This document shows, one piece after another, positions 1-64,000 of a stretch of DNA of 64,000 nucleotides. The DNA comes from an uncultured bacterium (lineage in GTDB: Bacteria > Acidobacteriota > Thermoanaerobaculia > Multivoradales > JAHZIX01), in the NCBI GenBank assembly GCA_965368975.1, contig CBDUPA010000010.1, forward strand, positions 64,001 through 128,000. The letters run 5' to 3'. Below the pieces are notes generated by a model. The model saw only the letters and a program-made list of their open reading frames with translations. It did no database searches and was not told where the DNA came from. The first letter of the stretch is position 1. Every line of letters starts with the position of its first letter. The position numbers and the translations under genes were made by a program.

Positions 1-1787
1 TCGGCTTCGTCAAAGCGCTGCAGGGCATAGCCGGCCACCGCCAGCGCGTGGTGCGCCTGAGCGGCCCCGGCATCGTCGTCGACGCGTCGCAGCAGGTCGA
101 GCGCGGCTTCGGCAGCCGCCAGTGCAGCAGCGGCGTCCTGCTCTGCGAGCAATGCCTGGCTCTCCTGTAGGCGCGCCAGCCCCCAGAAGGTCAAGGCCCC
201 CAACTCTTCCGCGCGGCGAGCCGCACGGCGGGCGGCCTGCAACCGGTCGCCCGAAGCGCCGCGCAGCGCCGCAACCTCGGCGGTCGCCAGTTCGATGCGT
301 GGATCACCGCGCACGGGCTCGGGCAAGGTACGCAAACGCGTCAAGACGGCCGCGGCGCTGCCGGCCCGGCCCGCTTCGACGTGCAACCGTAGCAGTGCCA
401 ATCCGGGCTCCGGTGCATCGGCGTCCAGTCGCCAGAGCTCCTCCTGCACCTGCACTGCCGGCGGCGAAGGCTCGGCGGCGCTGCCGCGAGCGCCCTGCAG
501 ACGGCGAAAGTGTGCTTCGGCGGGCCAACGAAGAGGCTCTGGAAGGTCGGCGGTCAATTGCCAGGCGCGCTGCGCCGCGTCGAGCGCGCGGTCACGGTAG
601 CCGAGTTCGGACAACACTGCCGACCAACGCAGTGTCGCAGCCGCACGGTCGGCCTCGTCGGTCGCGGACTGGCGCAGGAAGACCTCGGCTGAGCGCAGGT
701 CGAGCAGCAGCTGCCGGTCGAGCCCCTGGCTGTAGAGACGTAGCCCCGCCACCGTCCTCGGCCATAGGCCATCGACGGGCCAGACTGCGGGCCTCTCGAT
801 CAAGGGCAGGGCCGGCTCGCCGCCGTCCTGGCGCAGGCGCCGCTGTAGCTCGCCATAGAGTTCCCAGCTGCCTGCAGCCACTGTGGCCGCCAACTCGGTG
901 ATCGGCACCGCCTCGAACTCCGTGTCGGCCAGCAAGCTCCCATCGGTGGGGTCGAGCACGGCAAGCCGAAAGTCCACCGCCAGCGGCTGCGGTAGGCGAT
1001 AGGTCCCGAGCGCGATCAGGTTGGCCCCCAGACGGTGGGCGATCGGCACCAGCGGAGGTCGCGCCAGGTCGGTCAGCGCCAGATCTCGGCGCATGCGCGC
1101 GATCTCGGTTCCGGGAATCAGGCGCAGTGGTGGCAGAGCGTCGAGATCGTCACCAAACATGCCAGCCAGCGCCGCGGCCAACCAGTCGGCGTCCGAGTCG
1201 CCGGAACGATTCTCGAAGCCGACCAGCGCCAGGCTCGGCCGCCCCGCGACCACCGGCACGCGCGGCCGATAGGCGACGACGCCCGCGGCAACGTCGTCTC
1301 CGCTGCCTCCGGCGGAGCGCAACCCAAGCCCATCGAGCGCCCATCCCGGTAGCTGGAAGCCGAAGAGTCTTCCGTCCGGCGTGGCGAGCTGCAGACCGCT
1401 GTAGAGCAAGGCACCGAGGGTCAAGACCGCGGTCGCTAGCAGCAGCCAAGATTGCCGACGGCGGTGGCGGGGCCGGCGGCCACGACGGTCCGCCCCCGCA
1501 AGGCCGCCGCGCCGTGCAACCGTTCCTGGCTCGGGCGGTCGCACCAGCTGGCGCTGCGACGCGAGATCGACCGCGGGTGCCTCGACAGGCGGCGTGGCAG
1601 GCCTGGGAAAGCTAGCTCGGGGAACCGCCAGGTCCGGCTCCGGAGGAGCGTTCGGGACGGCCCGGAAGATCGCGTCGCAACCGGCGCAGCGCAGCCGCAC
1701 CGCCGCCGCGCCCGCACCTTCATCGGCAGACCGGTGAAAGTGCAGGTGGACGTGACAGTGAGGACAGCGAACTTCGAGCGCGTGCAC
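1..1787 (-). CDS. Zinc-ribbon / TM / TolB-like / TPR protein (C-terminus runs off the window; absent from the ORF track)
   Basis: Manual translation from GTG 1787 (RBS GAGGT, 8 nt after the amidase stop): VHALEVRCPHCHVHLHF...RLRCAGCDAIFR (two CxxC pairs), Pro-rich linker, TM helix, PSLALVGFENRSGDSDADWLAAAL, then TPR-like helices (AHHALAVAGYALQRFDEA). Both ends translate in the same frame. Confidence 0.75.
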   Translation of the reverse strand, partial: MHALEVRCPHCHVHLHFHRSADEGAGAAAVRLRCAGCDAIFRAVPNAPPEPDLAVPRASFPRPATPPVEAPAVDLASQRQLVRPPEPGTVARRGGLAGADRRGRRPRHRRRQSWLLLATAVLTLGALLYSGLQLATPDGRLFGFQLPGWALDGLGLRSAGGSGDDVAAGVVAYRPRVPVVAGRPSLALVGFENRSGDSDADWLAAALAGMFGDDLDALPPLRLIPGTEIARMRRDLALTDLARPPLVPIAHRLGANLIALGTYRLPQPLAVDFRLAVLDPTDGSLLADTEFEAVPITELAATVAAGSWELYGELQRRLRQDGGEPALPLIERPAVWPVDGLWPRTVAGLRLYSQGLDRQLLLDLRSAEVFLRQSATDEADRAAATLRWSAVLSELGYRDRALDAAQRAWQLTADLPEPLRWPAEAHFRRLQGARGSAAEPSPPAVQVQEELWRLDADAPEPGLALLRLHVEAGRAGSAAAVLTRLRTLPEPVRGDPRIELATAEVAALRGASGDRLQAARRAARRAEELGALTFWGLARLQESQALLAEQDAAAALAAAEAALDLLRRVDDDAGAAQAHHALAVAGYALQRFDEA

Positions 1788-1794
1788 GCTTACC

Positions 1795-3651
1795 TCATGC
1801 GTCAGACGGCGGCGGTGCCAGTGGCGGGGTCAGAGGCGGGCGTCGGCGATGGAAGTCGGTCACCTTCTGGTACGCCTGCGCCAAGGCCAGGACCGAGGTC
1901 TCGTCGAACAAGCGGCCCATGAAGGTGATCGAGGTCGGTGTGCCGTCGTCGCGGAAGCCGTTGGGCACCACGACGGCCGGGTGGCCGGTCAAGTTGGTCA
2001 TCAGCAGGTGGTCGCCACCGAAGCTGGGCACGATGTAGGCATCCAGGTCGCTCAGGCGCCTCTCCCATTCGCGCATCACAAGCGTCCTCACGCGGTTGGC
2101 GTTGAGGTACTCGACCGCCGGGATAGTGCGCGCCTGGCGAAAGAAATTGGGCCAGGCAAACTCCTCTTGCCGCACTAGCTGGTCGTCCAGGCCTTCGCGC
2201 GTGAAGGCATCGAAGGCGGCGGCCGCTTCGGCACTCAAGATGATGCCGAGGGCGTCCAGCGGCAGCTCGTCGGGCAGCTCCAAGGGCTGTAGCTCGACGC
2301 CCAGCCCGCGCAGCACTTCCAGCGTCTCGAGATCGTGGCGCATCCAGACCGCGTCGTCCTCCTCGCCCGGTTCGCGCTCGAACAACGCTGGCAGGTAGCC
2401 GACGCGCAGCTGCTCCAGAGGGCGCGGCGGCGGCCAGTCAAATGGACGGTCGACCACCATCGGGTCGCCATCATCGACGTTGGTACCGTGCAACTGGGCG
2501 AAGACCAGCGCACAGTCGTCGACGCTACGGCAGATCGGCCCCAGCTTGTCCATCGACCAGGAGAGGGTCATGGCCCCGTCGCGGCTGACACGGCCGAAGC
2601 TCGGGCGCAGGCCGCTGGCGCCACAGCGCGTCGACGGCGAGACGATCGAGCCCCAGGTCTCACTCCCCAGGCTGAAGCCGACCAGGCCGGCTGCGGTCGC
2701 CGAGGCCGACCCCGCCGACGAGCCCGACGAACCTTGCTCGAGATTCCACGGGTTGCGCGTCTTGCCCCCAAACCAGACGTCGCCCCAGGCCAGGGCACCG
2801 AGCGTCAGCTTGCCAAGCAAGACAGCGCCCGCCGCATCCATGCGCCGCACCGCCATGGCGTCGTGCTCGATGCGCTGCTCGCGGTAGGGCTGGGCACCCC
2901 ACGTGGTCGGGTAACCGGCGACCGAGAGCAGGTCCTTGGCGCCCCAGGGAATGCCGTGCAACGGACCGCGCCAGCGGCCGGCGCGGATCTCGGCATCGGC
3001 CGCGCGTGCCTGCTCGAGTGCACGCTCCGGCATCAGTGTCACGACGCAGTGCAGCAGTGGGTCGAACCGCTCCAGCCGTCGCAGGTACAGCTCGGTCAGC
3101 TCAACCGATGTCACCTGCTGCCGGCGGACCAGCGACGCCAGCTCGCGCACGTTGAGGAAGGCCAGCTCGTCGTCGCTCTCCGGACGCTCGACACCGTCGT
3201 CCTTGGGCAAGCTGGCGGCCTTGCTCGGCCCAGGGGCCCCGAGCGCACCCGGCGCCGGCAGTCCATCCGCCATCGACGGCACCGACGTCCAGGGCCGGAA
3301 ATGCAGAGCCGGCGGCACCGAGTTCGAAAGCTTCACCGCCCGCAGCTTCTGGTAGGACTCGTACTGCTGCCGGACACCGTTCATCATCATCTCCAGCTCA
3401 CTGTCCGTGAACTCGAGACCGGCAACCCGCGCCGCCACCCGCACCTGTTCCTCCGTCACCTGAGCCGCCGCCTCTTCGACCTGCGCCCACAACACCTCGC
3501 CGAACAGCGGCGACGCTAGCCCCAGGGCACTCAGCCCAGCGAGGAAACGACGGCGGTCGACGCTGGCGGCTTGCTGGCGCTCGTCGCCCTTGTCAGGGGT
3601 CGGGGTCTCGGGCAGCGGGGTGTCGGCGTCAAAACGGGAACTACGGCTCAT
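1795..3651 (-). CDS. Amidase-signature family protein, probably Tat-exported
   Basis: GPLHGIPWGAKD, GSSGSSAGSA and GSETWGSI (Ser-cisSer-Lys triad motifs); DRRRFLAGL twin-arginine-like motif; start moved to ATG 3651 with a GGAGA RBS. Confidence 0.9.
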   Translation of the reverse strand: MSRSSRFDADTPLPETPTPDKGDERQQAASVDRRRFLAGLSALGLASPLFGEVLWAQVEEAAAQVTEEQVRVAARVAGLEFTDSELEMMMNGVRQQYESYQKLRAVKLSNSVPPALHFRPWTSVPSMADGLPAPGALGAPGPSKAASLPKDDGVERPESDDELAFLNVRELASLVRRQQVTSVELTELYLRRLERFDPLLHCVVTLMPERALEQARAADAEIRAGRWRGPLHGIPWGAKDLLSVAGYPTTWGAQPYREQRIEHDAMAVRRMDAAGAVLLGKLTLGALAWGDVWFGGKTRNPWNLEQGSSGSSAGSASATAAGLVGFSLGSETWGSIVSPSTRCGASGLRPSFGRVSRDGAMTLSWSMDKLGPICRSVDDCALVFAQLHGTNVDDGDPMVVDRPFDWPPPRPLEQLRVGYLPALFEREPGEEDDAVWMRHDLETLEVLRGLGVELQPLELPDELPLDALGIILSAEAAAAFDAFTREGLDDQLVRQEEFAWPNFFRQARTIPAVEYLNANRVRTLVMREWERRLSDLDAYIVPSFGGDHLLMTNLTGHPAVVVPNGFRDDGTPTSITFMGRLFDETSVLALAQAYQKVTDFHRRRPPLTPPLAPPPSDA

Positions 3652-3910
3652 GGTATCTCCTTGAAGAACGGTCTCCCAAAGCCCAAGGCATCGGAGGTCG
3701 AAGCGACGCGTCCTATTGTATGTCTCCTGACCTCCATGGCGGCTCTGAAACATTTTCCCACCCTCGTGCGTCCTAGGGACTGAAGGCGCACGACACAGCC
3801 GGCACCCACACTCGCGCCGCTGGCCGCCGCCCTCCCGAACAAAGCAACAAGCACAACACAACGGCCCCGAGCTGGACAGGTGGTCCGAGCCGGGCACGAG
3901 GAGAGATCCC

Positions 3911-4531
3911 ATGTTCGAGAACCACGCACATATCCGTCAGAACAACCGTCGTTCCACCAACTTCTTTGCTATCACCTTCCTGGCACTCCTCGTTGTTGTC
4001 GCCAGCGCTCTGCCGGCCGCGGCAACCGACGACCTGTGGCTGCACGTAACCATCCGGGAAGCCGAAGAGGGCAACGTCACAGTCAACCTCCCCCTGAGCT
4101 TCGTCGAGGCCGCTATACCGCTGATCCCCGAGGAAGAGTTCCAGGACGGCAAGATCGTCATCGAAGACGCCGAGTTCTCGGCCGAGGACCTGCGCGGCCT
4201 TCTCGACGCGGTGCGCGACAGCCCGGACATGACCTTCGTCACTGTGCAGGCCGACGACGGCGATGTCCAGGTCTCGAAGTCGGGTGCCTATCTGCTGGTG
4301 CGGGCCTCGGAGCCGGGTAGCGGTGAAGACGCCGCGCCGACCGATGTCGACGTCAAAGTGCCGCTACGCGTCGTCGAGGCCCTGCTCGAAGGCACCGCCG
4401 ACAACGAGATCAACCTGCTCGCCGGACTGCGCGCGCTGGCCGACGAGGGCGAGGGAGAGCTGGCGACCATCACCGAGGGACAGTCCAAGATCCGCGTGTG
4501 GGTCGACCGCAACCCCGAGATCGCCCGCTGA
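3911..4531 (+). CDS. Secreted hypothetical protein
   Basis: GAGGAG RBS, signal peptide (LALLVVVASALPAAA), acidic mature part, internal repeat V-x-L/V-P-L-x-x-V-E-A. Confidence 0.75.
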   Translation: MFENHAHIRQNNRRSTNFFAITFLALLVVVASALPAAATDDLWLHVTIREAEEGNVTVNLPLSFVEAAIPLIPEEEFQDGKIVIEDAEFSAEDLRGLLDAVRDSPDMTFVTVQADDGDVQVSKSGAYLLVRASEPGSGEDAAPTDVDVKVPLRVVEALLEGTADNEINLLAGLRALADEGEGELATITEGQSKIRVWVDRNPEIAR

Positions 4532-4665
4532 GTCCAACTTCGACCGTCACCACGATGGGGCTGCCGGCAAGAGCCGCGCAGCTCCATCGCGTTTTGGAGT
4601 CGAGCTGATGGAACATCGCGCGCCGCGGCGTCGTAAGCCTTAGTGAACCAACGGAGGACCGAACG

Positions 4666-5124
4666 ATGAGAAAAGTCTTGAGAGTCATTTTGATCATGGT
4701 CGGCGTTTTCGCCTTCCTTCTGGTCGGCACCGGCGTGGCGCTGGCGGCGACCGTGCTGCACTCCGGCCTGGTCGTGGTGAAGGTCCACGACAAGGGCCCC
4801 GACGGAGTCCACTTCACGATTCCGGTTCCCGCCAGCCTGCTACAAGCCGGCATGTCGATCGCCGTCCAGAATACGGACGAAGCCGAAATGCAGCGCGTGC
4901 GTGCACAGCTCGCCCCCTGGCGACCCGCCCTCTCCGAATCGCTGGACCAGTTGCGCGACGTCGACGACTTCACCATGGTAAACGTCGATGGCCCCGACGA
5001 GCACGTGAGCATCCGCAAGCACGGCAACGCCTGGATTGTCGACGTGCGCAGCTCAGAAGCCGACGTCTACATCTCGATGCCGCTCGGCCTGCTGGAGTCG
5101 GCACTCGAAGCTTTCGGCGGCTGA
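4666..5124 (+). CDS. Membrane-anchored or secreted hypothetical protein, related to the upstream gene
   Basis: GGAGG RBS, N-terminal hydrophobic helix, motifs IPVPASLL and ISMPLGLLESAL resembling the upstream protein. Confidence 0.75.
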   Translation: MRKVLRVILIMVGVFAFLLVGTGVALAATVLHSGLVVVKVHDKGPDGVHFTIPVPASLLQAGMSIAVQNTDEAEMQRVRAQLAPWRPALSESLDQLRDVDDFTMVNVDGPDEHVSIRKHGNAWIVDVRSSEADVYISMPLGLLESALEAFGG

Positions 5125-5143
5125 ACGTCACCGAAGACGGCGC

Positions 5144-6412
5144 TCACTCGTCGATCATCGCCGCAATCTGGCGCCCGATCGCGATCGAAGCGGTGGCTCC
5201 GGGCGAAGGTGCGTTGAGCACGTGCACCATGCGCTGGGCGCGCACGATGTGGAAGTCGTCCAGCAGCCTGCCCTGGGAATCCAGCGCCTGCGCCCGGACT
5301 CCGGCACCCCCAGGCTCGACGTCGTCGTCTTCGAGTTCCGGAATCAGCCGGCGCAGCGCGCGCACGAAGGCCGCACGGCTGAGCGAGCGGTACACCTCGC
5401 CGCAGCCGATCACCGCGTGACGCGCGGCCAGGCGCCAGAAGCCGAAGTAGCTCAACGTTTCGAGGCTATCGCGCAGATTGACCTGACCCCAGCTGTAGCC
5501 ATCGCGCGCCAATGCCAGCACCGCGTTCGGCCCCGCCTCTACCTGTCCATCGAAAACGGTGCGCGTGAAGTGCACACCGAGGAACGGGAAGCGCGGGTCG
5601 GGAACCGGGTAGATCAGATTCTTGACCAGGTGGCGGCGGTCCGGACGCAGGTCATAGTACTCGCCGCGGAAGGGCACGATGCGGGCCCCCGGATCGACAC
5701 CGGCGAGACGCGCCAGGCGATCACTCCAGGCACCGGCACAGTTGATCAACAAGCCGCAGCGCACGGCACCGCGCGAGGTTTCGAGCACGAGATCACCGCC
5801 ACCAGGCTGCTCGCCCTGAGCTGACTCGCCGCCCGCGGCGTCGCGCCTTATCTTGGTGACCCGCCAACCGGTGCGCACCTCACCTTCGCCCTCCTCGATC
5901 CGACGAGCATAGGTGCGGGCGACCTCGGGATAGTCGACGATTCCGGTGTCTGGCACATACAGACCGTCCATGCCCGCCACATGCGGCTCGTATTGCTGCA
6001 ACTCGGCAGCGGACAGTCGGCGCAGGCCCACCAGACCGTTGGCTCGACCGCGGCGCTCCAATTCGTCGAGACGCGGCACTTCTTCTTCGGACAAGGCCAC
6101 GACCAGCTTGCCACAGCGTTCGTGACGGATCTCGTGCTCGGCACAGAACCGGTAGAGGTCTTCACGCCCTTCGGTACACGTCTGCGCCTTGAGCGATCCC
6201 GGCTCGTAGTACAGGCCTGAGTGGATGACACCACTGTTGTTGCCGCTCTGGTGGGCCGCCAGCCGATCTTCCCCTTCGAGCAAGACCAAGCGCCGCCGCG
6301 CTCCACCCTGCCCGGACCGCGTCCCCCACGGAGGCGGCGCTGCTAGCGCCATGGCCGTCGCCAGCCCCACGAGGCCCCCCCCAACGACTGCGATGTCGAA
6401 CCGCTCACTCAT
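5144..6412 (-). CDS. lhgO: L-2-hydroxyglutarate oxidase (FAD-dependent)
   Basis: VVGGGLVG FAD motif, HQSGNNSGVIHSGLYY, FRGEYY, YPVPDPRFPFLGVHFT, NAPSPGATAS; start taken at MSERFD. Confidence 0.9.
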   Translation of the reverse strand: MSERFDIAVVGGGLVGLATAMALAAPPPWGTRSGQGGARRRLVLLEGEDRLAAHQSGNNSGVIHSGLYYEPGSLKAQTCTEGREDLYRFCAEHEIRHERCGKLVVALSEEEVPRLDELERRGRANGLVGLRRLSAAELQQYEPHVAGMDGLYVPDTGIVDYPEVARTYARRIEEGEGEVRTGWRVTKIRRDAAGGESAQGEQPGGGDLVLETSRGAVRCGLLINCAGAWSDRLARLAGVDPGARIVPFRGEYYDLRPDRRHLVKNLIYPVPDPRFPFLGVHFTRTVFDGQVEAGPNAVLALARDGYSWGQVNLRDSLETLSYFGFWRLAARHAVIGCGEVYRSLSRAAFVRALRRLIPELEDDDVEPGGAGVRAQALDSQGRLLDDFHIVRAQRMVHVLNAPSPGATASIAIGRQIAAMIDE

Positions 6413-6460
6413 GACAACACGCTCTCTTTCCTTCGCGAATCCAAGCACTCGCCTGCAGGT

Positions 6461-8914
6461 TCACTCGTCGCGCAGCGCCACCACCGGGTCCACCCGCGTA
6501 GCCCGGCGCGCCGGAATCCAGAGCGCACACAGCGCCGAGGCGACCAGCACCAGCAGCGCGATTACCAGCAGCGCCGGCTCGAACGGCGCCACCTGATAGA
6601 GCTGCACCTGCATCGCACGGCTGAGCCAGAAGGCCATCGGCAGGCCGAGCAGCAAGCCTGTCAGCACCCAGCGTAATCCCTGCCCGAGCACCAGGCCGTG
6701 GACGCGACCATGATCGGCTCCAAGGGCCATGCGCAGACCGATCTCGCGCCGCCGCTGACGCACCAGGTAAGCCAACACGCCATAGACACCGAGCACGGAA
6801 ACAATCAGCGCGACCCCGGCGAACAGCGCCATCACGGCACCCAGGAAGCGATCGTCTTCGGCCTGCGCGGCGATGCGCGCGCGCATGGTCGAGAGGTTGT
6901 AGCTGGGTACGTCGGGATCGAGACGACGCACCGTCTCCTGCACTGCCCGCCGCTGCGCCCGTGGGTCCTCCGCGCGCACCATGAGCGTCGGGCTGGCGGG
7001 CGGAGACTGGTACAGCGGTACGTAGATGTCGAGCCCGGGCCCCGATTGCAGGACGTCCTTGAGCTGGCGCGCCATCACCGTCTCGACGACGCCGACCACC
7101 GTCATCCAGCGCGGCTCGTCCGTCTCCAGCTGCCCAAAGCGCAAGCGCTTGCCGATCACGTCCCCGTCGTTCGGCCAGGCGCGCGCAGCCATGTCGCGGC
7201 TGACGATCGCGACAGACGGCGCATCGAGATCGTCGGAGGGCAAGAAACCACGGCCGCGCAGCACGTCGATGCCGAGCGTGCGGAAATAGGCCGGTGTCAC
7301 CCGCTGGTAATAGGTCCGGACCGGTCTCGGGTCCGGCATCGCCAGGTGGTCCTCGATCACCAGGGAGTTCGCCGACCGCGCATCCGGCGGCGCCAGGCCA
7401 CCGATCCAGGCCGCCGAGTCGACACCCGGCAAGCCCGCGACCTCCGCCTCGAGCTGCCGCAGGTAGGCGAGCAGTTGCTCCCGCTCCTGGTAGCGCGGAT
7501 GCGTCAGGTCGACGTTCAGCGACAACAGCCGGTCGGCGTCGTACCCCGGATCACCGTTCTGCAAATTCTGGAAGCTGCGCACCATCAGACCGGCACCGTA
7601 GAGCAGCGCCAGGGCAAGAGCCAACTCGACCACCACGATGGTCACCAGTGGTCGTGCCCCCGCTCCGACCAGTCGTCCCTCGCCGGACCGCAAGACGTGC
7701 TGCACGTTGCGCAAGGCCGGTAGACGCAGCAACGGCGTCAAACCACAAGCCAGGCCAGCCAGCAGGCCGAGCAGCAAGCAGCCCACGACTACCGGCACAT
7801 CAGCGAAGTCGAGATCGAAGGTACGCGGCGGGATGTCGCTGAGGCCGATCAGCCATTTGCTGGCCAGCAGGCCAGTGAGGAGCCCAACGAAGCTGCCGAT
7901 CAGGCCCAGCATCATTCCTTCGAGCAGCCAGAGCCGAGCCAGCGACCCGGCACCACCTCCCAGGGCCAGGCGCATCGCCATCTCGCGATCCCGACCGGCC
8001 GCTCGAGTGAGTAGCAGTCCAGCAACGTTGACGGCACACAGCAGCAACAATAGGACCGCGGCCAGTAGGCCGACGTGCAGCCGATCGACGATGTGCTGAA
8101 AGAACGCCGTCTGGAGCGTCAGCATCCAGACGCGGAAACCATCATTGGTGTCGGGATAACGCTCGTCGAGCGCGACGGTCACACGCTCCATATCTGCCCG
8201 AGCCTCGCTGTCCGTCACGCCCGGCTTCAGCCTCGCAAGGGTCTGCAGCCGGCGCACGAAGCGCAGTTGCAGATTGTCTCGAATGATCGCCGAGTAGGCG
8301 GAGATCGGCACCCACAAGTGCACCGGGTCCCACCACATGCCGCGAAACGACGCCTCGACGACGCCAACAATAGTGAATGACTGGTTGTTGAGACTGATGA
8401 CTCGGCCCACGATGTCCGGATCACCGCCGAAACGTTGCTGCCAGAGTTCGTGGCTGATCATCACCACCGGAACACTGGCCAACATCTGGTCTTCGGCCTC
8501 TTCGAACGTCCTCCCGACCGCGGTTTCAATGCCCAGCAGAGGAAAGAGGTTCCAGCTCACCAGCTCGCAGTTCAGATGCTCGGCTCGATCGCCACCGGTC
8601 AGAACCACCGAGTACAGCATCGAGCTGACGGCCATGTCTTCGAAGACCCGATTCTCGCGTCGCCAATCCTCGAAGTCCGGGTACGACACCGCACTGCGAT
8701 GGGTGCCCAACTCCGGCTGCGCGGAGACGACATAGCGAAGCCGCTCTGCGTCCTGATAGGGCAAGGGCCGCAGCAGCGTCGCGTAGTAGACGCTGAAGAC
8801 CATCACGACGGCACCCAGGCCCAAGCCCAAGATCAACAGCACCGGCACCAATACCCCCGGCTGCCGAAGCATGCCACGCACCACTACACCGAGCTGTTGC
8901 CAAAGATTCCTCAC
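6461..8914 (-). CDS. Duplicated MacB/FtsX-type ABC permease (ADOP-like, orphan)
   Basis: LLRPLPY..AERL, two MacB periplasmic plus FtsX halves, REMAMRLALG and RRREIGLRMALGA, C-terminal PARRATRVDPVVALRDE; GTG start with AGGAG RBS. Confidence 0.9.
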   Translation of the reverse strand: MRNLWQQLGVVVRGMLRQPGVLVPVLLILGLGLGAVVMVFSVYYATLLRPLPYQDAERLRYVVSAQPELGTHRSAVSYPDFEDWRRENRVFEDMAVSSMLYSVVLTGGDRAEHLNCELVSWNLFPLLGIETAVGRTFEEAEDQMLASVPVVMISHELWQQRFGGDPDIVGRVISLNNQSFTIVGVVEASFRGMWWDPVHLWVPISAYSAIIRDNLQLRFVRRLQTLARLKPGVTDSEARADMERVTVALDERYPDTNDGFRVWMLTLQTAFFQHIVDRLHVGLLAAVLLLLLCAVNVAGLLLTRAAGRDREMAMRLALGGGAGSLARLWLLEGMMLGLIGSFVGLLTGLLASKWLIGLSDIPPRTFDLDFADVPVVVGCLLLGLLAGLACGLTPLLRLPALRNVQHVLRSGEGRLVGAGARPLVTIVVVELALALALLYGAGLMVRSFQNLQNGDPGYDADRLLSLNVDLTHPRYQEREQLLAYLRQLEAEVAGLPGVDSAAWIGGLAPPDARSANSLVIEDHLAMPDPRPVRTYYQRVTPAYFRTLGIDVLRGRGFLPSDDLDAPSVAIVSRDMAARAWPNDGDVIGKRLRFGQLETDEPRWMTVVGVVETVMARQLKDVLQSGPGLDIYVPLYQSPPASPTLMVRAEDPRAQRRAVQETVRRLDPDVPSYNLSTMRARIAAQAEDDRFLGAVMALFAGVALIVSVLGVYGVLAYLVRQRRREIGLRMALGADHGRVHGLVLGQGLRWVLTGLLLGLPMAFWLSRAMQVQLYQVAPFEPALLVIALLVLVASALCALWIPARRATRVDPVVALRDE

Positions 8915-9182
8915 GCACACTCCTACTGCAGGTCTATAGGTGACCGATTCTAAAAGTGGCCCCCTGGAATTGCAATGAGGCACTCGCACTCGTTGGCACT
9001 CACGACCTGAGTACCGACCAGGGCAACACCGGGATGCCGGGCAGAAGCAATGGAGCATACGAATGCTCACGCAGATGAAGCGAAATTAATGCGCAATGAC
9101 GAATAGGAAAGACAAAGAAAAATGCACCCGCTCAGGGTGCATCGAAAAGAGAGAACGCGCCGCGCCGTGGGGGCGTGGCGAT

Positions 9183-9707
9183 TCAGTCCAAGGAAAGAAC
9201 CGAAGGCCGCTCGGCGGTCCCTTCCAAACTGCCCTCGGTCACCAATTGGTCAGCACGCGCCACGATGCGCGCCAGATCGTCAGAGGTCAACTCTGCCTCG
9301 GGGAAGTCCTCGGGCCGCAAGACACGCCGCGCTTCGGTCGCGGTTGCAGGCACCGACGCCACTTCTGGCTCGACCGGCTCGGCAAGCTGCGCCAGAGCCG
9401 CGATCGTCGGGTGCTCGAAGAGCTGACGCGAGGTCAGCGCCAAGCCCTGCTGGTGCGCCTTGGCCACGATCCGCACGCTCAGGATCGAGTCCCCACCGAG
9501 GTCGAAGAAGTTATCGTGAATCCCCACGCGCTCTGCCCCGAGCACGTCCTGCCAGATAGCCGCCAAGCGTGCCTCTTCTGGCGTCCTCGGTTCCGCTGAC
9601 TCAACCTCCAACCACGAGAGATCCATGCTCTCGTCCTGCAAGCACAAGGCCAGCAGCTTGCGCTTGGCTGGCGAGAGGCCGTCGATGCGATGCAGGAGTC
9701 CGTCCAT
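9183..9707 (-). CDS. Stand-alone peptidyl carrier protein with NRPS docking/COM-like termini
   Basis: PRTPEEARLAAIWQDVLG..VGIHDNFFDLGGDSI (phosphopantetheine Ser), LFEHPTIAALA; N-terminal LSPAKRKLL; C-terminal PEDFPEAELTSDDL; AAAGGTGA RBS. Confidence 0.85.
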   Translation of the reverse strand: MDGLLHRIDGLSPAKRKLLALCLQDESMDLSWLEVESAEPRTPEEARLAAIWQDVLGAERVGIHDNFFDLGGDSILSVRIVAKAHQQGLALTSRQLFEHPTIAALAQLAEPVEPEVASVPATATEARRVLRPEDFPEAELTSDDLARIVARADQLVTEGSLEGTAERPSVLSLD

Positions 9708-10153
9708 GATGTCACCTTTCATCAGATCACATAGAGTGCTGGTATCTATCCATCCATCCATCCCACCGGCGGAGCTGCACGCTCCGGCAAGGGCCGGCGT
9801 CAATGGGAAGTTCAACTCCACCCGGCATGCTGTTCATTTGATTGTAGAAGCTGCGGTGCGCCTGTCGACCGAACTGACTGGCGTGTGCCCGCTTCTGTTG
9901 ATTAACACTGTCCGCAAGGCAGTAAACCGGGACAACAATCTACACGAAGTACTTCGCGAAAGCCCACGGTAAACGCACTTCAAGCAAAATATCAGTGGAG
10001 CAGGCTCAAATAGAACACGGAAAGGCGCCTAGCCCCCAGGGAGTGAGTATGCTACACTCACAAAGCATGGTACCTGAGCTGTACCAGCTAAGAAACTCGG
10101 AAAGCGGGTCTCTCACAGGAAATTCGAACCAGACCCGGAAGGAAGGACACAGA

Positions 10154-12838
10154 ATGCACCCCGAAGATCACGACTCCAAACTGCTCTCTTCCGCCGACGA
10201 CAACACCAACGACAACGACAACACAGCGGCCGAAAGCACTGCAGAGACTGCTATCGAAGAGCCAAGCACCGCTGCTCCGATCCACGCAACCATGACCCTG
10301 CCAGTGCTTCCGATGCGCCAGAGCGTGCTCTTCCCGCACGCCACCTCGCCGACCGCGGTCGGCCGAGCCGGCAGCTTGCGAGCGGTCGAGAAGGCACTCA
10401 AGACTTCAGAGAAGCTGATCTTCGTCGTCAGCCAGCGCCAACCCTCGGAGCAGGTCGCGCCGGAAGACCTCTACACCATAGGCACAGTGGCCCGCATCGA
10501 CCAGATCCAGCGCGGCTTGGCTGGCGTGCAGTTACTGCTGCGCGGCCTGCACCGCGGTATCGCGGTCCGCATCCGCAAGGAGGGCGATCAGCTCGAAGCC
10601 GTCCTGCGCCCGGCCGAGGAAATGCAACCGCTCGACGCCCAGGACTCAACCTACCTGGCCCTCACGCGCGAGCTGCAGCAGCGCGCCGCGGAGCTGGGCC
10701 AGAAGTCCGGTCTGCCACGCGAAGCAGTGCAACAGGTGCTCTCCGGGCTCCAGGAGCCCGGCCCCCTGAGCGACGTCATCGCCGGGTACCTGGACATCTC
10801 GACCAGCGAAGCCCAGGAACTGCTCGAGACCCTGTCGATCGAGGAGCGCATGCGGCGCGTGCTCGTCCACGTGCAGCGGCAGATCGCCGTCCTCAGCGCC
10901 CAGGAAGAGATCAAGGACAAGGTGCAGGCTGAACTGGGCGATCGCCAGCGCGAAATCGTCCTGCGCGAGCAGATGAAGGCGATCCAGAAGGAACTCGGCG
11001 GCGAGGACGACGGCGAAGACCTAGAAGAACTGCGCGTCAAGCTCGACGAACTGGATCTCTCCGACGAAGTGCGCAAAGAGGTCGACCGCGAGTTCCGCCG
11101 GTTGTCGCGCCTGGGCCGCGAATCGATGGAATCACAGGTAGTGCGCAACTACCTCGAGACCATCACCGAGCTTCCCTGGTCCGAGCGTAGCGACGAACAG
11201 CTCGACCTGCAGCACGCTCAGGACGTCCTGGACCGCGATCACTACGGCCTCGAGGAGGTCAAGGATCGCGTCCTCGAGTTCCTCGCCGTCCACCAGTTGC
11301 GCCAACGCCGTGAAGAAGCCGCACACGCAGAAGAATCGGCGCAAGCGGAGAAGACAGCACAGGCGGAGAAGGCAGTGCCGACGGACACACAAGCCACCGA
11401 CACCCAAACCTCCCCCAACCTGCGAGCCAGCAAGCGCAGTCCGATCCTGCTGTTCGCTGGCCCTCCCGGCGTCGGCAAGACGTCAGTGGCACGCTCGATC
11501 GCCGACGCCATGAGCCGCAAGTACGTGCGTATCTCGCTGGGCGGCGCCCGCGACGAAGCGGACATCCGCGGTCATCGTCGCACCTACGTCGGCGCCATGC
11601 CGGGACGCATCATCCAGGGCATGAAGCAGGCCGGCACTCGCAACCCCGTCTTCCTGCTGGACGAGATCGACAAGCTCGGCGCCTCCTTCCACGGCGACCC
11701 CTCGGCCGCCCTGCTCGAGGTGCTCGACCCGGCACAGAACAACGCCTTCGTCGACCACTATCTGGGCGTCCCCTTCGACCTTAGCGAGGTCATGTTCATC
11801 GCTACCGCCAACGTCCTCCAGAGCATTCCGGCGCCGCTGCTCGACCGCATGGAAGTGGTCGACTTCAGCGGCTACACGGAAGCCGAGAAATTGGCCATCG
11901 CCCGCCAGTACCTGCTACCACGGCAGCTCGAAGAAAACGGCCTGGACGCACAGCAGCTGACGGTCGACGACAGCGGCCTGGGCCAGATCATCACGTCCTA
12001 CACGCGCGAGGCTGGCGTCCGGCAGCTCGAGCGTCAGCTCGGCAAGCTGTGCCGCAAGGTGGCGCGCAAGGTAGCCGGCAGCGGTACGCAGACCGACAGC
12101 GAGACAGACGCGAGCCCGCAGACCTTCACCATTGGCGGCGACAACGTCACCGACCTGCTCGGCCGCCCGCGGATCTACCCGGAGCAAGCGGCGCGCAAGG
12201 ACCAGGTGGGCGTCGCCACGGGCATGTACTACACCGCCGCTGGTGGCGACATCATTTTTGTCGAGGCCACCGCGATGCCCGGCAAAGGACGCCTGCGGCT
12301 CACCGGCCAGCTCGGAGAGGTGATGCAGGAGTCCGGTCACGCAGCCTGGGCCTATGCGCGAACTCACGCCGATGCCCTGCACATCGACCATGACGACCTG
12401 GCCAACATCGATGTGCACATCCACTGCCCAGCGGGCGCCGTGCCCAAGGACGGACCGTCGGCCGGCGTCGCCATGGCCAGCGCCCTGATCTCCCGGCTGT
12501 CCGGGCGCGCTGCGCGTCATGACGTCGCCATGACCGGCGAGATCACCCTCACCGGCCGCGTGCTGCCGATCGGCGGCGTCAAGGAGAAGGTACTCGGCGG
12601 CGTGCGCGCCGGCATCCACACCTTCCTGCTCCCCAAAGCCAATGGGCCAGACCTGGAAGATCTGCCCGAAGACGTGCGCGCCAAGGTCCGGATTCACTTG
12701 GTCGAGCACCTGGGCGAAGCGCTGGCCATCACGCTGCGCGACGCCAGTTACCGCGAAGGTCGCCTGCTGTTCGACAACGAACGACCGGAAGATGTGGTCC
12801 CCCTGGTGCCCTCGATCCCGTCGCAGCTGTCACACTGA
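10154..12838 (+). CDS. lon: ATP-dependent Lon protease
   Basis: LPVLPMRQSVLFP (Lon N-domain), Walker A GPPGVGKT, GHRRTYVGAMPG, catalytic PKDGPSAG and GGVKEK. Confidence 0.95.
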   Translation: MHPEDHDSKLLSSADDNTNDNDNTAAESTAETAIEEPSTAAPIHATMTLPVLPMRQSVLFPHATSPTAVGRAGSLRAVEKALKTSEKLIFVVSQRQPSEQVAPEDLYTIGTVARIDQIQRGLAGVQLLLRGLHRGIAVRIRKEGDQLEAVLRPAEEMQPLDAQDSTYLALTRELQQRAAELGQKSGLPREAVQQVLSGLQEPGPLSDVIAGYLDISTSEAQELLETLSIEERMRRVLVHVQRQIAVLSAQEEIKDKVQAELGDRQREIVLREQMKAIQKELGGEDDGEDLEELRVKLDELDLSDEVRKEVDREFRRLSRLGRESMESQVVRNYLETITELPWSERSDEQLDLQHAQDVLDRDHYGLEEVKDRVLEFLAVHQLRQRREEAAHAEESAQAEKTAQAEKAVPTDTQATDTQTSPNLRASKRSPILLFAGPPGVGKTSVARSIADAMSRKYVRISLGGARDEADIRGHRRTYVGAMPGRIIQGMKQAGTRNPVFLLDEIDKLGASFHGDPSAALLEVLDPAQNNAFVDHYLGVPFDLSEVMFIATANVLQSIPAPLLDRMEVVDFSGYTEAEKLAIARQYLLPRQLEENGLDAQQLTVDDSGLGQIITSYTREAGVRQLERQLGKLCRKVARKVAGSGTQTDSETDASPQTFTIGGDNVTDLLGRPRIYPEQAARKDQVGVATGMYYTAAGGDIIFVEATAMPGKGRLRLTGQLGEVMQESGHAAWAYARTHADALHIDHDDLANIDVHIHCPAGAVPKDGPSAGVAMASALISRLSGRAARHDVAMTGEITLTGRVLPIGGVKEKVLGGVRAGIHTFLLPKANGPDLEDLPEDVRAKVRIHLVEHLGEALAITLRDASYREGRLLFDNERPEDVVPLVPSIPSQLSH
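11321..11374 (+). repeat. 3x18-bp degenerate in-frame tandem repeat in a Lon insertion (AHAEES/AQAEKT/AQAEKA)
   Basis: gcacacgcagaagaatcg gcgcaagcggagaagaca gcacaggcggagaaggca, followed shortly by TDTQA-TDTQT. Confidence 0.7.
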
Positions 12839-12916
12839 GACCCAAGCGGCACAACTTGAACTGACGGGCACGGGCGAGGAGCCCGATCACGGGCTCCATC
12901 TGCAGCGTCAACACTG

Positions 12917-15900
12917 ATGCTGTACACTGGGGCGCCTAGAGATCGGACTTCTATGCCCTGCCCTTTATACTGGTTGTGCCGCTCCCCATCGCGCTTCGCG
13001 TTCTTGGGTTTCCTCCTGCTGCTGCTGGCCTCACCCACAGCTGCCTTGGAACCCGACCGCCAGGTCACGCAGTACATCCACGACACCTGGCCCGTCACCG
13101 CGGATCTACACAGCGCCGGCCCGATCGAGATTCGCGCGTTGGCCCAGACAGGGGACGGCTTCCTGTGGCTGGGCACCTCGGCCGGCTTGGTCCAGTTCGA
13201 CGGTGTCCGGTTCCAGAGCGTCGACTTCGAGGACGTGCGCTTCGAGCGAACCGCCGAGGGCCACCCAGACGCCTGGGAAATCTATAGCCTGCTCACCGAC
13301 GCCCGCGGCACCCTGTGGATCGGGCATCAGCTCGGCCTGGCCTCACTGACCCCCGACGACCCCAGCCGGCAGCCGCAACGCCACCGCATCCCGAGTCGGC
13401 AGGTGCTGAGTCTGACGCAAAGCGGCCCGGACAGCCTGTGGCTGGGGACACGGCGCAACGGCGCCTCCAAGTACACTCCGCAGCTCGATTCCCTCCGCGA
13501 ATCGGCGGCAGGCGACCACTCGAGCGCCGCCGAGGGCGTGCTGGAACATAGCCTCCTGGAGCCCGTCAGCGTGCCAGCATTGGTCGAGGATCCACGGCGC
13601 CAGCGCCTGTGGCTCGGTACGACCAACGGCCTGACGGAGATCGACTGGAGCCAGCCTGAACCGTCGGTCGTCCGCACCTGGGGCCTCGACGACGGCCTGA
13701 CCACCCCGCAGGTTCAAGCACTCTGCCGTGGCGCCGACGGCAGCTTGTGGATCGGCACACGAACCGGACTGCACCGCCTGCTGCGCGAGAACCTGGAACC
13801 GATCCCCGAATTCGCCGGCACCAGCGTCACGGCAATGTATCGTGACCGCAGCAACGACCTGTGGGTCGGTACCGAGGACCAGGGCGTGTGGCTACTGCGT
13901 ACCGGCACTTGGCAGCAGTTGCCGCTCCCGAGCCGTCTCGATCCAACCACCTCCCCCCGCGTCTCCAGCTTCCTCCAGGACAGCGACGGCAGCCTGTGGA
14001 TCGGCACCGCGGACGCCCAACTGCACCAACTCAAGGACGGCCAGTACCGCAGTTTCGGACCAAGCGAAGGCATGAGCACTATCGGCGCTCGCCACGTCGC
14101 CGAGGACCGCACCAGTGGTGACATCTGGGTGACCACCAATGATGCTCGCCTCAATCTCATCCGGCGACAAAAGGTAGTGCCACTGCCACCGCCTCTGAAG
14201 CGTGCGCTGGAAGACCCGAACAATAACCAGCAGCTGAGCGCACTCTACCAAGCGCCTGACGGACCTCTGTGGATGGGTACACGCGATGGCGTCCTGTGGC
14301 GCTACGAGAACGGTGACCTGACCTCGATCCAGCTCCCTAGCACGGCCTATGGCGAGAAGGCCTGGGCACACACCATCGCACAAGACGCTGACGGCAACCT
14401 CTGGGTCGGCACGCTGCAGGACGGCCTCTTCAGGCTACGCCCGGATGGAACCGGTCATCAGCACTTCACCATCGCCAATACCGAGCACCTACCGCACAAC
14501 ACCATCCGCGTGTTGTTCCTGGACTTCTACCGACGGCTCTGGATCACCACCCTCGACGGTGTCACCTACTATCGTGACGGCCGCTTCGCCAGTCCCAACG
14601 ATCCTCTGCTCGAGCGCCTGCCTCGATTCGTCCACTCCTTCTATGAAGACAGCCAGCACACCCTCTGGATGGGCACCGAGGGTGGCCTCTACTGGCTCCA
14701 CCAGGGCCAGGTCGACTATCTCGATTACAGCCGCGGCCTGTACAACGACATCATCTACGCCATCGCGGCCGACGAGTATGGCCAACTCTGGTTCGGAACC
14801 CAAGCCGGAATCTTTTACATCCAGCAACCTGAGCTCAAGGCCTTGATGAACGGGGAGCAGCAGACCGTCACCTCGATCCCGCTGGCCAACCAGCAAGAAA
14901 TCGAGTGCTATGGCCCCCGTCCCAACATCGGTACCGCGGCACGCGACGGATCGATTTACTTCGCCACCACCAGTTCCCTGGTGCAGATCGATCCAGCCAA
15001 AGTTTCGCCGCCGGCACCACCGCCGATCATCATCGAGTCGATCATCGCCGACGGCGAGGAGCTCCCCCACCAGGAGACCATCCTCCTGTACGCCGGCGTG
15101 CGCAAGCTGGAGATCTTCTTCACCTCTCCTTACCTCAAAGAGCCCGGCCGACTGATCTTCAGCTACAGGATGCAAGGACTGCCACAAGGCGCGACCATCG
15201 CCACCGAACGCAAGGCAGTCTTCACCAACCTGACTCCCGGAGACTACCGCTTCGACGTCTGGGCCGAGCAACTCGACGGCGCCGACACCCCTATCACCTC
15301 GTGGCGGCTGCGCATCGAACCACCCTACTACCAGCGCCCGCCGGTGCAGGCCCTGGCTCTGCTGCTGCTACTGGTTGTCGGCCGCGGCATCTACCGCCTG
15401 CGTCTACAGCAGCTGCTGAGCCGCAACCAGGACCTCGAAGACACGATCGCCGAGCGCACCGCCGAGGTCATCGAGCAACGCGAACAACTGCGCCTGCACA
15501 ACCGGCAACTGGCACACGCCAACCAAGAACTGCAGCACGCCAACGAGCAGCTACAAGACCTCAACCGGCAGAAGGCGGACTTCTTGGCCATCGCTGCCCA
15601 CGACCTGCGCACACCCCTGGTCAACCTCAAAGGCTTCGCCAGCGAGACAGGCCTGCTGCTCGGACGACTTTTCGAGGTCGCCGCACCGGTTCTCGAAGAG
15701 CACGCGCCACACAGCCGCGAGCAGCTGCAAGAACTCCTGCACGAGGAGGCGCGAGAATCGCTCGAGTACATCCACAGCTCGACCGACCGCATGGACGCAT
15801 TGATCAAGGGCATCCTGATGCTGTCGCGCCTCGGGCGGCGCCAGCTGCAACTGGAGAGTGTCGACCTGCAGGAGCTGGCACGCCAGGTCCTGGGCAATCT

Positions 15901-16321
15901 GAGCTACGAGGTCGTGCGCAAGAAAGTGCGCGTCAACGTCGGCTCGCTGCCCAGCGTGACCGCCGATCTGTCCGCGATGGAACAGACGCTGGAAAACTTG
16001 CTGCGCAACGCTGTCAGCTATCTCGACCCGAGCCGTACCGGCGAGGTCGACATCCGCTCCGAACGGCACGCCGACGAAGTACGCGTCCACATCCGTGACA
16101 ATGGCCGCGGTATCGCCCCCAACCAACGCGACAAGGTATTCAAGATCTTTGGCCGCGCGGGGCGCAACGACGACGTGCCCGGTGAAGGCATCGGCCTCGC
16201 CTCTGTGCGCACCCTGATCGAACGTCACGGCGGGCGGATCTGGTTCGAGTCCGAGGTCGGAGTCGGTACCACCTTCACCTTCAGCCTCCCCGATCCCCCC
16301 GTCCGTGCGGTGACGAGCTGA
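12917..16321 (+). CDS. Sensor histidine kinase with periplasmic two-component-regulator beta-propeller and Y_Y_Y domain
   Basis: Many D..G.LW.GT blades, AVFTNLTPGDYRFDV (Y_Y_Y), TM helix, coiled coil, H-box AAHDLRTPL, N-box NLLRNA, DNGRGI, GEGIGLA; true start may be ATG 12953. Confidence 0.92.
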   Translation: MLYTGAPRDRTSMPCPLYWLCRSPSRFAFLGFLLLLLASPTAALEPDRQVTQYIHDTWPVTADLHSAGPIEIRALAQTGDGFLWLGTSAGLVQFDGVRFQSVDFEDVRFERTAEGHPDAWEIYSLLTDARGTLWIGHQLGLASLTPDDPSRQPQRHRIPSRQVLSLTQSGPDSLWLGTRRNGASKYTPQLDSLRESAAGDHSSAAEGVLEHSLLEPVSVPALVEDPRRQRLWLGTTNGLTEIDWSQPEPSVVRTWGLDDGLTTPQVQALCRGADGSLWIGTRTGLHRLLRENLEPIPEFAGTSVTAMYRDRSNDLWVGTEDQGVWLLRTGTWQQLPLPSRLDPTTSPRVSSFLQDSDGSLWIGTADAQLHQLKDGQYRSFGPSEGMSTIGARHVAEDRTSGDIWVTTNDARLNLIRRQKVVPLPPPLKRALEDPNNNQQLSALYQAPDGPLWMGTRDGVLWRYENGDLTSIQLPSTAYGEKAWAHTIAQDADGNLWVGTLQDGLFRLRPDGTGHQHFTIANTEHLPHNTIRVLFLDFYRRLWITTLDGVTYYRDGRFASPNDPLLERLPRFVHSFYEDSQHTLWMGTEGGLYWLHQGQVDYLDYSRGLYNDIIYAIAADEYGQLWFGTQAGIFYIQQPELKALMNGEQQTVTSIPLANQQEIECYGPRPNIGTAARDGSIYFATTSSLVQIDPAKVSPPAPPPIIIESIIADGEELPHQETILLYAGVRKLEIFFTSPYLKEPGRLIFSYRMQGLPQGATIATERKAVFTNLTPGDYRFDVWAEQLDGADTPITSWRLRIEPPYYQRPPVQALALLLLLVVGRGIYRLRLQQLLSRNQDLEDTIAERTAEVIEQREQLRLHNRQLAHANQELQHANEQLQDLNRQKADFLAIAAHDLRTPLVNLKGFASETGLLLGRLFEVAAPVLEEHAPHSREQLQELLHEEARESLEYIHSSTDRMDALIKGILMLSRLGRRQLQLESVDLQELARQVLGNLSYEVVRKKVRVNVGSLPSVTADLSAMEQTLENLLRNAVSYLDPSRTGEVDIRSERHADEVRVHIRDNGRGIAPNQRDKVFKIFGRAGRNDDVPGEGIGLASVRTLIERHGGRIWFESEVGVGTTFTFSLPDPPVRAVTS

Positions 16322-18718
16322 ATGAGACACCAGAGCCGATGCCCCCTGCGCACCTTGCTGCTGCCGACTTTGGTAGTCCTGCTGACTGCCTCGGTGTCCG
16401 GTCCTCTGTGGGCCCTTGACCCCGAGACGCCGCTGAGCGAGCTCCAGATCGACACCTGGACTCCCCAGGAGGGCCTGCCCAACAGCTCTGTGCCTGCGAT
16501 CGCCCAGGACACGCCGGGGTATATGTGGATCGGTACCGAACAGGGGCTCACCCGCTTCGACGGCCTCAACTTCCACACCCTGACCACCAAAGACAGTCGC
16601 GCACTACCCAGCAACACCATTTCGGCCATCACGCCGAGTCCGGACGGCAGCCTGTGGATTGGAACCCGCTACGGTCTGGCTCTGCTGCAGCAAGGCCGCC
16701 TGCTGGCGCCGCGCAACACCATGCTGCAGACCCCAATCAACGAAATCGAGCTGGACCTCGATCAGCAGCGGCTGTGGATCGCGTCCCTCAGCGGCCTGGC
16801 GGAGTACGACACAGAGACACAGACCGTCACCCGTCGCTACGAGCGTATAGAGAAGCTGCACGAGTTGACCGGACACCAGGAGCAACGCAGCACGACGCTG
16901 GCCGTGTTGCCCGACGACGACATTCATGCCCTGCTCATGGACGACGACGGCAGCCTGTGGCTGGGAACCAACAACTCCGGCCTCTTGTTGCTGCGTGACA
17001 GCAGAATCACCATCATTCCCACCGAACCCTCGAACAATCGCCCGTTGCTGATTCTCTCCTTGCAGCGACATCCGGTCCACGGCCTGCTGGCCGGCACGGT
17101 CGGGCAGGGTGTCTGGCAGCTGCGCGACGGCAACCTGGTTCGCTTCGAGCCGACTCTCGATACGCTGCTGATCGCCTTCGAAATGCTGACCGACCGCGAC
17201 GAGAACCTGTGGATAGCGGGCTACAACCAGATTGCGCGTGTGACCCGCGAGGGTCTCGCCGAAGTCATCGCCCCCCCCGTAGGACAGGCTGTCTACGCCC
17301 TGGCCGAAGACCTGCGTGGCGACATCTGGTACGGCACGACCGAAGGCGGCCTCAGCCGCGTGCGCGACCCACGCCGACGCCAGGGCCCGAGCACCCAGGG
17401 TGCCGAAGCACCGCTACCTCGGCTGGAACAGATCCTGGTCAACCGGGCAGAGATCTCCGCGGATGCCCTCAAGAGCCCCGTGTCCGGCAACATCGACCTG
17501 GCTTTCCGCTTCAGCATCTTGGCCCTGCGCGACCAAGAACAGCTGCGTGTCGGCTGCCGCCTGCAAGGGCTCGAAGACGAATGGCGTGCCCTGGGACCTC
17601 GCCGCGGTGTCGACTACACCAACGTACCACCAGGCTCCTACACGTTCGAGATCGCCGTCCGGCGCCAGGGCGAAGACGACGAAGTGACGCTCAGCCACGC
17701 CTTCCTCATCCCACGGCCGATCTACCGGACTTGGCCCTTCTACCTCGCGCTGCTCGCTTTCGCTGCCTTCCTCAGTCGTACCTTCTACCGCTTGCGGGTA
17801 CGGCGCGTCTTGCAGCGCAAGCGGCGTCTCGAGGCCAAGGTCGAGGCTCGGAAGAACGAGATCCTGAACCAGACGAAGCGTCTGGCCGACCTGCAAGAAC
17901 AGCGCGAGCAAGCGCACCTGCAGCTGCGCCAAGCCAACCGTGAACTCAAGACCTTGAACCGTGAGAAGACCGACTTCCTGGCGATCGCCACTCACGACCT
18001 GCGCACTCCACTGCTCAACGCCAAAGGCTTCGCCGGTGAGCTGCGGGTCGCCCTCGACGAGGTGCGCGCCGTGCTGCAGCCCGCGCTGGAGAACCTGTCC
18101 GAGCGGGATCGCCAGGAGATCGAGGCGATCCTCGACCAAGAGCTGCCCGAAACCATGGGCTTCATCGACTCGGCCGCCGACAGCATGACCCGGCTGATCG
18201 ATCCCATCCTCAAGCTGTCCCGCTTCAGCCGCTGCGAGTTGACCTTCTTGGAACTCGACCTCGACACGCTGGCAAGAAGTGTCAAACTCGCCCTCGAGCC
18301 TCTACTCGAAGAATCCAAGGCGCGCTTGGTACTCGAGCCGCTACCAACCATCCAGGCGGACCCGGCGGCCTTGGAAGAAGTTCTACGCCAGATGTTGCGC
18401 AACGCCCTGCACTACCTCGACCCCCACCGTCCCGGCGAAGTCCGCGTCTACGGTGACCGCGGCAAAGACACCACGACAATTCACGTGCGCGACAATGGCG
18501 TCGGCATCTCCGCCGAGCAAGAAGCCAAGGTCTTTCGCCTCTTCGGCCGCGGCGGCCAGACCAGCGCTCCCGGTCGCGGCATGGGCCTGGCCTATGTGCG
18601 CACACTGATCCAGCGCCACGGTGGCCACGTCTGGTACGTGTCGCAGCCCAAGCGCGGTACCACCTTCAGCTTCAGCATCCCCAATCAACCCCTCAAGCCC
18701 GAAGAGCATCTCATCTAA
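16322..18718 (+). CDS. Second, shorter beta-propeller sensor histidine kinase (paralogue)
   Basis: ATG directly follows the upstream TGA; signal peptide, GLPNSSV..IAQD..GYMWIGT, YTNVPPGSYTFE, ATHDLRTPL, DNGVGI, GRGMGLA. Confidence 0.92.
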   Translation: MRHQSRCPLRTLLLPTLVVLLTASVSGPLWALDPETPLSELQIDTWTPQEGLPNSSVPAIAQDTPGYMWIGTEQGLTRFDGLNFHTLTTKDSRALPSNTISAITPSPDGSLWIGTRYGLALLQQGRLLAPRNTMLQTPINEIELDLDQQRLWIASLSGLAEYDTETQTVTRRYERIEKLHELTGHQEQRSTTLAVLPDDDIHALLMDDDGSLWLGTNNSGLLLLRDSRITIIPTEPSNNRPLLILSLQRHPVHGLLAGTVGQGVWQLRDGNLVRFEPTLDTLLIAFEMLTDRDENLWIAGYNQIARVTREGLAEVIAPPVGQAVYALAEDLRGDIWYGTTEGGLSRVRDPRRRQGPSTQGAEAPLPRLEQILVNRAEISADALKSPVSGNIDLAFRFSILALRDQEQLRVGCRLQGLEDEWRALGPRRGVDYTNVPPGSYTFEIAVRRQGEDDEVTLSHAFLIPRPIYRTWPFYLALLAFAAFLSRTFYRLRVRRVLQRKRRLEAKVEARKNEILNQTKRLADLQEQREQAHLQLRQANRELKTLNREKTDFLAIATHDLRTPLLNAKGFAGELRVALDEVRAVLQPALENLSERDRQEIEAILDQELPETMGFIDSAADSMTRLIDPILKLSRFSRCELTFLELDLDTLARSVKLALEPLLEESKARLVLEPLPTIQADPAALEEVLRQMLRNALHYLDPHRPGEVRVYGDRGKDTTTIHVRDNGVGISAEQEAKVFRLFGRGGQTSAPGRGMGLAYVRTLIQRHGGHVWYVSQPKRGTTFSFSIPNQPLKPEEHLI

Positions 18719-19048
18719 ACCTGATCCGCTCGATCAAAAAAATAGACACAACACTTTACCGCAAGCGGCTAGTACTCATCCGGCAAACCGCAATCCGACC
18801 TTCCCGCCCGCCACCCTCCTCGCTTCATGGCCAAAAAATTACCCCACCTAATACTTAAGAATAAAACCTGCTTCAAACTTATATATAATTTTACACATGA
18901 ATAATCAGCCTGCTGAAGGCATATATATATCATGGCTCTTGGCAAGCCAGGGCGTATTGAAATAAACCGGCTTCCGTGCCCCTCTAATCTCTTTCAACAG
19001 ATCAATCCGCCCATCACGCCAGAACTGAAGGAAAATCCCAAAAAATCC

Positions 19049-19078
19049 TTGACATCAATAAATGAGGCGAAGGATAAT
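19049..19078 (+). promoter_or_regulatory. sigma70-type promoter of the borosin precursor
   Basis: TTGACA (19049-19054)-N18-GATAAT (19073-19078), preceded by A-tracts, in an AT-rich 468-bp intergenic region. Confidence 0.7.
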
Positions 19079-19186
19079 CACGTATTGGCCACGGAGGAGG
19101 GACCTGGCCCAGACGCAATTCGGGGACCTAGTTCATCAAACCGCTGTCGATCTTGAGGAGGATCGACACACAGAGGAGGTGTACCC

Positions 19187-19423
19187 ATGTCTGCTACCCT
19201 GACTCATTTTCTGATCGAAGTCGGAGAAAACCCTCACAAGATGATCGAGCTGCAGCGTAACCCAGAAGAAATTCTGCGCGCTGCCGGCCTGCCGGCCGAC
19301 GCGGCCGACGCCGTGCTCCACCGTGATGCTGAACGCATCACGCATCTGCTGTCCGGCGAGGCCGAAGTCCTGCCGGCGATCTTCCAGATCACCACCGCCC
19401 TGGAGGATCTGCACGCTAGCTGA
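19187..19423 (+). CDS. Split-borosin RiPP precursor peptide (borosin-binding domain plus C-terminal core)
   Basis: Strong GAGGAGGT RBS. LTHFLIEVGENP..MIELQRNPEEILRAAGLP...DAVLHRD matches the helical leader pattern I recall for SonA-type precursors. C-terminal core EVLPAIFQITTALEDLHAS. Adjacent to a borosin methyltransferase. Confidence 0.85.
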   Translation: MSATLTHFLIEVGENPHKMIELQRNPEEILRAAGLPADAADAVLHRDAERITHLLSGEAEVLPAIFQITTALEDLHAS

Positions 19424-19511
19424 AGCTCGTCGCCTGCTGCTCTCCTGAGCCCAACCGTCCCCGATCCGGGCTCTTTGAGCGGCTGAGCCGCGAACCGAAG
19501 CGAACTCGACG

Positions 19512-19556
19512 CTCCGGGCTTGGCGATCAAAGCCGGGCCCGGAGTTTCGTGTTTCT
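19512..19556 (+). terminator. Stem-loop with T-rich tail between precursor and methyltransferase (leaky terminator or stabiliser)
   Basis: ctccgggc (19512-19519) / gcccggag (19537-19544) followed by tttcgtgtttct. Confidence 0.55.
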
Positions 19557-19618
19557 GGACGTACGATTCCCAGAATCTTTCGTGCGGCCACGTGCCGCAC
19601 CAGTAGGAGTCCCAGGGC

Positions 19619-20476
19619 GTGAGTGAAGACAACGGCAAGTCGGCAAGAGTTCAAACAGCAGGAAGTTTGTGTGTGGTCGGTACCGGCATACGTTCGGTCG
19701 GGCAGACCACGATTGAAACCAGAAACCTGATCGAGCAGGCCCGCGTTCTCATGTATCTCGTGGCCGATCCGATCACCGAAGCGTGGATCCGCAAGCTCAA
19801 TCCGCGCGCCGAATCGCTGGCGGACAGTTATCTCGACGGCCGGCGGCGCATCGAGACATACCGCGAGATCGTCGAGAGGATGCTGACACGCGTGCGCGAA
19901 GGCCACGATGTCTGTGCCGTGTTCTATGGCCATCCGGGCGTCTTCGTCTATCCGTCGCACGCCGCCATCCGGCAGGCACGCGAAGAAGGCTTCCAGGCTT
20001 TCATGCTGCCCGGCGTCTCCGCCGAGGACTGCCTGTTCGCCGACCTGGGCGTCGATCCTGGCGATCAGGGCTGCCAGAGCTTCGAAGCCACCGATTTCGT
20101 GCTGCGGCAGCGCCGCTTCGATCCCACCAGTCACCTCGTGATCTGGCAGATCGGCGTTCTCGGCAAGGTCTCCCACACGGCTGCCGAACGCCGCCGCCAG
20201 GGAAGCCTCGACGTGCTGGTCGACAGCCTCAGCCCGCACTATGACGACGACCACCCGGTCACCGTCTACGAGGCGCCGCAGTATGCCGTCTGCGCACCGG
20301 TGATCCACACGATGCCCCTGCGGGAGCTGCGCGACTCCGAGGTATCGGTGCTGTCAACCCTCTACGTATCACCGCTACCCGCGCGGCCCAACGATCCGGT
20401 CGTCTTGGAGCGGCTGGGACTACGACCGATGGAACCATCGACACCAGTCGAGACATCGACCCAGCCCGAAGCCTGA
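19619..20476 (+). CDS. Borosin alpha-N-methyltransferase (SAM-dependent, TP-methylase fold)
   Basis: GSLCVVGTGI, Y..G..R..TY, VFYGHPGVF, MLPGVSAEDCLFADLGVDP, GCQSFEATDF, HLVIWQIG are hallmark OphMA/SonM motifs; GTG start with AGGAG RBS. Confidence 0.92.
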   Translation: MSEDNGKSARVQTAGSLCVVGTGIRSVGQTTIETRNLIEQARVLMYLVADPITEAWIRKLNPRAESLADSYLDGRRRIETYREIVERMLTRVREGHDVCAVFYGHPGVFVYPSHAAIRQAREEGFQAFMLPGVSAEDCLFADLGVDPGDQGCQSFEATDFVLRQRRFDPTSHLVIWQIGVLGKVSHTAAERRRQGSLDVLVDSLSPHYDDDHPVTVYEAPQYAVCAPVIHTMPLRELRDSEVSVLSTLYVSPLPARPNDPVVLERLGLRPMEPSTPVETSTQPEA

Positions 20477-20534
20477 ACAAGGCGTCCTTGGCCAGTGGTC
20501 GACGGCGGACGCCAAGGTCGACGACCAGACGACT

Positions 20535-21854
20535 TCAAGCCGCCAAGATTTCGCGCAGGATGGCGATGTTGTCGCGGTGGCCGGTGAGGCGGGCGGTAAC
20601 TCTACCGCGCACGGGGAAACCGAGCAGGTAGAGATCGCCCACGATGTCCAGGATCTTGTGGCGCACGAACTCGTCCGGGAAGCGGAGCTCGGTGTTGATG
20701 ACGTTGTCTTCGCCCACCAGGATGAAGTTATCGAGCCGGCCGCCGGAGCCGAGGCCCAGCTCGTTGAGCATCTTGACGTCCTTCATGAAACCGAAGGTGC
20801 GGGCCGGCGCGATCTCGCGCAGATAAGTATCGAAATCGCTCAGTTCAAAAGCGAAGAACTGGTCGCCGATCGGCGACGGATACCGCAGCTGGTAGGAGAC
20901 CGCGAAGCCATCGTACGGTTCGAGGGTCAGGCCTTTCTCGCCGTCGCCGCCGACATGGTAGGGACGATCGACCACCAGTTCGCGCCGCGGCGCTGCCTGG
21001 TCGACGACTCCGACCTCTTCCAGCTTGCGGCAGAACTCCAGCGCCGAGCCATCGAGAACGGGGATCTCGCCGTGCACCTTGATCAGTAGGTTGGTAACGC
21101 CGGCCGCGTGCAGGGCAGACAGCAAGTGCTCGACGGTGCGAATGCTCTCCCCACCGCGGCTCAACGTGGTCGCGTAGTCGGTCTCGGCGACTTCGTCGAC
21201 ATGAGCAGGAATGAGGGTGCCGCTGGGAATCGTCAGCATGTGGATGCCGCTGTCGGGCGGCAGCGGCTGCAGCACCATGCCGGTACGCGTGCCCGAGTGC
21301 AGCCCGAGGCCGTAGATCACCGTGTTCTCGCGCAGCGTCCGCTGCGGCAGCTCGCCAACACGTACCTGGGGCAGGCTGCGTGGCGCCTGCAACTTCGGCT
21401 GCAGCGTCTTCCAGGTCCCGGTATCGAGTGCTGTCGCCTCCAGCTCAGCCGCATCCTCATCGACTGCTGGCAGTTCGCCGGACGCGTCCCGCAACGTATC
21501 TTCGACGGCACCGACGATGCGCTCGTAGGACAGCGGCTTCTCGATGTAGTCGATGGCCCCGAGCTTGAGTGCACGCACCGCGGTCGACGTGGTGCCGTGC
21601 CCCGAGATCATGATCACGAGGGCCTCGGGATCGAGCTGGCGCAGGGCACGCAGCGTTTCGAGGCCATCGCGATCGGGAAGCCAGATATCCAGGAAGACGA
21701 GACAGGGCCGATGCTCGCGGTAGAGCTCGATCGCCTCTTCTCCACTGGCAGTGGTGAGAGCTCGGTAGCCCTCGTCTTCGAGGATCTGTGAGACGGTGGT
21801 CAGAATACCCGGCTGGTCGTCAACGATCAGGATTTGCTTACTCTCGGCGCTCAT
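20535..21854 (-). CDS. lpxC: Response-regulator receiver domain fused to UDP-3-O-acyl-GlcNAc deacetylase
   Basis: REC: IVDD, FLDIWLP, ISGHG, IEKP. LpxC: QRTL, GLHSG, TVEHLLSAL, LDGSA, ARTFGF, EFVRHKILDIVGDL, TGH. Confidence 0.9.
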   Translation of the reverse strand: MSAESKQILIVDDQPGILTTVSQILEDEGYRALTTASGEEAIELYREHRPCLVFLDIWLPDRDGLETLRALRQLDPEALVIMISGHGTTSTAVRALKLGAIDYIEKPLSYERIVGAVEDTLRDASGELPAVDEDAAELEATALDTGTWKTLQPKLQAPRSLPQVRVGELPQRTLRENTVIYGLGLHSGTRTGMVLQPLPPDSGIHMLTIPSGTLIPAHVDEVAETDYATTLSRGGESIRTVEHLLSALHAAGVTNLLIKVHGEIPVLDGSALEFCRKLEEVGVVDQAAPRRELVVDRPYHVGGDGEKGLTLEPYDGFAVSYQLRYPSPIGDQFFAFELSDFDTYLREIAPARTFGFMKDVKMLNELGLGSGGRLDNFILVGEDNVINTELRFPDEFVRHKILDIVGDLYLLGFPVRGRVTARLTGHRDNIAILREILAA

Positions 21855-21920
21855 AGAGCGGAGAATATCATCCAGCCGCGCTGAAACCGCGCTCCGGCTC
21901 GGCAGGCTGTCACGGCGTCT

Positions 21921-24900
21921 CTAGGCTGCCCGTGGTGTCTCCCGGGGCTCCATCAGTTCGGCAGCTTCCTGACTGATGCGGTCGACCTGACGGCTGGTCA
22001 AGTAGCCGTAGAGCGCGGGAATGACGAACAGCGTCAGCACGCTGCCGAGCACCAGGCCGCCGATCACGGCGATGCCCATCGACACTCGACTCTCAGAGCC
22101 GGCACCGAGCGCCAGAGCCAACGGCAGGATGCCCAGGATGGTCGACAGGCTAGTCATCAGCACCGGCCGGAAGCGGGCCACCGCGGCGTGCTCCACAGCC
22201 GCCAGGGGGTCGCCCTGCTGTTCGCTGTCGGGCGACGTCTTGCGCTGGTTGGCGAACTCGACGATCAAGATGCCGTTCTTGGTCACCAGACCGAGCAGCA
22301 TGATCAGACCGATCTGACTGAACACGTTGAGCGTCTCGCCGAACCACCACAGCGCCACCAGGCCGCCGCACAGAGCCAGCGGCACCGTGAACATGATCAC
22401 CAGTGGATCGCGAAAACTCTCGAACTGCGCGCACAGGACCAGGTACACGAGCAGCAAGGCGAGCCAGAAGACGAAGCCGAGCCCGGAAGCGCTCTCGACG
22501 AAGTCGCGCGACGTCCCGTCCAAGGAGGTCGAGAAGCTGTCGTCGAGCACCTGAGCGGCGACCTCGTCCATGGCTACGATGCCCTCCGCGATGGTGACAC
22601 CGGGCGCCAAGCCAGACGAGACACTGGCTGACACGTAGCGATTGAAGCGGAACAGCTGCGGCGGGCTGACCGTTTCCTCGACCCGCACCAGGTTGTCCAG
22701 CTGCACCAGCCGGCCATCGGCGGAACGTACGTAGAGCGAGCGCAGGTCGAGCGGTTCGTTGCGGAACTCTCGGGTCAACTGACCGATGACTTGATACTGC
22801 TTGCCATCGAGAATGAAGAAACCGAAGCGCTGTCCGGTCAGGCCAGTGGCCAGCGTCTGCGCGATGTCACGCGCCGAGATTCCGAGATCGCGGGCCCGCT
22901 CGCGGTCGATCTCGACCCGCAGCTCTGGCTTGTTGAACTTGAGGTTGGAACTGACGCCGTTGAGGCGTGGGTCCTGGTTCGCTGCGCGCAGAAACTCCGG
23001 CAGCACCTCGCGCAGGCGCGCAAAGTTGGGTGCCTGAATCACGTACTCGATCGGCTGTCCCCGTCGCCGACCACCGATCGACTGTGACTGTGACACGGAA
23101 ACGCGGGCGCCGGACAGTTCCTTGACGCTCTCGCTCAGCTCGTCGGCGATCTGCTGTTGACTGCGTGCGCGCTCCTCCGGCGCCACCAGGCGCAGACGCA
23201 AGAAGCCGGTGTTGACCGAGCTGGACGAGCCGAAGCCCGGCGACGTGACCGAGATCAGCGCCTGAACTTCGGGCACCGCCTCCTGGACATGCGCGATCAG
23301 GTCGTTCATGTAGCGGTCCATGTACTCGAACGATGCGCCTTCCTGCGCCGTCACGTTGAGGCGCAGCCCGCTGCGATCTTCGAGCGGCGCCAGCTCACGC
23401 GGCAGGCTCTCGATAGTCACCCAGATCGCACCGCAGGTCGCCAGTACGATCGGGATGGCCACCCAGCGCTGCCGCAGGAAACCCCGTAGCAGGCCGCGGT
23501 AGCCGCGCGTCAGGCCGGCGAAGAACGGTTCGGTCAGGTTGTAGAACCAGGAATGCCCCTGCTTGCGGTGCAGCAGGCGGGTGCTGAGCATTGGCGTCAA
23601 GGTCAGCGCCACGAAGGACGAGATGATCACCGCACCAGCGATGGTGACACCGAACTCGCGGAACAGCCGTCCGGTCTGACCACCCAGGAAGAGAATGGGC
23701 AGGAAGACGGACACCAGGACGACCGTCGTCGCCACCACGGCGAAGAAAATTTCACGCGTCCCTTCGAGACCGGCCTTCACCGGCCGCATGCCACCCTCGA
23801 TCTTGGCGTAGATGTTCTCCAACACCACGATCGCGTCGTCGACCACCAAACCGATGGCCAGGACCACGCCGAGCAGGGTCAGCACGTTGATCGAGAAGCC
23901 CGCCAGGTAGAGGACGAAAAAGACGCCGATCAGCGACACCGGCATCACGATGACCGGGATCACCGTCGTGCGCACGTCGCGCAGGAAGAGGAAGATGATC
24001 ATCACCACCAGGCTGAAGGCAACAGCGATGGTCTGCTGGACTTCGGTCACCGACTGGCGGATGTACTGGCTGGTGTCGAAACCGAGGCCGAGCGTGATGT
24101 CGGCGGGCAGGTCCTTCTCGATCTGCGCCACGCGGCGGAAGAACTCGTCGACGATTTCGATCTCGTTGGCCCCAGCCTGCGGTCGCAGCACGACGCCGAC
24201 CATCGGTACACCGTCGCGCTTGAGCACGGTGCGGAGGTTCTCCGGCCCCAGCTCGGCGCGCCCAACATCCTCCAGGCGCACCACCCGACCGCCGTCTTCC
24301 TTCAGCACCAGGTGACTAAAATCTTCGACTGTGCTCAGCCGCGACAAGGTACGTACCGTCAACTCGACGGCGTCACCCTCAATGCGCCCGGCCGGTAGTT
24401 CGACGTTCTCGCGCTGCAGCGCGGAGCGCACTTCCACCGTCGTCAAACCGTAGGCGGCGAGCTTCTTGGGATCCAACCACAGGCGCATCGCCGGCCGCTT
24501 GGAGCCCCAGATATCGACCTGACTGACGCCCTCGATCGTTTGCAGCCGCTCCTTGAAGTCGTTCTCGGCAATGGCGGTCAACTCGAGCAGGCTGCGCTCT
24601 TCGGAGCGGATGTTGAGGAAGACGATCGGCGACCCATCGGCATCGTCCTTGGACACCGACGGAGGATCCGCGTCCGGCGGCAGATTGCGCACCGCCCGCG
24701 ACACCCGGTCGCGCACGTCGTTGGCGGCGGTTTCCAGATCGACGTCGACCTCGAACTCGATCCGCAAGGTCGAGCGGCCCTCGCGACTGGTCGAGGTCAG
24801 GCTCCGGATACCTGGTACCGAGTTGACCTCTTCTTCCAGCGGCTCGGTGATCTGCGATTCGATGACATCAGCGTTGGCGCCCGTGTAGTTGGTGCGCACA

Positions 24901-25037
24901 CTGACCACCGGCGAGTCGACGTTGGGGAACTCGCGCACCCCCAGAAACGAGAAGGCGATCAAGCCGAACAGCGTGATCACCAGGGACATCACGATGGCCA
25001 GTACCGGCCGCCGGATACTCGTCGCGTAGAGACTCAT
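21921..25037 (-). CDS. RND efflux transporter permease (AcrB/MdtB/MexW-like)
   Basis: SIRRPVLA, GLVVDDAIVVLENI, GLVTKNGILIVEFANQ, RFRPVLMT. Confidence 0.95.
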   Translation of the reverse strand: MSLYATSIRRPVLAIVMSLVITLFGLIAFSFLGVREFPNVDSPVVSVRTNYTGANADVIESQITEPLEEEVNSVPGIRSLTSTSREGRSTLRIEFEVDVDLETAANDVRDRVSRAVRNLPPDADPPSVSKDDADGSPIVFLNIRSEERSLLELTAIAENDFKERLQTIEGVSQVDIWGSKRPAMRLWLDPKKLAAYGLTTVEVRSALQRENVELPAGRIEGDAVELTVRTLSRLSTVEDFSHLVLKEDGGRVVRLEDVGRAELGPENLRTVLKRDGVPMVGVVLRPQAGANEIEIVDEFFRRVAQIEKDLPADITLGLGFDTSQYIRQSVTEVQQTIAVAFSLVVMIIFLFLRDVRTTVIPVIVMPVSLIGVFFVLYLAGFSINVLTLLGVVLAIGLVVDDAIVVLENIYAKIEGGMRPVKAGLEGTREIFFAVVATTVVLVSVFLPILFLGGQTGRLFREFGVTIAGAVIISSFVALTLTPMLSTRLLHRKQGHSWFYNLTEPFFAGLTRGYRGLLRGFLRQRWVAIPIVLATCGAIWVTIESLPRELAPLEDRSGLRLNVTAQEGASFEYMDRYMNDLIAHVQEAVPEVQALISVTSPGFGSSSSVNTGFLRLRLVAPEERARSQQQIADELSESVKELSGARVSVSQSQSIGGRRRGQPIEYVIQAPNFARLREVLPEFLRAANQDPRLNGVSSNLKFNKPELRVEIDRERARDLGISARDIAQTLATGLTGQRFGFFILDGKQYQVIGQLTREFRNEPLDLRSLYVRSADGRLVQLDNLVRVEETVSPPQLFRFNRYVSASVSSGLAPGVTIAEGIVAMDEVAAQVLDDSFSTSLDGTSRDFVESASGLGFVFWLALLLVYLVLCAQFESFRDPLVIMFTVPLALCGGLVALWWFGETLNVFSQIGLIMLLGLVTKNGILIVEFANQRKTSPDSEQQGDPLAAVEHAAVARFRPVLMTSLSTILGILPLALALGAGSESRVSMGIAVIGGLVLGSVLTLFVIPALYGYLTSRQVDRISQEAAELMEPRETPRAA

Positions 25038-26200
25038 TGCAGGCCTCCGACGGTCACGGCCATGCTTTCCTGCACCGGCACCGTCAAGGTCTCCGGGTCC
25101 ACGATCCGCGCCTCTACCTGGCTGCCGTCCGACACCTGTTGCAGTCCCGAGACAATGACCCGCTCCCCCGCCGCGACGCCTTCCAAGACTTCCACCGCTG
25201 CCTGCGTGCGCATTCCCATGCGCACCGTCCGCTGTTCGGCGACTCCGTCCTTCTCGACGAAGACCACCGTTTCGGCCAGGCCCGGCACCAGCGCGGTCGA
25301 CGGTACCGTCAAGGCCTCCGCCACCGTTTCCAGCACCAGGTCGACGCGGGCGAAGGCACCGGGCATCAGCTGCCCTTGAGGATTGGGCGCGCGGGCACGG
25401 ATGCGCAGCGTCCGCGTCGCTGGATCAATGCGCGGCTCGACAGCGTACACACTGCCGTCGAAGGTCCCGTCGAGACCGTCGACGGTGAAACGAATGCGGT
25501 CCCCCCGTTCGACCCGCCCAGCATGGCGCTCCGGCACGGAGAAGTCGAGCTTCAGCAGGTCGAGACTCTGCAGACTGGCGATGCCAATCGAGGGGCTGAC
25601 ATAACTGCCCTCGCTCACCGAGCGCAAACCGATCACGCCGTCGAACGGCGCGCGCAACTCGGTCTGGTCGATGCGCGCCTCGATCAGCGCGATCTCGGCC
25701 TCCAGCACTCGCAGATTGTTGGCGGCTTCGTCATAGAGCTCCTGCGAGATGCTGTCCTCGGCCAGGAGCGTACGCGCCCGCCCCTCGCGCGTCACGGCAA
25801 GATCACGGCGCAGGCGCGCCTGCTGCAGCTGCGCCTGCAACTCGTGGTCGCGGATCTTGATCAGTAGCTCCCCGGCCCGCACGCGCGCTCCCTCGTCGAA
25901 GTGGATGGTCTCGACGACGCCGTTGACCTCGCTGCGCAGGTCCACTTGCTCGTCGGCACGCAGCTCGCCGGTCACCACCAGCACCTGCTGCAGTGGCCCG
26001 ACGGTCACCTCGACCACCTCCACCACCAGCACCGGAGTCCTACTGGCCGCCTCCGCCGCCGGCGTGCTGAGCGTCCCCAGTGCCTGCACCCGGGAGGGCG
26101 CGGGGTCTTGGCGACCACTCATGCGCGGCCAGCCCAGCAGGGCACCAACAGTCGCGACAGCGAGAATCACCGCAAAGAGAAGGACGGTCTTCTTGTTCAT
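25034..26200 (-). CDS. RND periplasmic adaptor (membrane fusion protein)
   Basis: N-terminal TM, lipoyl-like halves, LRAPFDGVIG, IDPATRT, LMPGAFARV; 4-bp overlap with the permease. Confidence 0.92.
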   Translation of the reverse strand: MNKKTVLLFAVILAVATVGALLGWPRMSGRQDPAPSRVQALGTLSTPAAEAASRTPVLVVEVVEVTVGPLQQVLVVTGELRADEQVDLRSEVNGVVETIHFDEGARVRAGELLIKIRDHELQAQLQQARLRRDLAVTREGRARTLLAEDSISQELYDEAANNLRVLEAEIALIEARIDQTELRAPFDGVIGLRSVSEGSYVSPSIGIASLQSLDLLKLDFSVPERHAGRVERGDRIRFTVDGLDGTFDGSVYAVEPRIDPATRTLRIRARAPNPQGQLMPGAFARVDLVLETVAEALTVPSTALVPGLAETVVFVEKDGVAEQRTVRMGMRTQAAVEVLEGVAAGERVIVSGLQQVSDGSQVEARIVDPETLTVPVQESMAVTVGGLQ

Positions 26201-26615
26201 CGGAACTCCAGGAGTGAGAGAGGAGGAGAGCACGCAGGACAGCCACGGTGCCGCGGCCGAAGTCTACTACGAACATCGGAGGAAGGGGTTGCGGCCAAGT
26301 CACGAGCTCTGTGCCAGGGCGCACTTCGCTGTAATGAATCCACGGGATCCGCGTACTTGGAGTGTGAGGTGCCGGGCATGGATCGTGCTCCCTAGGGAGC
26401 TGGCTGCGGGGCCACCGAGCCCATGCCCGGCGCCTCCGTTTCTACCATGAGATTCGGCGAACCGTGGCGACTCGGATGTGCCCTCCGTGGAGGTGACACC
26501 TTCGAGGCTCCCGCGCGAGCCCACGAGCCGCTTGCCGCTCACAGAGGCAAGAAAGACTGGTATTCTTGATAGTGACTCAACATTGGCTTGCAACAAGCCG
26601 GAGGAGGCCCCTGCC

Positions 26616-28154
26616 ATGCGCCCCTCCAACTCCGTCAGGTTTTCCGAACACTTCCACGTCCAACCCGAACACAGTGACGATTGGTTCGACCCGATCCTCA
26701 CCCTCGACACCCCCCTCTTCGTCGACCCACTGCTGCTGCTCCGGGAGTCGAACACCGCGAGCGACAACTTGCTGCGCGGAGCCCACGACGACGTGCTGGA
26801 CTTCACGGCCGCCGTCCACTCGTTGATCGAGGAAGCCAGGCACGACGAGGCCGAGTCGCACCAGCTCGGCGCTCTCGGCAAGCAGGCCGAGCAAGCAATC
26901 CGGCTCCTGCGCCTGCCCGATCCCAAAGAAACCTGTCTCGGCTTCACCGGCTCGGGCACCGAAGGTACCCCTCTCGGCCCGCCGCTGGCCGAGGACACCG
27001 CGCTCGCCATCTGGGACACCCAGAACACCTGGGACCAGAGCAACGGCCAGGGCAGCGGGCAGCCTTCGCAGCTGCCGCACCTCGAGGCCATCTCACTGCT
27101 CGAACTGGGCCTTGGCGCCGACTTCATCAGTGACATCACGGTCTCGCTGCTGCGCGGGCGTCTGGCCACCTACACGCTGGACGTCTGCCGCCGCCACGAC
27201 ATCCCGGTGCGCAAGAGCTACTTCGAGCACGGCCATTTCGATCCCACGAGCCGCAGCTGGCAGCCCCGGACTTTCCAGCTCCCCTGGAATCCCTTCAACC
27301 GGCACCCCGTGTTGTTGGTCCCCAAGGACCTGCTGCGCGACCAACCGAGGATCAACCCCGCCGACTTCTCGGCTTGGGTGCACGAGCACGAAGCTCACAC
27401 CTTGGAGACCTTCTTTGCTCCGCGCACCGTGCCGGCGAAGCTGACCAAGCCGGAAACCATCGACCTCATCCACTTCCAGCCGACCTTGTTGCGCCGCTAC
27501 GTGGCGCACGTCGAAGCGGCCAGTAACAGCACTCGACCCTACGATCTGCAGCGGGACCCGGCGGGAGTGTACGGCTGGTATGAAGCCACCGGGCGGTACC
27601 TACAGACGCACCCGGTCGACCTGCGGCGCCCAGCGCTGGCGGTCGTCCTGAGCCGCCTGCACGAGCACTTCCGGCGCTTCATCGAAGACGATGGGGGGCA
27701 CCGCCTGCTGTGGAACCCTGGTAAGCAACGACCTCACAGCGAGCAGGTGTCCCGTCGTGTCTACCTGGGCTTGGTCCGCCATGCCTGCGCCGCCCAGGGG
27801 ATGACCATTCACAACGAGGCCAAGTTGGGCAGCGGCATCGTCGACTTCGACTTCAGCCCCGGAGCACTCCCCGCCGAACTCGATCGGGGCCTATTGCTGG
27901 CCAAACACGCACGCAACACTCGCTTCTGGAGTGGTTTGAGCCGCAAGCCGGTGCCCAAGGCGTGGCTACGCGAAGTACAGCACGGCACCTTCGTGGTCAT
28001 GCTGTTCAACGACAAGGACCTGGCGCGCCTGCCATGGATCACCGACCAGGTGCAGCAGCTGGCGTGGCAATTGCCGTACGACATCGAGATCGTACCGATC
28101 GACGGCCGCGGATCGACACCGGCGGCATGTGCCGAGAGCGCTACCGTGCACTGA
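26616..28154 (+). CDS. Conserved hypothetical protein with a C-terminal degenerate PD-(D/E)xK-like region
   Basis: GGAGGAGG RBS; DWFDPILTLDTPLFVDPLLL, ETCLGFT, GADFISDIT, PVLLVPKDLLR; C-terminal EAKLGSGIVDFDFS...LLLAKHARN..FW.GL. Confidence 0.7.
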   Translation: MRPSNSVRFSEHFHVQPEHSDDWFDPILTLDTPLFVDPLLLLRESNTASDNLLRGAHDDVLDFTAAVHSLIEEARHDEAESHQLGALGKQAEQAIRLLRLPDPKETCLGFTGSGTEGTPLGPPLAEDTALAIWDTQNTWDQSNGQGSGQPSQLPHLEAISLLELGLGADFISDITVSLLRGRLATYTLDVCRRHDIPVRKSYFEHGHFDPTSRSWQPRTFQLPWNPFNRHPVLLVPKDLLRDQPRINPADFSAWVHEHEAHTLETFFAPRTVPAKLTKPETIDLIHFQPTLLRRYVAHVEAASNSTRPYDLQRDPAGVYGWYEATGRYLQTHPVDLRRPALAVVLSRLHEHFRRFIEDDGGHRLLWNPGKQRPHSEQVSRRVYLGLVRHACAAQGMTIHNEAKLGSGIVDFDFSPGALPAELDRGLLLAKHARNTRFWSGLSRKPVPKAWLREVQHGTFVVMLFNDKDLARLPWITDQVQQLAWQLPYDIEIVPIDGRGSTPAACAESATVH

Positions 28155-28195
28155 CCGATCCACGGACTATCCAGGCCCCGGCGTCAGGGCTCGAT

Positions 28196-29071
<876 letters not shown>

Positions 29072-29083
29072 GGTTTGGTTTTT

Positions 29084-29137
29084 AGCTGGGCTGGGTGGTT
29101 GGGCTGGGATGGTTGGGCTGGGATAGTTGGGCTGGAA
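29084..29137 (+). repeat. ~14-bp G-rich tandem repeat (T[GA]GTTGGGCTGGGA), G-quadruplex-capable
   Basis: agctgggctggg tggttgggctggga tggttgggctggga tagttgggctggaa; seven GGG tracts at 29088-29131. Confidence 0.8.
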
Positions 29138-29149
29138 TGATCGGGCACG

Positions 29150-29878
29150 TCAGGAGACGGGAATGGCCAGCAGGCCGGTGGTCTTTTCCTTGAGGGTCCG
29201 CAGTTCGTCGGCGATCGCCAGGGTGGTGCGCGCAGCGGTTGCCGCCTGCTCCTGGGTTTCCGGCGTGGTGCAGTGCTGCTCCAGGTAGCGACGGGCCCAG
29301 TTGTGGTGATGGATTTCTTCGGGATGGATGCTCAGCTCGTAGAGCTCGGCCGTCTCGCGATCTCCGACTGCCAGACAGAAATTGATGAACTGCCGGTTGC
29401 GCACCCGCGCGATGGCTTCCCGCGCGAACGGACCGCCCGCGACCCGCTCGACGGTGCCGCGCAGCCCCTTGAGGTAGTGGTAGAGCGGCGAGTAGCCCTC
29501 GTCGGCCAGCGGATCGAAGCTGTCGATGTCGAAGCCGAGTTCGCGCAGGCGGTTGCTGATCAAGTGGTAGTGCTTCATCTCGTCGCTGCACTGATCGGCG
29601 AGCAGCCGCTTGGCGTCCAGGTCCGGGGTCGACGGCAACCAGAAGGCCGCCAGTTCGCTGGCTTCCAGCTCGCTCTTCAGTGCCAGCTGCAGCAGGGTCG
29701 CGACTTCGACCTTGCCTTCGGATTCAGCCTCCAGCGCCTCGAGCTCTCCCAGGCCAGCGAACAGCTGATCCATTTCCGCCACCAGACGGTCGACGAAGGC
29801 CTTGCTGTCGGCAGTGACGGCAGGCTTCCTCGCACCGGGCTGGTTGTAGTCGGGCTTGTCGTCAACGGGCTGGCTCAC
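29150..29878 (-). CDS. Ferritin-like (di-iron carboxylate) protein
   Basis: SELEASE, DEMKH, REAIA, EEIHH give the E/ExxH/E/ExxH pattern; GTG start with AGGAG RBS. Confidence 0.8.
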   Translation of the reverse strand: MSQPVDDKPDYNQPGARKPAVTADSKAFVDRLVAEMDQLFAGLGELEALEAESEGKVEVATLLQLALKSELEASELAAFWLPSTPDLDAKRLLADQCSDEMKHYHLISNRLRELGFDIDSFDPLADEGYSPLYHYLKGLRGTVERVAGGPFAREAIARVRNRQFINFCLAVGDRETAELYELSIHPEEIHHHNWARRYLEQHCTTPETQEQAATAARTTLAIADELRTLKEKTTGLLAIPVS

Positions 29879-29943
29879 GGGGGGACTCCTCTTTGCTGCG
29901 GTCTACTGGGCTCATTGACCAGTCTACCAGGTCGAACCGAGAC

Positions 29944-31281
29944 TCAGCGGCCCGCCAGGTCACGGATCCCCTGCTCGACGCGTCGCACCAGTTCGGGCAG
30001 AGCTTCGGCGCGCACCGAGCAGTGGGCCAGCCGGACGTAGCGGCGAGCCAGCGACACGACGCCGGTGTCGTGGTGCTCTAGCAAGTGGCGGCGCACGGCA
30101 TCGGCATCGAGGTCGAGGGACGGTGGCAATTCGGTGAGCGCGAAGCAGCCCGAGTTGAACGGCAGAACTTGCAGCAGCTCAGGATCGACGCCGGCCAGCG
30201 CGTCGCGCAACACGCGGTAGCGCTCGGCCAACACCTGGCGCACGGCCTCGACCTCGTCGGTCATGGTGTCCCCTCGCAAGGCCTGCAGCAACAAGACCTG
30301 GCTGGCAGCCACAGGCGAACCAATAGTGGCGCGCGACAATCCGGCCACCTTGCTGCCCAGGGCTTCGGCTGCGGGCGAATCCGGCTCGAACGGGAAGGTG
30401 AGGAAGCCGACGCGGCCGCCGAAGAAGGAAAACTCCTTGGTGGCACCGTCGACCTTCACTGGCACCAGTTGCTCGTGCACACCGGCCAACTCCCAGAACA
30501 TCGACGCACGTGGAATCTCCTCCTCGTACACCAGGCCGGCATAAGCGTCGTCACAGATGACCAGCAGTGGCCTCTGATCGGCGACGCGCAGCAGCGATGC
30601 TTTCACTTCGGCCCGCTCCTGCACCGTCAGCGAATAGCCACCGGGATTCGACGGCAGGTTGAGCAGTGCCAGGGCGGGCTCACCTTCTGGCAAGTGTGCT
30701 GCCTCGAGAGCTTGTTCGATGGCGGTCGGGTTGTAGCGGTAGCTGCCGTTGGACTCGCGCGTATACCCCGGCGCACCGACCAGCTTGGCCCCGGTCCGAG
30801 TGTCGAAGACCTGGCGGTAATTGCCCCAGAAGGGCAGCGGCAGTGCCAGAGTGCGGCCTTCACCGGCGAATAGGTCGGCCACTACGGATAGCCCGTGCGC
30901 CAGACCAACGGTGACGATCGGCAAACTCGACGCCGGCAGGTTCTCCCCCAACTCCGCGGCCGCCTGCCCACGCTGCCAGGCCCGCCAGCGATCCCGCACT
31001 TCGCGCAGACCAGGTACCGGCGAATACAGGAACGCACTATGAAAGTCGGCGTCGGGCAAAGCCTCGAGGCAACGCGCCATCGACGGCAGCGGCAGCGCTT
31101 TGCCGGCACCGTCGGTAATCTGCCCGATCGTGCCGTTGTACGTCTTGCCGCGGGCCTCGGCGGCCTGCACCGGGATGTCGGGCGGCAGGGCGCAGCGCCG
31201 ACCCAACGGTGACAGCAGTTGGGCAGCGGTAGGTGCGTGATCTTCCAAGGCTCGATTGGTTTGCTCTACGACTTCGGACAT
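29944..31281 (-). CDS. PLP-dependent aminotransferase class I/II
   Basis: NLPSNPGG, CDDAY, KVDGATKE (PLP Lys), GGRVGF. Confidence 0.88.
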   Translation of the reverse strand: MSEVVEQTNRALEDHAPTAAQLLSPLGRRCALPPDIPVQAAEARGKTYNGTIGQITDGAGKALPLPSMARCLEALPDADFHSAFLYSPVPGLREVRDRWRAWQRGQAAAELGENLPASSLPIVTVGLAHGLSVVADLFAGEGRTLALPLPFWGNYRQVFDTRTGAKLVGAPGYTRESNGSYRYNPTAIEQALEAAHLPEGEPALALLNLPSNPGGYSLTVQERAEVKASLLRVADQRPLLVICDDAYAGLVYEEEIPRASMFWELAGVHEQLVPVKVDGATKEFSFFGGRVGFLTFPFEPDSPAAEALGSKVAGLSRATIGSPVAASQVLLLQALRGDTMTDEVEAVRQVLAERYRVLRDALAGVDPELLQVLPFNSGCFALTELPPSLDLDADAVRRHLLEHHDTGVVSLARRYVRLAHCSVRAEALPELVRRVEQGIRDLAGR

Positions 31282-31361
31282 GGTGTAACGAGCTTCCTCG
31301 GTTGGGTTTCTGCGCTGGTGCGCGGAGAATGGTGGCATTGGGCAGTAGAATCAGCGGCGAC

Positions 31362-32069
31362 ATGCTAGCACCGATCGACACCCTGCTGGCGGCCCTGACC
31401 TCGTTTGGCGCCCCGTTCGACCTGCCGTTCGATCCAAGCCACATCGAACTGCCCGCCGACCACCAGCTGCCAGCGCTGTACCTGGGGCTGGGCGCCGTAC
31501 TGCTGCTCGTCGGACGCCGCTTGTTCTGGCTGTCGTTGGGCCTGGCCGGCTTCGTGGCTGGCCTGGTAGCGATGAGCCACGTCGAGCTGCCACCGTCGTC
31601 GCCGATCTGGACGCCCTGGGCCGTAGCTGCCGTCTTTGGCTTGCTGGGTGTGCTGCTGGCCATCTTCGTGCAGCGCGTGGTGGTCGGCGCGGTCGGCTTC
31701 GTGGCTGGTGGCCTTGGCGCCTTGTGGCTGGCCGCGACCTTCGCCTGGCCGGTCGAAACCTGGGGGACCAGCTGGGGCGTGGGAGGCTGGGGTTGGCTGC
31801 TCGTCTTCTGCGTCGGCGGCGGCGTCATGGCGGCGCTCGCCGGGTACCTGTTCGAGGCCGCCCTGATCGTCCTGTCGGCGCTCGCCGGTTCCGCGCTGAT
31901 CGTCACCGTGACCCGCCTCGATGCTCAGGTCGACCTGGTGCTCTTCCCGGCGCTGGCGCTTCTCGGCATGCTGATACAGACCGGCACGTTCGGCAGGCGC
32001 GAACAGAAGACCACGGCCGCGCCATCCACCGCGCGCGCTTCCCCGCCAGCGGCAAATTTGACAGACTGA
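31362..32069 (+). CDS. Multi-pass membrane protein (DUF4203-like)
   Basis: About 6-7 Gly-rich TM helices, LVGRRLFW..LGLAGF; start taken at ATG 31362. Confidence 0.7.
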   Translation: MLAPIDTLLAALTSFGAPFDLPFDPSHIELPADHQLPALYLGLGAVLLLVGRRLFWLSLGLAGFVAGLVAMSHVELPPSSPIWTPWAVAAVFGLLGVLLAIFVQRVVVGAVGFVAGGLGALWLAATFAWPVETWGTSWGVGGWGWLLVFCVGGGVMAALAGYLFEAALIVLSALAGSALIVTVTRLDAQVDLVLFPALALLGMLIQTGTFGRREQKTTAAPSTARASPPAANLTD

Positions 32070-32073
32070 AGCC

Positions 32074-32568
32074 ATGAGACCCATTGTCGCCAGCGACCTG
32101 ATGACTCCGGACGTACTCACCGTCTCCCACGACATGACGGTGCGCGAACTGGCCACCTTTCTGGTCGACAACGAGATCAGTGGCGCGCCGGTGCGCGACG
32201 CCAAGGGCCATCTGATCGGCGTCGTCTCGGTAGTCGACGTGGTGCGAGTCACGTCAGAAGAGAACGACGTTGCCGGTGCCCCGGACGATGCCGAGCCCGA
32301 CTTCTACCGGCGCGACGAGTGGGCCGACACGCTGCGTGAAGAGGAAGCGCCCGATCTCGACGAACTGCAAGGCGAACCTCGAGTGCGCGACATCCTGACG
32401 CCGGTGGTCTACAGCGTCAACGAAGACGCCACCGTCGACGAGATCGCCTCGCTGATGTTGCAGCACCACCTACACCGGGTGCTCGTCAAGTGCAGCGAGG
32501 ATGGTCGAGCCGTCGGCATCATCACGACGTCGGACCTGCTGGGCCTGCTGGTCGACGAAGACGACTAG
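32074..32568 (+). CDS. CBS-pair domain protein
   Basis: ASDLMTPDVLTV, ISGAPVRD..G.LIGVVS, VRDILTP, VGIITTSDLL. Confidence 0.9.
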   Translation: MRPIVASDLMTPDVLTVSHDMTVRELATFLVDNEISGAPVRDAKGHLIGVVSVVDVVRVTSEENDVAGAPDDAEPDFYRRDEWADTLREEEAPDLDELQGEPRVRDILTPVVYSVNEDATVDEIASLMLQHHLHRVLVKCSEDGRAVGIITTSDLLGLLVDEDD

Positions 32569-32625
32569 CAGCGGTAGCTCGCCTTTCGGCATCGTGGCTT
32601 ATCGCGAGCTACAATAGCTCGCACC

Positions 32626-35199
32626 ATGCGCAAGCCCGCCCCGAAGTTCAAGACACTGTTGCTCGGTGTCGGGCTAGCCGCCTTCCTGGTGGCCTCGCTA
32701 TCGGTGGTCGACATGCTCTTGCCGCGAGCCTTCGACGGCATCATCTTCGACTCTGATTCGCCGCAGGATCTGGTGGTGCTGAGCGTGGTCCCGGGCTCGG
32801 GTGCCGAACAGGCCGGCATTCTGGCTGGCGACCGGGTAGCGGGCATCGCGCACAACGCGATTCGCAACCACCGCCACGCCTACCAGCTGATGGAGAGGCT
32901 GCAAGGCGACGGACGCGCGGTCCTGTACTTGATCGAGCGCGATCGGGACATCCTCACCCGGCGTGTGCGTATCGACCGCCGCAGTACCGGCCAGCTGCCC
33001 TACTTCCTGGCGTGCTTGCTGGCGCTGTTCTTCTTCGCCGTCGGCCTGTTTGTGCTGCAGCGGCAACCGAACCAGAGTGCCAGCCGGGTCTTCTATCTCC
33101 TCAGCACCCTTTTCTTGCTCTTCCTGGTGTGCCGGCTGCGGCCGGCCTCGTACTCGCAAGTCGACGCCTTCGTTCTGAGCATTGGAACCGCGGCGCTGCT
33201 GCTGCTGCCGGCGAGCTTTCTGCATTTCTTCCTCATCTTCCCGCGGCCCCTGCGCGTGCAGCCGCTACGGCGGCGTGCACTGCTGCTGCTGCTCTATGCC
33301 CTGCCACCCGCGGTGCTGACAGCCGCCTACCTTCTGGCCGAGGGCACGCCGGAGCGGCTGTACGGAGCGCCGGTGGCCAACTGGTGGGTGCTCGCCGTCT
33401 ACATGGTGCTGGGCTTGACGGCGCTGGCCTGGAACGCCATCGGCCTGGCCGACACCCGCGAGCGGCGCGGCGCCCGCCTGGTCCTGCTCGGCGCCTGTTT
33501 CGGTCTATTACCCTTCCTGAGCCTCGCCGTCGCCTACCCGGCAGTGCGCCACACAGAGCGCTTCCTGTACCTCGGCGTGCTGCCGCTGGCCTTGGTGCCC
33601 CTGACCTTCGCCTACGCCATCATACGCTTCCAGCTTCTGGACATCCGCGTCATCCTGCGCCGCGGCCTCGTCTACACGCTGACCACGGTCGCGCTGACCG
33701 TCGTCTACGCGCTCGGCATCGCCGCCTTCAACCACCTGATGGGCGGCAGTGAGCTGGCGGCATCACGCTTTTCTCCGCTGCTGCTGGCGCTGGCCATCGT
33801 GCTGCTGTTCGAGCCGGTACGGCGCTGGCTGCAGGGTGCCCTCGATCGCTTCTTCGTCGCTGACCGGTCGCGCCTGCAACGCGCCATGGTCGACCTCGGC
33901 GAGGCGCTGAGCGCTCACGTCGACCCGCACCGAGTCGTCCGTGAGCTGGTCGCCAAGCTGCCGCAACACCTCGACCTCCACTTCGCGGCCCTCTACCTGG
34001 TGCGCGACGGTCGACTGGAGCGCACCGCCGGCCCCGACCACTTGCCCGCTCTGCTGCCGGACATCCCGGCGCTCAACGACTACCTGAGCCGCAACTCGGG
34101 CCAGCCATCGAGCGAGCCGTCGCGGCGCCTGCTACCGTTGCCCCTGCTCGATCGGCTGGCCCAGAAGGCACCCGAGGTAGCGTTGCTGCGCCAGCAGCTG
34201 GAAGCCGCCGGCGTCGAGCTGCTGGCCGACCTGTCGTCGCCGCGCCGGCGGCTCGGCCTGGTGCTGCTGTCCGACCGCCGCGGCAACCTGTCGCTGGAGC
34301 CGGTAGCACAGGAACTGCTCGGCGGATTGCTGTCGCAGACTGCAATCGCCCTCGAGACCGGCCTGCTGCTCGAAGAGCGCACCCGCCGCGTCGAACTGGA
34401 CCGCGAGTTGCAGATCGCGTCCTCGATCCAAACTTCACTGATTCCGGAGCAGGTCTACCTCGACGAACGCTGGGAAGTGGCCGCTCTGTGCCGGCCGGCC
34501 CAAGATGTCGGTGGCGATTTCTTCACCCAGTTGCCCGGTGCGCTGCCCGGCTCATCCGCCATGGTCTATGGCGACGTCGCCGGCAAGTCGGTGTCCGGAG
34601 CCCTACTCATGATGGCCACCCACGAGATCCTGCACACCCTGGCGATGACGCATCCACGGCCGCAGGAGTTGCTGCAGCTGGCCAACAGCCGGCTCTATGA
34701 ACTGCACCGGCAAGACACGCCGATCGCTGTCCCGACATGCGCTGTTCAGGACACCGCCGCGACCAGCCGCCGCCATACCGGGCCGCGCCCCTTCGTCGCT
34801 CTCGGCTACCTGGCCGCCGAAGACGAGGGCCGCCGTTTGCGCTACGCTCTAGCTGGCCAACCACCGCTGCTGTTGCGTCAGCTCGACGGCAAAGTGCGCG
34901 AGCTCCCTTTGCCGTCTCACCGGTTGCCACTCGGTTGTTTCGCTGAAGGCATCTATCCACTGCTCGACGTCGAACTCGCTCCCGGGGACATGGTACTGGC
35001 GTGCTCGGACGGCGTCATCGAAGCACGCAACGCGACCGGTGACGCCTTCGGCAGCGACCGCTTGCTCGAGGTCCTCCGACAGACGCCACCCGATCCGCAG
35101 GTCCTGCTGCGCCGCCTGCTCGACGCGCTCGACGACTTCGTGCTCGACCACCAACCCTACGACGACTTGACCCTGGTGGCTCTGTGTCGACGCGCTTGA
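32626..35199 (+). CDS. Membrane PP2C/SpoIIE phosphatase with PDZ, multi-TM and GAF-like domains
   Basis: PDZ (VVPGSGAEQAGILAGDRV), FAYAIIRFQLLDI, VGGDF, GDVAGK, SDGV, DDLT. Confidence 0.88.
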   Translation: MRKPAPKFKTLLLGVGLAAFLVASLSVVDMLLPRAFDGIIFDSDSPQDLVVLSVVPGSGAEQAGILAGDRVAGIAHNAIRNHRHAYQLMERLQGDGRAVLYLIERDRDILTRRVRIDRRSTGQLPYFLACLLALFFFAVGLFVLQRQPNQSASRVFYLLSTLFLLFLVCRLRPASYSQVDAFVLSIGTAALLLLPASFLHFFLIFPRPLRVQPLRRRALLLLLYALPPAVLTAAYLLAEGTPERLYGAPVANWWVLAVYMVLGLTALAWNAIGLADTRERRGARLVLLGACFGLLPFLSLAVAYPAVRHTERFLYLGVLPLALVPLTFAYAIIRFQLLDIRVILRRGLVYTLTTVALTVVYALGIAAFNHLMGGSELAASRFSPLLLALAIVLLFEPVRRWLQGALDRFFVADRSRLQRAMVDLGEALSAHVDPHRVVRELVAKLPQHLDLHFAALYLVRDGRLERTAGPDHLPALLPDIPALNDYLSRNSGQPSSEPSRRLLPLPLLDRLAQKAPEVALLRQQLEAAGVELLADLSSPRRRLGLVLLSDRRGNLSLEPVAQELLGGLLSQTAIALETGLLLEERTRRVELDRELQIASSIQTSLIPEQVYLDERWEVAALCRPAQDVGGDFFTQLPGALPGSSAMVYGDVAGKSVSGALLMMATHEILHTLAMTHPRPQELLQLANSRLYELHRQDTPIAVPTCAVQDTAATSRRHTGPRPFVALGYLAAEDEGRRLRYALAGQPPLLLRQLDGKVRELPLPSHRLPLGCFAEGIYPLLDVELAPGDMVLACSDGVIEARNATGDAFGSDRLLEVLRQTPPDPQVLLRRLLDALDDFVLDHQPYDDLTLVALCRRA

Positions 35200-35290
35200 A
35201 AGCCCATCGCGCGCCGTGTGCCGCCACCGGTTTTGCAACCCACCCCAGCCGTGGTCGTATACTTGGCCAGCCGTCAACCCGATCCGCATC

Positions 35291-36700
35291 GTGAACCACA
35301 TCCCAAACACCCCCGCGCCTCGTCCTCGACAGCGTGCCTCACACCGGCCGCTACGAGACTGCACCCGCTTGTTGTTGTGTTGCGCTCTATGGCTGTCCCT
35401 ACACGGCTGCTCGACGGATCAGGAGATCTGGTCCAGCGACTCGCCGGAGGCGCGCGCAGCCCTGGAACAGGGCCTGGAGGCGCGCTCCAAGCACGACTTC
35501 TGGGAAGCTCGCGAACACTTCCGCAAGGCCCTGGAACTGGATCCTGAGTTCGCCGTCCCGAAGGCCCTGCTGCTCGAAGGCGATCTGCCACGCGGTCGTC
35601 TGCAGCGCTGGGCATCGGAGCTCGAGGCCGTCGATCTGACGACCCTGCAACCGCACGAGGCTTTCCTGATCCGGCAGCGGCTGCTGCTGCTGGAAGGGGA
35701 CCTGGAAACGCTAGAGCACTACACGGCGGAACACCTCGACCGCTACCCCAACGATCCTTGGGCACTGAGTTCCTACGGCCATCAGGCGTTCAACAAGGAT
35801 CGTGTCGAGCAAGCAGAAGACGCCCTGCAGCGCCTGATCGAGCTGGACCCGAACTGGGTCGAAGCGCAAAACAAGCTCGGCTACCTGGCCATGCTGGACG
35901 GCCGCTTCGATGTCGCCGAGCGACGCATGCGTACCTACCAGTTCCTGGCCCCAGACACGCCGAACCCGCACGACTCGATGGGCGAACTGCTCTTGATCAC
36001 CGGCCGCTACGAAGAGGCCCGACGTGAGTTCGAAGCAGCGCTCGAGCTCCAGCCCGAGTTCTTGCCGTCGCACGAGCAACTCCTGCGCCTCGCGCTACTC
36101 GAAAACGATCTGCCGCGCGCTAAGACCGTACTCCGTCATGCCGCCGAGGTCTGGCGAGCCAGTGGCCGCAGCCACGAGCCACGCGGCATGCGCTGCCTGC
36201 TGACCCTGTGGCAGGCCTTGCTCGAAGGCACCTGGGAAACAGCCTGGGAAGACAGTAACGACTGCAGCACGCGCTACGAGCCGGAACGCCTGGTGCTGCG
36301 CCACCGTATCGCTATCGCCAGCGGCCGCACCCAGTTGACCGCGGAACTGCGCGACCAGGCCCGGCGCTTCGGCGAATCCCTCGATCGTGGCGAACAACTG
36401 TCGACACGCCGCGTCGACTGGGCCGGCGCCGAGCAGCACATGCGCGGTATGGAACTCCTCATCGCTGGCGATACAGCCGGCGCCGTCGACGCCTTCCGCC
36501 AGGCCGATCCACAGTTGACCTATCGCACCGCCTCGGCCGGCGTCCTCAAACTGCTCAACCAGCTACAACTCGTGCAGACCCTGGAAGCTGCCGGGGAGAC
36601 CGAAGCAGCGGCAGAGGCACGCCGCGAGCTGGAACGGGTCAACCGCCACTTCTCCGACCTACAACCCTACCTCTCCCTCAAGCGACCCACCGCGACCTGA
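35291..36700 (+). CDS. TPR-repeat protein, probable lipoprotein
   Basis: Lipobox-like LHGC; TPRs (FRKALELDPEFA, LIELDPNW, FEAALELQPEF); start uncertain (35216-35291). Confidence 0.8.
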   Translation: MNHIPNTPAPRPRQRASHRPLRDCTRLLLCCALWLSLHGCSTDQEIWSSDSPEARAALEQGLEARSKHDFWEAREHFRKALELDPEFAVPKALLLEGDLPRGRLQRWASELEAVDLTTLQPHEAFLIRQRLLLLEGDLETLEHYTAEHLDRYPNDPWALSSYGHQAFNKDRVEQAEDALQRLIELDPNWVEAQNKLGYLAMLDGRFDVAERRMRTYQFLAPDTPNPHDSMGELLLITGRYEEARREFEAALELQPEFLPSHEQLLRLALLENDLPRAKTVLRHAAEVWRASGRSHEPRGMRCLLTLWQALLEGTWETAWEDSNDCSTRYEPERLVLRHRIAIASGRTQLTAELRDQARRFGESLDRGEQLSTRRVDWAGAEQHMRGMELLIAGDTAGAVDAFRQADPQLTYRTASAGVLKLLNQLQLVQTLEAAGETEAAAEARRELERVNRHFSDLQPYLSLKRPTAT

Positions 36701-36745
36701 AGGCTGGTTCTGAAGAAGTGGTTCTGAAGGACTGGCTCTGACGGA
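36697..36745 (+). repeat. Degenerate 13-14-bp tandem repeat (CTGAAG..TGGTT) between convergent genes
   Basis: ctgaaggctggtt ctgaagaagtggtt ctgaaggactggct ctgacgga. Confidence 0.65.
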
Positions 36746-36765
36746 TCGGCCGAGCCCTGGGCAAC

Positions 36766-37500
36766 TCATCGCCCCTGTAGCAGCGTGCGCAGCGCGCGCT
36801 TGATGACCACCGCGCTCTGCGGCCCGGCGCGAAGAAAGACCAGCCCTGCCTGGTCCAGGTGACGCCACACGACACGCACATCCGTGGTGAGCAAGTGCAC
36901 CTCCGCGCCGCGTCCCAGGTCGAGATGAAACTCGTACCCGACCTGCCAGGTTTCCGGGACCCGTCGCAGGCAGCAGCCTCTGACCGACAGGTTGTCGAGC
37001 AACAAGTGCAGCACCTGCGTTTGATTCACCGTGACGGTGACCGGCTGTCCCACTCGAATGCGCTCGTCGTCCCGCCGCCCGTGCGCCAGTTCCCTGGCAG
37101 CGTTGTCGTGGTGGCGCCGGATCGCCGCGGTGCGGATCTTGAGTTCCACGACCGGATGCCGCTGCATCAGCTGCGCCAGGTCGTCCTTGGGCAGCCGGTA
37201 GAGACGTACGTCGGTCTCGGCACGCGCCGAGGCCAGGCGCCCGGCGTCATTGAGCAACCCCATCTCACCGAAGAAATCGCCCACCCGTAGCACCGCGTAG
37301 CGGCGCATCGGCCGGCCGATGGTGTCCTGCGCGATAGCCACCCGTCCTTCGAGGATCAGGTACAGCGCATCTGCCTGATCCCCACTGCGGAAGATGATTC
37401 GTCCCGCTGCATACGACTCCTCGCGCATCAGAGATCGCAGCCATTCCCGCTCCGGCGCTTCGAGGCTATCGAACAAGGGAAGAGACTGCAGGTTTGGCAA
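36766..37500 (-). CDS. Cyclic-nucleotide-binding (cNMP) plus PilZ domain protein
   Basis: cNMP: LPLFDSL, GDQADALYLILEG, GDFFGEMGLL..RLASARA. PilZ: RRDDER and NLSVRG. TTG start with AGGAGA RBS. Confidence 0.82.
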   Translation of the reverse strand: MPNLQSLPLFDSLEAPEREWLRSLMREESYAAGRIIFRSGDQADALYLILEGRVAIAQDTIGRPMRRYAVLRVGDFFGEMGLLNDAGRLASARAETDVRLYRLPKDDLAQLMQRHPVVELKIRTAAIRRHHDNAARELAHGRRDDERIRVGQPVTVTVNQTQVLHLLLDNLSVRGCCLRRVPETWQVGYEFHLDLGRGAEVHLLTTDVRVVWRHLDQAGLVFLRAGPQSAVVIKRALRTLLQGR

Positions 37501-37511
37501 GTAGTTCTCCT

Positions 37512-37579
37512 GCGCTGTATCTCAAGCGCTGTATCTCAAGCGCCGAATCTCCGCGCCGAATCTCCGGCACTGTATTCCC
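37512..37579 (+). repeat. Five degenerate 13-14-bp direct repeats in a divergent promoter region
   Basis: gcgctgtatctcaa x2, gcgccgaatctcc x2, ggcactgtattccc-like fifth copy. Confidence 0.75.
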
Positions 37580-37718
37580 GCGATGGAGGCGCCTGGACAG
37601 GTTCGCCTGCACAGCGGGTTGCGTCGAGAGCGATCTGGCGGCATTCTATTACGCAGGTCCGGGGCTTGCCTCGGACTCTCCTGATAACCATGACGAAAAT
37701 GACCGCAAGGAGATACCC

Positions 37719-38075
37719 ATGAGCCCCCAACTACGCGAGCTGAGCCTGCCCGAAGAGCTGGATCAGGTCTTCACGGACTCGACCCAAAAGCTACAGCTAG
37801 TGTTCAAGCACAGCACCACCTGCCCGATCAGCGGCCGTGCCTTCCAAGGCTTGCAGCAGCACCTGCAGACCCCGAGCACCAACGTCGACTACTCCCTGAT
37901 CGTCGTGCAGCGTGCCCGGCCGCTGTCCAACAGCGTCGCCGAGCGTACCTCTGTGCGCCACGAGTCACCACAGGCGCTACTGCTCAAGGACGGCGAAGCC
38001 GTGTGGAACGCGTCACACTACGACATCACCGCCGACAGCCTGCAACAGGCCATCACCGCCCAGACATCAGGCTGA
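37719..38075 (+). CDS. brxC: Monothiol bacilliredoxin BrxC (YtxJ family)
   Basis: VFKHSTTCPIS and VRHESPQ motifs, WNASH; AAGGAG RBS before ATG 37719. Confidence 0.88.
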   Translation: MSPQLRELSLPEELDQVFTDSTQKLQLVFKHSTTCPISGRAFQGLQQHLQTPSTNVDYSLIVVQRARPLSNSVAERTSVRHESPQALLLKDGEAVWNASHYDITADSLQQAITAQTSG

Positions 38076-38083
38076 ACGAACCC

Positions 38084-38860
38084 TCACTCCAGCTTCTTCA
38101 GTGACCGATCCCAGCGCGGCGAGTAGCCATCGTCAAGGTCGAGCGAGAAGGCAACGGCGGTCGCCTGGCCGACGATCAGGTCACGGTGGACGGCACCAAA
38201 CCAGCGTGAGTCACGGCTGTTGTGGCGGTTGTCCCCCATCATGAAGAAGTGGTCTTCAGGCACCTCGAAGCGGAAGCTCCAATTGCGCATGTCGAGCGGC
38301 TGGTAGTTCGAGTTCGACAGCGTGATCGGATGCTCGTGGCCGTCCAGTTCTTCGATACGGAACTGCGTGCCGCGGCGACGTTGCAGTTCCAGCAGGTCTT
38401 CGTTGTCAACGTCCCACATCGTGTAGTCGACAGCCTCCCCGTTGATGTAGAGCCGGTTGTGCTGTAACTCGATCACGTCGCCCGGCGTGCCGATTACCCG
38501 CTTGACCAAGCGCTTTCCGTCCTCCGGGGAGAAGAAGACGACGATATCGCCACGCTGCGGCAGATCCCAGCGCATCAAGTGCCACGGGCTGAAGGGCAGG
38601 CGCAGGCTGTAGGCAGCCTTGTTGACGAAGATACGGTCCCCCTCCAGGATGGTGGGGATCATCGAACCCGTCGGTACATCATTCCAGTCAGCGACCGCCG
38701 AGCGGAAACAGCCGACGAGCAGGAGAATGATCATGAAGGGTCGAACCCACTCCCGCCACAGCTGATTCTGGAAGCTCGATGGCCTCTGTGGATCCGCTAC
38801 CGGGGAGGAGTCGGTGGTCTCGGCCACTTCCTCGCTCGTCTGCAACTGCTGCTCATTCAT
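38084..38860 (-). CDS. lepB: Signal peptidase I
   Basis: VPTGSMIPT (Ser), LVKRVIG (Lys), MGDNRHNSRDSR. Confidence 0.95.
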   Translation of the reverse strand: MNEQQLQTSEEVAETTDSSPVADPQRPSSFQNQLWREWVRPFMIILLLVGCFRSAVADWNDVPTGSMIPTILEGDRIFVNKAAYSLRLPFSPWHLMRWDLPQRGDIVVFFSPEDGKRLVKRVIGTPGDVIELQHNRLYINGEAVDYTMWDVDNEDLLELQRRRGTQFRIEELDGHEHPITLSNSNYQPLDMRNWSFRFEVPEDHFFMMGDNRHNSRDSRWFGAVHRDLIVGQATAVAFSLDLDDGYSPRWDRSLKKLE

Positions 38861-38916
38861 ACTGATCCTCCATCGATTCTCCGCACCGCGGAACGGCGAG
38901 GAACCATTATACTGCG

Positions 38917-39741
38917 GTGATGGACAACTTGAATGGTAAGACTCTCTTCATCACCGGTGCCAGCCGCGGCATCGGCAAGGCAATCGCACTGCGCGCGGCA
39001 CGCGACGGCGCCAACATCGTGATTGCCGCCAAGACGACCGAACCACATCCCAAGCTGCCTGGCACCATCTTCACCGCCGCCGACGAGATCCGGCAGGCAG
39101 GCGGACAGGCGCTGCCTTGCGCCGTCGACATCCGCTACGAGGAGCAGGTCGAGGCGGCGGTCGAGCTGACCGTCGAGACCTTCGGTAGCCTCGATATCCT
39201 GGTCAACAATGCCAGCGCCATCCATCTGACCGGCACCGTCGAGACGCCGATGAAACGCTACGACCTGATGCACCAGATCAACGCTCGCGGTACCTTCCTG
39301 TGCTCCAAGCTGTGTATTCCACATCTGGAAAAAGCCCCCAATCCGCACATTCTCAACATCGCGCCGCCGCTGACGCTCGAGCCCAAGTGGTTCGCGCCGC
39401 ACGTCGCCTACTCCATGGCCAAGTACGGAATGAGCCTGTGTGTGTTGGGTATGGCGGCAGAATTGGCGGAAAAAGGCATCGCGGTCAACGCCTTGTGGCC
39501 GCGTACAACGATCGCGACCGCCGCGGTGCGCAACGTACTAGGCGGCGAGGACATGGTCCGGCGCAGTCGCAAGCCAGAAGTGATGGCCGACGCGGCCCAC
39601 GCCCTCCTGACCAGCAACAGTCGCGAGAGGACGGGAAATTTCCTGCTCGACGAAGATGTGCTGCGGCAGGCCGGCGTCAGTGACTTCGACGACTACGCGG
39701 TCGACCCCAGTGTTGAGCTGTTGCCCGATTTCTTCCTTTGA
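38917..39741 (+). CDS. Short-chain dehydrogenase/reductase (HSDL2-like)
   Basis: TGASRGIG, AKT.EPHPKLPGTI, NNASAI, YSMAK, NALWPRT. Confidence 0.92.
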   Translation: MMDNLNGKTLFITGASRGIGKAIALRAARDGANIVIAAKTTEPHPKLPGTIFTAADEIRQAGGQALPCAVDIRYEEQVEAAVELTVETFGSLDILVNNASAIHLTGTVETPMKRYDLMHQINARGTFLCSKLCIPHLEKAPNPHILNIAPPLTLEPKWFAPHVAYSMAKYGMSLCVLGMAAELAEKGIAVNALWPRTTIATAAVRNVLGGEDMVRRSRKPEVMADAAHALLTSNSRERTGNFLLDEDVLRQAGVSDFDDYAVDPSVELLPDFFL

Positions 39742-39846
39742 GCCACGTCGACCGGTCGCATCGCCAGGTGTTCCCTTCCTGGCAAGGTTGTGGTACAAGC
39801 GAGCATGAACCCGCCGCTACCGCCGGCTCGACTAGGAGGCTTGAAT

Positions 39847-41142
39847 ATGGACCACAACATTGCTCAGCACGCGGCTGCCACCCCCGGCACGACCGCTGAA
39901 CACATCGCGCTCGAAGAGCGCTACGGCGCCCACAACTATCACCCCCTCGACGTCGTGCTGGCACGCGGCGAAGGCATCTGGGTGTGGGATATTGAAGGCC
40001 GCCGCTACATGGACTTCCTGGCCGCCTACTCGGCGGTCAATCAGGGACACTGCCACCCACGCATCGTCAAGTCACTGGTCGAGCAGAGCTGCCGCCTGGC
40101 ACTCAGCTCCCGCGCTTTCCGCAACGACCAGTTGGGCTTGTTTTTCCGCGACCTGTGCGAACTCTCCGGCTTCGAGCGCGCGCTGCCGATGAACACCGGC
40201 GCCGAGGCCGTCGAGACGACGATCAAGATGGCGCGCAAGTGGGCCTACAAGGTCAAGGGTGTGCCGGAGGACCAGGCCGAGATCCTGGTCTTCGAGCAGA
40301 ACTTCCACGGCCGCACCACCACCATTGTCGGCTTCTCGTCAGACGCCCAGTACCGCGACGGCTTCGGCCCTTTCACCCCCGGCTTCAGGATCCTGCCGTA
40401 CGGAGACGCCGAGGCCCTGCGCGCGGCCATGAACCCCAACGTCGCCGCCGTGCTAGTCGAACCGGTGCAGGGCGAAGGCGGCATCGTTGTACCGCCCAAG
40501 GGCTTCATGCGCGACGTGCGCGAGATCACCAAAGAACACAACGCCTTGTTCATCGCCGACGAGATCCAGTCCGGCCTCGGCCGTACCGGCAAGTTCTTCG
40601 ACCATGAGCACGAGAACGTACGCGCCGACGTCGTGATTCTCGGCAAGGCCCTGTCCGGCGGTCTCTACCCGGTCTCCGTCGTGCTCGCCGACGAAGCGAT
40701 CATGGGTGTCTTCCACCCCGGTGATCACGGCTCGACCTACGGTGGCAACCCGGTAGCCGCCGCGGTCGCCCGCACTGCGCTCAAGGTGCTGGTCGAAGAA
40801 GGCATGATCGAAAACTCCGCGCGCCTCGGCGAGCACATGTTCCAGCGTCTGCACGCCATGAAGTCACCGCACGTCGAGCTGGTGCGCGGACGCGGTCTGT
40901 GGGCCGGCATCGTGCTCAAAGACAGCGCCGGCGGTGCCCGTCGCTTCTGCGAGGCCCTGGAGCGTCAAGGCCTGCTGTGCAAGGAGACGCACGAGAACGT
41001 GATCCGTCTCGCGCCGCCGCTGATGATCAAGAAGGAAGAACTCGACTGGGCACTCGACCGCATCGAGGCGGTGCTGTGCAACGAGGAGCTTCCGAAGCTG
41101 AACAAAGAACTGGCTGCCGCCAAGGTCGCTGCCGGCGGCTGA
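39847..41142 (+). CDS. rocD: Ornithine--oxo-acid aminotransferase
   Basis: AHNYHPL, YSAVNQGHCHP, MNTGAEAVE, DEIQSGLGRTG, GKALSGG, HGSTYGGNP. Confidence 0.95.
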   Translation: MDHNIAQHAAATPGTTAEHIALEERYGAHNYHPLDVVLARGEGIWVWDIEGRRYMDFLAAYSAVNQGHCHPRIVKSLVEQSCRLALSSRAFRNDQLGLFFRDLCELSGFERALPMNTGAEAVETTIKMARKWAYKVKGVPEDQAEILVFEQNFHGRTTTIVGFSSDAQYRDGFGPFTPGFRILPYGDAEALRAAMNPNVAAVLVEPVQGEGGIVVPPKGFMRDVREITKEHNALFIADEIQSGLGRTGKFFDHEHENVRADVVILGKALSGGLYPVSVVLADEAIMGVFHPGDHGSTYGGNPVAAAVARTALKVLVEEGMIENSARLGEHMFQRLHAMKSPHVELVRGRGLWAGIVLKDSAGGARRFCEALERQGLLCKETHENVIRLAPPLMIKKEELDWALDRIEAVLCNEELPKLNKELAAAKVAAGG

Positions 41143-41179
41143 GTTCAGCTTCGTTCCACCGCGACGAGCGTCGCGCAAG

Positions 41180-41215
41180 TCCCGCCCAGGCACCCAGCCG
41201 GGCGGGATTTTCTTT
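41180..41215 (+). terminator. Rho-independent terminator after rocD
   Basis: Stem tcccgccc / gggcggga followed by ttttcttt. Confidence 0.75.
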
Positions 41216-41248
41216 GCCCCTAGCCACCTGCGCTACACTCCCCCTCCC

Positions 41249-42913
41249 ATGATCAACCAAGCGAACCTCTACGAGTCCCTGATCGCCAACACCGGTGCCA
41301 TTCCGAGAATGGCGGAGCCGAGGCCACCGAAGCTGTCTTCAGCGATCGTGCCGTGGCGCCGGGACGCCGACGGCAACGTCGAAGTGTATTGGGTGCGACG
41401 CTCACCGAAGCTGAAGTTCATGGGCGGATGGCGGGCGTTTCCCGGGGGTGGGTTGCAGAAGGCGGACGCGGAGATCGAGGCTTCTGCACGCCTGCACGGC
41501 CGACCTCGAGCGCTGACAGACTTGCCGCCGGACGCGGGCATGCCGGCATCCGACGCACCCGCGGCGGTGACACCGAACGACCATCCGGGGATCGTGGCGT
41601 GCGCGCTGCGCGAGCTGTTCGAGGAGACGGGAATCCTGCCCTCGGTGGAGAGTGGGGTCGAGGGTGAAATCGACGCCGAGCAACTGCACACGCAGCGGCG
41701 GCGCGTGCTCGACGCGGAGAGCCAGAAACGCGGCGCCGGGGCGGTGGCGTTCGCGGACATGCTGCGCGACCTCGACGTACACCTCGACGCGGAGCGTCTG
41801 ACCTTCGCTGGGCGCTGGCTGACGCCACCGATCGCGCCGTTACGCTTCGACAACCGCTTCTTCCTGCTGCACTGGCCAGCTTCGCAGGCAGTTCAGCCGT
41901 CGATCCTACCCGGTGAGCTGGTGGAAGGCAGCTGGGTACGGCCGGCAGCAGCACTCGACGCCTGGTGGCAAGGAGACGTCATCACCTCGCCGCCGATTCT
42001 GCACCTGCTGCGCGTGCTCGGCGAGGACGGCCCCGAAAGCGCTGCCGGATTGCGGCGGCTGCGCGTGCCGGACGAGGCGAATCTAGGGCCCTACCGGTGC
42101 ATCGAGTTCCGACCTGGCGTCATCCTGCTGCCGCTCGAGACGCCGACTCTGCCACCTGCGACGCACACCAACGCCTTTCTCCTCGGCACACGCGAGACAG
42201 TCCTGGTCGACCCCGGTTCGCCCTTACCAGCACAGATCGAAGGGTTGCAAGCCGCGGTGACGGACGCGCGCGCCAAGCGTGGTCTCGACATTCGAGCCAT
42301 CTGGTTGACCCATCACCACCCCGACCACGTCGGCGGTGTCGAGGCGCTGCGCCGTTTCCTGGACGTGCCGGTGCTGGCGCATCCGCTCACCGCCGAGCGG
42401 CTGGCGCCGCGCATCCGCATTGACGAGCACCTGACGGAGGAGCAGCACGTCACGCTGCACGGCACTCCCGAGCACGCAGCGCCGGACATGACGATCCGGG
42501 TGCTCCACACGCCGGGCCATGCGCGCGGCCACCTGAGCTTCTACGACGAGCGTTGGGGCTCTCTTCTGGGTGGCGACATCACCGCCGGCCTGGGCACCAT
42601 CGTCGTCGATCCACCGGAAGGCGACATGGACGACTACCTGGCGTCGCTGGCACGCCTGCGCGATCTGGGTGCGCGCACCCTCTTCCCCGCCCACGGCCCA
42701 GCGTCCACCGATCCGGCCGCCAAGTTTCAGGAGTACATCGACCATCGACTGTGGCGCGAACAGCGCATACTCGACGCCTGGCAAGCTGGACAGCGGCAGC
42801 CGGCGGACATGGTAGGGTCTGTCTACGACGATGTTCCCGCCGTGGCTCATCCAGTCGCGGCGCGGCAGTTGGAGGCCCATCTGGCCCGACTGCGCAAACA
42901 CGGCCGCCTTTGA
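41249..42913 (+). CDS. Nudix-like plus metallo-beta-lactamase-fold (LACTB2-like) fusion
   Basis: AFPGG, ALRELFEETG, RWLTP..RFD; THHHPDHVGG, HTPGHARGH, GDI, PAHG. Confidence 0.88.
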   Translation: MINQANLYESLIANTGAIPRMAEPRPPKLSSAIVPWRRDADGNVEVYWVRRSPKLKFMGGWRAFPGGGLQKADAEIEASARLHGRPRALTDLPPDAGMPASDAPAAVTPNDHPGIVACALRELFEETGILPSVESGVEGEIDAEQLHTQRRRVLDAESQKRGAGAVAFADMLRDLDVHLDAERLTFAGRWLTPPIAPLRFDNRFFLLHWPASQAVQPSILPGELVEGSWVRPAAALDAWWQGDVITSPPILHLLRVLGEDGPESAAGLRRLRVPDEANLGPYRCIEFRPGVILLPLETPTLPPATHTNAFLLGTRETVLVDPGSPLPAQIEGLQAAVTDARAKRGLDIRAIWLTHHHPDHVGGVEALRRFLDVPVLAHPLTAERLAPRIRIDEHLTEEQHVTLHGTPEHAAPDMTIRVLHTPGHARGHLSFYDERWGSLLGGDITAGLGTIVVDPPEGDMDDYLASLARLRDLGARTLFPAHGPASTDPAAKFQEYIDHRLWREQRILDAWQAGQRQPADMVGSVYDDVPAVAHPVAARQLEAHLARLRKHGRL

Positions 42914-42958
42914 GCCACTCCGGTTCTGAAGGCGGCCTTCGTCGCCCAGGTGCCGTCC

Positions 42959-44701
42959 ATGCTGCGACTGAAGATCGAACCCCCGTACCGGCCGCCCTTC
43001 CTCGTCGAGATCCAGCAACCTCGAGTGACCTTCGGCCGCTCGCCGAACAGCGATATCTGCCTCGAAGACCAGTTCGCGTCGCGCACCCACGCCGAGTTGC
43101 GCGTCGATGGCGACACCTGCTGGATCACCGATTTCGATAGCGCCAACGGCACCTTTCTCGAAGGTCGCCGGCTACAGGGCACCGCCCGCCTGAAGCCAGG
43201 GAACCAGATTCAGATCGGCAGCACGACGATCGTCTTCCAGCCATCGAGCCGCCTGACCAGCACCGGCGAGCTGACCAGCGCCGGTAGCCGCACTGGTAGC
43301 CACACTGGCGACGACTCCGACGCGCCCTTCCGGCCGCAGACGCTGATCGCACGCCGCGGCACCGGCACCGGCACGCACCAGACGCGCATCACGTCAGTGA
43401 TCCGGACGCTCCAGCAGGTCTCGCCGCAACCGCAGGTCGACCGGCCGGAACAGACACAGATGCTGGCCGTGATGAGCAAGGTGGGCATTGCGCTGCTCAC
43501 CTCGTCGTCGCTCGACGAAGTCTTGCAGCAGCTGACCGAGCTGATCTTCGAAGGCATTCCGGCCGACCGCGCCTTCTTCCTGCTGCGCGAAGACGACGGC
43601 CACCTGGTGTGCAAGGCCGCCAGCTATCGTGACGAAAACGCAGACTCGACGCCGGCCGACACTGAAGTGCGGCTGAGCAGCTCGATCCGCGAGCTGGTCA
43701 TGGGACAGGGCCAGTCCGTCCTGACCTCGGACGCCCAGGACGATGACCGCTTCCGCGACCGCGAATCGATCGTGCTCAGCGGTGTACGCTCGGTCATGGC
43801 GGTACCGCTAGCCGTCGACGGCGACCAGCTGGGCATGATCTACGTCGACAGCCCGATGAACGTCAACGTCTTCACCGACGACGACCTACACCTGTTGACC
43901 ACTATCGCCAGCGTCGCCGCCATCCGGGTCGAGAACGCTCTGCTGCTGGAGCAGCGGATCGAGAACGAGCGCATCAAGGAGCAGCTCTACAAGGCCTACA
44001 ACATCCAGACGCGATTGCTGCCGACACGACCACCACGTGTCCCGGGCTACCGCCTGAACGGCACCAGCATGCCCTGCTTCGAGGTCGGCGGCGACTACTT
44101 CGACTTCATCCCGCAACCCAACGGGCGCATCCTGCTGGCGCTCGGCGACGTTTCGGGCAAAGGCATGGACGCGGCGATCCTGATGTCCAGCTTGCATGCA
44201 GCCATCCGTGTGCAGGCCGACGCCGGCATGCCTCTGGGTGAACTGACCAACCGCGTCAATCGCTATCTGTGCCAGACGATCCCGATGAATCGCTTCATCA
44301 CCGCCTTCTTGAGCCAGCTGGACCCTGAGACTCACCAGCTGATCTACACCAACTCGGGGCACAATCCGGCCCTGCTGGCACGCGCTACCGGCGAGGTCGA
44401 GTGGCTGCAACCGGACGGTGCTCCGCTCGGCATCTGCGACGATATCTCCTCGATCCCGGAGCGCAAGCTGCACATTCATGTCGGAGACGTGCTGGTGATC
44501 TACAGCGATGGCCTGACCGAGTCGGTCGATCCGGACGATCGCGAGTTCGGCGAGGAGCGGCTGGCGGACCTGGTGTGTCAGAACCACCATCTCGAGCCCG
44601 ACGAGCTACACAAGCTGATCGACCAAAGTCTGACCGAGTTCCTGGGTCAAGAACCGTATCTCGACGACGTCACCTTGGTCGTGCTCAAACGCCTTCGCTG
44701 A
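42959..44701 (+). CDS. FHA-GAF-PP2C (SpoIIE) phosphatase
   Basis: FHA (GRS, SRTHA, SANGT), GAF (VRSVMAVPL), VGGDYFD, GDVSGKG, YSDG, DDVT. Confidence 0.9.
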   Translation: MLRLKIEPPYRPPFLVEIQQPRVTFGRSPNSDICLEDQFASRTHAELRVDGDTCWITDFDSANGTFLEGRRLQGTARLKPGNQIQIGSTTIVFQPSSRLTSTGELTSAGSRTGSHTGDDSDAPFRPQTLIARRGTGTGTHQTRITSVIRTLQQVSPQPQVDRPEQTQMLAVMSKVGIALLTSSSLDEVLQQLTELIFEGIPADRAFFLLREDDGHLVCKAASYRDENADSTPADTEVRLSSSIRELVMGQGQSVLTSDAQDDDRFRDRESIVLSGVRSVMAVPLAVDGDQLGMIYVDSPMNVNVFTDDDLHLLTTIASVAAIRVENALLLEQRIENERIKEQLYKAYNIQTRLLPTRPPRVPGYRLNGTSMPCFEVGGDYFDFIPQPNGRILLALGDVSGKGMDAAILMSSLHAAIRVQADAGMPLGELTNRVNRYLCQTIPMNRFITAFLSQLDPETHQLIYTNSGHNPALLARATGEVEWLQPDGAPLGICDDISSIPERKLHIHVGDVLVIYSDGLTESVDPDDREFGEERLADLVCQNHHLEPDELHKLIDQSLTEFLGQEPYLDDVTLVVLKRLR

Positions 44702-44812
44702 CTCCCCGACCCTCCAAAGAAAAACAGCGCGGCTGGGGGGCCGCGCTAGGCAAATGGACGGACTGGGTCGGAGCGTTAGGAGGAGGGGATCCGCCCGATC
44801 CATCCAGCTGAT

Positions 44813-45301
44813 TCAGTTGGGCAGAATGACCTGATCGATCACGTGGATCGTGCCATTGGAGGCCGTGATGTCGGCGGTGACCACGGTGGCGCCGTCGATC
44901 TTCACCTTGCCAGCTTCGACCAGGATGTCGACCGACTGACCGTTCAGCGTCTCAGCGCTCTCGAGGTCGACCACCTGACTGGAGGTGACGTTGCCGGCCA
45001 CCACGTGGTAGGTGAGGATCTGGGTCAGCTTCGCCTTGTTCTCCGGCTTCAGGAGGTCAGCAATCGTCTCTGCACCAAGGGCTGCGAAGGCTTCGTCGGT
45101 CGGAGCGAAGACGGTGAACGGACCGTCCCCCTTGAGCGCATCGACCAGATCTGCGGCCTGCAAGGCAGCGGCCAGAGTGTTGAACTGACCCGCGGCGACG
45201 GCGGTCTCGACGATGTCCTTCTTCTCATAGTTGCCGCCAGCGAATGCGATCGGCGCGGCGAGGAGTGTGAAGACGACAGTAGCGATCAGGATATTCTTCA
45301 T
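44813..45301 (-). CDS. Secreted fasciclin (FAS1) domain protein
   Basis: Signal peptide from ATG 45301; [37 protein letters not shown]. Confidence 0.92.
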
Positions 45302-45482
45302 GGTTCCAACTCTCCTTGTATCTCTATTGGTAATGGCTCTAGCAGCTTGTTGTCTGCAAGGCGGGAAGCTGCGTTCATTGCAACCATTCGACCCTAGGAA
45401 GAGGGTGGATTCATGAAGCTGGATAAAATCTGGACAAAATCTAGACACGCCCACGCCAGCCCCCCCCGCGCCGGCCGTCGAC

Positions 45483-46523
45483 TCAGCCGCCGATGCGGAA
45501 CATCTCGACCTTGTCGGCAGGCTCGAAGGTACCCTGGCGGAGGGCTTCACTGCGCTGCTCCGAATAGCGATCCGCGCGCACCTGCCACAGTGACGCCAGC
45601 CGTACGCGCAGCTGGTCATCGCTCTCACCGGCGCGCAGCGGCGTCTTGATATCGCTACCGTGCTGGGCGAACAGGCAAGTATAGAGCTGCCCCTCGGCGG
45701 ACAAGCGCAGGCGATTGCAGTCACCGCAGAAGGGCTGGGTGACGGAGGGAATGACGCCAACTTCGCCGCCACCGTCGCGGTAGCGATAGCGCAGCGCGAC
45801 CTCGCCGCGATGGGCCGGAGCCACGGGTTCGAGCGGCCAGACGGCGTCGAGGCGCTCGACGATCTCACTCGCCGCCAGCACGGCCGACGGCTGCCAGCGG
45901 TTGACCGTGCCGACGTCCATGTACTCGATGAAGCGCACGGTGTAGCCGTGCTCGCGGCCGAAGCCGGCGAGGTCGACGAGTTCGTGCTCGTTGACATCAG
46001 CCAGGGGCACCACGTTGAGCTTGACCGGCAAACCGGCGGACCGCGCGGCCGTCAGCCCGCGCAGGACGGCGTCGAGGTCGGCGGTCGGCCCACCGATCCG
46101 GCGACAGGATTCTGCATCCAGGGAATGAAAGCTGACGGTGACCCTCGACAGGCCGGCTGCGGCCAGGGGCGCGGCGTTGTCCGCCAGCAGCGCACCATTG
46201 GTCGTCAGCGCTAGATCCTCGACACCCTCAATGGCACGCAACTGGGTAACCAGGCGGTCGAGGTCCTTGCGCAGCAGCGGCTCGCCCCCTGTCAGCCGGA
46301 CCTTGCGCACGCCGAGATCGACACACAGGCGCGCTACGCGGGTCATTTCTTCGAAGCTGAAAATCTCGCGCCGAGGAACAAACGAGTAGGCGCGATCGCC
46401 TGGCATGCAGAAGCTGCAACGGAAGTTGCAACGATCGGTCACCGAGATGCGCAGATCGCGGAGCGGTCGCCGCAGAGTATCAACCACCGTCTGATCAGAA
46501 CGCGGCAGGACAGGCAATGTCAT
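45483..46523 (-). CDS. moaA: GTP 3',8-cyclase MoaA (radical SAM)
   Basis: [38 protein letters not shown]-terminal IGG. Confidence 0.95.
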
Positions 46524-46532
46524 CGCGCGACC

Positions 46533-48158
<1,626 letters not shown>

Positions 48159-48165
48159 GGGACCG

Positions 48166-49029
48166 TCAGTTGCCCTCGGGCCGCTGACCGCGCAGCCGGG
48201 TGAGCAGAAGGTGGTTGGTGAAGGGCATTGGCAGGAGGAAGTCGGCTCCCGCTTCGAGGCAGCGGAAGGCACCCTGCAACGCCTCGACCGTGGAAACGAC
48301 CAGAATGCGCAGCTGCGGCTCGCCCAGGGCACGCGCTTGCCGGATCAGGGCCTCGGCGTCGCAGTCGGGACTGCGATGATCGACCAGGAGCGCGTACAGG
48401 TCACCGCGGGCCACCGCGGCCAAGACCTCGTTGCTATCGACAGCGCGATGTGCCTCGAAACCGATCTCGCCCAGCTGCCGCTCGATACCCGCGCACAGCT
48501 CGGCGTCGTGGACGGCGACCCAAGCAACCTCGCGATGCATACCGGGCTCTGGACCGCTCACGGGAGCACTACTCACGGGAGCACTGCTCACGGGAACACT
48601 GGCGGCGGCCGGAGTCGGAGCCGGTGCTCGACCGCGTGGAGGAGCCGGCGATGCCTCTGCAGCCTTGCGCCGCAGCAAGTCCTCGACCTTGCGCAGCAGC
48701 CGCCGCAGGTCGACCGGCTTGGTGTCATAGTCGTCGCAACCAGCCTGCAAGGCTTTCTCGGCATCGCCGGACATGGCGTGTGCGGACAGACCGAGGATGG
48801 GAATGCCGCGTGTGCTGCTGTTGGCCTTGAGGATGCGTGTGGCCTCGTAGCCGTCCATCACAGGCAGGCTGATGTCCATCAGGATGAGATCGGGGAGCTC
48901 CGCCTTGGCCTTCTCGATGCTCTCCGCGCCGTCTACCGCGACACTGATCTCGTGCCCACGGCGCGCCAGCCGGCGCTGCAGCATGTCCCGGTTCATCTCA
49001 TTGTCTTCGACGAGCAAAATTCTGGCCAT
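48166..49029 (-). CDS. DivK-like receiver plus Pro-rich linker plus degenerate second receiver
   Basis: ARILLVEDN, LILMDISLP, DTKP; the second domain lacks the acidic pair and conserved Lys (AVHDA, LLVDH, LPMP). Confidence 0.82.
   Translation of the reverse strand: MARILLVEDNEMNRDMLQRRLARRGHEISVAVDGAESIEKAKAELPDLILMDISLPVMDGYEATRILKANSSTRGIPILGLSAHAMSGDAEKALQAGCDDYDTKPVDLRRLLRKVEDLLRRKAAEASPAPPRGRAPAPTPAAASVPVSSAPVSSAPVSGPEPGMHREVAWVAVHDAELCAGIERQLGEIGFEAHRAVDSNEVLAAVARGDLYALLVDHRSPDCDAEALIRQARALGEPQLRILVVSTVEALQGAFRCLEAGADFLLPMPFTNHLLLTRLRGQRPEGN
48556..48600 (-). repeat. 3x15-bp in-frame repeat encoding a (S)APVS linker
   Basis: gctcacgggagcact actcacgggagcact gctcacgggaacact (+ strand). 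Confidence 0.8.
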
Positions 49030-49167
49030 AGGAGCTTTCGTCAAGACTGCCAGCAGTTTCCGTGCCACAGCCGATTGGGCAGTATAGCACCCAGCTCGGC
49101 ACACAGCGGCACGCGTCCGCGCGCGTTTTTGCACCGGTAGACGTCGGACGGCAAGCGCTGGTGCGGC

Positions 49168-50262
49168 TCAGGGTGGAGGTGTCGCTGGCGTGCCGCCTGG
49201 TGGGCTCTGTCCGGGCAGTGCCGGCTCGGGCAAGGGCACCGACGGCAGCGTCACCGTGACGCCGTACTCCAGAGCGCCAGCCGCTGGTGGCGGCGGCAGG
49301 GCCAGCGGCGGCAGGGCCAGCGACAGATCGCTCGGCAGGGCGATCTCGAGCGCCCGTGGTGCCTGCTGCCGGTTGGGCCACAAGCTGCCCGGATCGCGCA
49401 CCGGGTTGAGACCTTCGATCCCCAGCTCCCGCAGGGCTCCGGCGGCCGTAGAGGGTAGCTCGAGTACGGTCTGGGCCAGCGCCTGGCGGCGCCCCGGATC
49501 GAGGCTGGGACCGACCGACAACACCGGCAGGGACAGCGGCGGGCTGGTGTACACGGTGCGCAGGTCGTCACCGAGGTGGGCAGCGAGCAGCGGGTTGTAC
49601 TCGGCGATCAAGGCCGCGTCGGCCTGCTGGAAGAGCACATTGGCCGTGGCACTGAAGTCGTCTTCCTCGTGCACCAGCTGGAAGCGATCCGCCGGATCCA
49701 GGCGGCCGGCGAAGATCTCTTGCTGCAAGAAGCGGTGGAGGCTGGAGCCGGCCGTCTCGACGACCACGACCGAAGCACCGCTCAGGTCGGCGGGCTCCTG
49801 CAATTCGGCACGCTCGGCACGTACGACCAGCACTCGCCGGTAGACCTCCTCGCCGTTGCGCACAAAACGATGTACCGGTTGCAGCTCGATGCCTGGAGGT
49901 AGGTCGAGGAGAAAGCTGACCTCGCTGAGAACCAGCGCGACACGATCACCGTTGGCTTCCAGGTAGTCGTGCGCGTCCTGCCAGCGGCGGAAGATCTCCA
50001 CGCGCAGATCGAGGGCCGCTCCCGTGCCCAAGGCCTGTCCCAGCTCGGTCAGGGCCGCGGCAGCACGGGCTGCATTCTCGATCGGTACCGCCGGCAGGTG
50101 CACCAGCAACACGTCAGCTTCCCGTTCTTGCGCTGCAGCAACTGCCGGCTGCAACATGCAGCCGACCAGCACACAGACGCACAGCCTCCAGAGGTCCGGC
50201 ACGTTCGCGGGCAAGAAACTCAGCCCCCTCAAGGCAGGAACCTCTGCAGCGTCTCGATCCAT
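49168..50262 (-). CDS. PhnD/SsuA-like periplasmic solute-binding protein (no ABC partners nearby)
   Basis: Signal peptide, YRRVLVVRA, PADLSG, ANVLFQQADAALI, VYTSPPLSLP; Pro-rich C-terminus; overlaps the TPR gene. Confidence 0.65.
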   Translation of the reverse strand: MDRDAAEVPALRGLSFLPANVPDLWRLCVCVLVGCMLQPAVAAAQEREADVLLVHLPAVPIENAARAAAALTELGQALGTGAALDLRVEIFRRWQDAHDYLEANGDRVALVLSEVSFLLDLPPGIELQPVHRFVRNGEEVYRRVLVVRAERAELQEPADLSGASVVVVETAGSSLHRFLQQEIFAGRLDPADRFQLVHEEDDFSATANVLFQQADAALIAEYNPLLAAHLGDDLRTVYTSPPLSLPVLSVGPSLDPGRRQALAQTVLELPSTAAGALRELGIEGLNPVRDPGSLWPNRQQAPRALEIALPSDLSLALPPLALPPPPAAGALEYGVTVTLPSVPLPEPALPGQSPPGGTPATPPP

Positions 50263-52847
50263 CCCGTGACTTCTCCTCGGCGCCCGCCGCTCGAAACGTA
50301 GGCTCGGTAGAGTTCCAGCGCGGCAGCGCCGTCACCACTCTGCTCACGCACGATCCCCAAGTTCAAGGTTGCCGCCGTCAGGCGCGGCGCGGCACGCTGC
50401 GCCGCTTCGAAGCTACGCCCCGCGGCAGCCGCATCACCCGCACGTTGAAGGGCAATACCGAGGTTGTTGTGCGCCACCGGTAGCAAGGCTGCATCGAGAT
50501 CTCCCGCGACCGCGGCGGCGAGGTCGGACCGCCCGTCGCCACCGGCCAGCAGGCGCGCCGTGCCGCGCACCAGGTGGGCCCGAGCTTCGTCGGTGCGGCT
50601 CAGCGGCAGGCGCAGGGCCGCATCGGCCAGCTGGCCAGCTTGGCGAGCATCGGAGTCGAGAGCCGCCAGAGCTTGTGCCGTGCGCACCATGCCCAAGACC
50701 TGGGAGCGTCGGGCACACAGCTGAACACGGGCGTCGACGCTCAGGCTGAGCAGCAGTTGCACACGCTCACTGCCGGCACCACGCGGGGCGACAGGATTCT
50801 CGTCACGCGCCGGTTCGCAGGCACTCCTCATGGCTTGCAGCCGTGTCACCGCCGCCGCCAGGTCACCGGAATGAGCCAGAATCTCGGCCAGGGCCAGATG
50901 CGGACCGGGCCAGCCCGGGAAACGCTCGACGGCCATCTCCAGGGCGGTGCGCGCCGGTGCTTCCGGCCCGGCAGCAGACCCGGCGGGTCGGGAGAGCCAG
51001 AGCAACTGACCGAGGTTGGCAGCGCCCAACGCTGCCAGATCCAGCGAGGCCACATCCTGCACCGAGCTCCCGGCACCTTGCCCCTGAAGACTTTCCAAGG
51101 TGCGCAGCGCACGTTCCGTCTCGCCGCTCAAGGCATCGAGCACAGCGCTGGCCAGCAACGCCGGCCGATAGTCGCCGCCTTGACGCAGGAGCTGTGCAAG
51201 CTGCTGGCGGGCGGGCTCCACTTCGCCGTCGCGGGCCAGCAGCAAGGCATAGGTAGTGATCAGAGCCTGCCGGGTCGACGCTTCCGCAGCGTCCAGCTCG
51301 GGAAGCAGTTCGACCAGCTGTGTCCGTGCTTCGGCGCTGCGCTGCTGTTGCAACAGCACCAGCACCAGATTGAGGCGCACCGGCAGCCATTCCGGACGCG
51401 CCGTCGCCGAGCCACCGCTCTGCAGCACGCGTCGATAGACAGCTTCTTCAGCGCGCGGGTTCGCCTGCAAGCGCGCCAGCGACGCCAACTCCAGTGCCGC
51501 GGCGGGCTCGGAGGGAGCCAGTTCGAAGGCGTGCTCAATCAGCGGGCGCGCTTCCTGTGGACGCCCGTCCACGCGCAGTTGCCGGCCCAGTGCCAGCAAC
51601 GCTGGCAGGTCGTCCGGCCGCGCGGCGAGGAGTTCGCGCCAGGCCGGCTCGGCCTCGGCAGGGCGACCTCGAGCGGCGTGCACTTCGGCCAGCAAGCGGT
51701 ACGCTGAGACCCGATCGTTACCGTCCAGGTAGCTCAATCCGGCCTGCGCCTGGCGCACGGCTTCGTCCGGCTGCCCCTGCCGGCGTGCAACTCGCGCCAG
51801 GTGCAAGTAGGCCAGCGGCAGAGCCGGATCGAGTTCCAGCGCCCGTCGGTAGGTGCTGGCGGCCGCATCGCCGTCCCCCAGCTCATAGTAGGCGTAGCCC
51901 AGGTGGTACTGAGCGCTGGCATCCGCCGGATCGAGGCGCACCGCCTTCGAATAGGCGGTCACCGCGTCCCGCCACTGCCGACGCTGGAAGTGGCTGGCCC
52001 CCAGGTTGCGATATGCACGCGCGTGGACCGGGTCGACCGCGTCTCCACCGGCGAGAGCCTGGTCGATCGGCGCCAGCGCCACACGATAGGCTCGCTCGGC
52101 TTCGTCGTAGCGTCCCAACTCCACCAGCACCGCACCCAGATTGTAGTGCGCGCGCAGGAAGTCCTCGTCGCGGTCGATAGCTCGCTCGTAGGCCGCGACG
52201 GCATCGTCCAGGCGGCCCTGCTCGTGGTAGGCGTTGCCCAGGGCGTAGAGCACACGCGGCTCGCGCGGCGCCAACTCGCTGGCCCGCAGCAGCGCCTCCA
52301 GGGCCTCCGCACCACGCCCCAGGCGCCGCAGCACCGCGCCCTGGAACAAGTGGAGTTCCGCATCGCGCGGGTGCGACACCAGGGCCCGCTCGACGTGCCC
52401 GAGCGCTTCCTGCGGCTGATCCTGGTCGAGGCTCAGTACCGCCGCGTTGTAGCGCAGACCGCGGTCGTCGGGCTCTTGCTGCAAGCCAGCGTTGAAGACG
52501 GCCAGCGCCTCTGGCTTCTGGCCCTGCTGGAACAGCAGCGCGCCCAGACCCGCGTACGACTCCACGACTCGCGGCGCCAGCTCGATCGCCTCCCGGTAGG
52601 CGGCCTCGGCGTCGCCCGGCCGTCCTCGCTCCTGCGCACGCGTCGCCCGATCCAGCAGTTCGAGAACCACCTCGGGGATGTCGTCCTGCGCCAGGATGGG
52701 CCCAGCAGTCAGGACCGACAAGGGCAAACCAGCCAGCAGCAGCCACAGGACTGCCAGCTGGCTGGCTAGTTCACTTCCTAGCCCCCTAGCGAACCGGCGA
52801 CGGGGCGACAGGAGCGCCGGCCTAGAACTGAACTTCGACGGATCCAT
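50229..52847 (-). CDS. Large exported TPR-repeat protein
   Basis: Signal peptide and more than 10 TPRs (YALGNAY, HYNLG, YRNLG, YHLGYAY, HNNLG). Confidence 0.88.
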   Translation of the reverse strand: MDPSKFSSRPALLSPRRRFARGLGSELASQLAVLWLLLAGLPLSVLTAGPILAQDDIPEVVLELLDRATRAQERGRPGDAEAAYREAIELAPRVVESYAGLGALLFQQGQKPEALAVFNAGLQQEPDDRGLRYNAAVLSLDQDQPQEALGHVERALVSHPRDAELHLFQGAVLRRLGRGAEALEALLRASELAPREPRVLYALGNAYHEQGRLDDAVAAYERAIDRDEDFLRAHYNLGAVLVELGRYDEAERAYRVALAPIDQALAGGDAVDPVHARAYRNLGASHFQRRQWRDAVTAYSKAVRLDPADASAQYHLGYAYYELGDGDAAASTYRRALELDPALPLAYLHLARVARRQGQPDEAVRQAQAGLSYLDGNDRVSAYRLLAEVHAARGRPAEAEPAWRELLAARPDDLPALLALGRQLRVDGRPQEARPLIEHAFELAPSEPAAALELASLARLQANPRAEEAVYRRVLQSGGSATARPEWLPVRLNLVLVLLQQQRSAEARTQLVELLPELDAAEASTRQALITTYALLLARDGEVEPARQQLAQLLRQGGDYRPALLASAVLDALSGETERALRTLESLQGQGAGSSVQDVASLDLAALGAANLGQLLWLSRPAGSAAGPEAPARTALEMAVERFPGWPGPHLALAEILAHSGDLAAAVTRLQAMRSACEPARDENPVAPRGAGSERVQLLLSLSVDARVQLCARRSQVLGMVRTAQALAALDSDARQAGQLADAALRLPLSRTDEARAHLVRGTARLLAGGDGRSDLAAAVAGDLDAALLPVAHNNLGIALQRAGDAAAAGRSFEAAQRAAPRLTAATLNLGIVREQSGDGAAALELYRAYVSSGGRRGEVTGWIETLQRFLP

Positions 52848-54960
52848 AGAACGTCGAGCCGGGCAACTGCATGTCGATCGGCAGGAAGGTTTCCCTGATC
52901 TCTTCGTCGAGCAGGTTCTTGCCGTAGACCGACAGGCGCAGACCGCGCGCAGCCCGGCCGAGGCTGATGGGGAGATCCCAAGACAGGCGTAGATTCACCA
53001 AGGTGTAAGCCTCCAGCACTGCCGGGGCGCGGCCGCCACTGGCGAAGTTCCAGAAGCTGGGCCCCAGCCGCTCGTCGCGCCAGTGTGCTTCGAGAGCGCC
53101 GCTGAAACCGTTGAAGGGTCCAAAGTAGGCGGCCAGGTTGAGCTTGTTCTCGGGCGCGTAGACGAACTCGATCGGACGACCGTCTGGCCCCAGGGCTCCG
53201 GTGTCGCGATCCGCCTCCTGGTAGCTCCAGTTGACCAGCGCCGTGAACTGATCCGACGGTCGCCAGCGCAGCTCCAGCTCGCCGCCCCGCAGCTCAGCGT
53301 CGTCCGGGTGGTTGACGCTCTGCAAGCGCGTCGGACCACCTCCCTGGAAGGAGAGCACGATGAAGTTGCGCACCTCGGATCGGAACAGGTCGAGCTTGGC
53401 AGAGAACTCTGGATTGAAACGGTGTTCGAGCCCCAGGTCGAAGGTGCGGATCTCCTCGGGCTGCAGTCCCGGGTTGGGCTGGAAGTCTTGGATCGTGTTG
53501 AACACCGGACCGAACTGCAGCCCCAGGAAGGCGGCGTCCTGGTACAGCTCACTGAAGTTGGGGAAGCGGAACGCGGTGGAATAGCCACCGCGCAGCACTG
53601 TGCGCTCGCCCGGGTTGTAGACCAGCGCGATGCGGGGCGACACCTCACTGTCGAAGAGGTCGTTGTCGCCATCGTAGCGAGCCCCCAGGATCAGCTGCAG
53701 ACGGTCGTCGACCAGCGAAATCTGGTCCTGCACATAGACCGCCACCTTGCTGTAGTCGAACACTAGCTCGGAACCGCTGGCGGCCGCCGCGGCCGGCGAC
53801 AGCAGTTCGTCGGTGTGATCGCCGGTGTCGACGCGCCGCGCTTCGACGCCGACCAGCAGATTGTGTGCCTCTCCGGCCTTGAACGCCAAGCGGAAGTCAC
53901 CGATCCACTGGCTGCCGTGGTCGATGGTGCCGGTGAAGTCCGAGTTCTGGCCCGCGGCGTGGCACGACGAACACCGCGAACCGCTGCGTTGGGCGTAGGA
54001 AACGTCACCACTGAAGCTGAGATCCGGGCTCCACTCGTGGCTGAACTTGAGCGCCAGGATGTCGACTTCCTGACTGATCTCAGGAGCGCTGGCGAAGCGG
54101 CTACCGGGAATGAAGCCGGGAGAGTCAAAACCTTCGAGGTCGTCCTCGTGGCGGTAGTAGGACAGCTCCACATCCCCTACCCGAGTCTCGAAATTGCCCT
54201 TGATGTAGACGTCCGAGCCCTCCACTTCCGAATCGGCGTCTTCGGCCCAGAAGTTGGGCGGTAGCTGGCCACTGAACAGACGACCGGAGATCAGGATCGA
54301 GCCATTGCCCAGGCTCTTGCCGTAGGTCAGGCCCAGCGAACGGCTAAGCAGATCGCCGCTGTAGAGTTCCAGCTTGCCGCCTTCCAGGTCCTCACCCGAC
54401 AGGGTGACGATGTTGATTACGCCCCAATAGGCGTTCTCACCGTACAGCGACGACCCCGGACCGCGAACGATTTCCACTCGCTTGATGTTCTGCAGCATGA
54501 AGAAGTCGAAGCCCGGATGCTGCGGGAAGCCACCCTTGTTCCAAGAGTTGTAGGGCACGCCGTCGATCAGCAGCAGCACGCGGCTGGTGAAGGGGTTCTG
54601 ACCGAAGCCGCGGATGTCGATCGTCTGAACCATCGGGTTCCAGCGCACATCGACACCGGCCACCAAGCGCAGCAACTCGGGAATGGTACGCGAACCGGAC
54701 TCACGAATCTGCCGCGCGCTGACCACGCTGACCGACCCGGGCACCTTGGACAGTGGCTGCTCGGTCTTGGTTGCGGCCTGGATGGTGAACTCCTCTTCAC
54801 CAAAGAGGCTGACCTCGCCGAGCGTCGCGGTGCCACCCTGCGCCTTGGCGGACACCGGCGTCCACAATGCCAACAGGGCGGCGACCACAGCGGCGGCCGG
54901 CAAGCAGGGACACGAGCCCGCGCGACGCGGACTCCAGAGATTCGAAGACTTGACTGTCAT
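52822..54960 (-). CDS. TonB-dependent outer-membrane receptor with a CxxCH loop
   Basis: Plug (ATKTEQPLSKVPGSVSVV, LLLIDGVP, VEIVRGPGSSLYG, GVINIVT), barrel strands, NLLDE, terminal Phe; RCSSCH at 53959-53973. Confidence 0.92.
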   Translation of the reverse strand: MTVKSSNLWSPRRAGSCPCLPAAAVVAALLALWTPVSAKAQGGTATLGEVSLFGEEEFTIQAATKTEQPLSKVPGSVSVVSARQIRESGSRTIPELLRLVAGVDVRWNPMVQTIDIRGFGQNPFTSRVLLLIDGVPYNSWNKGGFPQHPGFDFFMLQNIKRVEIVRGPGSSLYGENAYWGVINIVTLSGEDLEGGKLELYSGDLLSRSLGLTYGKSLGNGSILISGRLFSGQLPPNFWAEDADSEVEGSDVYIKGNFETRVGDVELSYYRHEDDLEGFDSPGFIPGSRFASAPEISQEVDILALKFSHEWSPDLSFSGDVSYAQRSGSRCSSCHAAGQNSDFTGTIDHGSQWIGDFRLAFKAGEAHNLLVGVEARRVDTGDHTDELLSPAAAAASGSELVFDYSKVAVYVQDQISLVDDRLQLILGARYDGDNDLFDSEVSPRIALVYNPGERTVLRGGYSTAFRFPNFSELYQDAAFLGLQFGPVFNTIQDFQPNPGLQPEEIRTFDLGLEHRFNPEFSAKLDLFRSEVRNFIVLSFQGGGPTRLQSVNHPDDAELRGGELELRWRPSDQFTALVNWSYQEADRDTGALGPDGRPIEFVYAPENKLNLAAYFGPFNGFSGALEAHWRDERLGPSFWNFASGGRAPAVLEAYTLVNLRLSWDLPISLGRAARGLRLSVYGKNLLDEEIRETFLPIDMQLPGSTFYGSVEVQF

Positions 54961-55014
54961 GACAACGCACCTCGATCAGGATTGGAAGATAGAAGAACTT
55001 CTAGTATCTCAAGT

Positions 55015-57363
<2,349 letters not shown>

Positions 57364-57592
57364 CGCACTCCTCTAAGGTTCAGAACCGCAGAATGGTAGC
57401 ACAGGGAGCAGGCGATGGACCCTTCGTGATGAATGCCTCTTTCACCTGCCGGTATGCAGCTGGCGTGGCCCCGTAACCCCTCCGTACTCGCGTTTATCAA
57501 TAGGAGCCTTAATAGGCAACCTACGGAATCTTCGCCATTCGGCATCGCAGGTGCCTACGAGTGATCTTCGACCCGAGAACTGGAGTTTGGAC

Positions 57593-59395
57593 ATGAGAGC
57601 AATTCTGGCCGGAGTACTCCTCGCACTGATCACATCCCCCCTCTCCGGACAGTTGGTGATCGCAGCCAGTGAAACTGACAACAGACTGCTCATCGTCGAT
57701 CAGGTCTCAGACACCATCACGACCATCACACTCGACGAGCAGCCGATGGGCGTCGCGATACATCCATGGTTGCCCATCGGCTTCGTCTCAACGGTCGAGG
57801 GCAATGTTCTTCGAGTCGACTTGGAACCGCCCCAGGCCGTGCTTTCCGTTTCGGTAGGAGGAACACTCGTGGGCCTTGATGTCTCCCCAGACGGATCGAC
57901 TCTATATGTCACCCAAAGCGATACGGACAGCTTGCTCATCCTGAGCACCTCCGATCTCCAAGCTCAGCGACCGCCTCTCACTATCAGTCAGAAACCCGTC
58001 GATGTCACGGCGCACCCCTTCGGAAACATTGCCTACGTGATGAAATACCGAGACCCTGGCGGCTCTCTGTCACAGACCTTGGCTGTCATCGACACGGAGC
58101 AGAACACCGCCAGCGGCTCAGTTGCGACGGGGCTTCTACCTAGGGACCTGGCAGTTTCCTCGACCGGACTCGCGATTACATCCGATGCGGGGAACAACTG
58201 CCCGAGTTCCGGCGGATTCACCGTCTTCGCCACGGCGGCGCCAGCAACTGCGACTACGGTCCAACTTGGGCATGGAACGATGGGCGCGGCTATCCGCGAT
58301 GCCGGCACTGCGATTCTCGGTGTGCCATGTGGAGACCCGAAGGGAATCGCCTACGTGAATCTACAGACTGCAACACTGGAACGACGACTGTTTCCTCAAC
58401 TGGGAGAGGTCAGTGCGGTAGCGACAAACAGCTCCGGTAGCAAGGCCTACGTCATTGGAGCGCGCAGCGGTCAGCTGCAAGAACTCTCGATTCTGGATCT
58501 CCAGGCGGAAACCATCATCAGTACCACGGCACTGTCGCAATTCGAATTGCGCCCTCGATACCTGGCGAGCCAGAAGGGGCGAGTACCACCATTCCTTCTG
58601 CCTCCAATCGGCGGCGACCTGCAGATCACTAGCAAGGAAATCAGCGCGGTGCTCGACCACTCGGAAACCACCTACAATTGTGATCACAACTGCGTAGGAT
58701 GCCCGAAGGCATGCGATGGCCTGGTTACAGCTTTCACAGGCCAACAAGGCAAGATCGAATTCGGTGAGAATCTGGCCCCACCGGGCTACCGTCAAGATTG
58801 CTCAGGAACCCCGTTCACACTGAACAACGCAGTGCAATATTCCGGCACGACTGGCGGCAGTATCAGTACCACCTGCGGTGGGGGCTTGGATCCCGATGCC
58901 CTGCATTTCCTGGACTACGACGGGCACTCAGGGTACGACTTCAAGTACAGTGAAGGTACTCCCATTCTGGCTGCGGCAGAAGGAATTCTCGAAGTTCCGA
59001 CCGAGGACATCATCAATGGAAACCCCGGCGGCTTCAACTCGCTCCGTATCCGCCATAGTAATGGGTATGAGACCTGGTATCTGCACGCCCTGGAAGGCTC
59101 TGAATGCATCTTGTTTCCTAGCTGTCCTCCTGCCCCAGGAGCCTCGGTCGAAGTGAGAGCAGGCCAACAGATAGCCACTATCAGCGACACCGGATTGGCC
59201 TGCACCTGCCCACATCTACACTTCGAGGTTCGCCGCTCATCCGATCAACACATCATCGAACCGTTTGGTTGTACCTCGGAGATCACTGCACAGAATCCGG
59301 ACGCGTGCATCGACTACCTGTGGCGGGATGACGGCATCTACCTGGATGGTTTCGAGAGCGGAGATCTGAACCGCTGGACGCAGGTAATCCCCTGA
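57593..59395 (+). CDS. Secreted YVTN-type beta-propeller plus M23 metallopeptidase, Cys-rich, with C-terminal DGFESGD motif
   Basis: Signal peptide, propeller repeats (VSPDGSTLYV), M23 HSGYD, TWYLH and HLHFEVR, C-terminal IYLDGFESGDLNRW. Confidence 0.85.
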   Translation: MRAILAGVLLALITSPLSGQLVIAASETDNRLLIVDQVSDTITTITLDEQPMGVAIHPWLPIGFVSTVEGNVLRVDLEPPQAVLSVSVGGTLVGLDVSPDGSTLYVTQSDTDSLLILSTSDLQAQRPPLTISQKPVDVTAHPFGNIAYVMKYRDPGGSLSQTLAVIDTEQNTASGSVATGLLPRDLAVSSTGLAITSDAGNNCPSSGGFTVFATAAPATATTVQLGHGTMGAAIRDAGTAILGVPCGDPKGIAYVNLQTATLERRLFPQLGEVSAVATNSSGSKAYVIGARSGQLQELSILDLQAETIISTTALSQFELRPRYLASQKGRVPPFLLPPIGGDLQITSKEISAVLDHSETTYNCDHNCVGCPKACDGLVTAFTGQQGKIEFGENLAPPGYRQDCSGTPFTLNNAVQYSGTTGGSISTTCGGGLDPDALHFLDYDGHSGYDFKYSEGTPILAAAEGILEVPTEDIINGNPGGFNSLRIRHSNGYETWYLHALEGSECILFPSCPPAPGASVEVRAGQQIATISDTGLACTCPHLHFEVRRSSDQHIIEPFGCTSEITAQNPDACIDYLWRDDGIYLDGFESGDLNRWTQVIP

Positions 59396-59426
59396 AACTG
59401 GGCGACATTGAGTCCGGCAGCTACCC

Positions 59427-59469
59427 TTGACATCTCAGCTCAAATGAACCACATTTGTGACTACATTTG
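59427..59469 (+). promoter_or_regulatory. Toxin-antitoxin promoter with overlapping palindromic operator
   Basis: TTGACA (59427)-N17-CACATT; inverted repeat CAAATG-N5-CATTTG and an adjacent TGT-N4-ACA box. Confidence 0.6.
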
Positions 59470-59502
59470 GGGCTGATTGGTGAACACACGAGGATCAAGG
59501 GA

Positions 59503-59844
59503 ATGAGCAAAAGGACCGGGGATCAAGAGCCAGCTCGAAGTCGTGCCCAGAGCAGGAGCCCATGCATCACGGCACGCAAAGTAGGCGTGCGAGAGCTGAA
59601 GTCCCATGCTTCTGAGATTCTGTCTGAGGTTCGGGAACAACAGGCCGAGTACATTGTCACCCACCGGGGGCATCCGGTCGGACTTCTGGTACCCCATCCA
59701 GAGATGCAGGAACTTCCGTTGCAGCAGAACTCGGGTGGCAATGTTGAAGCATGGCAACAGCTGGAACAGCTGGGCCGGCAGATCGGCAAGCACTGGCAAG
59801 GCGATTCGACACCGACCGAGGCCGTGAGCGAGCAACGTCGCTGA
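59503..59844 (+). CDS. Phd/YefM-family antitoxin
   Basis: KVGVRELKSHASEILSEV...YIVTHRGHPVG; exact start uncertain. Confidence 0.85.
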   Translation: MSKRTGDQEPARSRAQSRSPCITARKVGVRELKSHASEILSEVREQQAEYIVTHRGHPVGLLVPHPEMQELPLQQNSGGNVEAWQQLEQLGRQIGKHWQGDSTPTEAVSEQRR

Positions 59845-59852
59845 GAACCGAC

Positions 59853-60404
59853 TTGCCACGAGAATCTTCTTCCTCTGCGGCGCACAGTGACCTCGCCAAC
59901 CTGCGCCTCGAGACCCTGCGCGTGACCGTAGACGCGAGCGTCTTCCTCAATGCCTTCCTGCAAACGGAAAGCGGCTGGAAGACCAGTCATCGGCTGCTCC
60001 AGAGACTGCAGGAGGCAGAGGTTCCGCTTCTCGAGCCGGCACTCGTTCTGCCCGAAATTGCCGGCAGCATCGCTCGAAACTGTCCGGGCTGGGAAGACTT
60101 GGGTGTAGGCTTCACCCAAAGCTTGGCTCAACTACCTCACCTGATTCTCATCCCCATTGACGCTTCCTGGGCTTTGGCCAGTGCACGTGCTGCAGCCAGC
60201 AACCGTTTGCGAGGGGCCGACGCGACCTATGCAGCGGTCGCCCGCCGCTTTGATTCCGTTCTGATCAGCCTGGACCGACAACAGCTGGAACGTACAGCTG
60301 AACTGCTCACAACCACACGACCTGGGCCATTGCTACAAACTCTCTTCGGCGAATCCATGGATGACCAGCCCATCGACTCTGGTGGGCTGTATCCAGTCGA
60401 CTGA
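59853..60404 (+). CDS. vapC: VapC-family PIN-domain toxin
   Basis: VTVDASVFL, LPEIA, LRGADATYAA, LISLD (acidic PIN residues); start TTG 59853 or GTG 59922. Confidence 0.85.
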   Translation: MPRESSSSAAHSDLANLRLETLRVTVDASVFLNAFLQTESGWKTSHRLLQRLQEAEVPLLEPALVLPEIAGSIARNCPGWEDLGVGFTQSLAQLPHLILIPIDASWALASARAAASNRLRGADATYAAVARRFDSVLISLDRQQLERTAELLTTTRPGPLLQTLFGESMDDQPIDSGGLYPVD

Positions 60405-60409
60405 GCTGC

Positions 60410-62668
60410 ATGCACATCCGCCCCGGTAAACCCGACCCGCTGGGTGCTCACTTCGATGGCAACGGTGTCAACTTCGCTCTCTTCTCGTCGGTGGCGGAGC
60501 GCGTCGAACTGTGCTTGTTCGACGCTACCGACACCCACACCGCACCCGACACCGATGCGCCACGGACGGAGCGGCGCCTGACGTTGCCCGCACGCACCGG
60601 GGATGTCTGGCACGGCTACGCGCCGGGCTTGCAGCCGGGACAGCGCTACGGCTACCGGGTCCACGGACGCTACAACCCTGCGTCCGGACAGCGCTGCAAT
60701 CCTTTCAAGCTGCTGCTCGATCCCTACGCACGCGCGCTCGACGGCTCGCTCACCTGGGGACCCGATCTGCAGGGCGACGACAAGCGCGATAGTGCCCCCT
60801 CGGTGCCCAAGGCAGTGGTGGTCGAGGGCCGTGCCAAGCGTGATCGCTCCGCAACCTCCGGCAACCACTTCGACTGGCAAGGCGACACGCCACCGGCCAT
60901 CCCCTGGCACGACTCGGTGATCTACGAGTGCCACGTCAAGGGCATGACGCAGCGGCACCCACAGGTGCCACCGGAGCATCGCGGCACCTACCTCGGCCTG
61001 ACGGCTCCCGCAGTGCTCGATCACCTGCGCCATCTGGGGGTGACTGCGGTCCAGCTGCTGCCGGTGCACGCATTCGTCTCCGAACAACGGCTGACGGAGT
61101 TGGGATTGACCAACTACTGGGGCTACAACACGCTCGCCTTCTTCGCGCCCCATCCGGGCTACGCCCGCGGCGGTGCCCATAAGACACAGGGCAAGCCGCT
61201 GGCCGTCGTCGACGAGTTCAAGACGATGGTGCGCGAGCTGCACCGGGCAGGCTTCGAAGTCCTGCTGGATGTGGTCTACAACCACACCGCCGAGGGTGAC
61301 CACCGTGGTCCGACGCTCAGCCTGCGCGGCCTCGACAATCCAGCCTACTACCATTTGAACGCCGAGAATCCAGAGCACTACCTGAACTTGACCGGCTGCG
61401 GCAACACCCTCGATTTCGGCCACGCGGCGACGCGCCGGCTGGTGCTCGATAGCTTGCGCTATTGGGTGTCGGAGATGCACGTCGACGGCTTCCGTTTCGA
61501 TCTGGCACCGGTGCTCGGACGCGATGCGGGCCTGCGACCAGACCGCTCTCGCCAAGGCGCGAACTTCACCTCGACGGCACGCTTCTTCGAGCTGGTGCGC
61601 CAGGATCCGCTGCTCCAACGCGTCAAGCTGATCGCCGAGCCCTGGGACGTCGGTCCCGGCGGCTACCAGCTGGGGCACTTCCCGCCCGGGTGGAGCGAGC
61701 TCAACGATCGCTACCGCGACACCGTGCGCGCCTTCTGGCGCGGCGACAGTGGTCAGACCGCGGAACTGGCGAGCCGTCTGACCGGCAGCTCGGACATCTT
61801 CAGCACGCGCGGCCCCCACGCCAGCATCAACCACGTGACCTGTCACGACGGCTTTACCCTGCGCGACCTGGTCAGCTATGCCCACAAACACAACCTGGCC
61901 AACGGCGAAGCCAACCACGACGGGCACGGCAACAACCTCAGCTCCGGCTGGGGTTTCGAGGGAAAGACCACCGATCCACGGATCCGCGCCCGGCGTCAGC
62001 GTGTACTGCGCTCGCTGTGGTCGACACTGGTGCTGTCCCAGGGCGTCCCCCTGCTACGCCACGGCGACGAACTGGCGCACACGCAGAATGGCAACAACAA
62101 TGCCTACTGCCAGGACAACGAGATCTCCTGGCTCGACTGGCGCCCGCTCCTGGACCCCGCCTCGCACCAAGAGCAGCGCGAAGCCCAGTGCTGGTGGACG
62201 TTCTGTGTCCGCGCCCTGCGTCTGCGTGCCCAGTTTCGCGTCCTGCGACGACGCGGCTTCTTCTGTGGCTGCGCCACGCTCCCGGGCAGCACCCGCGACC
62301 TCGTCTGGCGACATCCCGACGGCCGCGAACTCGGCACCAGCGACTGGCAGAGTCCCCACCTGCACGCGCTGGCGATGCAACTCGATGGCTTCGCGGCCGA
62401 CGACCATCGGTTGGAGTCGGATACTGTGCCCACCAGTTCCCGCTCCGGCACTACCCTGCTGGCCCTGTTCAACGGCAGCTCAAGGGCCTTGGCCTTCAGG
62501 CTACCGCCAGGACACTGGCGCTGCCTGCTCGACAGCGCGTTCTATCCGCGCCGCCCAAGGCCGGCCGGCCCTGTCCGCGACGGTGGCCCTGTCCGGAACG
62601 GTGGTATCTACGAGTTGGCAGCACACGCGGTGGCGCTGTTGGCGCTGCAGCCCCCCACCATCGGCTAG
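60410..62668 (+). CDS. glgX: Glycogen debranching enzyme
   Basis: GVNFALFS, NYWGYN, DVVYNHTAE, VDGFRFDLA, LIAEPWD, HDGFTL, GNNNAYCQDN. Confidence 0.95.
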   Translation: MHIRPGKPDPLGAHFDGNGVNFALFSSVAERVELCLFDATDTHTAPDTDAPRTERRLTLPARTGDVWHGYAPGLQPGQRYGYRVHGRYNPASGQRCNPFKLLLDPYARALDGSLTWGPDLQGDDKRDSAPSVPKAVVVEGRAKRDRSATSGNHFDWQGDTPPAIPWHDSVIYECHVKGMTQRHPQVPPEHRGTYLGLTAPAVLDHLRHLGVTAVQLLPVHAFVSEQRLTELGLTNYWGYNTLAFFAPHPGYARGGAHKTQGKPLAVVDEFKTMVRELHRAGFEVLLDVVYNHTAEGDHRGPTLSLRGLDNPAYYHLNAENPEHYLNLTGCGNTLDFGHAATRRLVLDSLRYWVSEMHVDGFRFDLAPVLGRDAGLRPDRSRQGANFTSTARFFELVRQDPLLQRVKLIAEPWDVGPGGYQLGHFPPGWSELNDRYRDTVRAFWRGDSGQTAELASRLTGSSDIFSTRGPHASINHVTCHDGFTLRDLVSYAHKHNLANGEANHDGHGNNLSSGWGFEGKTTDPRIRARRQRVLRSLWSTLVLSQGVPLLRHGDELAHTQNGNNNAYCQDNEISWLDWRPLLDPASHQEQREAQCWWTFCVRALRLRAQFRVLRRRGFFCGCATLPGSTRDLVWRHPDGRELGTSDWQSPHLHALAMQLDGFAADDHRLESDTVPTSSRSGTTLLALFNGSSRALAFRLPPGHWRCLLDSAFYPRRPRPAGPVRDGGPVRNGGIYELAAHAVALLALQPPTIG

Positions 62669-63378
62669 ACCAACTCGACGAGCCCGCGCGGCCCTTCGAG
62701 TTCCGCCACCAAGCGCGGTTCGGCACCGGCCGTCACGTGCCAGGTCTCGAGCCCCAAGGCCTGCAAATCCGCCTGCACTCGCGCCGGATCGGGTGCTTCG
62801 AGACGCAGCCGGTGCAGACGAAGCGGTGCGTCGAGGTGTACCGACGGATGCGCCCTAGTCGCCCCATTTTCAGCACCCCAATCGATCAGGAAGGGCACCA
62901 GCCCACCATGACGCAGCCGCAAATCCTCCGGTAGCGCCAGGCGCCACGACAACTCGGTACCGTCCGGCCGGCGCCGACGCATCGCCTGCACTGGCCCCGG
63001 ATCGTAGCCGGCAGCGCGGCTGGCCGTGGCCAGGGCGTCGATCGCCGTCGTGCGCACCGCCCAGGTGCAGAGCCGGGGCTGGGTAAGTCCGTCCAGGCCG
63101 AAGGGCAAGGGCGCAACCTGCTCGGTTTCTACTGCGTCGGCACCCTCTGGATCAGGACCGATCACCTCGAAGTAGGCACCGTGCCCAGACGCCAGCTGCA
63201 GGCCCAGAAGGCGGTTCGCCGTGCCCCAGCCTGGATGCCGGCCTCCCGGGGCGAGACGCACGCCGAGGAGGTCTTCGACCTGCTCGACGCCCGTAGCCAG
63301 GTCCGCAACGCCAAAGACGAGGTGGTCGAGAATCGGCTCCGCGGAGGTCGTGTGGTGGTGGGCTCGTCCTGTCCTCAT
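62665..63378 (-). CDS. VOC/glyoxalase-like protein (Glyoxalase_3 type)
   Basis: LDHLVFGVADL, GGRHPGWGTANRL, YFEVI, PFLIDW. Confidence 0.85.
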   Translation of the reverse strand: MRTGRAHHHTTSAEPILDHLVFGVADLATGVEQVEDLLGVRLAPGGRHPGWGTANRLLGLQLASGHGAYFEVIGPDPEGADAVETEQVAPLPFGLDGLTQPRLCTWAVRTTAIDALATASRAAGYDPGPVQAMRRRRPDGTELSWRLALPEDLRLRHGGLVPFLIDWGAENGATRAHPSVHLDAPLRLHRLRLEAPDPARVQADLQALGLETWHVTAGAEPRLVAELEGPRGLVELV

Positions 63379-63582
63379 ATCTCTCTAGCCTACCAGCAGC
63401 CGACCAGCTCGAGCGGCGTGTCCCAGGCCTGCGGGCGAGCTGCCTACGAACAAGCGCAGGAGGTGGCAGGCAATGCGGGGCGGGTATAGACTTAGAACAG
63501 GCAGGTGGGATTCGAAGCCGTGAAGGACGCCCCCCGGCGCCTCTCGCGTCATCGTTCACCACGCTTCCCAAAGGAGACAGCC

Positions 63583-64000
63583 ATGCGACATGCACGCAGT
63601 CTCACCCTCCTGATACTTTCCCTGGCCGCCTTGCTGGTATTGCCCGCTTCGGCAGCCGACGACCGAGTCGCTGAAGTCTATGCCAAGGGCTCGGTCCTGG
63701 TCTTCGAGCCGACGCTCGAATTCGACACCGTCCAACTCACCGTGCGCGGTCCGAAGCGCACGCTGACGCAGGACGTCTTTCCCTTCGGCCGTGCCTTCGT
63801 CTGGGACGCTCTCGCGAACGACGTGCGGCGGCCGGACGGTGCCTACACTTTCCACCTGCAGGTGCAGCCCTTGATCGACAAGGAAGCGCGCGAACTGGTC
63901 GCCGCTTCGCGCGAGAAGGGCAATGAGGACGAAGTTTTCGTGCGCCTGTGTGAAGAGCGGCGTTTGCCCGCCGAACCGATCACCCAGAGCGGCTACTTCC
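63583..64000 (+). CDS. Secreted protein, N-terminal part only (absent from the ORF track)
   Basis: AAGGAG RBS; MRHARSLTLLILSLAALLVLPASA signal peptide; VQLTVRGP...PDGAYTFHLQVQP...TQSGYF; open to the window end. Confidence 0.75.
   Translation, partial: MRHARSLTLLILSLAALLVLPASAADDRVAEVYAKGSVLVFEPTLEFDTVQLTVRGPKRTLTQDVFPFGRAFVWDALANDVRRPDGAYTFHLQVQPLIDKEARELVAASREKGNEDEVFVRLCEERRLPAEPITQSGYF

Follow-up and report, generated by a model that had tools for sequence, protein, structure and literature searches.

A probable Type IV split borosin pair beside propeller sensor kinases in an uncultured acidobacterium

To our knowledge, borosins are the sole ribosomal route to backbone N-methylated peptides, a modification prized for membrane permeability and protease resistance; we know of few bacterial borosin products and of none with a known biological role. 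The rules of borosin methylation have been termed 'enigmatic' in the literature. SonM/SonA of Shewanella oneidensis MR-1 is a Type IV split borosin (PDB 7LTC and 7LTE), in which the precursor SonA is methylated at L63 and I65 (PMC8429565); its product is shewanellamide A, for which no antibiotic activity was seen (PMC10549244). In a preprint on Shewanella amazonensis (10.1101/2024.01.09.574750), the precursor SamA1 is described as methylated once, at Phe52 of a Phe-Phe-Pro motif, with the pepsin-like peptidase shewasin A cutting the methylated form only and freeing an unmethylated acidic peptide.

Here we analysed a window of 64,000 nucleotides (the whole stretch of DNA under study) from an uncultured acidobacterium, in which a sequence-only reading had proposed a split borosin with a SonM/OphMA-type enzyme and a SonA-like precursor. 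Both open reading frames were recovered where that reading had placed them: a 78-aa precursor gene from the open reading frame list (19187..19423, + strand; ATG start, with a Shine-Dalgarno-like GAGGAGG read from the sequence at 19173..19179, + strand, 7 nt 5′ of the ATG) and a 285-aa methyltransferase gene (19619..20476, + strand; GTG start, with AGGAG 9 nt upstream). Given the enzyme match (E = 2e-61), the match of the peptide to SonA (E = 6e-5) and the conserved gene order of homologous precursor-methyltransferase pairs across related genomes, the pairing is not due to chance. The proposal held in enzyme match, precursor match, residue conservation and profile, a complex model was in keeping with it, and we consider it very probable that the pair is a Type IV split borosin, in which a SAM-dependent methyltransferase is predicted to N-methylate the backbone of the precursor core. 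Type IV split borosins are a published kind, with thousands of pathways mined, and the present pair is a fresh example.

Family membership of the enzyme was established in silico. It is a stand-alone borosin alpha-N-methyltransferase with a single TP_methylase-fold domain (PF00590, E = 1.8e-20, residues 17-218, its sole Pfam domain), and its matches to solved borosin enzymes (dbOphMA, 2.2e-61; OphMA, 3e-61; SonM, 6.5e-58; MroMA, 1.8e-57) were followed by the corrin methylase CbiF as next-best family (E = 1.9e-3). Borosin homology spans residues 13-271 (15-271 for SonM), and a profile of 41 relatives gave E values of 3e-89 and 3.9e-85. Size and domain content fit Type IV as well, in which the methyltransferase is a single domain of ~250-300 aa that carries neither a docking domain nor a core nor a further catalytic domain. 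The two motifs that had been quoted for the enzyme are both present, YLDGRRRIETY at residues 71-81 and YGHPG at 103-107. The stretches FYGHPGVF (102-109) and SAEDCLFADLG (134-144) contain YGHP and DCLFAD, both of them invariant or nearly so within the 41 sequences; there, Y71, R77, Y81, Y103-G-H-P-G107, D137-C-L and W176 are invariant, and F109 and E156 are conserved in at least 90%. The antiSMASH BorosinMT rule (Imani et al., 10.1101/2021.12.24.474128) uses these two signature motifs; because both occur here, the pair would be caught by the borosin rules published for antiSMASH and RODEO. The precursor, which had been called novel, is so only insofar as hypervariable cores are usual in RiPPs; the system itself is Type IV and within reach of those rules.

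Catalytic residues were also assigned in silico. Y71, R77, Y81 and Y103 map directly from the alignment to dbOphMA Y66, R72, Y76 and Y98, and SonM R67, Y71, Y93, F99, E146 and W166 correspond to residues of the enzyme when a constant +10 is added to their numbers. The SonM mapping is derived from such offsets and from the lower scores of three mutant chains, 7ltf, 7lth and 7lts (Y58F, Y93F and R67A, respectively, in PMC8429565, from which the catalytic roles of the equivalent SonM residues are also taken). Against a wild-type profile score of 288.4 bits, 7ltf and 7lth each scored 285.7 bits and 7lts 284.4 bits; since the drops are similar, SonM Y58 is aligned to the invariant tyrosine Y71.

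The docking domain of the precursor was likewise identified computationally, from the match of residues 5-62 to residues 11-67 of SonA chain 8t1s_B (E = 6.1e-5). Residues 1-57 form the helical borosin-binding-domain leader (19187..19357, + strand), and residues 58-78, EAEVLPAIFQITTALEDLHAS, the linker and core (19358..19420, + strand); the core as originally quoted, EVLPAIFQITTALEDLHAS, corresponds to residues 60-78. Searches of Pfam and NCBIfam returned zero matches for the precursor, and its family is visible with profiles only: a profile search retrieved 784 cluster representatives at E ≤ 1e-3, and a word-index search found one near-identical metagenome peptide among 5 candidates. F8, P16, P26, G34 and L35 are invariant in a nine-sequence alignment, and a core of the type P-x-I/V-F-x-Q is common to the family relatives. 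The peptide thus has the features of a Type IV precursor: it is encoded separately, is short (in the 50-100 aa range), shows homology to SonA, begins with a borosin-binding domain and ends in one core, in which no repeats are visible on reading the sequence.

We modelled the complex of precursor and methyltransferase in three runs, all of which scored 0.79 (highest of three controls, 0.02), a result that may echo the solved SonM-SonA structures. Of 157 solved complexes, 116 attain the complex-model mark, as do 2 of 215 mismatched pairs; our runs, with custom alignments and SAM included, lie outside those calibration conditions. The runs shared at least 86% of contacts, with partner pLDDT of at least 75. 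Modelled contacts join leader residues 6-22 and 43-56 to enzyme residues 25-28, 47-59 and 220-226, and core residues 64-69 and 71-73 to enzyme residues 78, 81, 109-111, 156, 158-159, 177, 182 and 184; core residues 64-69 are predicted to sit in the active site. SonA L53-S54-G55 aligns with precursor L55-S56-G57, and SonA L63 and I65 would fall on precursor I65 and Q67, the register past residue 62, where the HMMER alignment stops, being an ungapped extrapolation. The suggestion that methylation falls within AIFQIT is consistent with this register and with the modelled interface. As a point against, P63 adjoins the proposed methylation site.

These observations suggest a mechanism in which the helical borosin-binding domain at the N-terminus of the precursor (residues ~1-57) would dock on the methyltransferase and the C-terminal core would thread through the active-site cleft, where Y71, R77, Y81 and Y103 would catalyse methylation of one backbone amide nitrogen, or a few, in the hydrophobic stretch A64-T69. 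The likeliest methylated positions are approximately I65 and Q67, probably modified in N-to-C order as by SonM on SonA, and a linear N-methylated peptide would then be released by a peptidase encoded outside the pair.

Upstream of the precursor lies an AT-rich gap (GC 0.47-0.49 in 18600..19199, compared with ~0.64 in the flanks), in which a promoter-like TTGACA-18-GATAAT (19049..19078, + strand) matches the consensus at 11 of 12 positions, although such sites are weak by count (one found, 0.7 expected in shuffles); the precursor may be transcribed from this promoter of its own. Between precursor and methyltransferase, a GC-rich hairpin (14 pairs, 10 of them G-C) is followed by a T-rich run (19511..19555, + strand), a candidate partial terminator whose count is not significant (one site found, 1.9 expected in shuffles). 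The fold of 19415..19625 reached −98.5 kcal/mol (z = −3.99), with none of 200 shuffles equally stable; in relatives the gap between the two genes is 55-70 bp. The intergenic hairpin may keep expression of the enzyme below that of the precursor, setting their ratio. A scan of 18650..19700 with Rfam gave nothing near gathering score (two matches at E 0.35-0.38) and no evident riboswitch, and the composition of the pair (GC 0.60-0.67, like its flanks) gave no sign of recent transfer. No sequencing run reached even one tenth of the words sampled from this DNA (the highest share was 0.09); a relative ~91% identical across 18995..20428 occurs in two DNA metagenomes. One 220-nt metatranscriptome contig covers 19120..19329 with 12 differences, and we do not count it towards expression because it comes from a relative, its library may contain DNA and contigs give no expression level.

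The genes preceding the pair encode a 947-aa Lon protease paralog (9995..12838, + strand; Pfam Lon_C, LON_substr_bdg and AAA), which is one of three Lon proteins encoded in the source genome, followed by two sensor histidine kinases assigned from Pfam domains: HK1, the larger of these propeller paralogs (1134 aa; 12917..16321, + strand), whose stop abuts the start codon of HK2, and HK2 itself (16322..18718, + strand; Reg_prop propeller, Y_Y_Y, HisKA and HATPase), which has a signal-peptide-like N-terminus and a hydrophobic segment near residues 470-490 and lies 468 bp from the precursor. Comparison of genomes in silico showed that five of the six genomes of this bacterial family retain the order Lon paralog, kinase, kinase, precursor, methyltransferase, even where the block is distant from LpxC. 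Orthologs of HK2 immediately precede the precursor gene in G001, G002, G004 and G005, with HK1 in tandem in the same four, and the Lon paralog adjoins HK1 in G005, G002 and, at a contig edge, G004. Identity falls from 54-60% in the methyltransferase through 43-56% in the kinase cores to 27-30% in the sensors, and the peptide core is not alignable. No cognate DNA-binding regulator was found beside the kinases. On the other side, convergent with the methyltransferase, is a neighbour that we place outside the system, a REC-LpxC fusion (20535..21854, − strand; Response_reg, E = 1.7e-30; LpxC, E = 5.6e-83). Being the genome's only LpxC, and lying ~23 kb from the borosin block in G002, where malate dehydrogenase forms the downstream flank instead, it is housekeeping backbone, and a link to the pair is rejected. 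Of the signalling or envelope context proposed from the sequence, the conserved kinase neighbourhood stood and the tie to LpxC did not.

Among the 80 best related loci, 67 have an open reading frame for a borosin-binding domain no more than 3 kb away from the methyltransferase, and the 107,689 open reading frames of the source genome include exactly two borosin-binding-domain peptides and two methyltransferases, each peptide beside a methyltransferase. A contig scan with the single enzyme gave no confirmed relative among 59 pattern matches; with the methyltransferase alignment, at least 569 were confirmed among the 599 pattern matches listed. A literature search for borosins in Acidobacteria returned no paper on such loci as judged by title and abstract, and a search for borosins with histidine kinases returned no treatment of kinase-linked borosins.

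Alternative accounts of these data differ greatly in probability. That the enzyme might be a corrin/tetrapyrrole or YabN/MazG-type methylase, with the small open reading frame unrelated, is the reading that automated names would favour, as Pfam gives PF00590 alone, YabN is the best NCBIfam model and relatives carry the public names 'precorrin-3B methylase' or 'YabN'. However, the YabN model reaches 48.8 bits where its cut-off is 525, corrin models reach 12-22 bits where theirs are 163-400, no MazG or other second domain is present, and solved borosin enzymes match ~58 orders of magnitude better than CbiF (2e-61 for dbOphMA, 2e-3 for CbiF); with a peptide that matches SonA and borosin-specific residues that are invariant, this identity is refuted at sequence level and we assign it a negligible probability. 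The enzyme does not cluster with corrin or MazG/YabN methylases, the outcome that the sequence-only reading had named as speaking against a borosin. Unlikely, by analogy with SamA1/SamP, is a different fate for the methyl group, namely that it would be a cleavage mark rather than part of the product, a peptidase cut freeing an unmethylated acidic tail (~TTALEDLHAS or shorter). In the precursor a hydrophobic I-F pair does precede a tail that includes E73 and D74, and the source genome encodes, on another contig, a PF00026 pepsin-like A1 peptidase (E = 4.6e-36; DTG and DSG motifs both present), a family found in none of 14 control genomes and none of 40 relatives. Yet those 40 include four relatives carrying the same block, on which ground the peptidase is rejected as a general partner of the block; its N-terminus is lipoprotein-like, whereas the related shewasin D is described as cytosolic (10.1101/2024.01.09.574750); the tail is short and weakly acidic, with no Phe-Phe-Pro motif; and the enzyme appears no closer to the Shewanella clusters than to the rest. 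The earlier statement that the locus has no dedicated peptidase or transporter is borne out for classical RiPP peptidases, but has to be read alongside the Lon paralog of the conserved block and the pepsin-like peptidase elsewhere in the genome.

The Type IV assignment leaves two views of the neighbourhood. The pair could be an ordinary borosin whose kinases, Lon and LpxC are unrelated, co-inherited neighbours and whose peptide has no signalling role, an account to which we give a little less than an even chance. All block-bearing genomes come from one family, a promoter-like site of the precursor's own lies in the gap that follows HK2, and fast divergence is general for periplasmic sensor domains; moreover, 78 of the 80 best methyltransferase loci (other records) have no such kinase upstream, and neither the second borosin pair of the source genome nor the G018 pair has kinase, Lon or LpxC neighbours. 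Against this, the kinase pair stays with the borosin pair in G002 despite the changed downstream flank, G003 lacks the kinases and the methyltransferase alike, and, with 25 candidates per genome scored, kinases of this type (E ≤ 1e-70) are found in none of 35 genomes from other families of the order and, within the family, inside the block only. In this family the pair belongs to a conserved block with the Lon paralog and two periplasmic propeller kinases, so that signalling rather than antibiosis would be the likeliest field of its role. The peptide may act in signalling together with the kinases; this putative link, resting on one bacterial family, probably represents one evolutionary event. 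A fuller version, which we consider improbable, is a self-contained module in which the N-methylated peptide would be an exported signal, protected from proteases by its N-methylation and sensed by the two upstream propeller kinases, with the orphan REC-LpxC as a possible phosphorylation target coupling the signal to the synthesis of lipid A for the outer membrane.

The locus is nothing new in kind, and it supplies an uncharacterised core type for substrate-scope work. A split borosin travelling with membrane sensor kinases also offers a testable lead on the purpose of bacterial borosins.

Set against known systems, the pair resembles SonM/SonA in its stand-alone methyltransferase of ~260-285 aa, its separate precursor of ~70-78 aa encoded by an adjacent gene, the N-terminal five-helix borosin-binding domain closed by L-S-G and followed by a C-terminal core, the same catalytic Tyr/Arg/Tyr/Tyr set and a cluster in which, as in that of SonM/SonA, there is no classical RiPP peptidase. 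It differs in that precursor similarity is marginal (E = 6e-5) and the cores are unrelated (...LPAIFQITTALEDLHAS here, ...YQSYLVISHGNGD in SonA), the side-clamp loop from the first tyrosine to the arginine is three residues shorter (Y71-x5-R77 here, Y58-x8-R67 in SonM), a Lon paralog and two propeller histidine kinases are encoded nearby in place of a GGDEF protein, and the host is an acidobacterium rather than a gammaproteobacterium. SamM1/SamA1/SamP of Shewanella amazonensis (10.1101/2024.01.09.574750) shares the split pair, the borosin-binding-domain precursor and a rare bacterial pepsin-like A1 peptidase in the genome; the peptidase here, however, lies on another contig, is lipoprotein-like and is absent from block-sharing relatives, and the precursor has neither the Phe-Phe-Pro motif nor the long acidic tail of SamA1. 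The best-scoring solved relatives are OphMA and dbOphMA of the fungal Type I omphalotin pathway (PDB 5N0O and 6MJF; E ~2e-61), and dbOphMA has the same spacing (Y66-x5-R72-x3-Y76) and the same YGHPG tyrosine as the enzyme here. In those proteins methyltransferase, clasp and core are fused and self-methylating, whereas here the substrate is a separate gene. Peptide-signal cassettes with a modifying enzyme and a sensor kinase are represented by agrBDCA and comQXPA. The present block differs from these in having no homology to them, no assigned exporter or processing protein and no DNA-binding regulator beside its kinases, but resembles them in that the genes for precursor, modifying enzyme and membrane sensor kinases are neighbours and that the sensor domains and the core diverge fastest.

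The gene pair consists of a 78-aa precursor ORF (19187..19423, +), with an ATG start and GAGGAGG upstream at 19173..19179, and a 285-aa methyltransferase ORF (19619..20476, +), with a GTG start and AGGAG 9 bases upstream. Both ORFs match the sequence-only reading, which had correctly identified a split borosin and had quoted the enzyme motifs YLDGRRRIETY (residues 71-81) and YGHPG (residues 103-107) and a core at peptide residues 60-78. Pfam placed the methyltransferase no more precisely than in the general TP_methylase fold (PF00590, 1.8e-20), the top NCBIfam model, YabN, reached 48.8 bits where 525 are required, and the corrin models fell far under their cut-offs. Among solved structures, residues 13-271 matched dbOphMA (2.2e-61), OphMA (3e-61), SonM (6.5e-58) and MroMA (1.8e-57), with CbiF the next family (1.9e-3); the borosin affiliation predicted by this comparison is unambiguous. 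The two motifs on which the antiSMASH borosin rule is described as being built, YGHP and DCLFAD (preprint 10.1101/2021.12.24.474128), were both found in the enzyme.

Across an alignment of 41 relatives, Y71, R77, Y81, Y103-G-H-P-G107, D137-C-L and W176 were invariant, and F109 and E156 were at least 90% conserved. In the dbOphMA alignment, counted from the stated first residue, Y71, R77, Y81 and Y103 correspond to Y66, R72, Y76 and Y98, and a constant offset of +10 puts SonM R67, Y71, Y93, F99, E146 and W166, residues studied in PMC8429565, on R77, Y81, Y103, F109, E156 and W176. The SonM mapping rests on such offsets and on profile scores of mutant chains (identified from the data statement of PMC8429565), an indirect check: wild-type SonM scored 288.4 bits, Y58F and Y93F each 285.7 and R67A 284.4. 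Because the Y58F penalty equals that of mutating the invariant YGHPG tyrosine, Y58 would align to an invariant tyrosine, which the start-of-alignment offset (+13) predicts to be Y71; the Tyr-Arg loop would therefore be three residues shorter than that of SonM, but of the same length as that of OphMA.

The precursor had no family in Pfam or NCBIfam, and a phmmer search of PDB chains matched SonA (6.1e-5; residues 5-62 against chain residues 11-67) and no other notable chain (second-best match, 0.3). When it was aligned with eight relatives, all drawn from genes adjoining borosin methyltransferases, F8, P16, P26, G34 and L35 were invariant, and similarity stopped after an L-S-G motif. A six-sequence family profile recovered 784 cluster representatives from 1.84 billion proteins at E ≤ 1e-3 (28 at E ≤ 1e-10). 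Of the 80 best related loci, 67 had an ORF matching a nine-sequence precursor HMM no more than 3 kb from the methyltransferase. The same HMM, which included both sequences that it recovered, found exactly two precursor-like peptides among the 107,689 ORFs of at least 35 aa in the window's own genome, each adjoining one of its two borosin methyltransferases.

The core was compared with SonA residues 52-71 (as printed in PMC10549244) in an ungapped L-S-G register, extrapolated past the end of the HMMER alignment, in which the methylated SonA positions L63 and I65 (PMC8429565) line up with I65 and Q67 of the window precursor. The expectation that methylation lies within the AIFQIT stretch would thus agree with SonA, to the extent that the extrapolated register holds, since that stretch contains both counterparts. 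A theme, P-x-[IV]-F-[VQ]-[QI]-[ST]-T-x-x-[ED]-L, was common to two relatives from the same family (G001 and G004) and a 95%-identical metagenome peptide, with the cores of two others (G005 and G002) further diverged. A strict version of this motif occurred in 1 of 149 further representatives (the 150 listed minus the first), and a looser version (Pro, hydrophobic, aromatic, Val, Gln/Arg), judged by eye, in about ten of the first 45. No matching core was found in the borosin literature examined, supplementary tables apart. To our knowledge, no characterised borosin carries such a core.

The complex was modelled from a 41-row enzyme alignment, a 9-row peptide alignment and SAM, in three runs with three controls. 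The best control scored 0.02 and all three runs 0.79; of 157 solved complexes used for calibration, 116 attain the latter mark, as do 2 of 215 mismatched pairs, though this calibration does not extend to custom alignments and a ligand such as those used here. Contacts agreed between runs by at least 86%, with partner pLDDT of at least 75. In the model, leader residues 6-22 and 43-56 contact enzyme residues 25-28, 47-59 and 220-226, and core residues 64-69 and 71-73 contact enzyme residues 78, 81, 109-111, 156, 158-159, 177, 182 and 184, at or beside Y81, F109 and E156. Since structures of SonM-SonA complexes exist, this pass may reflect recall, and the model indicates likeness to SonM-SonA, not binding.

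Expression signals were also sought. The 468-bp gap 5' of the precursor is AT-rich (GC 0.47-0.49) and holds a promoter-like TTGACA-18-GATAAT (19049..19078, +; 11 of 12 consensus matches), and the 195-bp gap between precursor and methyltransferase folds unusually well (z -3.99) and contains a hairpin of 14 pairs with a T-rich run after it (19511..19555, +), although neither count was above that of shuffles. Both could plausibly be features typical of RiPP operons. The corresponding gap spans 55-70 bp in relatives and about 330 bp in G002.

Upstream of the pair lie a 947-aa Lon paralog (9995..12838, +), one of the genome's three Lon genes and conserved as the first gene of the block, in which some 100 residues extend the N-terminus ahead of the substrate-binding domain (from residue 101), and two sensor kinases, HK1 (12917..16321, +) and HK2 (16322..18718, +), each with Reg_prop propellers, Y_Y_Y, HisKA and HATPase. 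HK2 starts directly after the stop codon of HK1, and no DNA-binding response regulator adjoins the kinases. By tblastn, gene order matches the window in G001, G005 and G004; in G002, the block from Lon to methyltransferase is intact, with an 80-aa precursor that escaped the single-sequence search and a malate dehydrogenase gene next. A sixth family member (G003, 94% complete) had no methyltransferase and no such kinase at E ≤ 1e-60. With 25 candidates scored per genome, kinases of this type at E ≤ 1e-70 occurred only in the four block-bearing genomes, two each and both in the block; none of 35 genomes from other families had one. A kinase of this type lay upstream in 2 of 80 named loci, both being contigs of G004 and G005; two more had a weaker kinase-core match downstream on the opposite strand. 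On the minus strand at 1795..9821 lie genes for an amidase, an FAD oxidoreductase (DAO), a MacB/FtsX-type permease and a 212-aa phosphopantetheine-attachment-site protein, which may together form a small set for tailoring lipids or peptides; an ortholog of the last adjoins Lon in G005.

Ortholog identities descend from REC-LpxC (72-74%) through Lon (58-67%), methyltransferase (54-60%) and kinase cores (43-56%) to the leader (26-47%) and sensor domains (27-30%), the core not being alignable. By these comparisons, the kinase and borosin pairs are inherited together as a single block, with the fastest evolution in its outward-facing parts, a pattern that would be compatible with a peptide-sensor relationship. 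However, the support comes from a single family, probably reflecting a single origin, and fast divergence is general for sensor domains; we give this signalling reading a low probability. The kinase-linked block is nevertheless the sole feature of the locus that we judge worth a bench test. The convergent neighbour, a 439-aa receiver-LpxC fusion (REC-LpxC; 20535..21854, -), is the sole LpxC of the 7.1-Mb genome, and the fusion recurs in G006, from another family, with no borosin nearby, so a link between LpxC and the borosin was rejected. The fusion also occurs in G002, where the block lies about 23 kb from REC-LpxC and from the RND pump and membrane-fusion protein that, in the window, follow REC-LpxC downstream of the pair. 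G007 instead carries LpxC and a similar receiver as two genes, with about 3 kb between them. It would be unusual for phosphorylation to control the committed step of lipid A synthesis, and the titles listed in our literature search included nothing on such control through a receiver domain on LpxC in Acidobacteria.

The pair comes with neither a classical RiPP peptidase nor a dedicated exporter. The block's Lon paralog is a candidate maturation protease, and a second candidate is a 402-aa pepsin-like A1 aspartic peptidase on another contig (C1 429018..429962; locus L109 1477..2685; -; PF00026, E 4.6e-36). It carries both a DTG and a DSG motif, and its N-terminus resembles that of a lipoprotein. 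Pepsin-like peptidases are described as rare in bacteria and tied to borosin maturation (preprint 10.1101/2024.01.09.574750). None of 40 relatives yielded a PF00026 match, so this protein was ruled out as the block's general maturase; 14 control genomes yielded none either.

The genome's second split pair (contig C2 172940..174103; locus L004 553..1713; -) comprises a 265-aa methyltransferase, 54% identical to that of the window, and an 85-aa precursor, about 25% identical, with a different core (...PSPIIMLGVQTREIYQATA); it adjoins a TPR protein, without nearby kinases. Same-order relatives (G033:C39:24468-26059, G007:C12:97693-99215 and G036:C28:27949-29528) have second methyltransferase copies, either tandem or more distant within a much longer open frame (525-538 aa), and these doubled genes suggest other borosin architectures in the order. 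At two Acidobacteriaceae loci (L096 2156..3016 and L076 2306..3025), a borosin-binding-domain ORF runs on into long repeats (for example, ...ANLIWA..), and these look like multi-core precursors rather than Type IV.

Relatives of the enzyme are widespread: 6,329 of 7,888 candidates matched at E ≤ 1e-3, many named YabN, precorrin methylase or hypothetical at source, and the best 80 genome loci came from Acidobacteriota, cyanobacteria, Chloroflexota, actinomycetes and Nitrososphaera archaea. In a separate set of 40 related genomes, 11 carried the methyltransferase. A 2021 survey reported more than 1,600 bacterial pathways, with Type IV accounting for 746 of the 947 nodes in its network (preprint 10.1101/2021.12.24.474128), and a 2024 RODEO study 2,699 methyltransferases (preprint 10.1101/2024.01.09.574750); as Type IV pathways are already this widely catalogued, the novelty initially claimed was overrated. 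Split borosins were defined on SonM/SonA (PMC8429565). Shewanellamide A, the first product from a bacterium, consists of SonA residues 56-71 carrying two methylations, and it showed no antibiotic activity (PMC10549244). Judged from its sequence, the window pair is a genuine and intact member, very probably a functional one, of this already known type of system, the Type IV split borosins.

What the first reader, a model, noticed from the sequence alone, without database searches (positions are those of the whole stretch)
20535..21854. Receiver domain fused to LpxC: possible phosphorelay control of lipid A synthesis
Seen: a canonical NtrX-like receiver (DD, phospho-Asp in LDIWLP, S, K) joined in frame to a complete LpxC that retains its Zn ligands (TVEH, HKILD) and catalytic Glu/His (VEH, TGH). 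Knowledge: LpxC catalyses the committed step of lipid A synthesis, and in model bacteria is controlled by proteolysis rather than by a fused receiver. Inference: LPS flux is directly gated by His-Asp phosphorylation, with the nearby orphan kinases as candidate donors. The gene follows an RND pump on the same strand.
Basis: partly seen in the sequence, partly recalled or inferred. Interest (0 to 1): 0.78.

Follow-up and report, generated by a model that had tools for sequence, protein, structure and literature searches.

The report
Receiver-fused LpxC of an NtrYX pathway

Summary
Window 20535-21854 (-) encodes a 439-aa protein: an intact receiver (REC), a variable Pro-rich linker and a full LpxC. 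It is the only LpxC in a 99.3%-complete genome that has LpxA, LpxB, LpxK and the Kdo transferase. It is not an artefact: the fusion occurs in 28 of 101 genomes of the class and 26 of 401 of the phylum.

Fused LpxC domains form one clade apart from stand-alone LpxCs (UFBoot 100). That clade includes ~700-aa REC-AAA+-(HTH)-LpxC proteins, i.e. an NtrX/NtrC-type regulator fused to LpxC.

In another phylum the fusion lay directly downstream of DUF4390 and an NtrY-like kinase in 20 of 20 loci.

Non-fused relatives carry sigma54-promoter-lpxC-kinase-sigma54 regulator operons. Fused genes lack that promoter and the C-terminal tail.

Its candidate donors (neighbouring kinases) and the RND link are not conserved. 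The better donor is an orphan DUF4390-NtrY-like kinase on another contig. No description of the fusion was found in 8 literature searches.

The parts
20535..21854 (-). REC-LpxC fusion gene, 439 aa, ATG at 21854, stop codon 20535-20537
   Evidence: ORF list; Pfam and NCBIfam; the only PF03331 match in the genome; the only tblastn match to the LpxC part
21504..21833 (-). Receiver (REC) domain, residues 8-117. Acidic pocket D12/D13, phospho-acceptor D56 (codon 21687-21689), S84, switch Y103, K106
   Evidence: Pfam Response_reg E 1.7e-30. The quintet is invariant in 147 of 147 fused sequences; Y103 is Y in 135 and F in 12. The alpha1 consensus is nearly the same as in lpxC-operon NtrX-like regulators. 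AF2 pLDDT in these blocks is 86-98, apart from 76 for residues 1-10
21345..21503 (-). Inter-domain linker, residues 118-170. Variable and indel-rich, with a semi-conserved L138-E139 and a Pro-rich PPPxLP segment (157-162)
   Evidence: Column entropy is about 3 bits with gaps, except at the named positions. AF2 block pLDDT is 69/56/69/86 over residues 121-160, with two short predicted helices at 134-143 and 146-154. In the long relatives this slot holds a degenerate sigma54-type AAA+ module with or without HTH_8
20544..21344 (-). LpxC (UDP-3-O-acyl-GlcNAc deacetylase) domain, residues 171-437. E242/H243 (codons 21126-21131), T353/F354, H399-K400-D403-D407 (20634-20660), H426 (20577-20579). Only 2 residues follow the domain
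   Evidence: Pfam LpxC E 5.6e-83, full length. TIGR00325 above its cutoff. The listed residues are invariant in 58 of 58 diverse fused sequences, except T353 which is at least 90% conserved. Tail after the domain: median 3 aa in 61 fused short forms against 31 aa in 56 stand-alone LpxCs
21855..21920 (-). 66-nt spacer between the RND stop codon and the fusion's start. No sigma54 -24/-12 site and no obvious Shine-Dalgarno sequence
   Evidence: Sequence read. The sigma54 scan found no site in G000 within 350 nt upstream

Best explanation
The gene encodes a response regulator whose output domain is the enzyme LpxC. It belongs to an old, monophyletic family that arose when an NtrX/NtrC-type regulator (REC-AAA+-HTH) of an NtrYX-family two-component system became fused to the N-terminus of LpxC. 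The window's 439-aa form is the reduced version, in which the AAA+ and HTH modules have been lost and only REC, a flexible linker and LpxC remain.

Inferred: Asp56 of the receiver is phosphorylated by the genome's NtrY-like histidine kinase. That kinase is an orphan paired with a DUF4390 (PlrP-like) gene at G000:C2:374039-376339, outside the window. Phosphorylation changes LpxC output post-translationally. This replaces the control used by non-fused relatives, in which a sigma54 promoter in front of lpxC is presumably driven by the co-operonic sigma54 regulator, and in which LpxC carries a C-terminal tail.

Most likely mode (inferred by analogy with CheB, recalled): the unphosphorylated receiver restrains LpxC and phosphorylation relieves this. 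Kinase signal would then still mean more lipid A, as in the ancestral activator circuit. The sign of the effect is the least certain step.
For: (1) Sole, intact enzyme. There is one PF03331 match in a 99.32%-complete genome and one tblastn match. LpxB, the LpxA C-terminal domain, LpxK and the Kdo transferase are each present once. The catalytic and Zn residues are invariant in 58 of 58 sequences. In the class sample the fusion is the only LpxC in 21 of the 28 genomes that have it.

(2) Receiver under selection. The quintet is invariant in 147 of 147 sequences. In the diverse set of 58, D56 is kept in 57 and D12 in 56.

(3) Single origin from a regulator. The careful LpxC tree separates 44 fused from 35 stand-alone domains with UFBoot 100 / SH-aLRT 94, in 100% of 200 bootstrap trees. 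The quick tree of 132 rows gives the same split, SH-aLRT 97. Among the best 150 global cluster representatives there are 12 REC-AAA-LpxC, 3 REC-AAA-HTH-LpxC and 5 AAA(-HTH)-LpxC.

(4) Receiver ancestry. The 75 fused receivers and the 27 receivers of lpxC-operon regulators form one group that excludes all 33 other receivers of G000 (SH-aLRT 88). Of the 43 best receiver-only matches in the class, 41 are the regulator 3-4 kb downstream of a stand-alone lpxC. The alpha1 consensus is nearly identical.

(5) Kinase link. In the phylum of G464 an NtrY-like kinase lies directly upstream on the same strand in 20 of 20 loci, and DUF4390 precedes it in 15 of 20. Three of the 20 carry the short REC-LpxC form. 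In G464 itself the fusion's start overlaps the kinase's stop by 8 nt.

(6) G000's kinase. It is the reciprocal best match of these kinases: 360 bits against 183 for the next hit, and E 1.9e-120 against 4.5e-32. In 5 of 5 fusion-only genomes it has neither a regulator nor an lpxC within about 5 kb.

(7) Change of control mode. A sigma54 -24/-12 site precedes the stand-alone lpxC in 30 of 36 loci (1.2-1.5 expected) but the fused gene in only 3 of 39 (1.2 expected). The C-terminal tail has a median of 31 aa in stand-alone forms, 3 in fused short forms and 4 in fused long forms. All 15 long forms lack GAFTGA and the Walker-B Glu.

(8) Docking. For REC against LpxC the verdict is 'weak support': score 0.37, best of 3 controls 0.00. 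The mark was reached by 58 of 80 solved complexes and 2 of 110 mismatched pairs, but at 0.60 or under by only 7 of those 80 and by both mismatches that passed. The runs agree in at least 94% of contacts and the partner's pLDDT is at least 83. My own alignment was used, so these counts hold only roughly. AF2 gave pTM 0.76 and mean pLDDT 91.

(9) Literature. The sigma54 regulator DVU2934 has lpxC as its single target, and in S. fumaroxidans lpxC lies directly upstream of the orthologous regulator operon (PMC3333781, passages). Loss of ntrYX raises lpxC mRNA 8.8-fold and raises LPS in R. sphaeroides (PMC7240162, passages). DUF4390 (PlrP) is described as a third component of NtrYX-family systems (PMC13001219, abstract).
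Against: No experiment bears on phosphorylation or its effect.

The docking score is weak by the tool's own calibration, and no interface was reported.

The linker is variable and of low confidence, so no rigid coupling is evident.

In Acidobacteriota no gene is conserved next to the fusion: no flanking family occurs in more than 6 of 28 genomes. The kinase assignment in G000 therefore rests on orthology and on operons in another phylum.

G000 also has an orphan NtrX-like sigma54 regulator (C13). Its receiver is as similar to the G464 fused receiver (111 bits) as the window's own receiver is (109 bits). That regulator may be the kinase's main or only partner.

The group joining fused and operon receivers has only moderate support (SH-aLRT 88, quick method, 125 columns).

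One fused representative has Asn at the acceptor position (P0144).

The sign of regulation is a guess. In R. sphaeroides loss of NtrYX raises lpxC expression, which is the opposite sign to an activator circuit.
Confidence: 0.6

Rival explanations
1. The receiver controls the amount of LpxC rather than its catalysis. The phosphorylation state exposes or hides a degradation signal (regulated proteolysis by FtsH, Lon or Clp), taking over the job of the C-terminal tail that stand-alone LpxCs carry.
For: Fused forms have lost the C-terminal tail: median 3-4 aa against 31 aa. In E. coli the C-terminal end of LpxC is needed for FtsH degradation (the title of Fuhrer et al. 2006 was seen in the reference list; the content is recalled). 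The 2025 review frames LpxC control as mainly control of its level (PMC12444477; only passages seen). A Lon gene lies at 9995-12838 in the window and about 3 kb from the fusion in L027.
Against: Lon is next to the fusion in only 2 of 28 genomes. No adaptor or degron motif was identified. Receiver-enzyme fusions more often act through allostery or oligomerisation (recalled). The weak docking signal fits direct contact equally well.
Confidence: 0.22
2. The neighbouring propeller/Y_Y_Y histidine kinases (12917-16321 and 16322-18718) are the phosphodonors. The RND pump and REC-LpxC would then form one envelope-stress module.
For: Both kinases lack a partner regulator nearby and lie within 2-8 kb of the fusion. 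The fusion starts 66 nt after the RND gene on the same strand.
Against: None of the 27 relatives has these kinases, the RND pump or the MFP beside the fusion. There are only partial matches to a generic kinase C-terminus in 4 loci, and no flanking family occurs in more than 6 of 28 genomes. The receiver's alpha1 matches that of NtrX-like regulators paired with NtrY-like kinases. In another phylum the fusion is operonic with an NtrY-like kinase in 20 of 20 loci.
Confidence: 0.07
3. The receiver is a phosphate sink or a relic. It may accept phosphate and so tune the NtrY-like kinase's other output, but LpxC activity and level are unaffected.
For: The linker is flexible and variable. The docking support is only weak. 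G000 keeps a separate NtrX-like regulator.
Against: A sink does not need to be tethered to an essential enzyme. Yet the tether has been kept across several phyla, and it survived at least 6 independent losses of the AAA+ module in which REC and LpxC were always retained together. The fused genes lost the sigma54 promoter and the tail, i.e. the other candidate controls. There are 7 LpxC positions specific to fused forms.
Confidence: 0.08
4. The fusion is an assembly or gene-calling artefact.
For: None found.
Against: There is one uninterrupted frame. All 120 listed relatives from independent assemblies have both domains. The fusion is present in 28 of 101 genomes of the class and 26 of 401 of the phylum.
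Confidence: 0.01

Closest known systems
Stand-alone LpxC (PF03331 / TIGR00325), e.g. the P. aeruginosa, A. aeolicus and E. coli enzymes with solved structures
   Same: Full-length catalytic domain, 279 bits to Pfam and 227.7 bits to TIGR00325, above its cutoff. E 2.3e-52 to 6moo_A. All catalytic and Zn residues are kept. It is the sole copy in a genome with the rest of the Raetz pathway.
   Different: It carries an N-terminal receiver plus linker of 170 aa and lacks the 17-38 aa C-terminal tail of most stand-alone forms. It belongs to a separate clade of fused LpxCs. It has no sigma54 promoter, unlike the stand-alone lpxC of its relatives.
NtrX / NtrC-type sigma54 response regulators of NtrYX-family systems, including the lpxC-linked regulator DVU2934 of D. 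vulgaris
   Same: NtrX is the best NCBIfam match of the receiver. The receiver groups with those of the regulators encoded in lpxC-kinase-regulator operons and shares their alpha1. Long relatives still carry the AAA+ and HTH_8 modules and sit in DUF4390-ntrY operons. DVU2934 targets lpxC (PMC3333781).
   Different: The window protein has no AAA+ and no HTH domain and cannot bind DNA or sigma54. Its output is an enzyme. It scores 106.6 bits to the NtrX model, whose cutoff is 600. Even the long fused forms have lost GAFTGA and the Walker-B Glu in 15 of 15 cases.
CheB and other receiver-enzyme response regulators (RpfG, PleD/WspR) - recalled from general knowledge, not tested by any search
   Same: An N-terminal receiver, a flexible linker and a C-terminal enzyme. 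This is the expected logic of phosphorylation-dependent relief of inhibition, or of oligomerisation.
   Different: The output is a biosynthetic Zn-amidase of lipid A synthesis, not a signalling enzyme. No occlusion of the active site has been shown; the docking support is only weak.
Bifunctional LpxC-FabZ fusion (NCBIfam NF009667)
   Same: It is another natural LpxC fusion. The LpxC part matches at 192.1 bits.
   Different: That fusion is C-terminal and metabolic (a dehydratase), not regulatory. Its cutoff of 465 bits is not reached.

Membership tests
LpxC (UDP-3-O-acyl-GlcNAc deacetylase; PF03331, TIGR00325) | Full-length match above the curated cutoffs | tested here: met
   Pfam 279 bits (cutoff 27), profile 1-267 of 268. 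TIGR00325 227.7 bits (cutoff 187.25).
LpxC (UDP-3-O-acyl-GlcNAc deacetylase; PF03331, TIGR00325) | Zn ligands (His, His, Asp) and the catalytic Glu/His pair. The E. coli numbering E78, H79, H238, D242, H265 is recalled | tested here: met
   E242, H243, H399, D403 and H426, plus K400 and D407, are invariant in 58 of 58 fused sequences. They align to the same columns in solved LpxCs (alignment).
LpxC (UDP-3-O-acyl-GlcNAc deacetylase; PF03331, TIGR00325) | Acts in a Raetz pathway: the other pathway genes are present and there is no other LpxC | tested here: met
   One PF03331 match in G000. LpxB, PF13720 (LpxA C-terminal domain), LpxK and PF04413 are each present once. LpxD and LpxH/I/G were not searched.
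LpxC (UDP-3-O-acyl-GlcNAc deacetylase; PF03331, TIGR00325) | Deacetylase activity | not testable with these tools
   Needs an enzyme assay or complementation.
Response-regulator receiver domain (PF00072) | Domain match and the conserved quintet (two acidic residues, the acceptor Asp, Ser/Thr, Lys) | tested here: met
   105.9 bits (cutoff 30.2). D12, D13, D56, S84 and K106 are invariant in 147 of 147 sequences.
Response-regulator receiver domain (PF00072) | A cognate histidine kinase | tested here: inconclusive
   None is adjacent in G000 or in 27 Acidobacteriota relatives. An NtrY-like kinase lies directly upstream on the same strand in 20 of 20 loci of another phylum. Its orthologue in G000 is an orphan on C2.
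Response-regulator receiver domain (PF00072) | Phosphorylation of the acceptor Asp | not testable with these tools
   Needs biochemistry.
NtrX / NtrC-type sigma54 enhancer-binding response regulator | Sigma54-interaction AAA+ domain with GAFTGA and Walker A/B motifs | tested here: not met
   The window protein has no Sigma54_activat match. Its slot is a 53-aa linker. Long relatives have the domain, but GAFTGA and the Walker-B Glu are each present in 0 of 15.
NtrX / NtrC-type sigma54 enhancer-binding response regulator | C-terminal HTH_8 DNA-binding domain | tested here: not met
   Absent from the window protein. It is present or vestigial in some long relatives.
NtrX / NtrC-type sigma54 enhancer-binding response regulator | Receiver of the NtrX lineage | tested here: met
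   NtrX is the best NCBIfam receiver match. The receiver falls in one group with the lpxC-operon NtrX-like regulators, SH-aLRT 88. The alpha1 is shared.
CheB-like receiver-inhibited enzyme (works-like comparison) | The receiver packs on the catalytic domain and occludes the active site | tested here: inconclusive
   Complex prediction gave weak support: 0.37 against a best control of 0.00, and no contacts were reported. AF2 pTM is 0.76.

The most novel reading that the evidence does not exclude
NtrYX-family two-component systems have, in several phyla, a direct enzymatic output. The NtrX-derived receiver is welded to LpxC, and the kinase (with its periplasmic DUF4390 partner) sets lipid A flux post-translationally, with no transcription step. 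In at least one phylum this appears to be the only LpxC, and therefore the main way in which outer-membrane lipid synthesis is set. The link between NtrYX and the cell envelope seen in Proteobacteria would then be the transcriptional remnant of an old, direct NtrYX-LpxC coupling. The degenerate AAA+ ring of the long forms would serve as a phosphorylation-driven assembly scaffold for LpxC.
Probability: 0.35. Interest if true: 0.88.

Novelty: new variant of a known kind. Interest (0 to 1): 0.75.

Why it matters
[quoted passage not shown] According to a 2025 review, its known regulation is mainly control of protein level by proteolysis in Enterobacteria (PMC12444477; only passages seen, and it contains no occurrence of 'receiver' or 'fusion').

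A natural LpxC carrying its own phospho-receiver would be a new mode of control of outer-membrane biogenesis: direct, fast, and wired to a membrane sensor. Three reasons make this worth pursuing.

- It gives the poorly understood NtrYX family a concrete, assayable biochemical output. That could explain why NtrYX mutants have envelope and LPS phenotypes (PMC7240162), and why a sigma54 regulator targets lpxC in Desulfovibrio (PMC3333781).
- It is a clean 'Rosetta-stone' case. A regulator fused to its own target gene's product, then lost its DNA-binding and ATPase parts at least six times.
- The system is tractable: one soluble 439-aa protein, one candidate kinase, and a standard deacetylase assay.

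Tried and rejected
Synteny as a route to the kinase in Acidobacteriota. tblastn of the 13 G000 neighbours against 27 relatives' loci and all-against-all clustering of flanking ORFs found nothing conserved. This line was dropped in favour of orthology and other phyla.

Genome-contig scan with alignment A1. It was useful only as an entry to G463-G465.

The look-up of sequencing runs. No RNA holder is listed. Two soil-metagenome DNA runs hold a share of 0.05 each.

Fused-specific LpxC positions (G192, L198, H249, K259, C275, L379, T388) could not be mapped to a surface and are offered only as leads.

In the f52 clade a kinase-sigma54 regulator pair precedes the fusion in 4 of 7 loci. Its receiver groups with other G000 receivers, not with the fused ones, so I do not count it as the cognate pair.

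I considered whether the 53-aa linker is a recognisable AAA+ remnant. Neither Pfam nor BLAST detected one.

I did not search for LapB/YciM, FtsH, LpxD or LpxH in G000.

Supplementary files of the papers were not opened. Table S9 and the figures of PMC3333781 might list the Acidobacterium orthologue and the motif.

Counts include genomes flagged unpublished. G004 is one of the 72 stand-alone-only genomes and one of the 41 adjacent regulators. G241 and G146 are stand-alone-only genomes in the phylum sample. No conclusion depends on them.
Full report
OBSERVATION. The window holds one uninterrupted ORF at 20535..21854 on the minus strand (439 aa, ATG start). Pfam finds a receiver domain on residues 8-117 (E 1.7e-30) and a full-length LpxC domain on residues 171-437 (E 5.6e-83, profile 1-267 of 268). 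NCBIfam's lpxC equivalog model is passed (227.7 bits, cutoff 187.25). The best receiver match is NtrX, at 106.6 bits, far below that model's whole-protein cutoff of 600. The closest solved structures are LpxC enzymes (6moo_A, E 2.3e-52) and NtrC-family receivers.

IS IT REAL, AND IS IT THE WORKING LpxC? The window is G000:C10:64001-128000, from a 7.13-Mb genome in 59 contigs that is 99.32% complete. A six-frame search with the LpxC family finds exactly one match, this gene. tblastn with the LpxC part also finds only this gene. LpxB, the LpxA C-terminal domain, LpxK and the Kdo transferase are each present once. The organism therefore has a Raetz pathway whose committed step can only be supplied by this fusion.

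In the 5.8-billion-protein collection, all 120 listed relatives (64-76% identical) carry both Pfam domains. Where they are named they come from Acidobacteria or Thermoanaerobaculia MAGs, and they are annotated simply as LpxC. An assembly artefact is excluded.

DISTRIBUTION.
- Class sample (101 genomes, G000 included). 28 have a full-length match: 21 have the fusion alone and 7 also have a stand-alone LpxC. 72 have only a stand-alone LpxC. One (G013, 94% complete) has no LpxC match.
- Phylum sample (401 genomes). 26 have the fusion. Twelve are from the window's class. The others are all 3 sampled genomes of family f22, 1 of 3 of f25, and all 10 of f52. The f52 copies are only 43-45% identical to the query.
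- Global library of 50%-identity representatives. The best 150 hits comprise 83 plain LpxCs, 44 REC-LpxC (many are fragments), 12 REC-AAA-LpxC, 3 REC-AAA-HTH-LpxC, 5 AAA(-HTH)-LpxC that are probably N-terminally truncated, 2 multi-receiver proteins and 1 split LpxC hit.

THE LONG RELATIVES AND THE ORIGIN OF THE FUSION. Pfam on ten representatives shows proteins of 650-736 aa with Response_reg, Sigma54_activat, AAA_lid_14 and a C-terminal LpxC. An example is P0123: REC 6-114, Sigma54_activat 138-300 at E 2.6e-34, LpxC 459-726. A search with P0147 finds many such proteins. Several also have HTH_8. Their sources name them either LpxC or NtrX, and they come from MAGs labelled Candidatus Tectomicrobia, Nitrospinae and others. 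Close relatives at 78-93% identity lack the AAA+ module.

A maximum-likelihood tree of the LpxC domain (79 rows, LG+C20+F+G4, careful search) puts all 44 fused domains on one side of a branch and all 35 stand-alone domains on the other. Support is UFBoot 100 / SH-aLRT 94, in 100% of 200 bootstrap trees. Long and short forms are interleaved, with at least 6 changes forced by well-supported branches. The 132-row quick tree gives the same split at SH-aLRT 97. The root is not inferred. The simplest reading is one fusion of an NtrX/NtrC-type regulator to LpxC, followed by repeated loss of the AAA+ and HTH modules. The window's protein is such a reduced form.

In all 15 long representatives the GAFTGA loop and the Walker-B Glu are gone. 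The stand-alone operon regulator of G070 keeps both. The AAA+ module of the fusions is therefore unlikely to activate sigma54.

WHAT THE NON-FUSED RELATIVES DO. In 25 of 27 stand-alone lpxC loci of the class, lpxC is followed on the same strand by a ~960-aa kinase (HAMP, HisKA, HATPase, weak NtrY_N) and then by a sigma54 regulator (REC, Sigma54_activat, HTH_8). The same order occurs in 2 of 9 loci from other classes. NtrX is the regulator's best NCBIfam match, at 481 bits, below the cutoff of 600.

A sigma54-type -24/-12 site (TGGCAC-N5-TTGCW, at most 2 mismatches, GG and GC fixed) lies within 350 nt upstream of the stand-alone lpxC in 30 of 36 loci. In most it sits 21-60 nt before the estimated start. 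Expectation is 1.2 loci from shuffles and 1.5 from the density of such sites across the loci. Upstream of fused genes it occurs in only 3 of 39 loci (1.2 expected), and not in G000. In the six genomes that have both genes and were examined, the stand-alone copy has the site and the fused copy does not.

This matches the experimental report that the sigma54 regulator DVU2934 of D. vulgaris has lpxC as its single target, has orthologues in Acidobacterium, and in S. fumaroxidans is preceded by lpxC (PMC3333781, passages read).

Stand-alone LpxCs also carry a tail of median 31 aa (range 4-38, n=56) after the catalytic domain. Fused short forms have a median of 3 (0-13, n=61) and long forms 4 (0-15, n=15). 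The E. coli tail is reported to be required for FtsH degradation; I saw only the title of that paper in a reference list, and the content is recalled.

THE RECEIVER. D12, D13, D56, S84 and K106 are invariant in 147 of 147 close fused sequences. The switch residue 103 is Tyr in 135 and Phe in 12. In 58 diverse sequences, D56 is replaced once (Asn in P0144) and D12 twice (Glu in P0180 and P0183).

A receiver tree of 139 rows puts the 75 fused receivers and the 27 receivers of lpxC-operon regulators in one group. That group excludes all 33 other receivers of G000 and the 4 regulators that neighbour the fusion in f52. Support is moderate (SH-aLRT 88, quick method, 125 columns). Independently, 41 of the 43 best receiver-only matches in the class sample are the regulator 3-4 kb downstream of a stand-alone lpxC; the exceptions are G022 and G060.

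Helix alpha1, the main kinase-docking surface (recalled knowledge), reads DDEPGILTtLs.IL.DEGy in the fused forms and DDEpGIRetLgqIL.DEGy in the operon regulators.

THE KINASE. Around the fusion nothing is conserved in Acidobacteriota. The RND pump, the MFP, the two propeller/Y_Y_Y kinases and the methylase-like gene of the window are absent beside the fusion in 27 relatives. No flanking ORF family occurs in more than 6 of 28 genomes.

The link comes from elsewhere. In the MAG G464, the genes on one strand are DUF4390 (E 2.6e-26), then an NtrY-like kinase (NtrY_N, HAMP, PAS, HisKA, HATPase), then a 710-aa REC-AAA+-(HTH_8)-LpxC whose start overlaps the kinase's stop by 8 nt. In that genome's phylum, 49 of 51 species genomes have a match at E <= 1e-60, and 33 match over essentially all 710 residues. 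Each matching genome has a single match, except G494, where the match is split into two pieces.

I fetched 20 loci from that phylum. The kinase is directly upstream on the same strand in 20 of 20, either overlapping the fusion or separated by at most about 340 nt. DUF4390 precedes the kinase in 15 of 20; four loci show no hit and one is cut by a contig end. Three of the 20 (L198-L200) carry the short REC-LpxC form in the same slot.

DUF4390 (PlrP) is described as a third component of a subset of NtrYX-family systems that 'always' colocalises with ntrYX homologues (PMC13001219, abstract read).

G000 has exactly such a DUF4390-kinase pair at C2 (L021: kinase 6039-8339, DUF4390 8255-9007). It is followed by a DcuC transporter, with no regulator nearby. 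This kinase is the best match of the G464 kinase (360 bits against 183). Its best match in G070 is the lpxC-operon kinase (E 1.9e-120 against 4.5e-32). Orthologues are kept in the four other fusion-only genomes I examined (G061, G041, G078, G074). In all five genomes the kinase has no lpxC and no sigma54 regulator within about 5 kb.

A caveat applies. G000 also has an orphan NtrX-like sigma54 regulator next to a DegP-like protease on C13. Its receiver is as similar to the G464 fused receiver as the window's own receiver is (111 against 109 bits). The kinase may serve both, or only that regulator.

STRUCTURE. AF2 with a 58-row alignment gives mean pLDDT 91 and pTM 0.76. Both domains are confident. 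The linker blocks over residues 121-160 score 69/56/69/86, with two short helices predicted. The linker is variable in sequence and length apart from L138-E139 and a PPPxLP segment.

A docking test of REC (1-124) against LpxC (166-439) returned 'weak support': score 0.37 (runs 0.43, 0.37, 0.30) against a best control of 0.00. The mark was reached by 58 of 80 solved complexes and by 2 of 110 mismatched pairs. At 0.60 or under, however, only 7 of those 80 reached it, as did both mismatches that passed. The runs agree in at least 94% of contacts and the partner's pLDDT is at least 83. My own alignment was used, so these counts hold only roughly, and no contacts were reported. This is compatible with a contact between the domains but does not establish one.

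HOW IT MOST LIKELY WORKS.
Shown:
- a sole, catalytically intact LpxC;
- an intact receiver of the NtrX lineage;
- membership of a monophyletic fused family;
- in another phylum, a position for that family directly downstream of an NtrY-like kinase;
- loss of the sigma54 promoter and of the C-terminal tail in fused genes.
Inferred:
- the NtrY-like kinase on C2 phosphorylates D56;
- this modulates LpxC post-translationally, replacing the transcriptional control of lpxC that non-fused relatives use.

I favour relief of inhibition on phosphorylation, because the ancestral circuit is an activator and because of the CheB precedent (recalled). Control of stability is a serious rival (0.22). The opposite sign is also possible, since loss of NtrYX raises lpxC mRNA 8.8-fold in R. 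sphaeroides, reported there as an indirect effect (PMC7240162).

COMPARISON AND NOVELTY. The protein is a member of the LpxC family and of the receiver family; all sequence-level criteria are met. It is not an NtrX: it has no AAA+ domain and no HTH, and it falls below the model's cutoff. It works like a receiver-enzyme response regulator.

I made eight literature searches: LpxC with 'receiver domain'; with 'response regulator' and Acidobacteria; with 'output domain'; with NtrX; with 'fused' and 'domain architecture'; with sigma-54; with 'REC domain'; and DUF4390 with NtrY. None found a description of a receiver-LpxC or NtrX-LpxC fusion. The 2025 review 'The regulation of lipid A biosynthesis' contains no occurrence of 'receiver' or 'fusion' (find mode).

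The library searched excludes most subscription journals, and the architecture is visible in public domain annotations. 'Undescribed' therefore means 'not found in these searches'. I rate the finding a new variant of a known kind: a response regulator with an enzymatic output, and a new mode of LpxC control.

VERDICT. Interest 0.75.

Noticed in passing
L014-L020, L054-L073, L085-L093 (stand-alone lpxC loci of Acidobacteriota): A sigma54-type -24/-12 promoter (TGGCAC-N5-TTGCW) sits just upstream of the stand-alone lpxC in 30 of 36 loci (1.2-1.5 expected). This includes 3 of the 7 loci from other classes that have no adjacent kinase-regulator pair (L089, L092, L093). lpxC therefore seems to be a sigma54-dependent gene across much of the phylum.
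   Followed up: partly
L181-L200 and L178 (phylum of G464): In 49 of 51 species genomes of this unnamed phylum the only strong LpxC match is a regulator-LpxC fusion. In 20 of 20 sampled loci it lies directly downstream of an NtrY-like kinase, and DUF4390 precedes the kinase in 15 of 20. I did not check whether these genomes have any second, divergent LpxC.
   Followed up: partly
window 19187-19423 (+) and 19619-20476 (+): A 78-aa ORF with no family match is followed by a 285-aa protein of the tetrapyrrole-methylase fold (PF00590, E 1.8e-20; only a weak match to the YabN N-terminal part in NCBIfam). The pairing recalls split borosin-type peptide N-methyltransferase systems. That resemblance is recalled, not tested.
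   Followed up: no
window 9995-18718 (+): A Lon protease gene (9995-12838) is followed by two tandem histidine kinases with Reg_prop/Y_Y_Y beta-propeller sensor parts (12917-16321 and 16322-18718; the second starts right at the first one's stop). Neither has a receiver or an adjacent regulator.
   Followed up: partly
G000:C13:134708-137768 (L022 5708-8768, minus strand): An orphan NtrX-like sigma54 regulator (459 aa; NtrX is its best NCBIfam match at 440 bits) lies immediately downstream of a DegP/HtrA-like protease with two PDZ domains, with no kinase nearby. It may be the relocated regulator of the dismantled lpxC-kinase-regulator operon.
   Followed up: partly
L079-L082 (family f52 of the phylum sample): In 4 of 7 f52 loci a kinase-sigma54 regulator pair lies 0.7-4 kb upstream of the REC-LpxC gene on the same strand. 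Its receiver does not group with the fused receivers.
   Followed up: partly
C-termini of stand-alone LpxC in L016-L019, L054-L062, L067-L071: Many stand-alone LpxCs of the class share a tail that begins with a P-E-x-W-E/T-L/W-like motif right after the catalytic domain, and several end in an Ala/Leu/Gly-rich terminus. All fused forms lack it. Its function is unknown.
   Followed up: no
window 26300-28154: Upstream of the MFP gene there are two long overlapping ORFs on opposite strands (289 aa on the minus strand, 558 aa on the plus strand). Neither has a Pfam match at E <= 0.001, so the expected outer-membrane factor of the RND system was not identified.
   Followed up: no
P0137, P0332-P0334 (relatives of P0147): Proteins 78-93% identical to a 735-aa REC-AAA-HTH-LpxC protein are only 438-497 aa long. 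They keep REC, with or without HTH_8, plus LpxC. This is a very recent, independent deletion of the AAA+ module.
   Followed up: no

Follow-up and report, generated by a model that had tools for sequence, protein, structure and literature searches.

Does a TonB-dependent receptor of an uncultured member of the Acidobacteriota carry haem c? The question is raised by a CxxCH motif in a predicted loop of an outer-membrane receptor encoded next to a hybrid sensor histidine kinase, in a stretch of 64,000 nucleotides that was analyzed as a whole (the window). TonB-dependent transporters are importers, and those of the FecA type are also signal transducers; we know of none with a covalent redox cofactor. 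The original prediction, made from the window alone, offered a haem-c-bearing, metal-binding or disulfide-switch loop that would turn the receptor into a redox- or gas-sensing input for the kinase. The features of the locus are collected in Table 1.

Table 1. Coordinates of the receptor, its conserved codons and the neighboring genes in the window
Feature	Position (nt)	Strand	Basis and remarks
TonB-dependent receptor gene	52822..54960	-	712 aa, P0001; ORF and translation
CxxCH codons, C330-S-S-C333-H334	53959..53973	-	Sequence; predicted beta7-beta8 extracellular-type loop
M110 codon	54631..54633	-	Codon checked; candidate distal haem ligand or metal ligand
H348 codon (DHG)	53917..53919	-	Second conserved His, 14 residues past the motif
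R325 codon	53986..53988	-	R-x-G-x-x-C lead-in to the motif
Hybrid sensor histidine kinase	55015..57363	-	Directly upstream of the receptor; Pfam, NCBIfam, conserved neighbor
Exported TPR-repeat protein, 872 aa	50229..52847	-	Pfam TPR families; start overlaps the receptor stop
Periplasmic binding protein, phosphonate-binding type PF12974	49168..50262	-	Pfam, 65.1 bits (cut-off 27)
Response regulator, two receiver domains	48166..49134	-	Pfam; synteny, conserved in close relatives' cluster
Receiver domain-Ser/Thr protein kinase fusion	46533..48332	-	Pfam; conserved near close relatives' cluster

Identity and predicted fold of the receptor

The translation of the receptor ORF contains YAQRSGSRCSSCHAAGQNSDFTGTIDHGSQWIGDFRLAFK, and the protein (P0001) is laid out as a signal-peptide-like N-terminus, a conserved TonB-box-like N-terminal stretch, a plug and a barrel. 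The N-terminus carries a hydrophobic signal-like segment with the end VSA-KAQ (read from the sequence), and the stretch before the plug is conserved as GEVxLFGEEExxIQAATKTE in the consensus of alignment A1, its identity as a TonB box being a reading by eye. In Pfam, the Plug domain PF07715 was matched at aa 70-181 (84.3 bits, cut-off 23.9) and the TonB_dep_Rec_b-barrel PF00593 at aa 266-683 (184.5 bits, cut-off 27), and the Foldseek matches included FepA, Cir, PfeA and BtuB (E 3e-35 to 1e-33, TM up to 0.72/0.89). With both plug and barrel in place, P0001 is a member of the TonB-dependent receptor/transporter superfamily. An AlphaFold2 (AF2) model was obtained with a pLDDT of 86.4 and a pTM of 0.86. 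By DSSP this model has about 24 strand elements vs. 22, some of which may be loop hairpins; the side of the membrane assigned to the motif loop does not depend on the strand total, as it rests on the parity of the connections.

For P0001, TonB-receptor families only, and no cytochrome family, were returned by Pfam and NCBIfam. The score with TIGR01785 (TonB-dependent haem/haemoglobin receptor) was 174.6 bits, far under the cut-off of 316.85 (members from loci L043, L051 and L059 scored 147-168 bits with this model), and the score with the TOL_0244 family NF053590 was 138.7 bits, under the cut-off of 645. A close homologue among solved structures was not found by Foldseek or by PDB profile search, and the two PDB alignments examined do not cover the motif region, so that the loop is not placeable on a crystal structure. 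The ESM Atlas gave generic TonB-receptor clusters only. Across the whole window, no riboswitch or other RNA hinting at a ligand was found with Rfam, and the signal of the promoter/terminator scan was no higher than in shuffles.

Position of the motif

The reverse complement of the motif codons reads TGT TCG TCG TGC CAC, i.e., C S S C H at aa 330-334. The remaining Cys of P0001 are C17 and C19 only, and since both fall within the signal-peptide-like N-terminal stretch, C330 and C333 are the sole Cys of the mature protein. In the AF2 model, CSSCH is flanked by strands 314-328 and 345-360, the loop blocks have a mean pLDDT of ∼90, and a short helix covers aa 331-334. Counted from the first barrel strand (194-202), short connections (2-5 aa) alternate with long ones (4-23 aa), and the DSSP string suggests that the motif lies in the fourth long connection, which would be the beta7-beta8 connection of the extracellular type. 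The original prediction had set RCSSCH between two barrel strands and had confined the Cys of the mature protein to the motif; both statements hold, as the two AF2 strands contain FSGDVSYAQR and WIGDFRLAF, and structure prediction, which it had named as a check on the loop, suggests an extracellular-type position.

Conservation across the subfamily

CxxCH was present in 119/119 listed homologues (48-71% identity), in every one of the 67 genome loci carrying the receptor, and in 45 of the best 150 representatives from a library of 1.8 billion proteins. The loci span Acidobacteriota, Verrucomicrobia, SAR324, Gemmatimonadota, Schekmanbacteria, KSB1, Gammaproteobacteria, Magnetococcales and Myxococcaceae. 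For the family alignment (n = 150, comprising 118 core, 18 close and 14 far members), C, C and H were invariant in all sequences, distant branches included. The motif was absent from all 82 full-length generic TonB receptors of the same list as the homologues, as well as from the 9 further receptor-like ORFs encoded in the genome of P0001. One library representative, P0147 (a 384-aa contig fragment), has GxxCH at the site, with the first Cys missing. The inner pair of the motif varies freely (AA, AG, AS, SS, GA, GS, GG, ST, IA, EG, GN, GF, AV, QV and AD). Haem-c sites have a fixed C, C and H with freely varying inner residues, and the pattern seen here matches that of haem-c sites. The original prediction spoke of a lone motif, which proved too weak a term: CxxCH is the hallmark of the entire receptor subfamily, and the conservation of C, C and H on which that prediction hung holds in the homologues, the loci and the alignment alike.

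Other positions are conserved with the motif. In the plug, M110 is at the tip of a hairpin (strands 103-107 and 112-116), immediately ahead of the IDIRGFG box, and is one of just 3 Met in mature P0001; it was invariant in the core (118/118), close (18/18) and far members (14/14), and the column holds Met in only 3/82 generic TonB receptors. H348 was kept in 118/118 core, 16/18 close and 0/14 far members, and R325, invariant in A1, in 118/118, 16/18 and 10/14, respectively. Conserved His in or beside extracellular-type connections are H271 (115/118 core) and H382 (109/118 core). Two features define the subfamily, namely the invariant R-x-G-x-x-C-x-x-C-H of the beta7-beta8 loop and the invariant Met that caps the plug hairpin; it is distinct, multi-phylum and so far undescribed. 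Full-text literature searches turned up no TonB receptor described as having a conserved CxxCH; co-occurring terms in passages of 10.1101/695007 and PMC3403914 proved unrelated. When the far member P0156 was used as a query, only 12 relatives were recovered at E<=1e-30, one of which was named from Marinicella meishanensis. Cultured carriers of the receptor are Pseudomaricurvus alkylphenolicus KCTC 32386 (L051) and Marinicella meishanensis (L059).

Neighboring genes and the sensor kinase

The kinase encoded upstream of the receptor has a periplasmic CHASE8 domain (46.9 bits, cut-off 27), HAMP, HisKA and HATPase_c domains and two receiver domains (Pfam), and passes the model NF053592, ‘sensor histidine kinase, YfiR-like protein-associated’ (210.5 bits, cut-off 194). 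No YfiR-like (DUF4154) protein was present among the window ORFs Pfam-scanned between 41249 and 63378, and the PF12974 periplasmic binding protein (PBP) occupies the YfiR-like place. In 12 related loci the receptor is followed by YfiR-like proteins, and in L043, L051, L054 and L059 a DUF4154/YfiR-like protein and then a CHASE8 protein were identified by Pfam. PBPs of the PF12974 type were found in 24/67 loci at E<=1e-4, and synteny revealed single TPR-PBP ORFs in L021, L036, L038, L040, L041 and L072. The TPR protein was also considered as a dedicated apocytochrome chaperone (PF23914, 62.7 bits), and this assignment was set aside as generic TPR families score far higher on it.

Neighbors were counted in the 48 loci in which the receptor is flanked by 3 kb or more on each side. 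Sensor or adaptor neighbors were found in 34 of these (18 with a CHASE8 sensor and a PBP, 12 with a CHASE8 sensor and a YfiR-like protein, 4 with a PBP only), and 14 of the 48 had no sensor or adaptor neighbor. For the window's PBP and the CHASE8 domain of the kinase, a complex was predicted with an ipSAE of 0.69 (runs 0.65, 0.69 and 0.70; best of 3 controls 0.01), the ipSAE mark being reached by 116/157 solved complexes and by 2/215 mismatched pairs. At least 97% of the contacts are shared between runs, the pLDDT of the partners is at least 84, and the predicted interface takes in invariant D67 of the kinase and R92 and D96 of the PBP. The model supports binding of the window's PBP to the CHASE8 domain. 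The suggestion that the receptor feeds the adjacent kinase is thus backed by conserved gene order and by this predicted complex; the receptor usually adjoins sensor kinases, and may itself be a cytochrome or a metal sensor.

Cytochrome c maturation

The window's genome encodes a CcmF-like protein, CcmE (55.5 bits, adjoining the CcmF-like gene) and a CcmC-like protein, with three matches to PF01578 (125.1, 97.5 and 77.3 bits); ResB scored below its cut-off in this genome. PF01578 proteins were present in 11/11 genomes (the window's own and 10 others with a family member), and as they were also carried by 9/14 control genomes, this test is a weak one. Two features expected of a c-type cytochrome are present: a CxxCH in an exported-type polypeptide, and a maturation system in the same genome.

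Interpretation of the site

The best reading of these data, with roughly even chances of being right, is a covalent haem c with His334/Met110 ligation that provides a YfiBNR-like relay with its input at the outer membrane; haem attachment, the Met ligand, the kind of signal and the relay itself are what we infer. The receptor would be a mono-haem c-type cytochrome, the precursor of which would traverse the periplasm unfolded; the Ccm system of the genome would link haem to C330 and C333, and H334 would serve as the proximal iron ligand. Once the barrel is assembled, M110 of the plug apex would become the distal ligand (with H348 as a possible alternative in the core clade), and the haem would fill the usual ligand pocket, tying the barrel loop to the plug. 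M110 presumably lies near H334, at the extracellular plug apex, as the anatomy of FhuA and BtuB would have it, and going by the sequence it would suit haem c with His/Met ligation as well as a Cys/His/Met metal site like that of OprC. The plug would respond to a change at the haem, either of redox state or because an outside ligand displaces the Met, and the change would be relayed to the periplasmic face in the way that bound ligand is communicated in ordinary TonB-dependent transporters. A periplasmic adaptor would then relay it to the CHASE8 sensor; here the adaptor would be the TPR protein and the PBP-type protein and the sensor the hybrid histidine kinase, with a YfiR-like adaptor in other lineages and a GGDEF-EAL protein as the sensor elsewhere. 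Such a relay would parallel YfiB-YfiR-YfiN, with the receptor taking the place of YfiB. A role as an electron conduit is unlikely, as a single haem in the outer vestibule cannot alone carry electrons across the membrane; a Cyc2-like outer-membrane conduit was considered and judged improbable, one haem atop a plugged barrel being probably too far from the periplasm.

The main rival to haem c, which we regard as somewhat unlikely, is a soft-metal site in which C330, C333, H334 and plug M110 (and H348 in the core clade) would hold an ion, e.g., Cu(I)/Cu(II), between barrel and plug in an OprC-like manner; the receptor would import or sense the metal, and the adaptor and the CHASE8 sensor would report it. 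In OprC of Pseudomonas aeruginosa, copper is trapped at a site that links Cys143/Met147 of the plug with His323/Met325 of the barrel (PMC8610252), and the invariant residues found here are of the same types. The further conserved His (H271 and H382) also favor a metal, as do heavy-metal-type genes that lie close to the receptor in L022 (YbjQ_1) and L030 (CusB/HlyD and OEP). However, every intact member has exactly CxxCH and not CxxxM or HxM, the plug is without Cys, OprC was neither among the PDB profile matches at E<=1e-10 nor among the 50 Foldseek matches listed, and copper-handling genes did not recur in the 16 loci scanned with Pfam. A surface-exposed CxxC dithiol would be oxidized by DsbA, and an exported CxxCH is a Ccm substrate, which also argues against a metal site.

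Also improbable, in our judgment decidedly so, is a C330-C333 disulfide, structural or acting as a redox switch, that stiffens the loop while H334 with H348 or M110 touches the transported substrate (a free tetrapyrrole or a chelated metal, for instance) and no cofactor is covalently bound. Cys pairs in the extracellular loops of TonB receptors are commonly disulfides (FhuA, FepA), the helical turn at 331-334 of the AF2 model is as in CxxC redox motifs, and among partial family matches haem/haemoglobin receptors score best (TIGR01785; ShuA, ChuA and PhuR in the PDB). The TIGR01785 score is nevertheless far under its cut-off, and haem receptors carry a His between the FRFP and NPGL boxes, whereas P0001 has no His between these boxes as read from its sequence. 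A disulfide would also leave unexplained both the His right after the second Cys, absolute in 150 sequences, and the free variation of the two inner residues, and in P0147 the missing first Cys, if real, makes it impossible. As for a chance or lineage-specific motif without function, a single CxxCH may turn up by chance in a genome this large (an estimate from composition), but in shuffled mature P0001 (2 Cys and 10 His in 672 residues) the motif arises with a probability of only 4.4e-5, and it is invariant across phyla while absent from the 82 generic receptors and the 9 other receptor-like ORFs of the genome; a chance origin is ruled out by the conservation data, and we consider the whole explanation extremely improbable.

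Significance

With somewhat less than even confidence, we tentatively propose that in this family, as the first of its kind, TonB-dependent transporters are c-type cytochromes in their own right, with a haem c that is thioether-linked to the beta7-beta8 extracellular loop and ligated by the plug Met, and with haem ligation coupled mechanically to plug movement. They would be cell-surface sensors of redox state or small ligands, and the outer-membrane tier of a widespread relay, from a YfiR-like/PBP adaptor to a CHASE8 kinase or c-di-GMP enzyme, in lineages from Acidobacteriota to Gammaproteobacteria. If true, the outer membrane would have a new mode of sensing the outside world, through a haem anchored between plug and barrel, and this haem would supply the physical input for many uncharacterised receptor/YfiR-like/CHASE8 triads that control two-component and c-di-GMP signaling. 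A metal site instead would add a second known kind to the plug-to-barrel metal sites, next to that of OprC, with another ligand set and a built-in signaling output. Either outcome is directly testable, with four candidate residues defined and cultured carriers at hand.

Comparison with known systems

Receptors of the OprC/NosA type are likewise TonB-dependent, with a site that bridges plug and barrel via Cys, Met and His, and in OprC binding changes the Ton box region (PMC8610252). OprC has CxxxM in the plug, HxM in the barrel wall and a methionine track, whereas P0001 has a plug Met only and a loop CxxCH; judged from the motif description in PMC8610252, the OprC-type motif pair is absent from P0001, the plug of which has no Cys. 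The two proteins had no special sequence or fold relation in the PDB profile search or among the Foldseek matches listed, and the available text of PMC8610252 does not describe OprC with YfiR-like or CHASE8 partners.

Cyc2 of iron oxidizers resembles P0001 as an outer-membrane beta-barrel with a single CxxCH haem-c motif, and is a precedent for the combination of Ccm-type maturation with barrel assembly (PMC8406198); its production in the E. coli outer membrane has been reported (PMC13692758). In Cyc2, however, the motif is near the N-terminus, before a predicted 16-strand porin, with AXPXFAR[Q/K][T/Y] 5 residues upstream (PMC8406198), whereas in P0001 it lies at aa 330 in the loop of a plugged barrel, with YAQRSGSRC upstream and AXPXFAR[Q/K][T/Y] absent, so that P0001 does not classify as a Cyc2. 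Cyc2 is moreover an Fe(II) oxidase and not TonB-dependent (PMC8406198). The GSU2204 family MtrB/PioB-type barrel NF041027 (PMC13188914) is also an outer-membrane barrel family defined by CXXCH, but it is another barrel family, known here by name, with no plug and no TonB dependence, and P0001 did not match it at E<=0.01.

The NCBIfam trio NF053590/NF053591/NF053592 (TOL_0244 receptor, TOL_0243 YfiR-like protein and sensor kinase) has the same three-tier layout as the loci described here, and in L043 both the YfiR-like protein (152.4 bits, cut-off 125) and the kinase (210.2 bits, cut-off 194) pass the trio models. The CxxCH receptors differ in scoring 122-152 bits with NF053590 (cut-off 645), the true TOL_0244 members (L073, L074, L075 and L084) have no Cys whatever, and in the window the TPR protein and the PF12974 binding protein replace the YfiR-like protein. 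The YfiBNR c-di-GMP system of Pseudomonas aeruginosa (PMC4887326; PMC4655355) similarly has three tiers, with a component in the outer membrane, a repressor in the periplasm and a sensor in the inner membrane, and the L043 kinase has YfiN/DgcN-type N-terminal similarity (NF007423, 67.4 bits, aa 13-247). Of these components the window has the CHASE8 inner-membrane sensor, but neither a YfiR-like protein nor YfiB. YfiB is an OmpA/Pal-like lipoprotein with no haem motif, whereas the outer-membrane part in the window is a TonB-dependent receptor, and the output there, unlike that of YfiBNR, comes from a hybrid histidine kinase, partnered by receiver and Ser/Thr kinase proteins.

Receptor, motif and predicted fold

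Positions of the receptor, its motif and the surrounding genes (window coordinates unless marked aa).
Feature	Position	Strand	Basis or context
P0001, 712-aa TonB-dependent receptor	52822..54960	minus	ORF
Pfam Plug domain	P0001 aa 70-181		Pfam
TonB-dependent receptor barrel	P0001 aa 266-683		Pfam
CxxCH motif, C330-S-S-C333-H334	53959-53973	minus	Reverse complement TGT TCG TCG TGC CAC
Hybrid histidine kinase, CHASE8 periplasmic domain	55015-57363	minus	NCBIfam NF053592 'YfiR-like protein-associated', 210.5 bits vs cut-off 194
Exported TPR protein (P0002)	50229-52847	minus	3' of receptor in minus-strand order
PF12974 periplasmic binding protein (PBP)	49168-50262	minus	After TPR protein
Double-receiver protein	48166-49134	minus	After PBP
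Receiver-Ser/Thr-kinase fusion	46533-48332	minus	Last in cluster order
FHA-GAF-SpoIIE phosphatase	42950-44701		Flanking signalling gene

The only further cysteines of the receptor P0001, C17 and C19, both lie within the hydrophobic N-terminal leader, and the original prediction that the motif pair are the sole cysteines of the mature protein was exact. An AlphaFold2 model (46 homologues used, mean pLDDT 86.4, pTM 0.86) was matched by Foldseek to FepA, Cir, PfeA and BtuB (E ~1e-35 to 1e-33). DSSP placed CSSCH after strand 314-328 and before strand 345-360; residues 331-334 form a short helix, and loop pLDDT is ~90. Counted from the first barrel strand (194-202), short connections of 2, 4, 2, 5, 4 and 5 aa alternated with long ones of 4, 14, 17, 16, 23, 8 and 11 aa, and CSSCH was found in the fourth long connection; as ~24 DSSP strand elements were assigned vs 22, some are loop hairpins. 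This connection (beta7-beta8) is predicted to be of the extracellular type, in agreement with the loop between two barrel strands that had been proposed for the motif.

Conservation of the motif

Among 5.8 billion proteins searched with a word index, 678 matched at E<=1e-10, and the best 120 of these were examined. C-x-x-C-H was present at the same site in 119/119 homologues among the matches listed (48-71% identity), where extra cysteines outside the leader were confined to P0040, P0060, P0120 and the kinase part of P0054. In a survey with each prokaryotic species represented by a single genome, all 67 loci returned carried CxxCH, the L072 copy in the second frame of a frameshift-split gene. 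By record titles, the carriers were Acidobacteriota/Thermoanaerobaculia, Verrucomicrobia, SAR324, Gemmatimonadota, Schekmanbacteria, a KSB1-labelled 'Deferribacteres' MAG, several gammaproteobacterial families, Magnetococcales and Myxococcaceae; two were cultured (Pseudomaricurvus alkylphenolicus KCTC 32386 and Marinicella meishanensis). The receptor gene was split over reading frames in the MAG records L024, L045 and L072, through frameshifts or assembly errors, with the break in L045 directly 3' of the motif.

A profile was also searched against 1.84 billion cluster representatives, and the best 150 matches were taken. The homologous-loop CxxCH was found in 45 of these, the others, apart from the fragment P0147, being loop-missing fragments or generic receptors, and it was absent from all 82 full-length generic receptors on the list. 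One representative, P0147 (a 384-aa metagenomic contig fragment), had G-A-S-C-H at the site; it was the sole sequence of the family encountered without the first Cys, through either a sequencing error or true variation to a single thioether. One family member was found in the 7.1-Mb genome to which the window belongs, and CxxCH was absent from the other 9 receptor-like ORFs of that genome. Shuffling of mature P0001 (2 Cys, 10 His, 672 aa) gave CxxCH by chance at p = 4.4e-5, and with the invariance across phyla a chance origin was excluded.

The query, 117 of the 119 homologues, 18 close and 14 far representatives were aligned (n=150; P0054 and P0065 were left out for length), and H, M, C, Y, W, K and R were screened for invariance. 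Four positions were invariant in 150/150: C330, C333, H334 and M110. Conservation of C, C and H, on which the original prediction depended, held in every listed homologue, locus and aligned sequence. M110, one of three Met in mature P0001, lies at the tip (N108-P109-M110) of the plug hairpin made by strands 103-107 and 112-116, immediately ahead of the IDIRGFG box, and Met occupied this column in only 3/82 generic receptors. H348, in a DHG motif, was kept in 118/118 core, 16/18 close and 0/14 far sequences, and R325 in 118/118, 16/18 and 10/14, respectively. In FhuA (Arg81) and BtuB, the loop of the plug that precedes the IRG strand is a substrate-contacting apex; by analogy, M110 would be a candidate for the outer ligand pocket, with barrel loops within reach.

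Gene neighbourhood and predicted kinase-PBP complex

The cluster gene order was kept in close relatives, and the TPR protein and PBP formed a single ORF of ~950-1000 aa in L021, L036, L038, L040, L041 and L072. In Gammaproteobacteria and the KSB1 MAG (L043, L051, L054, L059), a DUF4154/YfiR-like gene lay 3' of the receptor, followed by a CHASE8 GGDEF-EAL protein or CHASE8 kinase; L049 and L061 also had a CHASE8 protein near the receptor. Neighbours were counted with local profiles at strict thresholds in the 48 loci flanked by 3 kb or more on each side, the flanking DNA of the other 19/67 being too short. A CHASE8 sensor occurred with a PBP in 18/48 and with a YfiR-like protein in 12/48; four had a PBP alone, and 14 had none of the three, mostly one Thermoanaerobaculia subclade with CAGCH.

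In the window, the receptor stop region overlaps the annotated TPR gene start by 26 nt (52822-52847) and the TPR gene end overlaps the PBP start by 34 nt (50229-50262), which suggests translational coupling if the annotated starts are right. Signalling genes flank the cluster (the SpoIIE phosphatase and the receiver-Ser/Thr kinase fusion). The CHASE8 kinase and CxxCH receptor run together in a single open frame in L014 (2712-6509; 1266 aa) and P0054 (1202 aa). Either the two genes are truly fused or the stop that separated them has been lost; these frames underline the tight linkage of both genes.

Complex prediction for kinase aa 36-157 with PBP aa 44-330 gave a median-run ipSAE of 0.69, a mark reached in 116/157 solved complexes and 2/215 mismatched pairs; the best of three controls gave 0.01. 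Inputs were small alignments built in the analysis (12 and 13 rows), contacts agreed at >=97% across three runs, and partner pLDDT was >=84. The predicted interface includes invariant kinase D67 and invariant PBP R92 and D96. The model supports, rather than shows, binding of the PBP to the CHASE8 periplasmic part of the kinase.

Haem c maturation genes and proposed nature of the site

The Ccm system acts on exported, unfolded polypeptides with CxxCH. Three PF01578 proteins were found in the window's genome, including a CcmF-like 776-aa ORF adjoining a CcmE match and a CcmC-like 239-aa ORF; a ResB match was below cut-off. PF01578 proteins also occurred in 10/10 other tested carrier genomes, making 11/11, a weak test as 9/14 control genomes had them too. 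P0002 aa 306-413 passed the Pfam CcmH/CycH apocytochrome-chaperone TPR domain (62.7 bits, cut-off 42), a match that may mean nothing, as generic TPR families scored far above it. Elsewhere, a cytochrome c with three cbb3-type haem domains lay immediately upstream of the receptor on the same strand (L063:6266-7702, Magnetococcales MAG), and a SOUL haem-binding-family protein ~3 kb upstream in M. meishanensis (L059:4147-4908).

The best single explanation, to which we give about an even chance, is a candidate covalent haem c lodged between loop beta7-beta8 and the apex of the plug. Four features expected of haem c with His/Met ligation led to this rating: C, C and H are invariant with freely varying inner residues, the mature protein has no further Cys, a second site in the chain carries a co-invariant Met, and Ccm genes are present. 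The identical four residues would serve equally well as ligands of a Cys2-His-Met soft-metal site of the OprC kind; the exact CxxCH spacing, the lack of recurring copper genes in 16 loci scanned with Pfam and the oxidation expected of a surface CxxC pair make this rather unlikely. A C330-C333 disulfide with a substrate-binding His is improbable, since it leaves the adjacent invariant His unexplained and conflicts with the GxxCH fragment P0147, if that fragment is real. With covalent haem c, the effect of a change at the haem would resemble that of a ligand bound to an ordinary TonB-dependent transporter: the plug would be altered on its periplasmic face, and a periplasmic adaptor (TPR protein and PBP in the window, YfiR-like elsewhere) would hand this change to the CHASE8 sensor.

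Comparison with known systems

The best partial family match of P0001 was to haem/haemoglobin receptors (TIGR01785), where 174.6 bits fell short of the 316.85 cut-off; PDB profile matches were Cir, ShuA, ChuA and PhuR, none amounting to membership. The NCBIfam trio NF053590/NF053591/NF053592 models a receptor/YfiR-like/kinase system, and the L043 YfiR-like protein and kinase exceed the cut-offs of their models. TOL_0244 receptors are the NCBIfam partner of YfiR-like proteins. CxxCH receptors scored only 122-152 bits against the TOL_0244 model (cut-off 645), and four true members found in gammaproteobacterial genomes (L073, L074, L075, L084) have no Cys at all. Judged from these sequence comparisons, CxxCH receptors are a separate family filling the same system slot. 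One genome, G035, had two TOL_0244-family copies ~1 kb apart.

In OprC, plug residues Cys143/Met147 and barrel residues His323/Met325 bind copper between them (PMC8610252), Cyc2 is an outer-membrane porin with a fused N-terminal single-CXXCH cytochrome (PMC8406198), a GSU2204 family is named as CXXCH-containing MtrB/PioB-type barrels (PMC13188914), and YfiB-YfiR-YfiN is the model for sequestration at the outer membrane of a periplasmic protein that represses a CHASE8-type enzyme (PMC4887326, PMC4655355). No account of a TonB-dependent receptor carrying a conserved CxxCH turned up in full-text searches, which largely covered papers outside subscription journals. The CxxCH receptor would be a variant on systems already described, namely TonB-dependent receptors, cytochrome-barrel fusions and YfiBNR-like relays.
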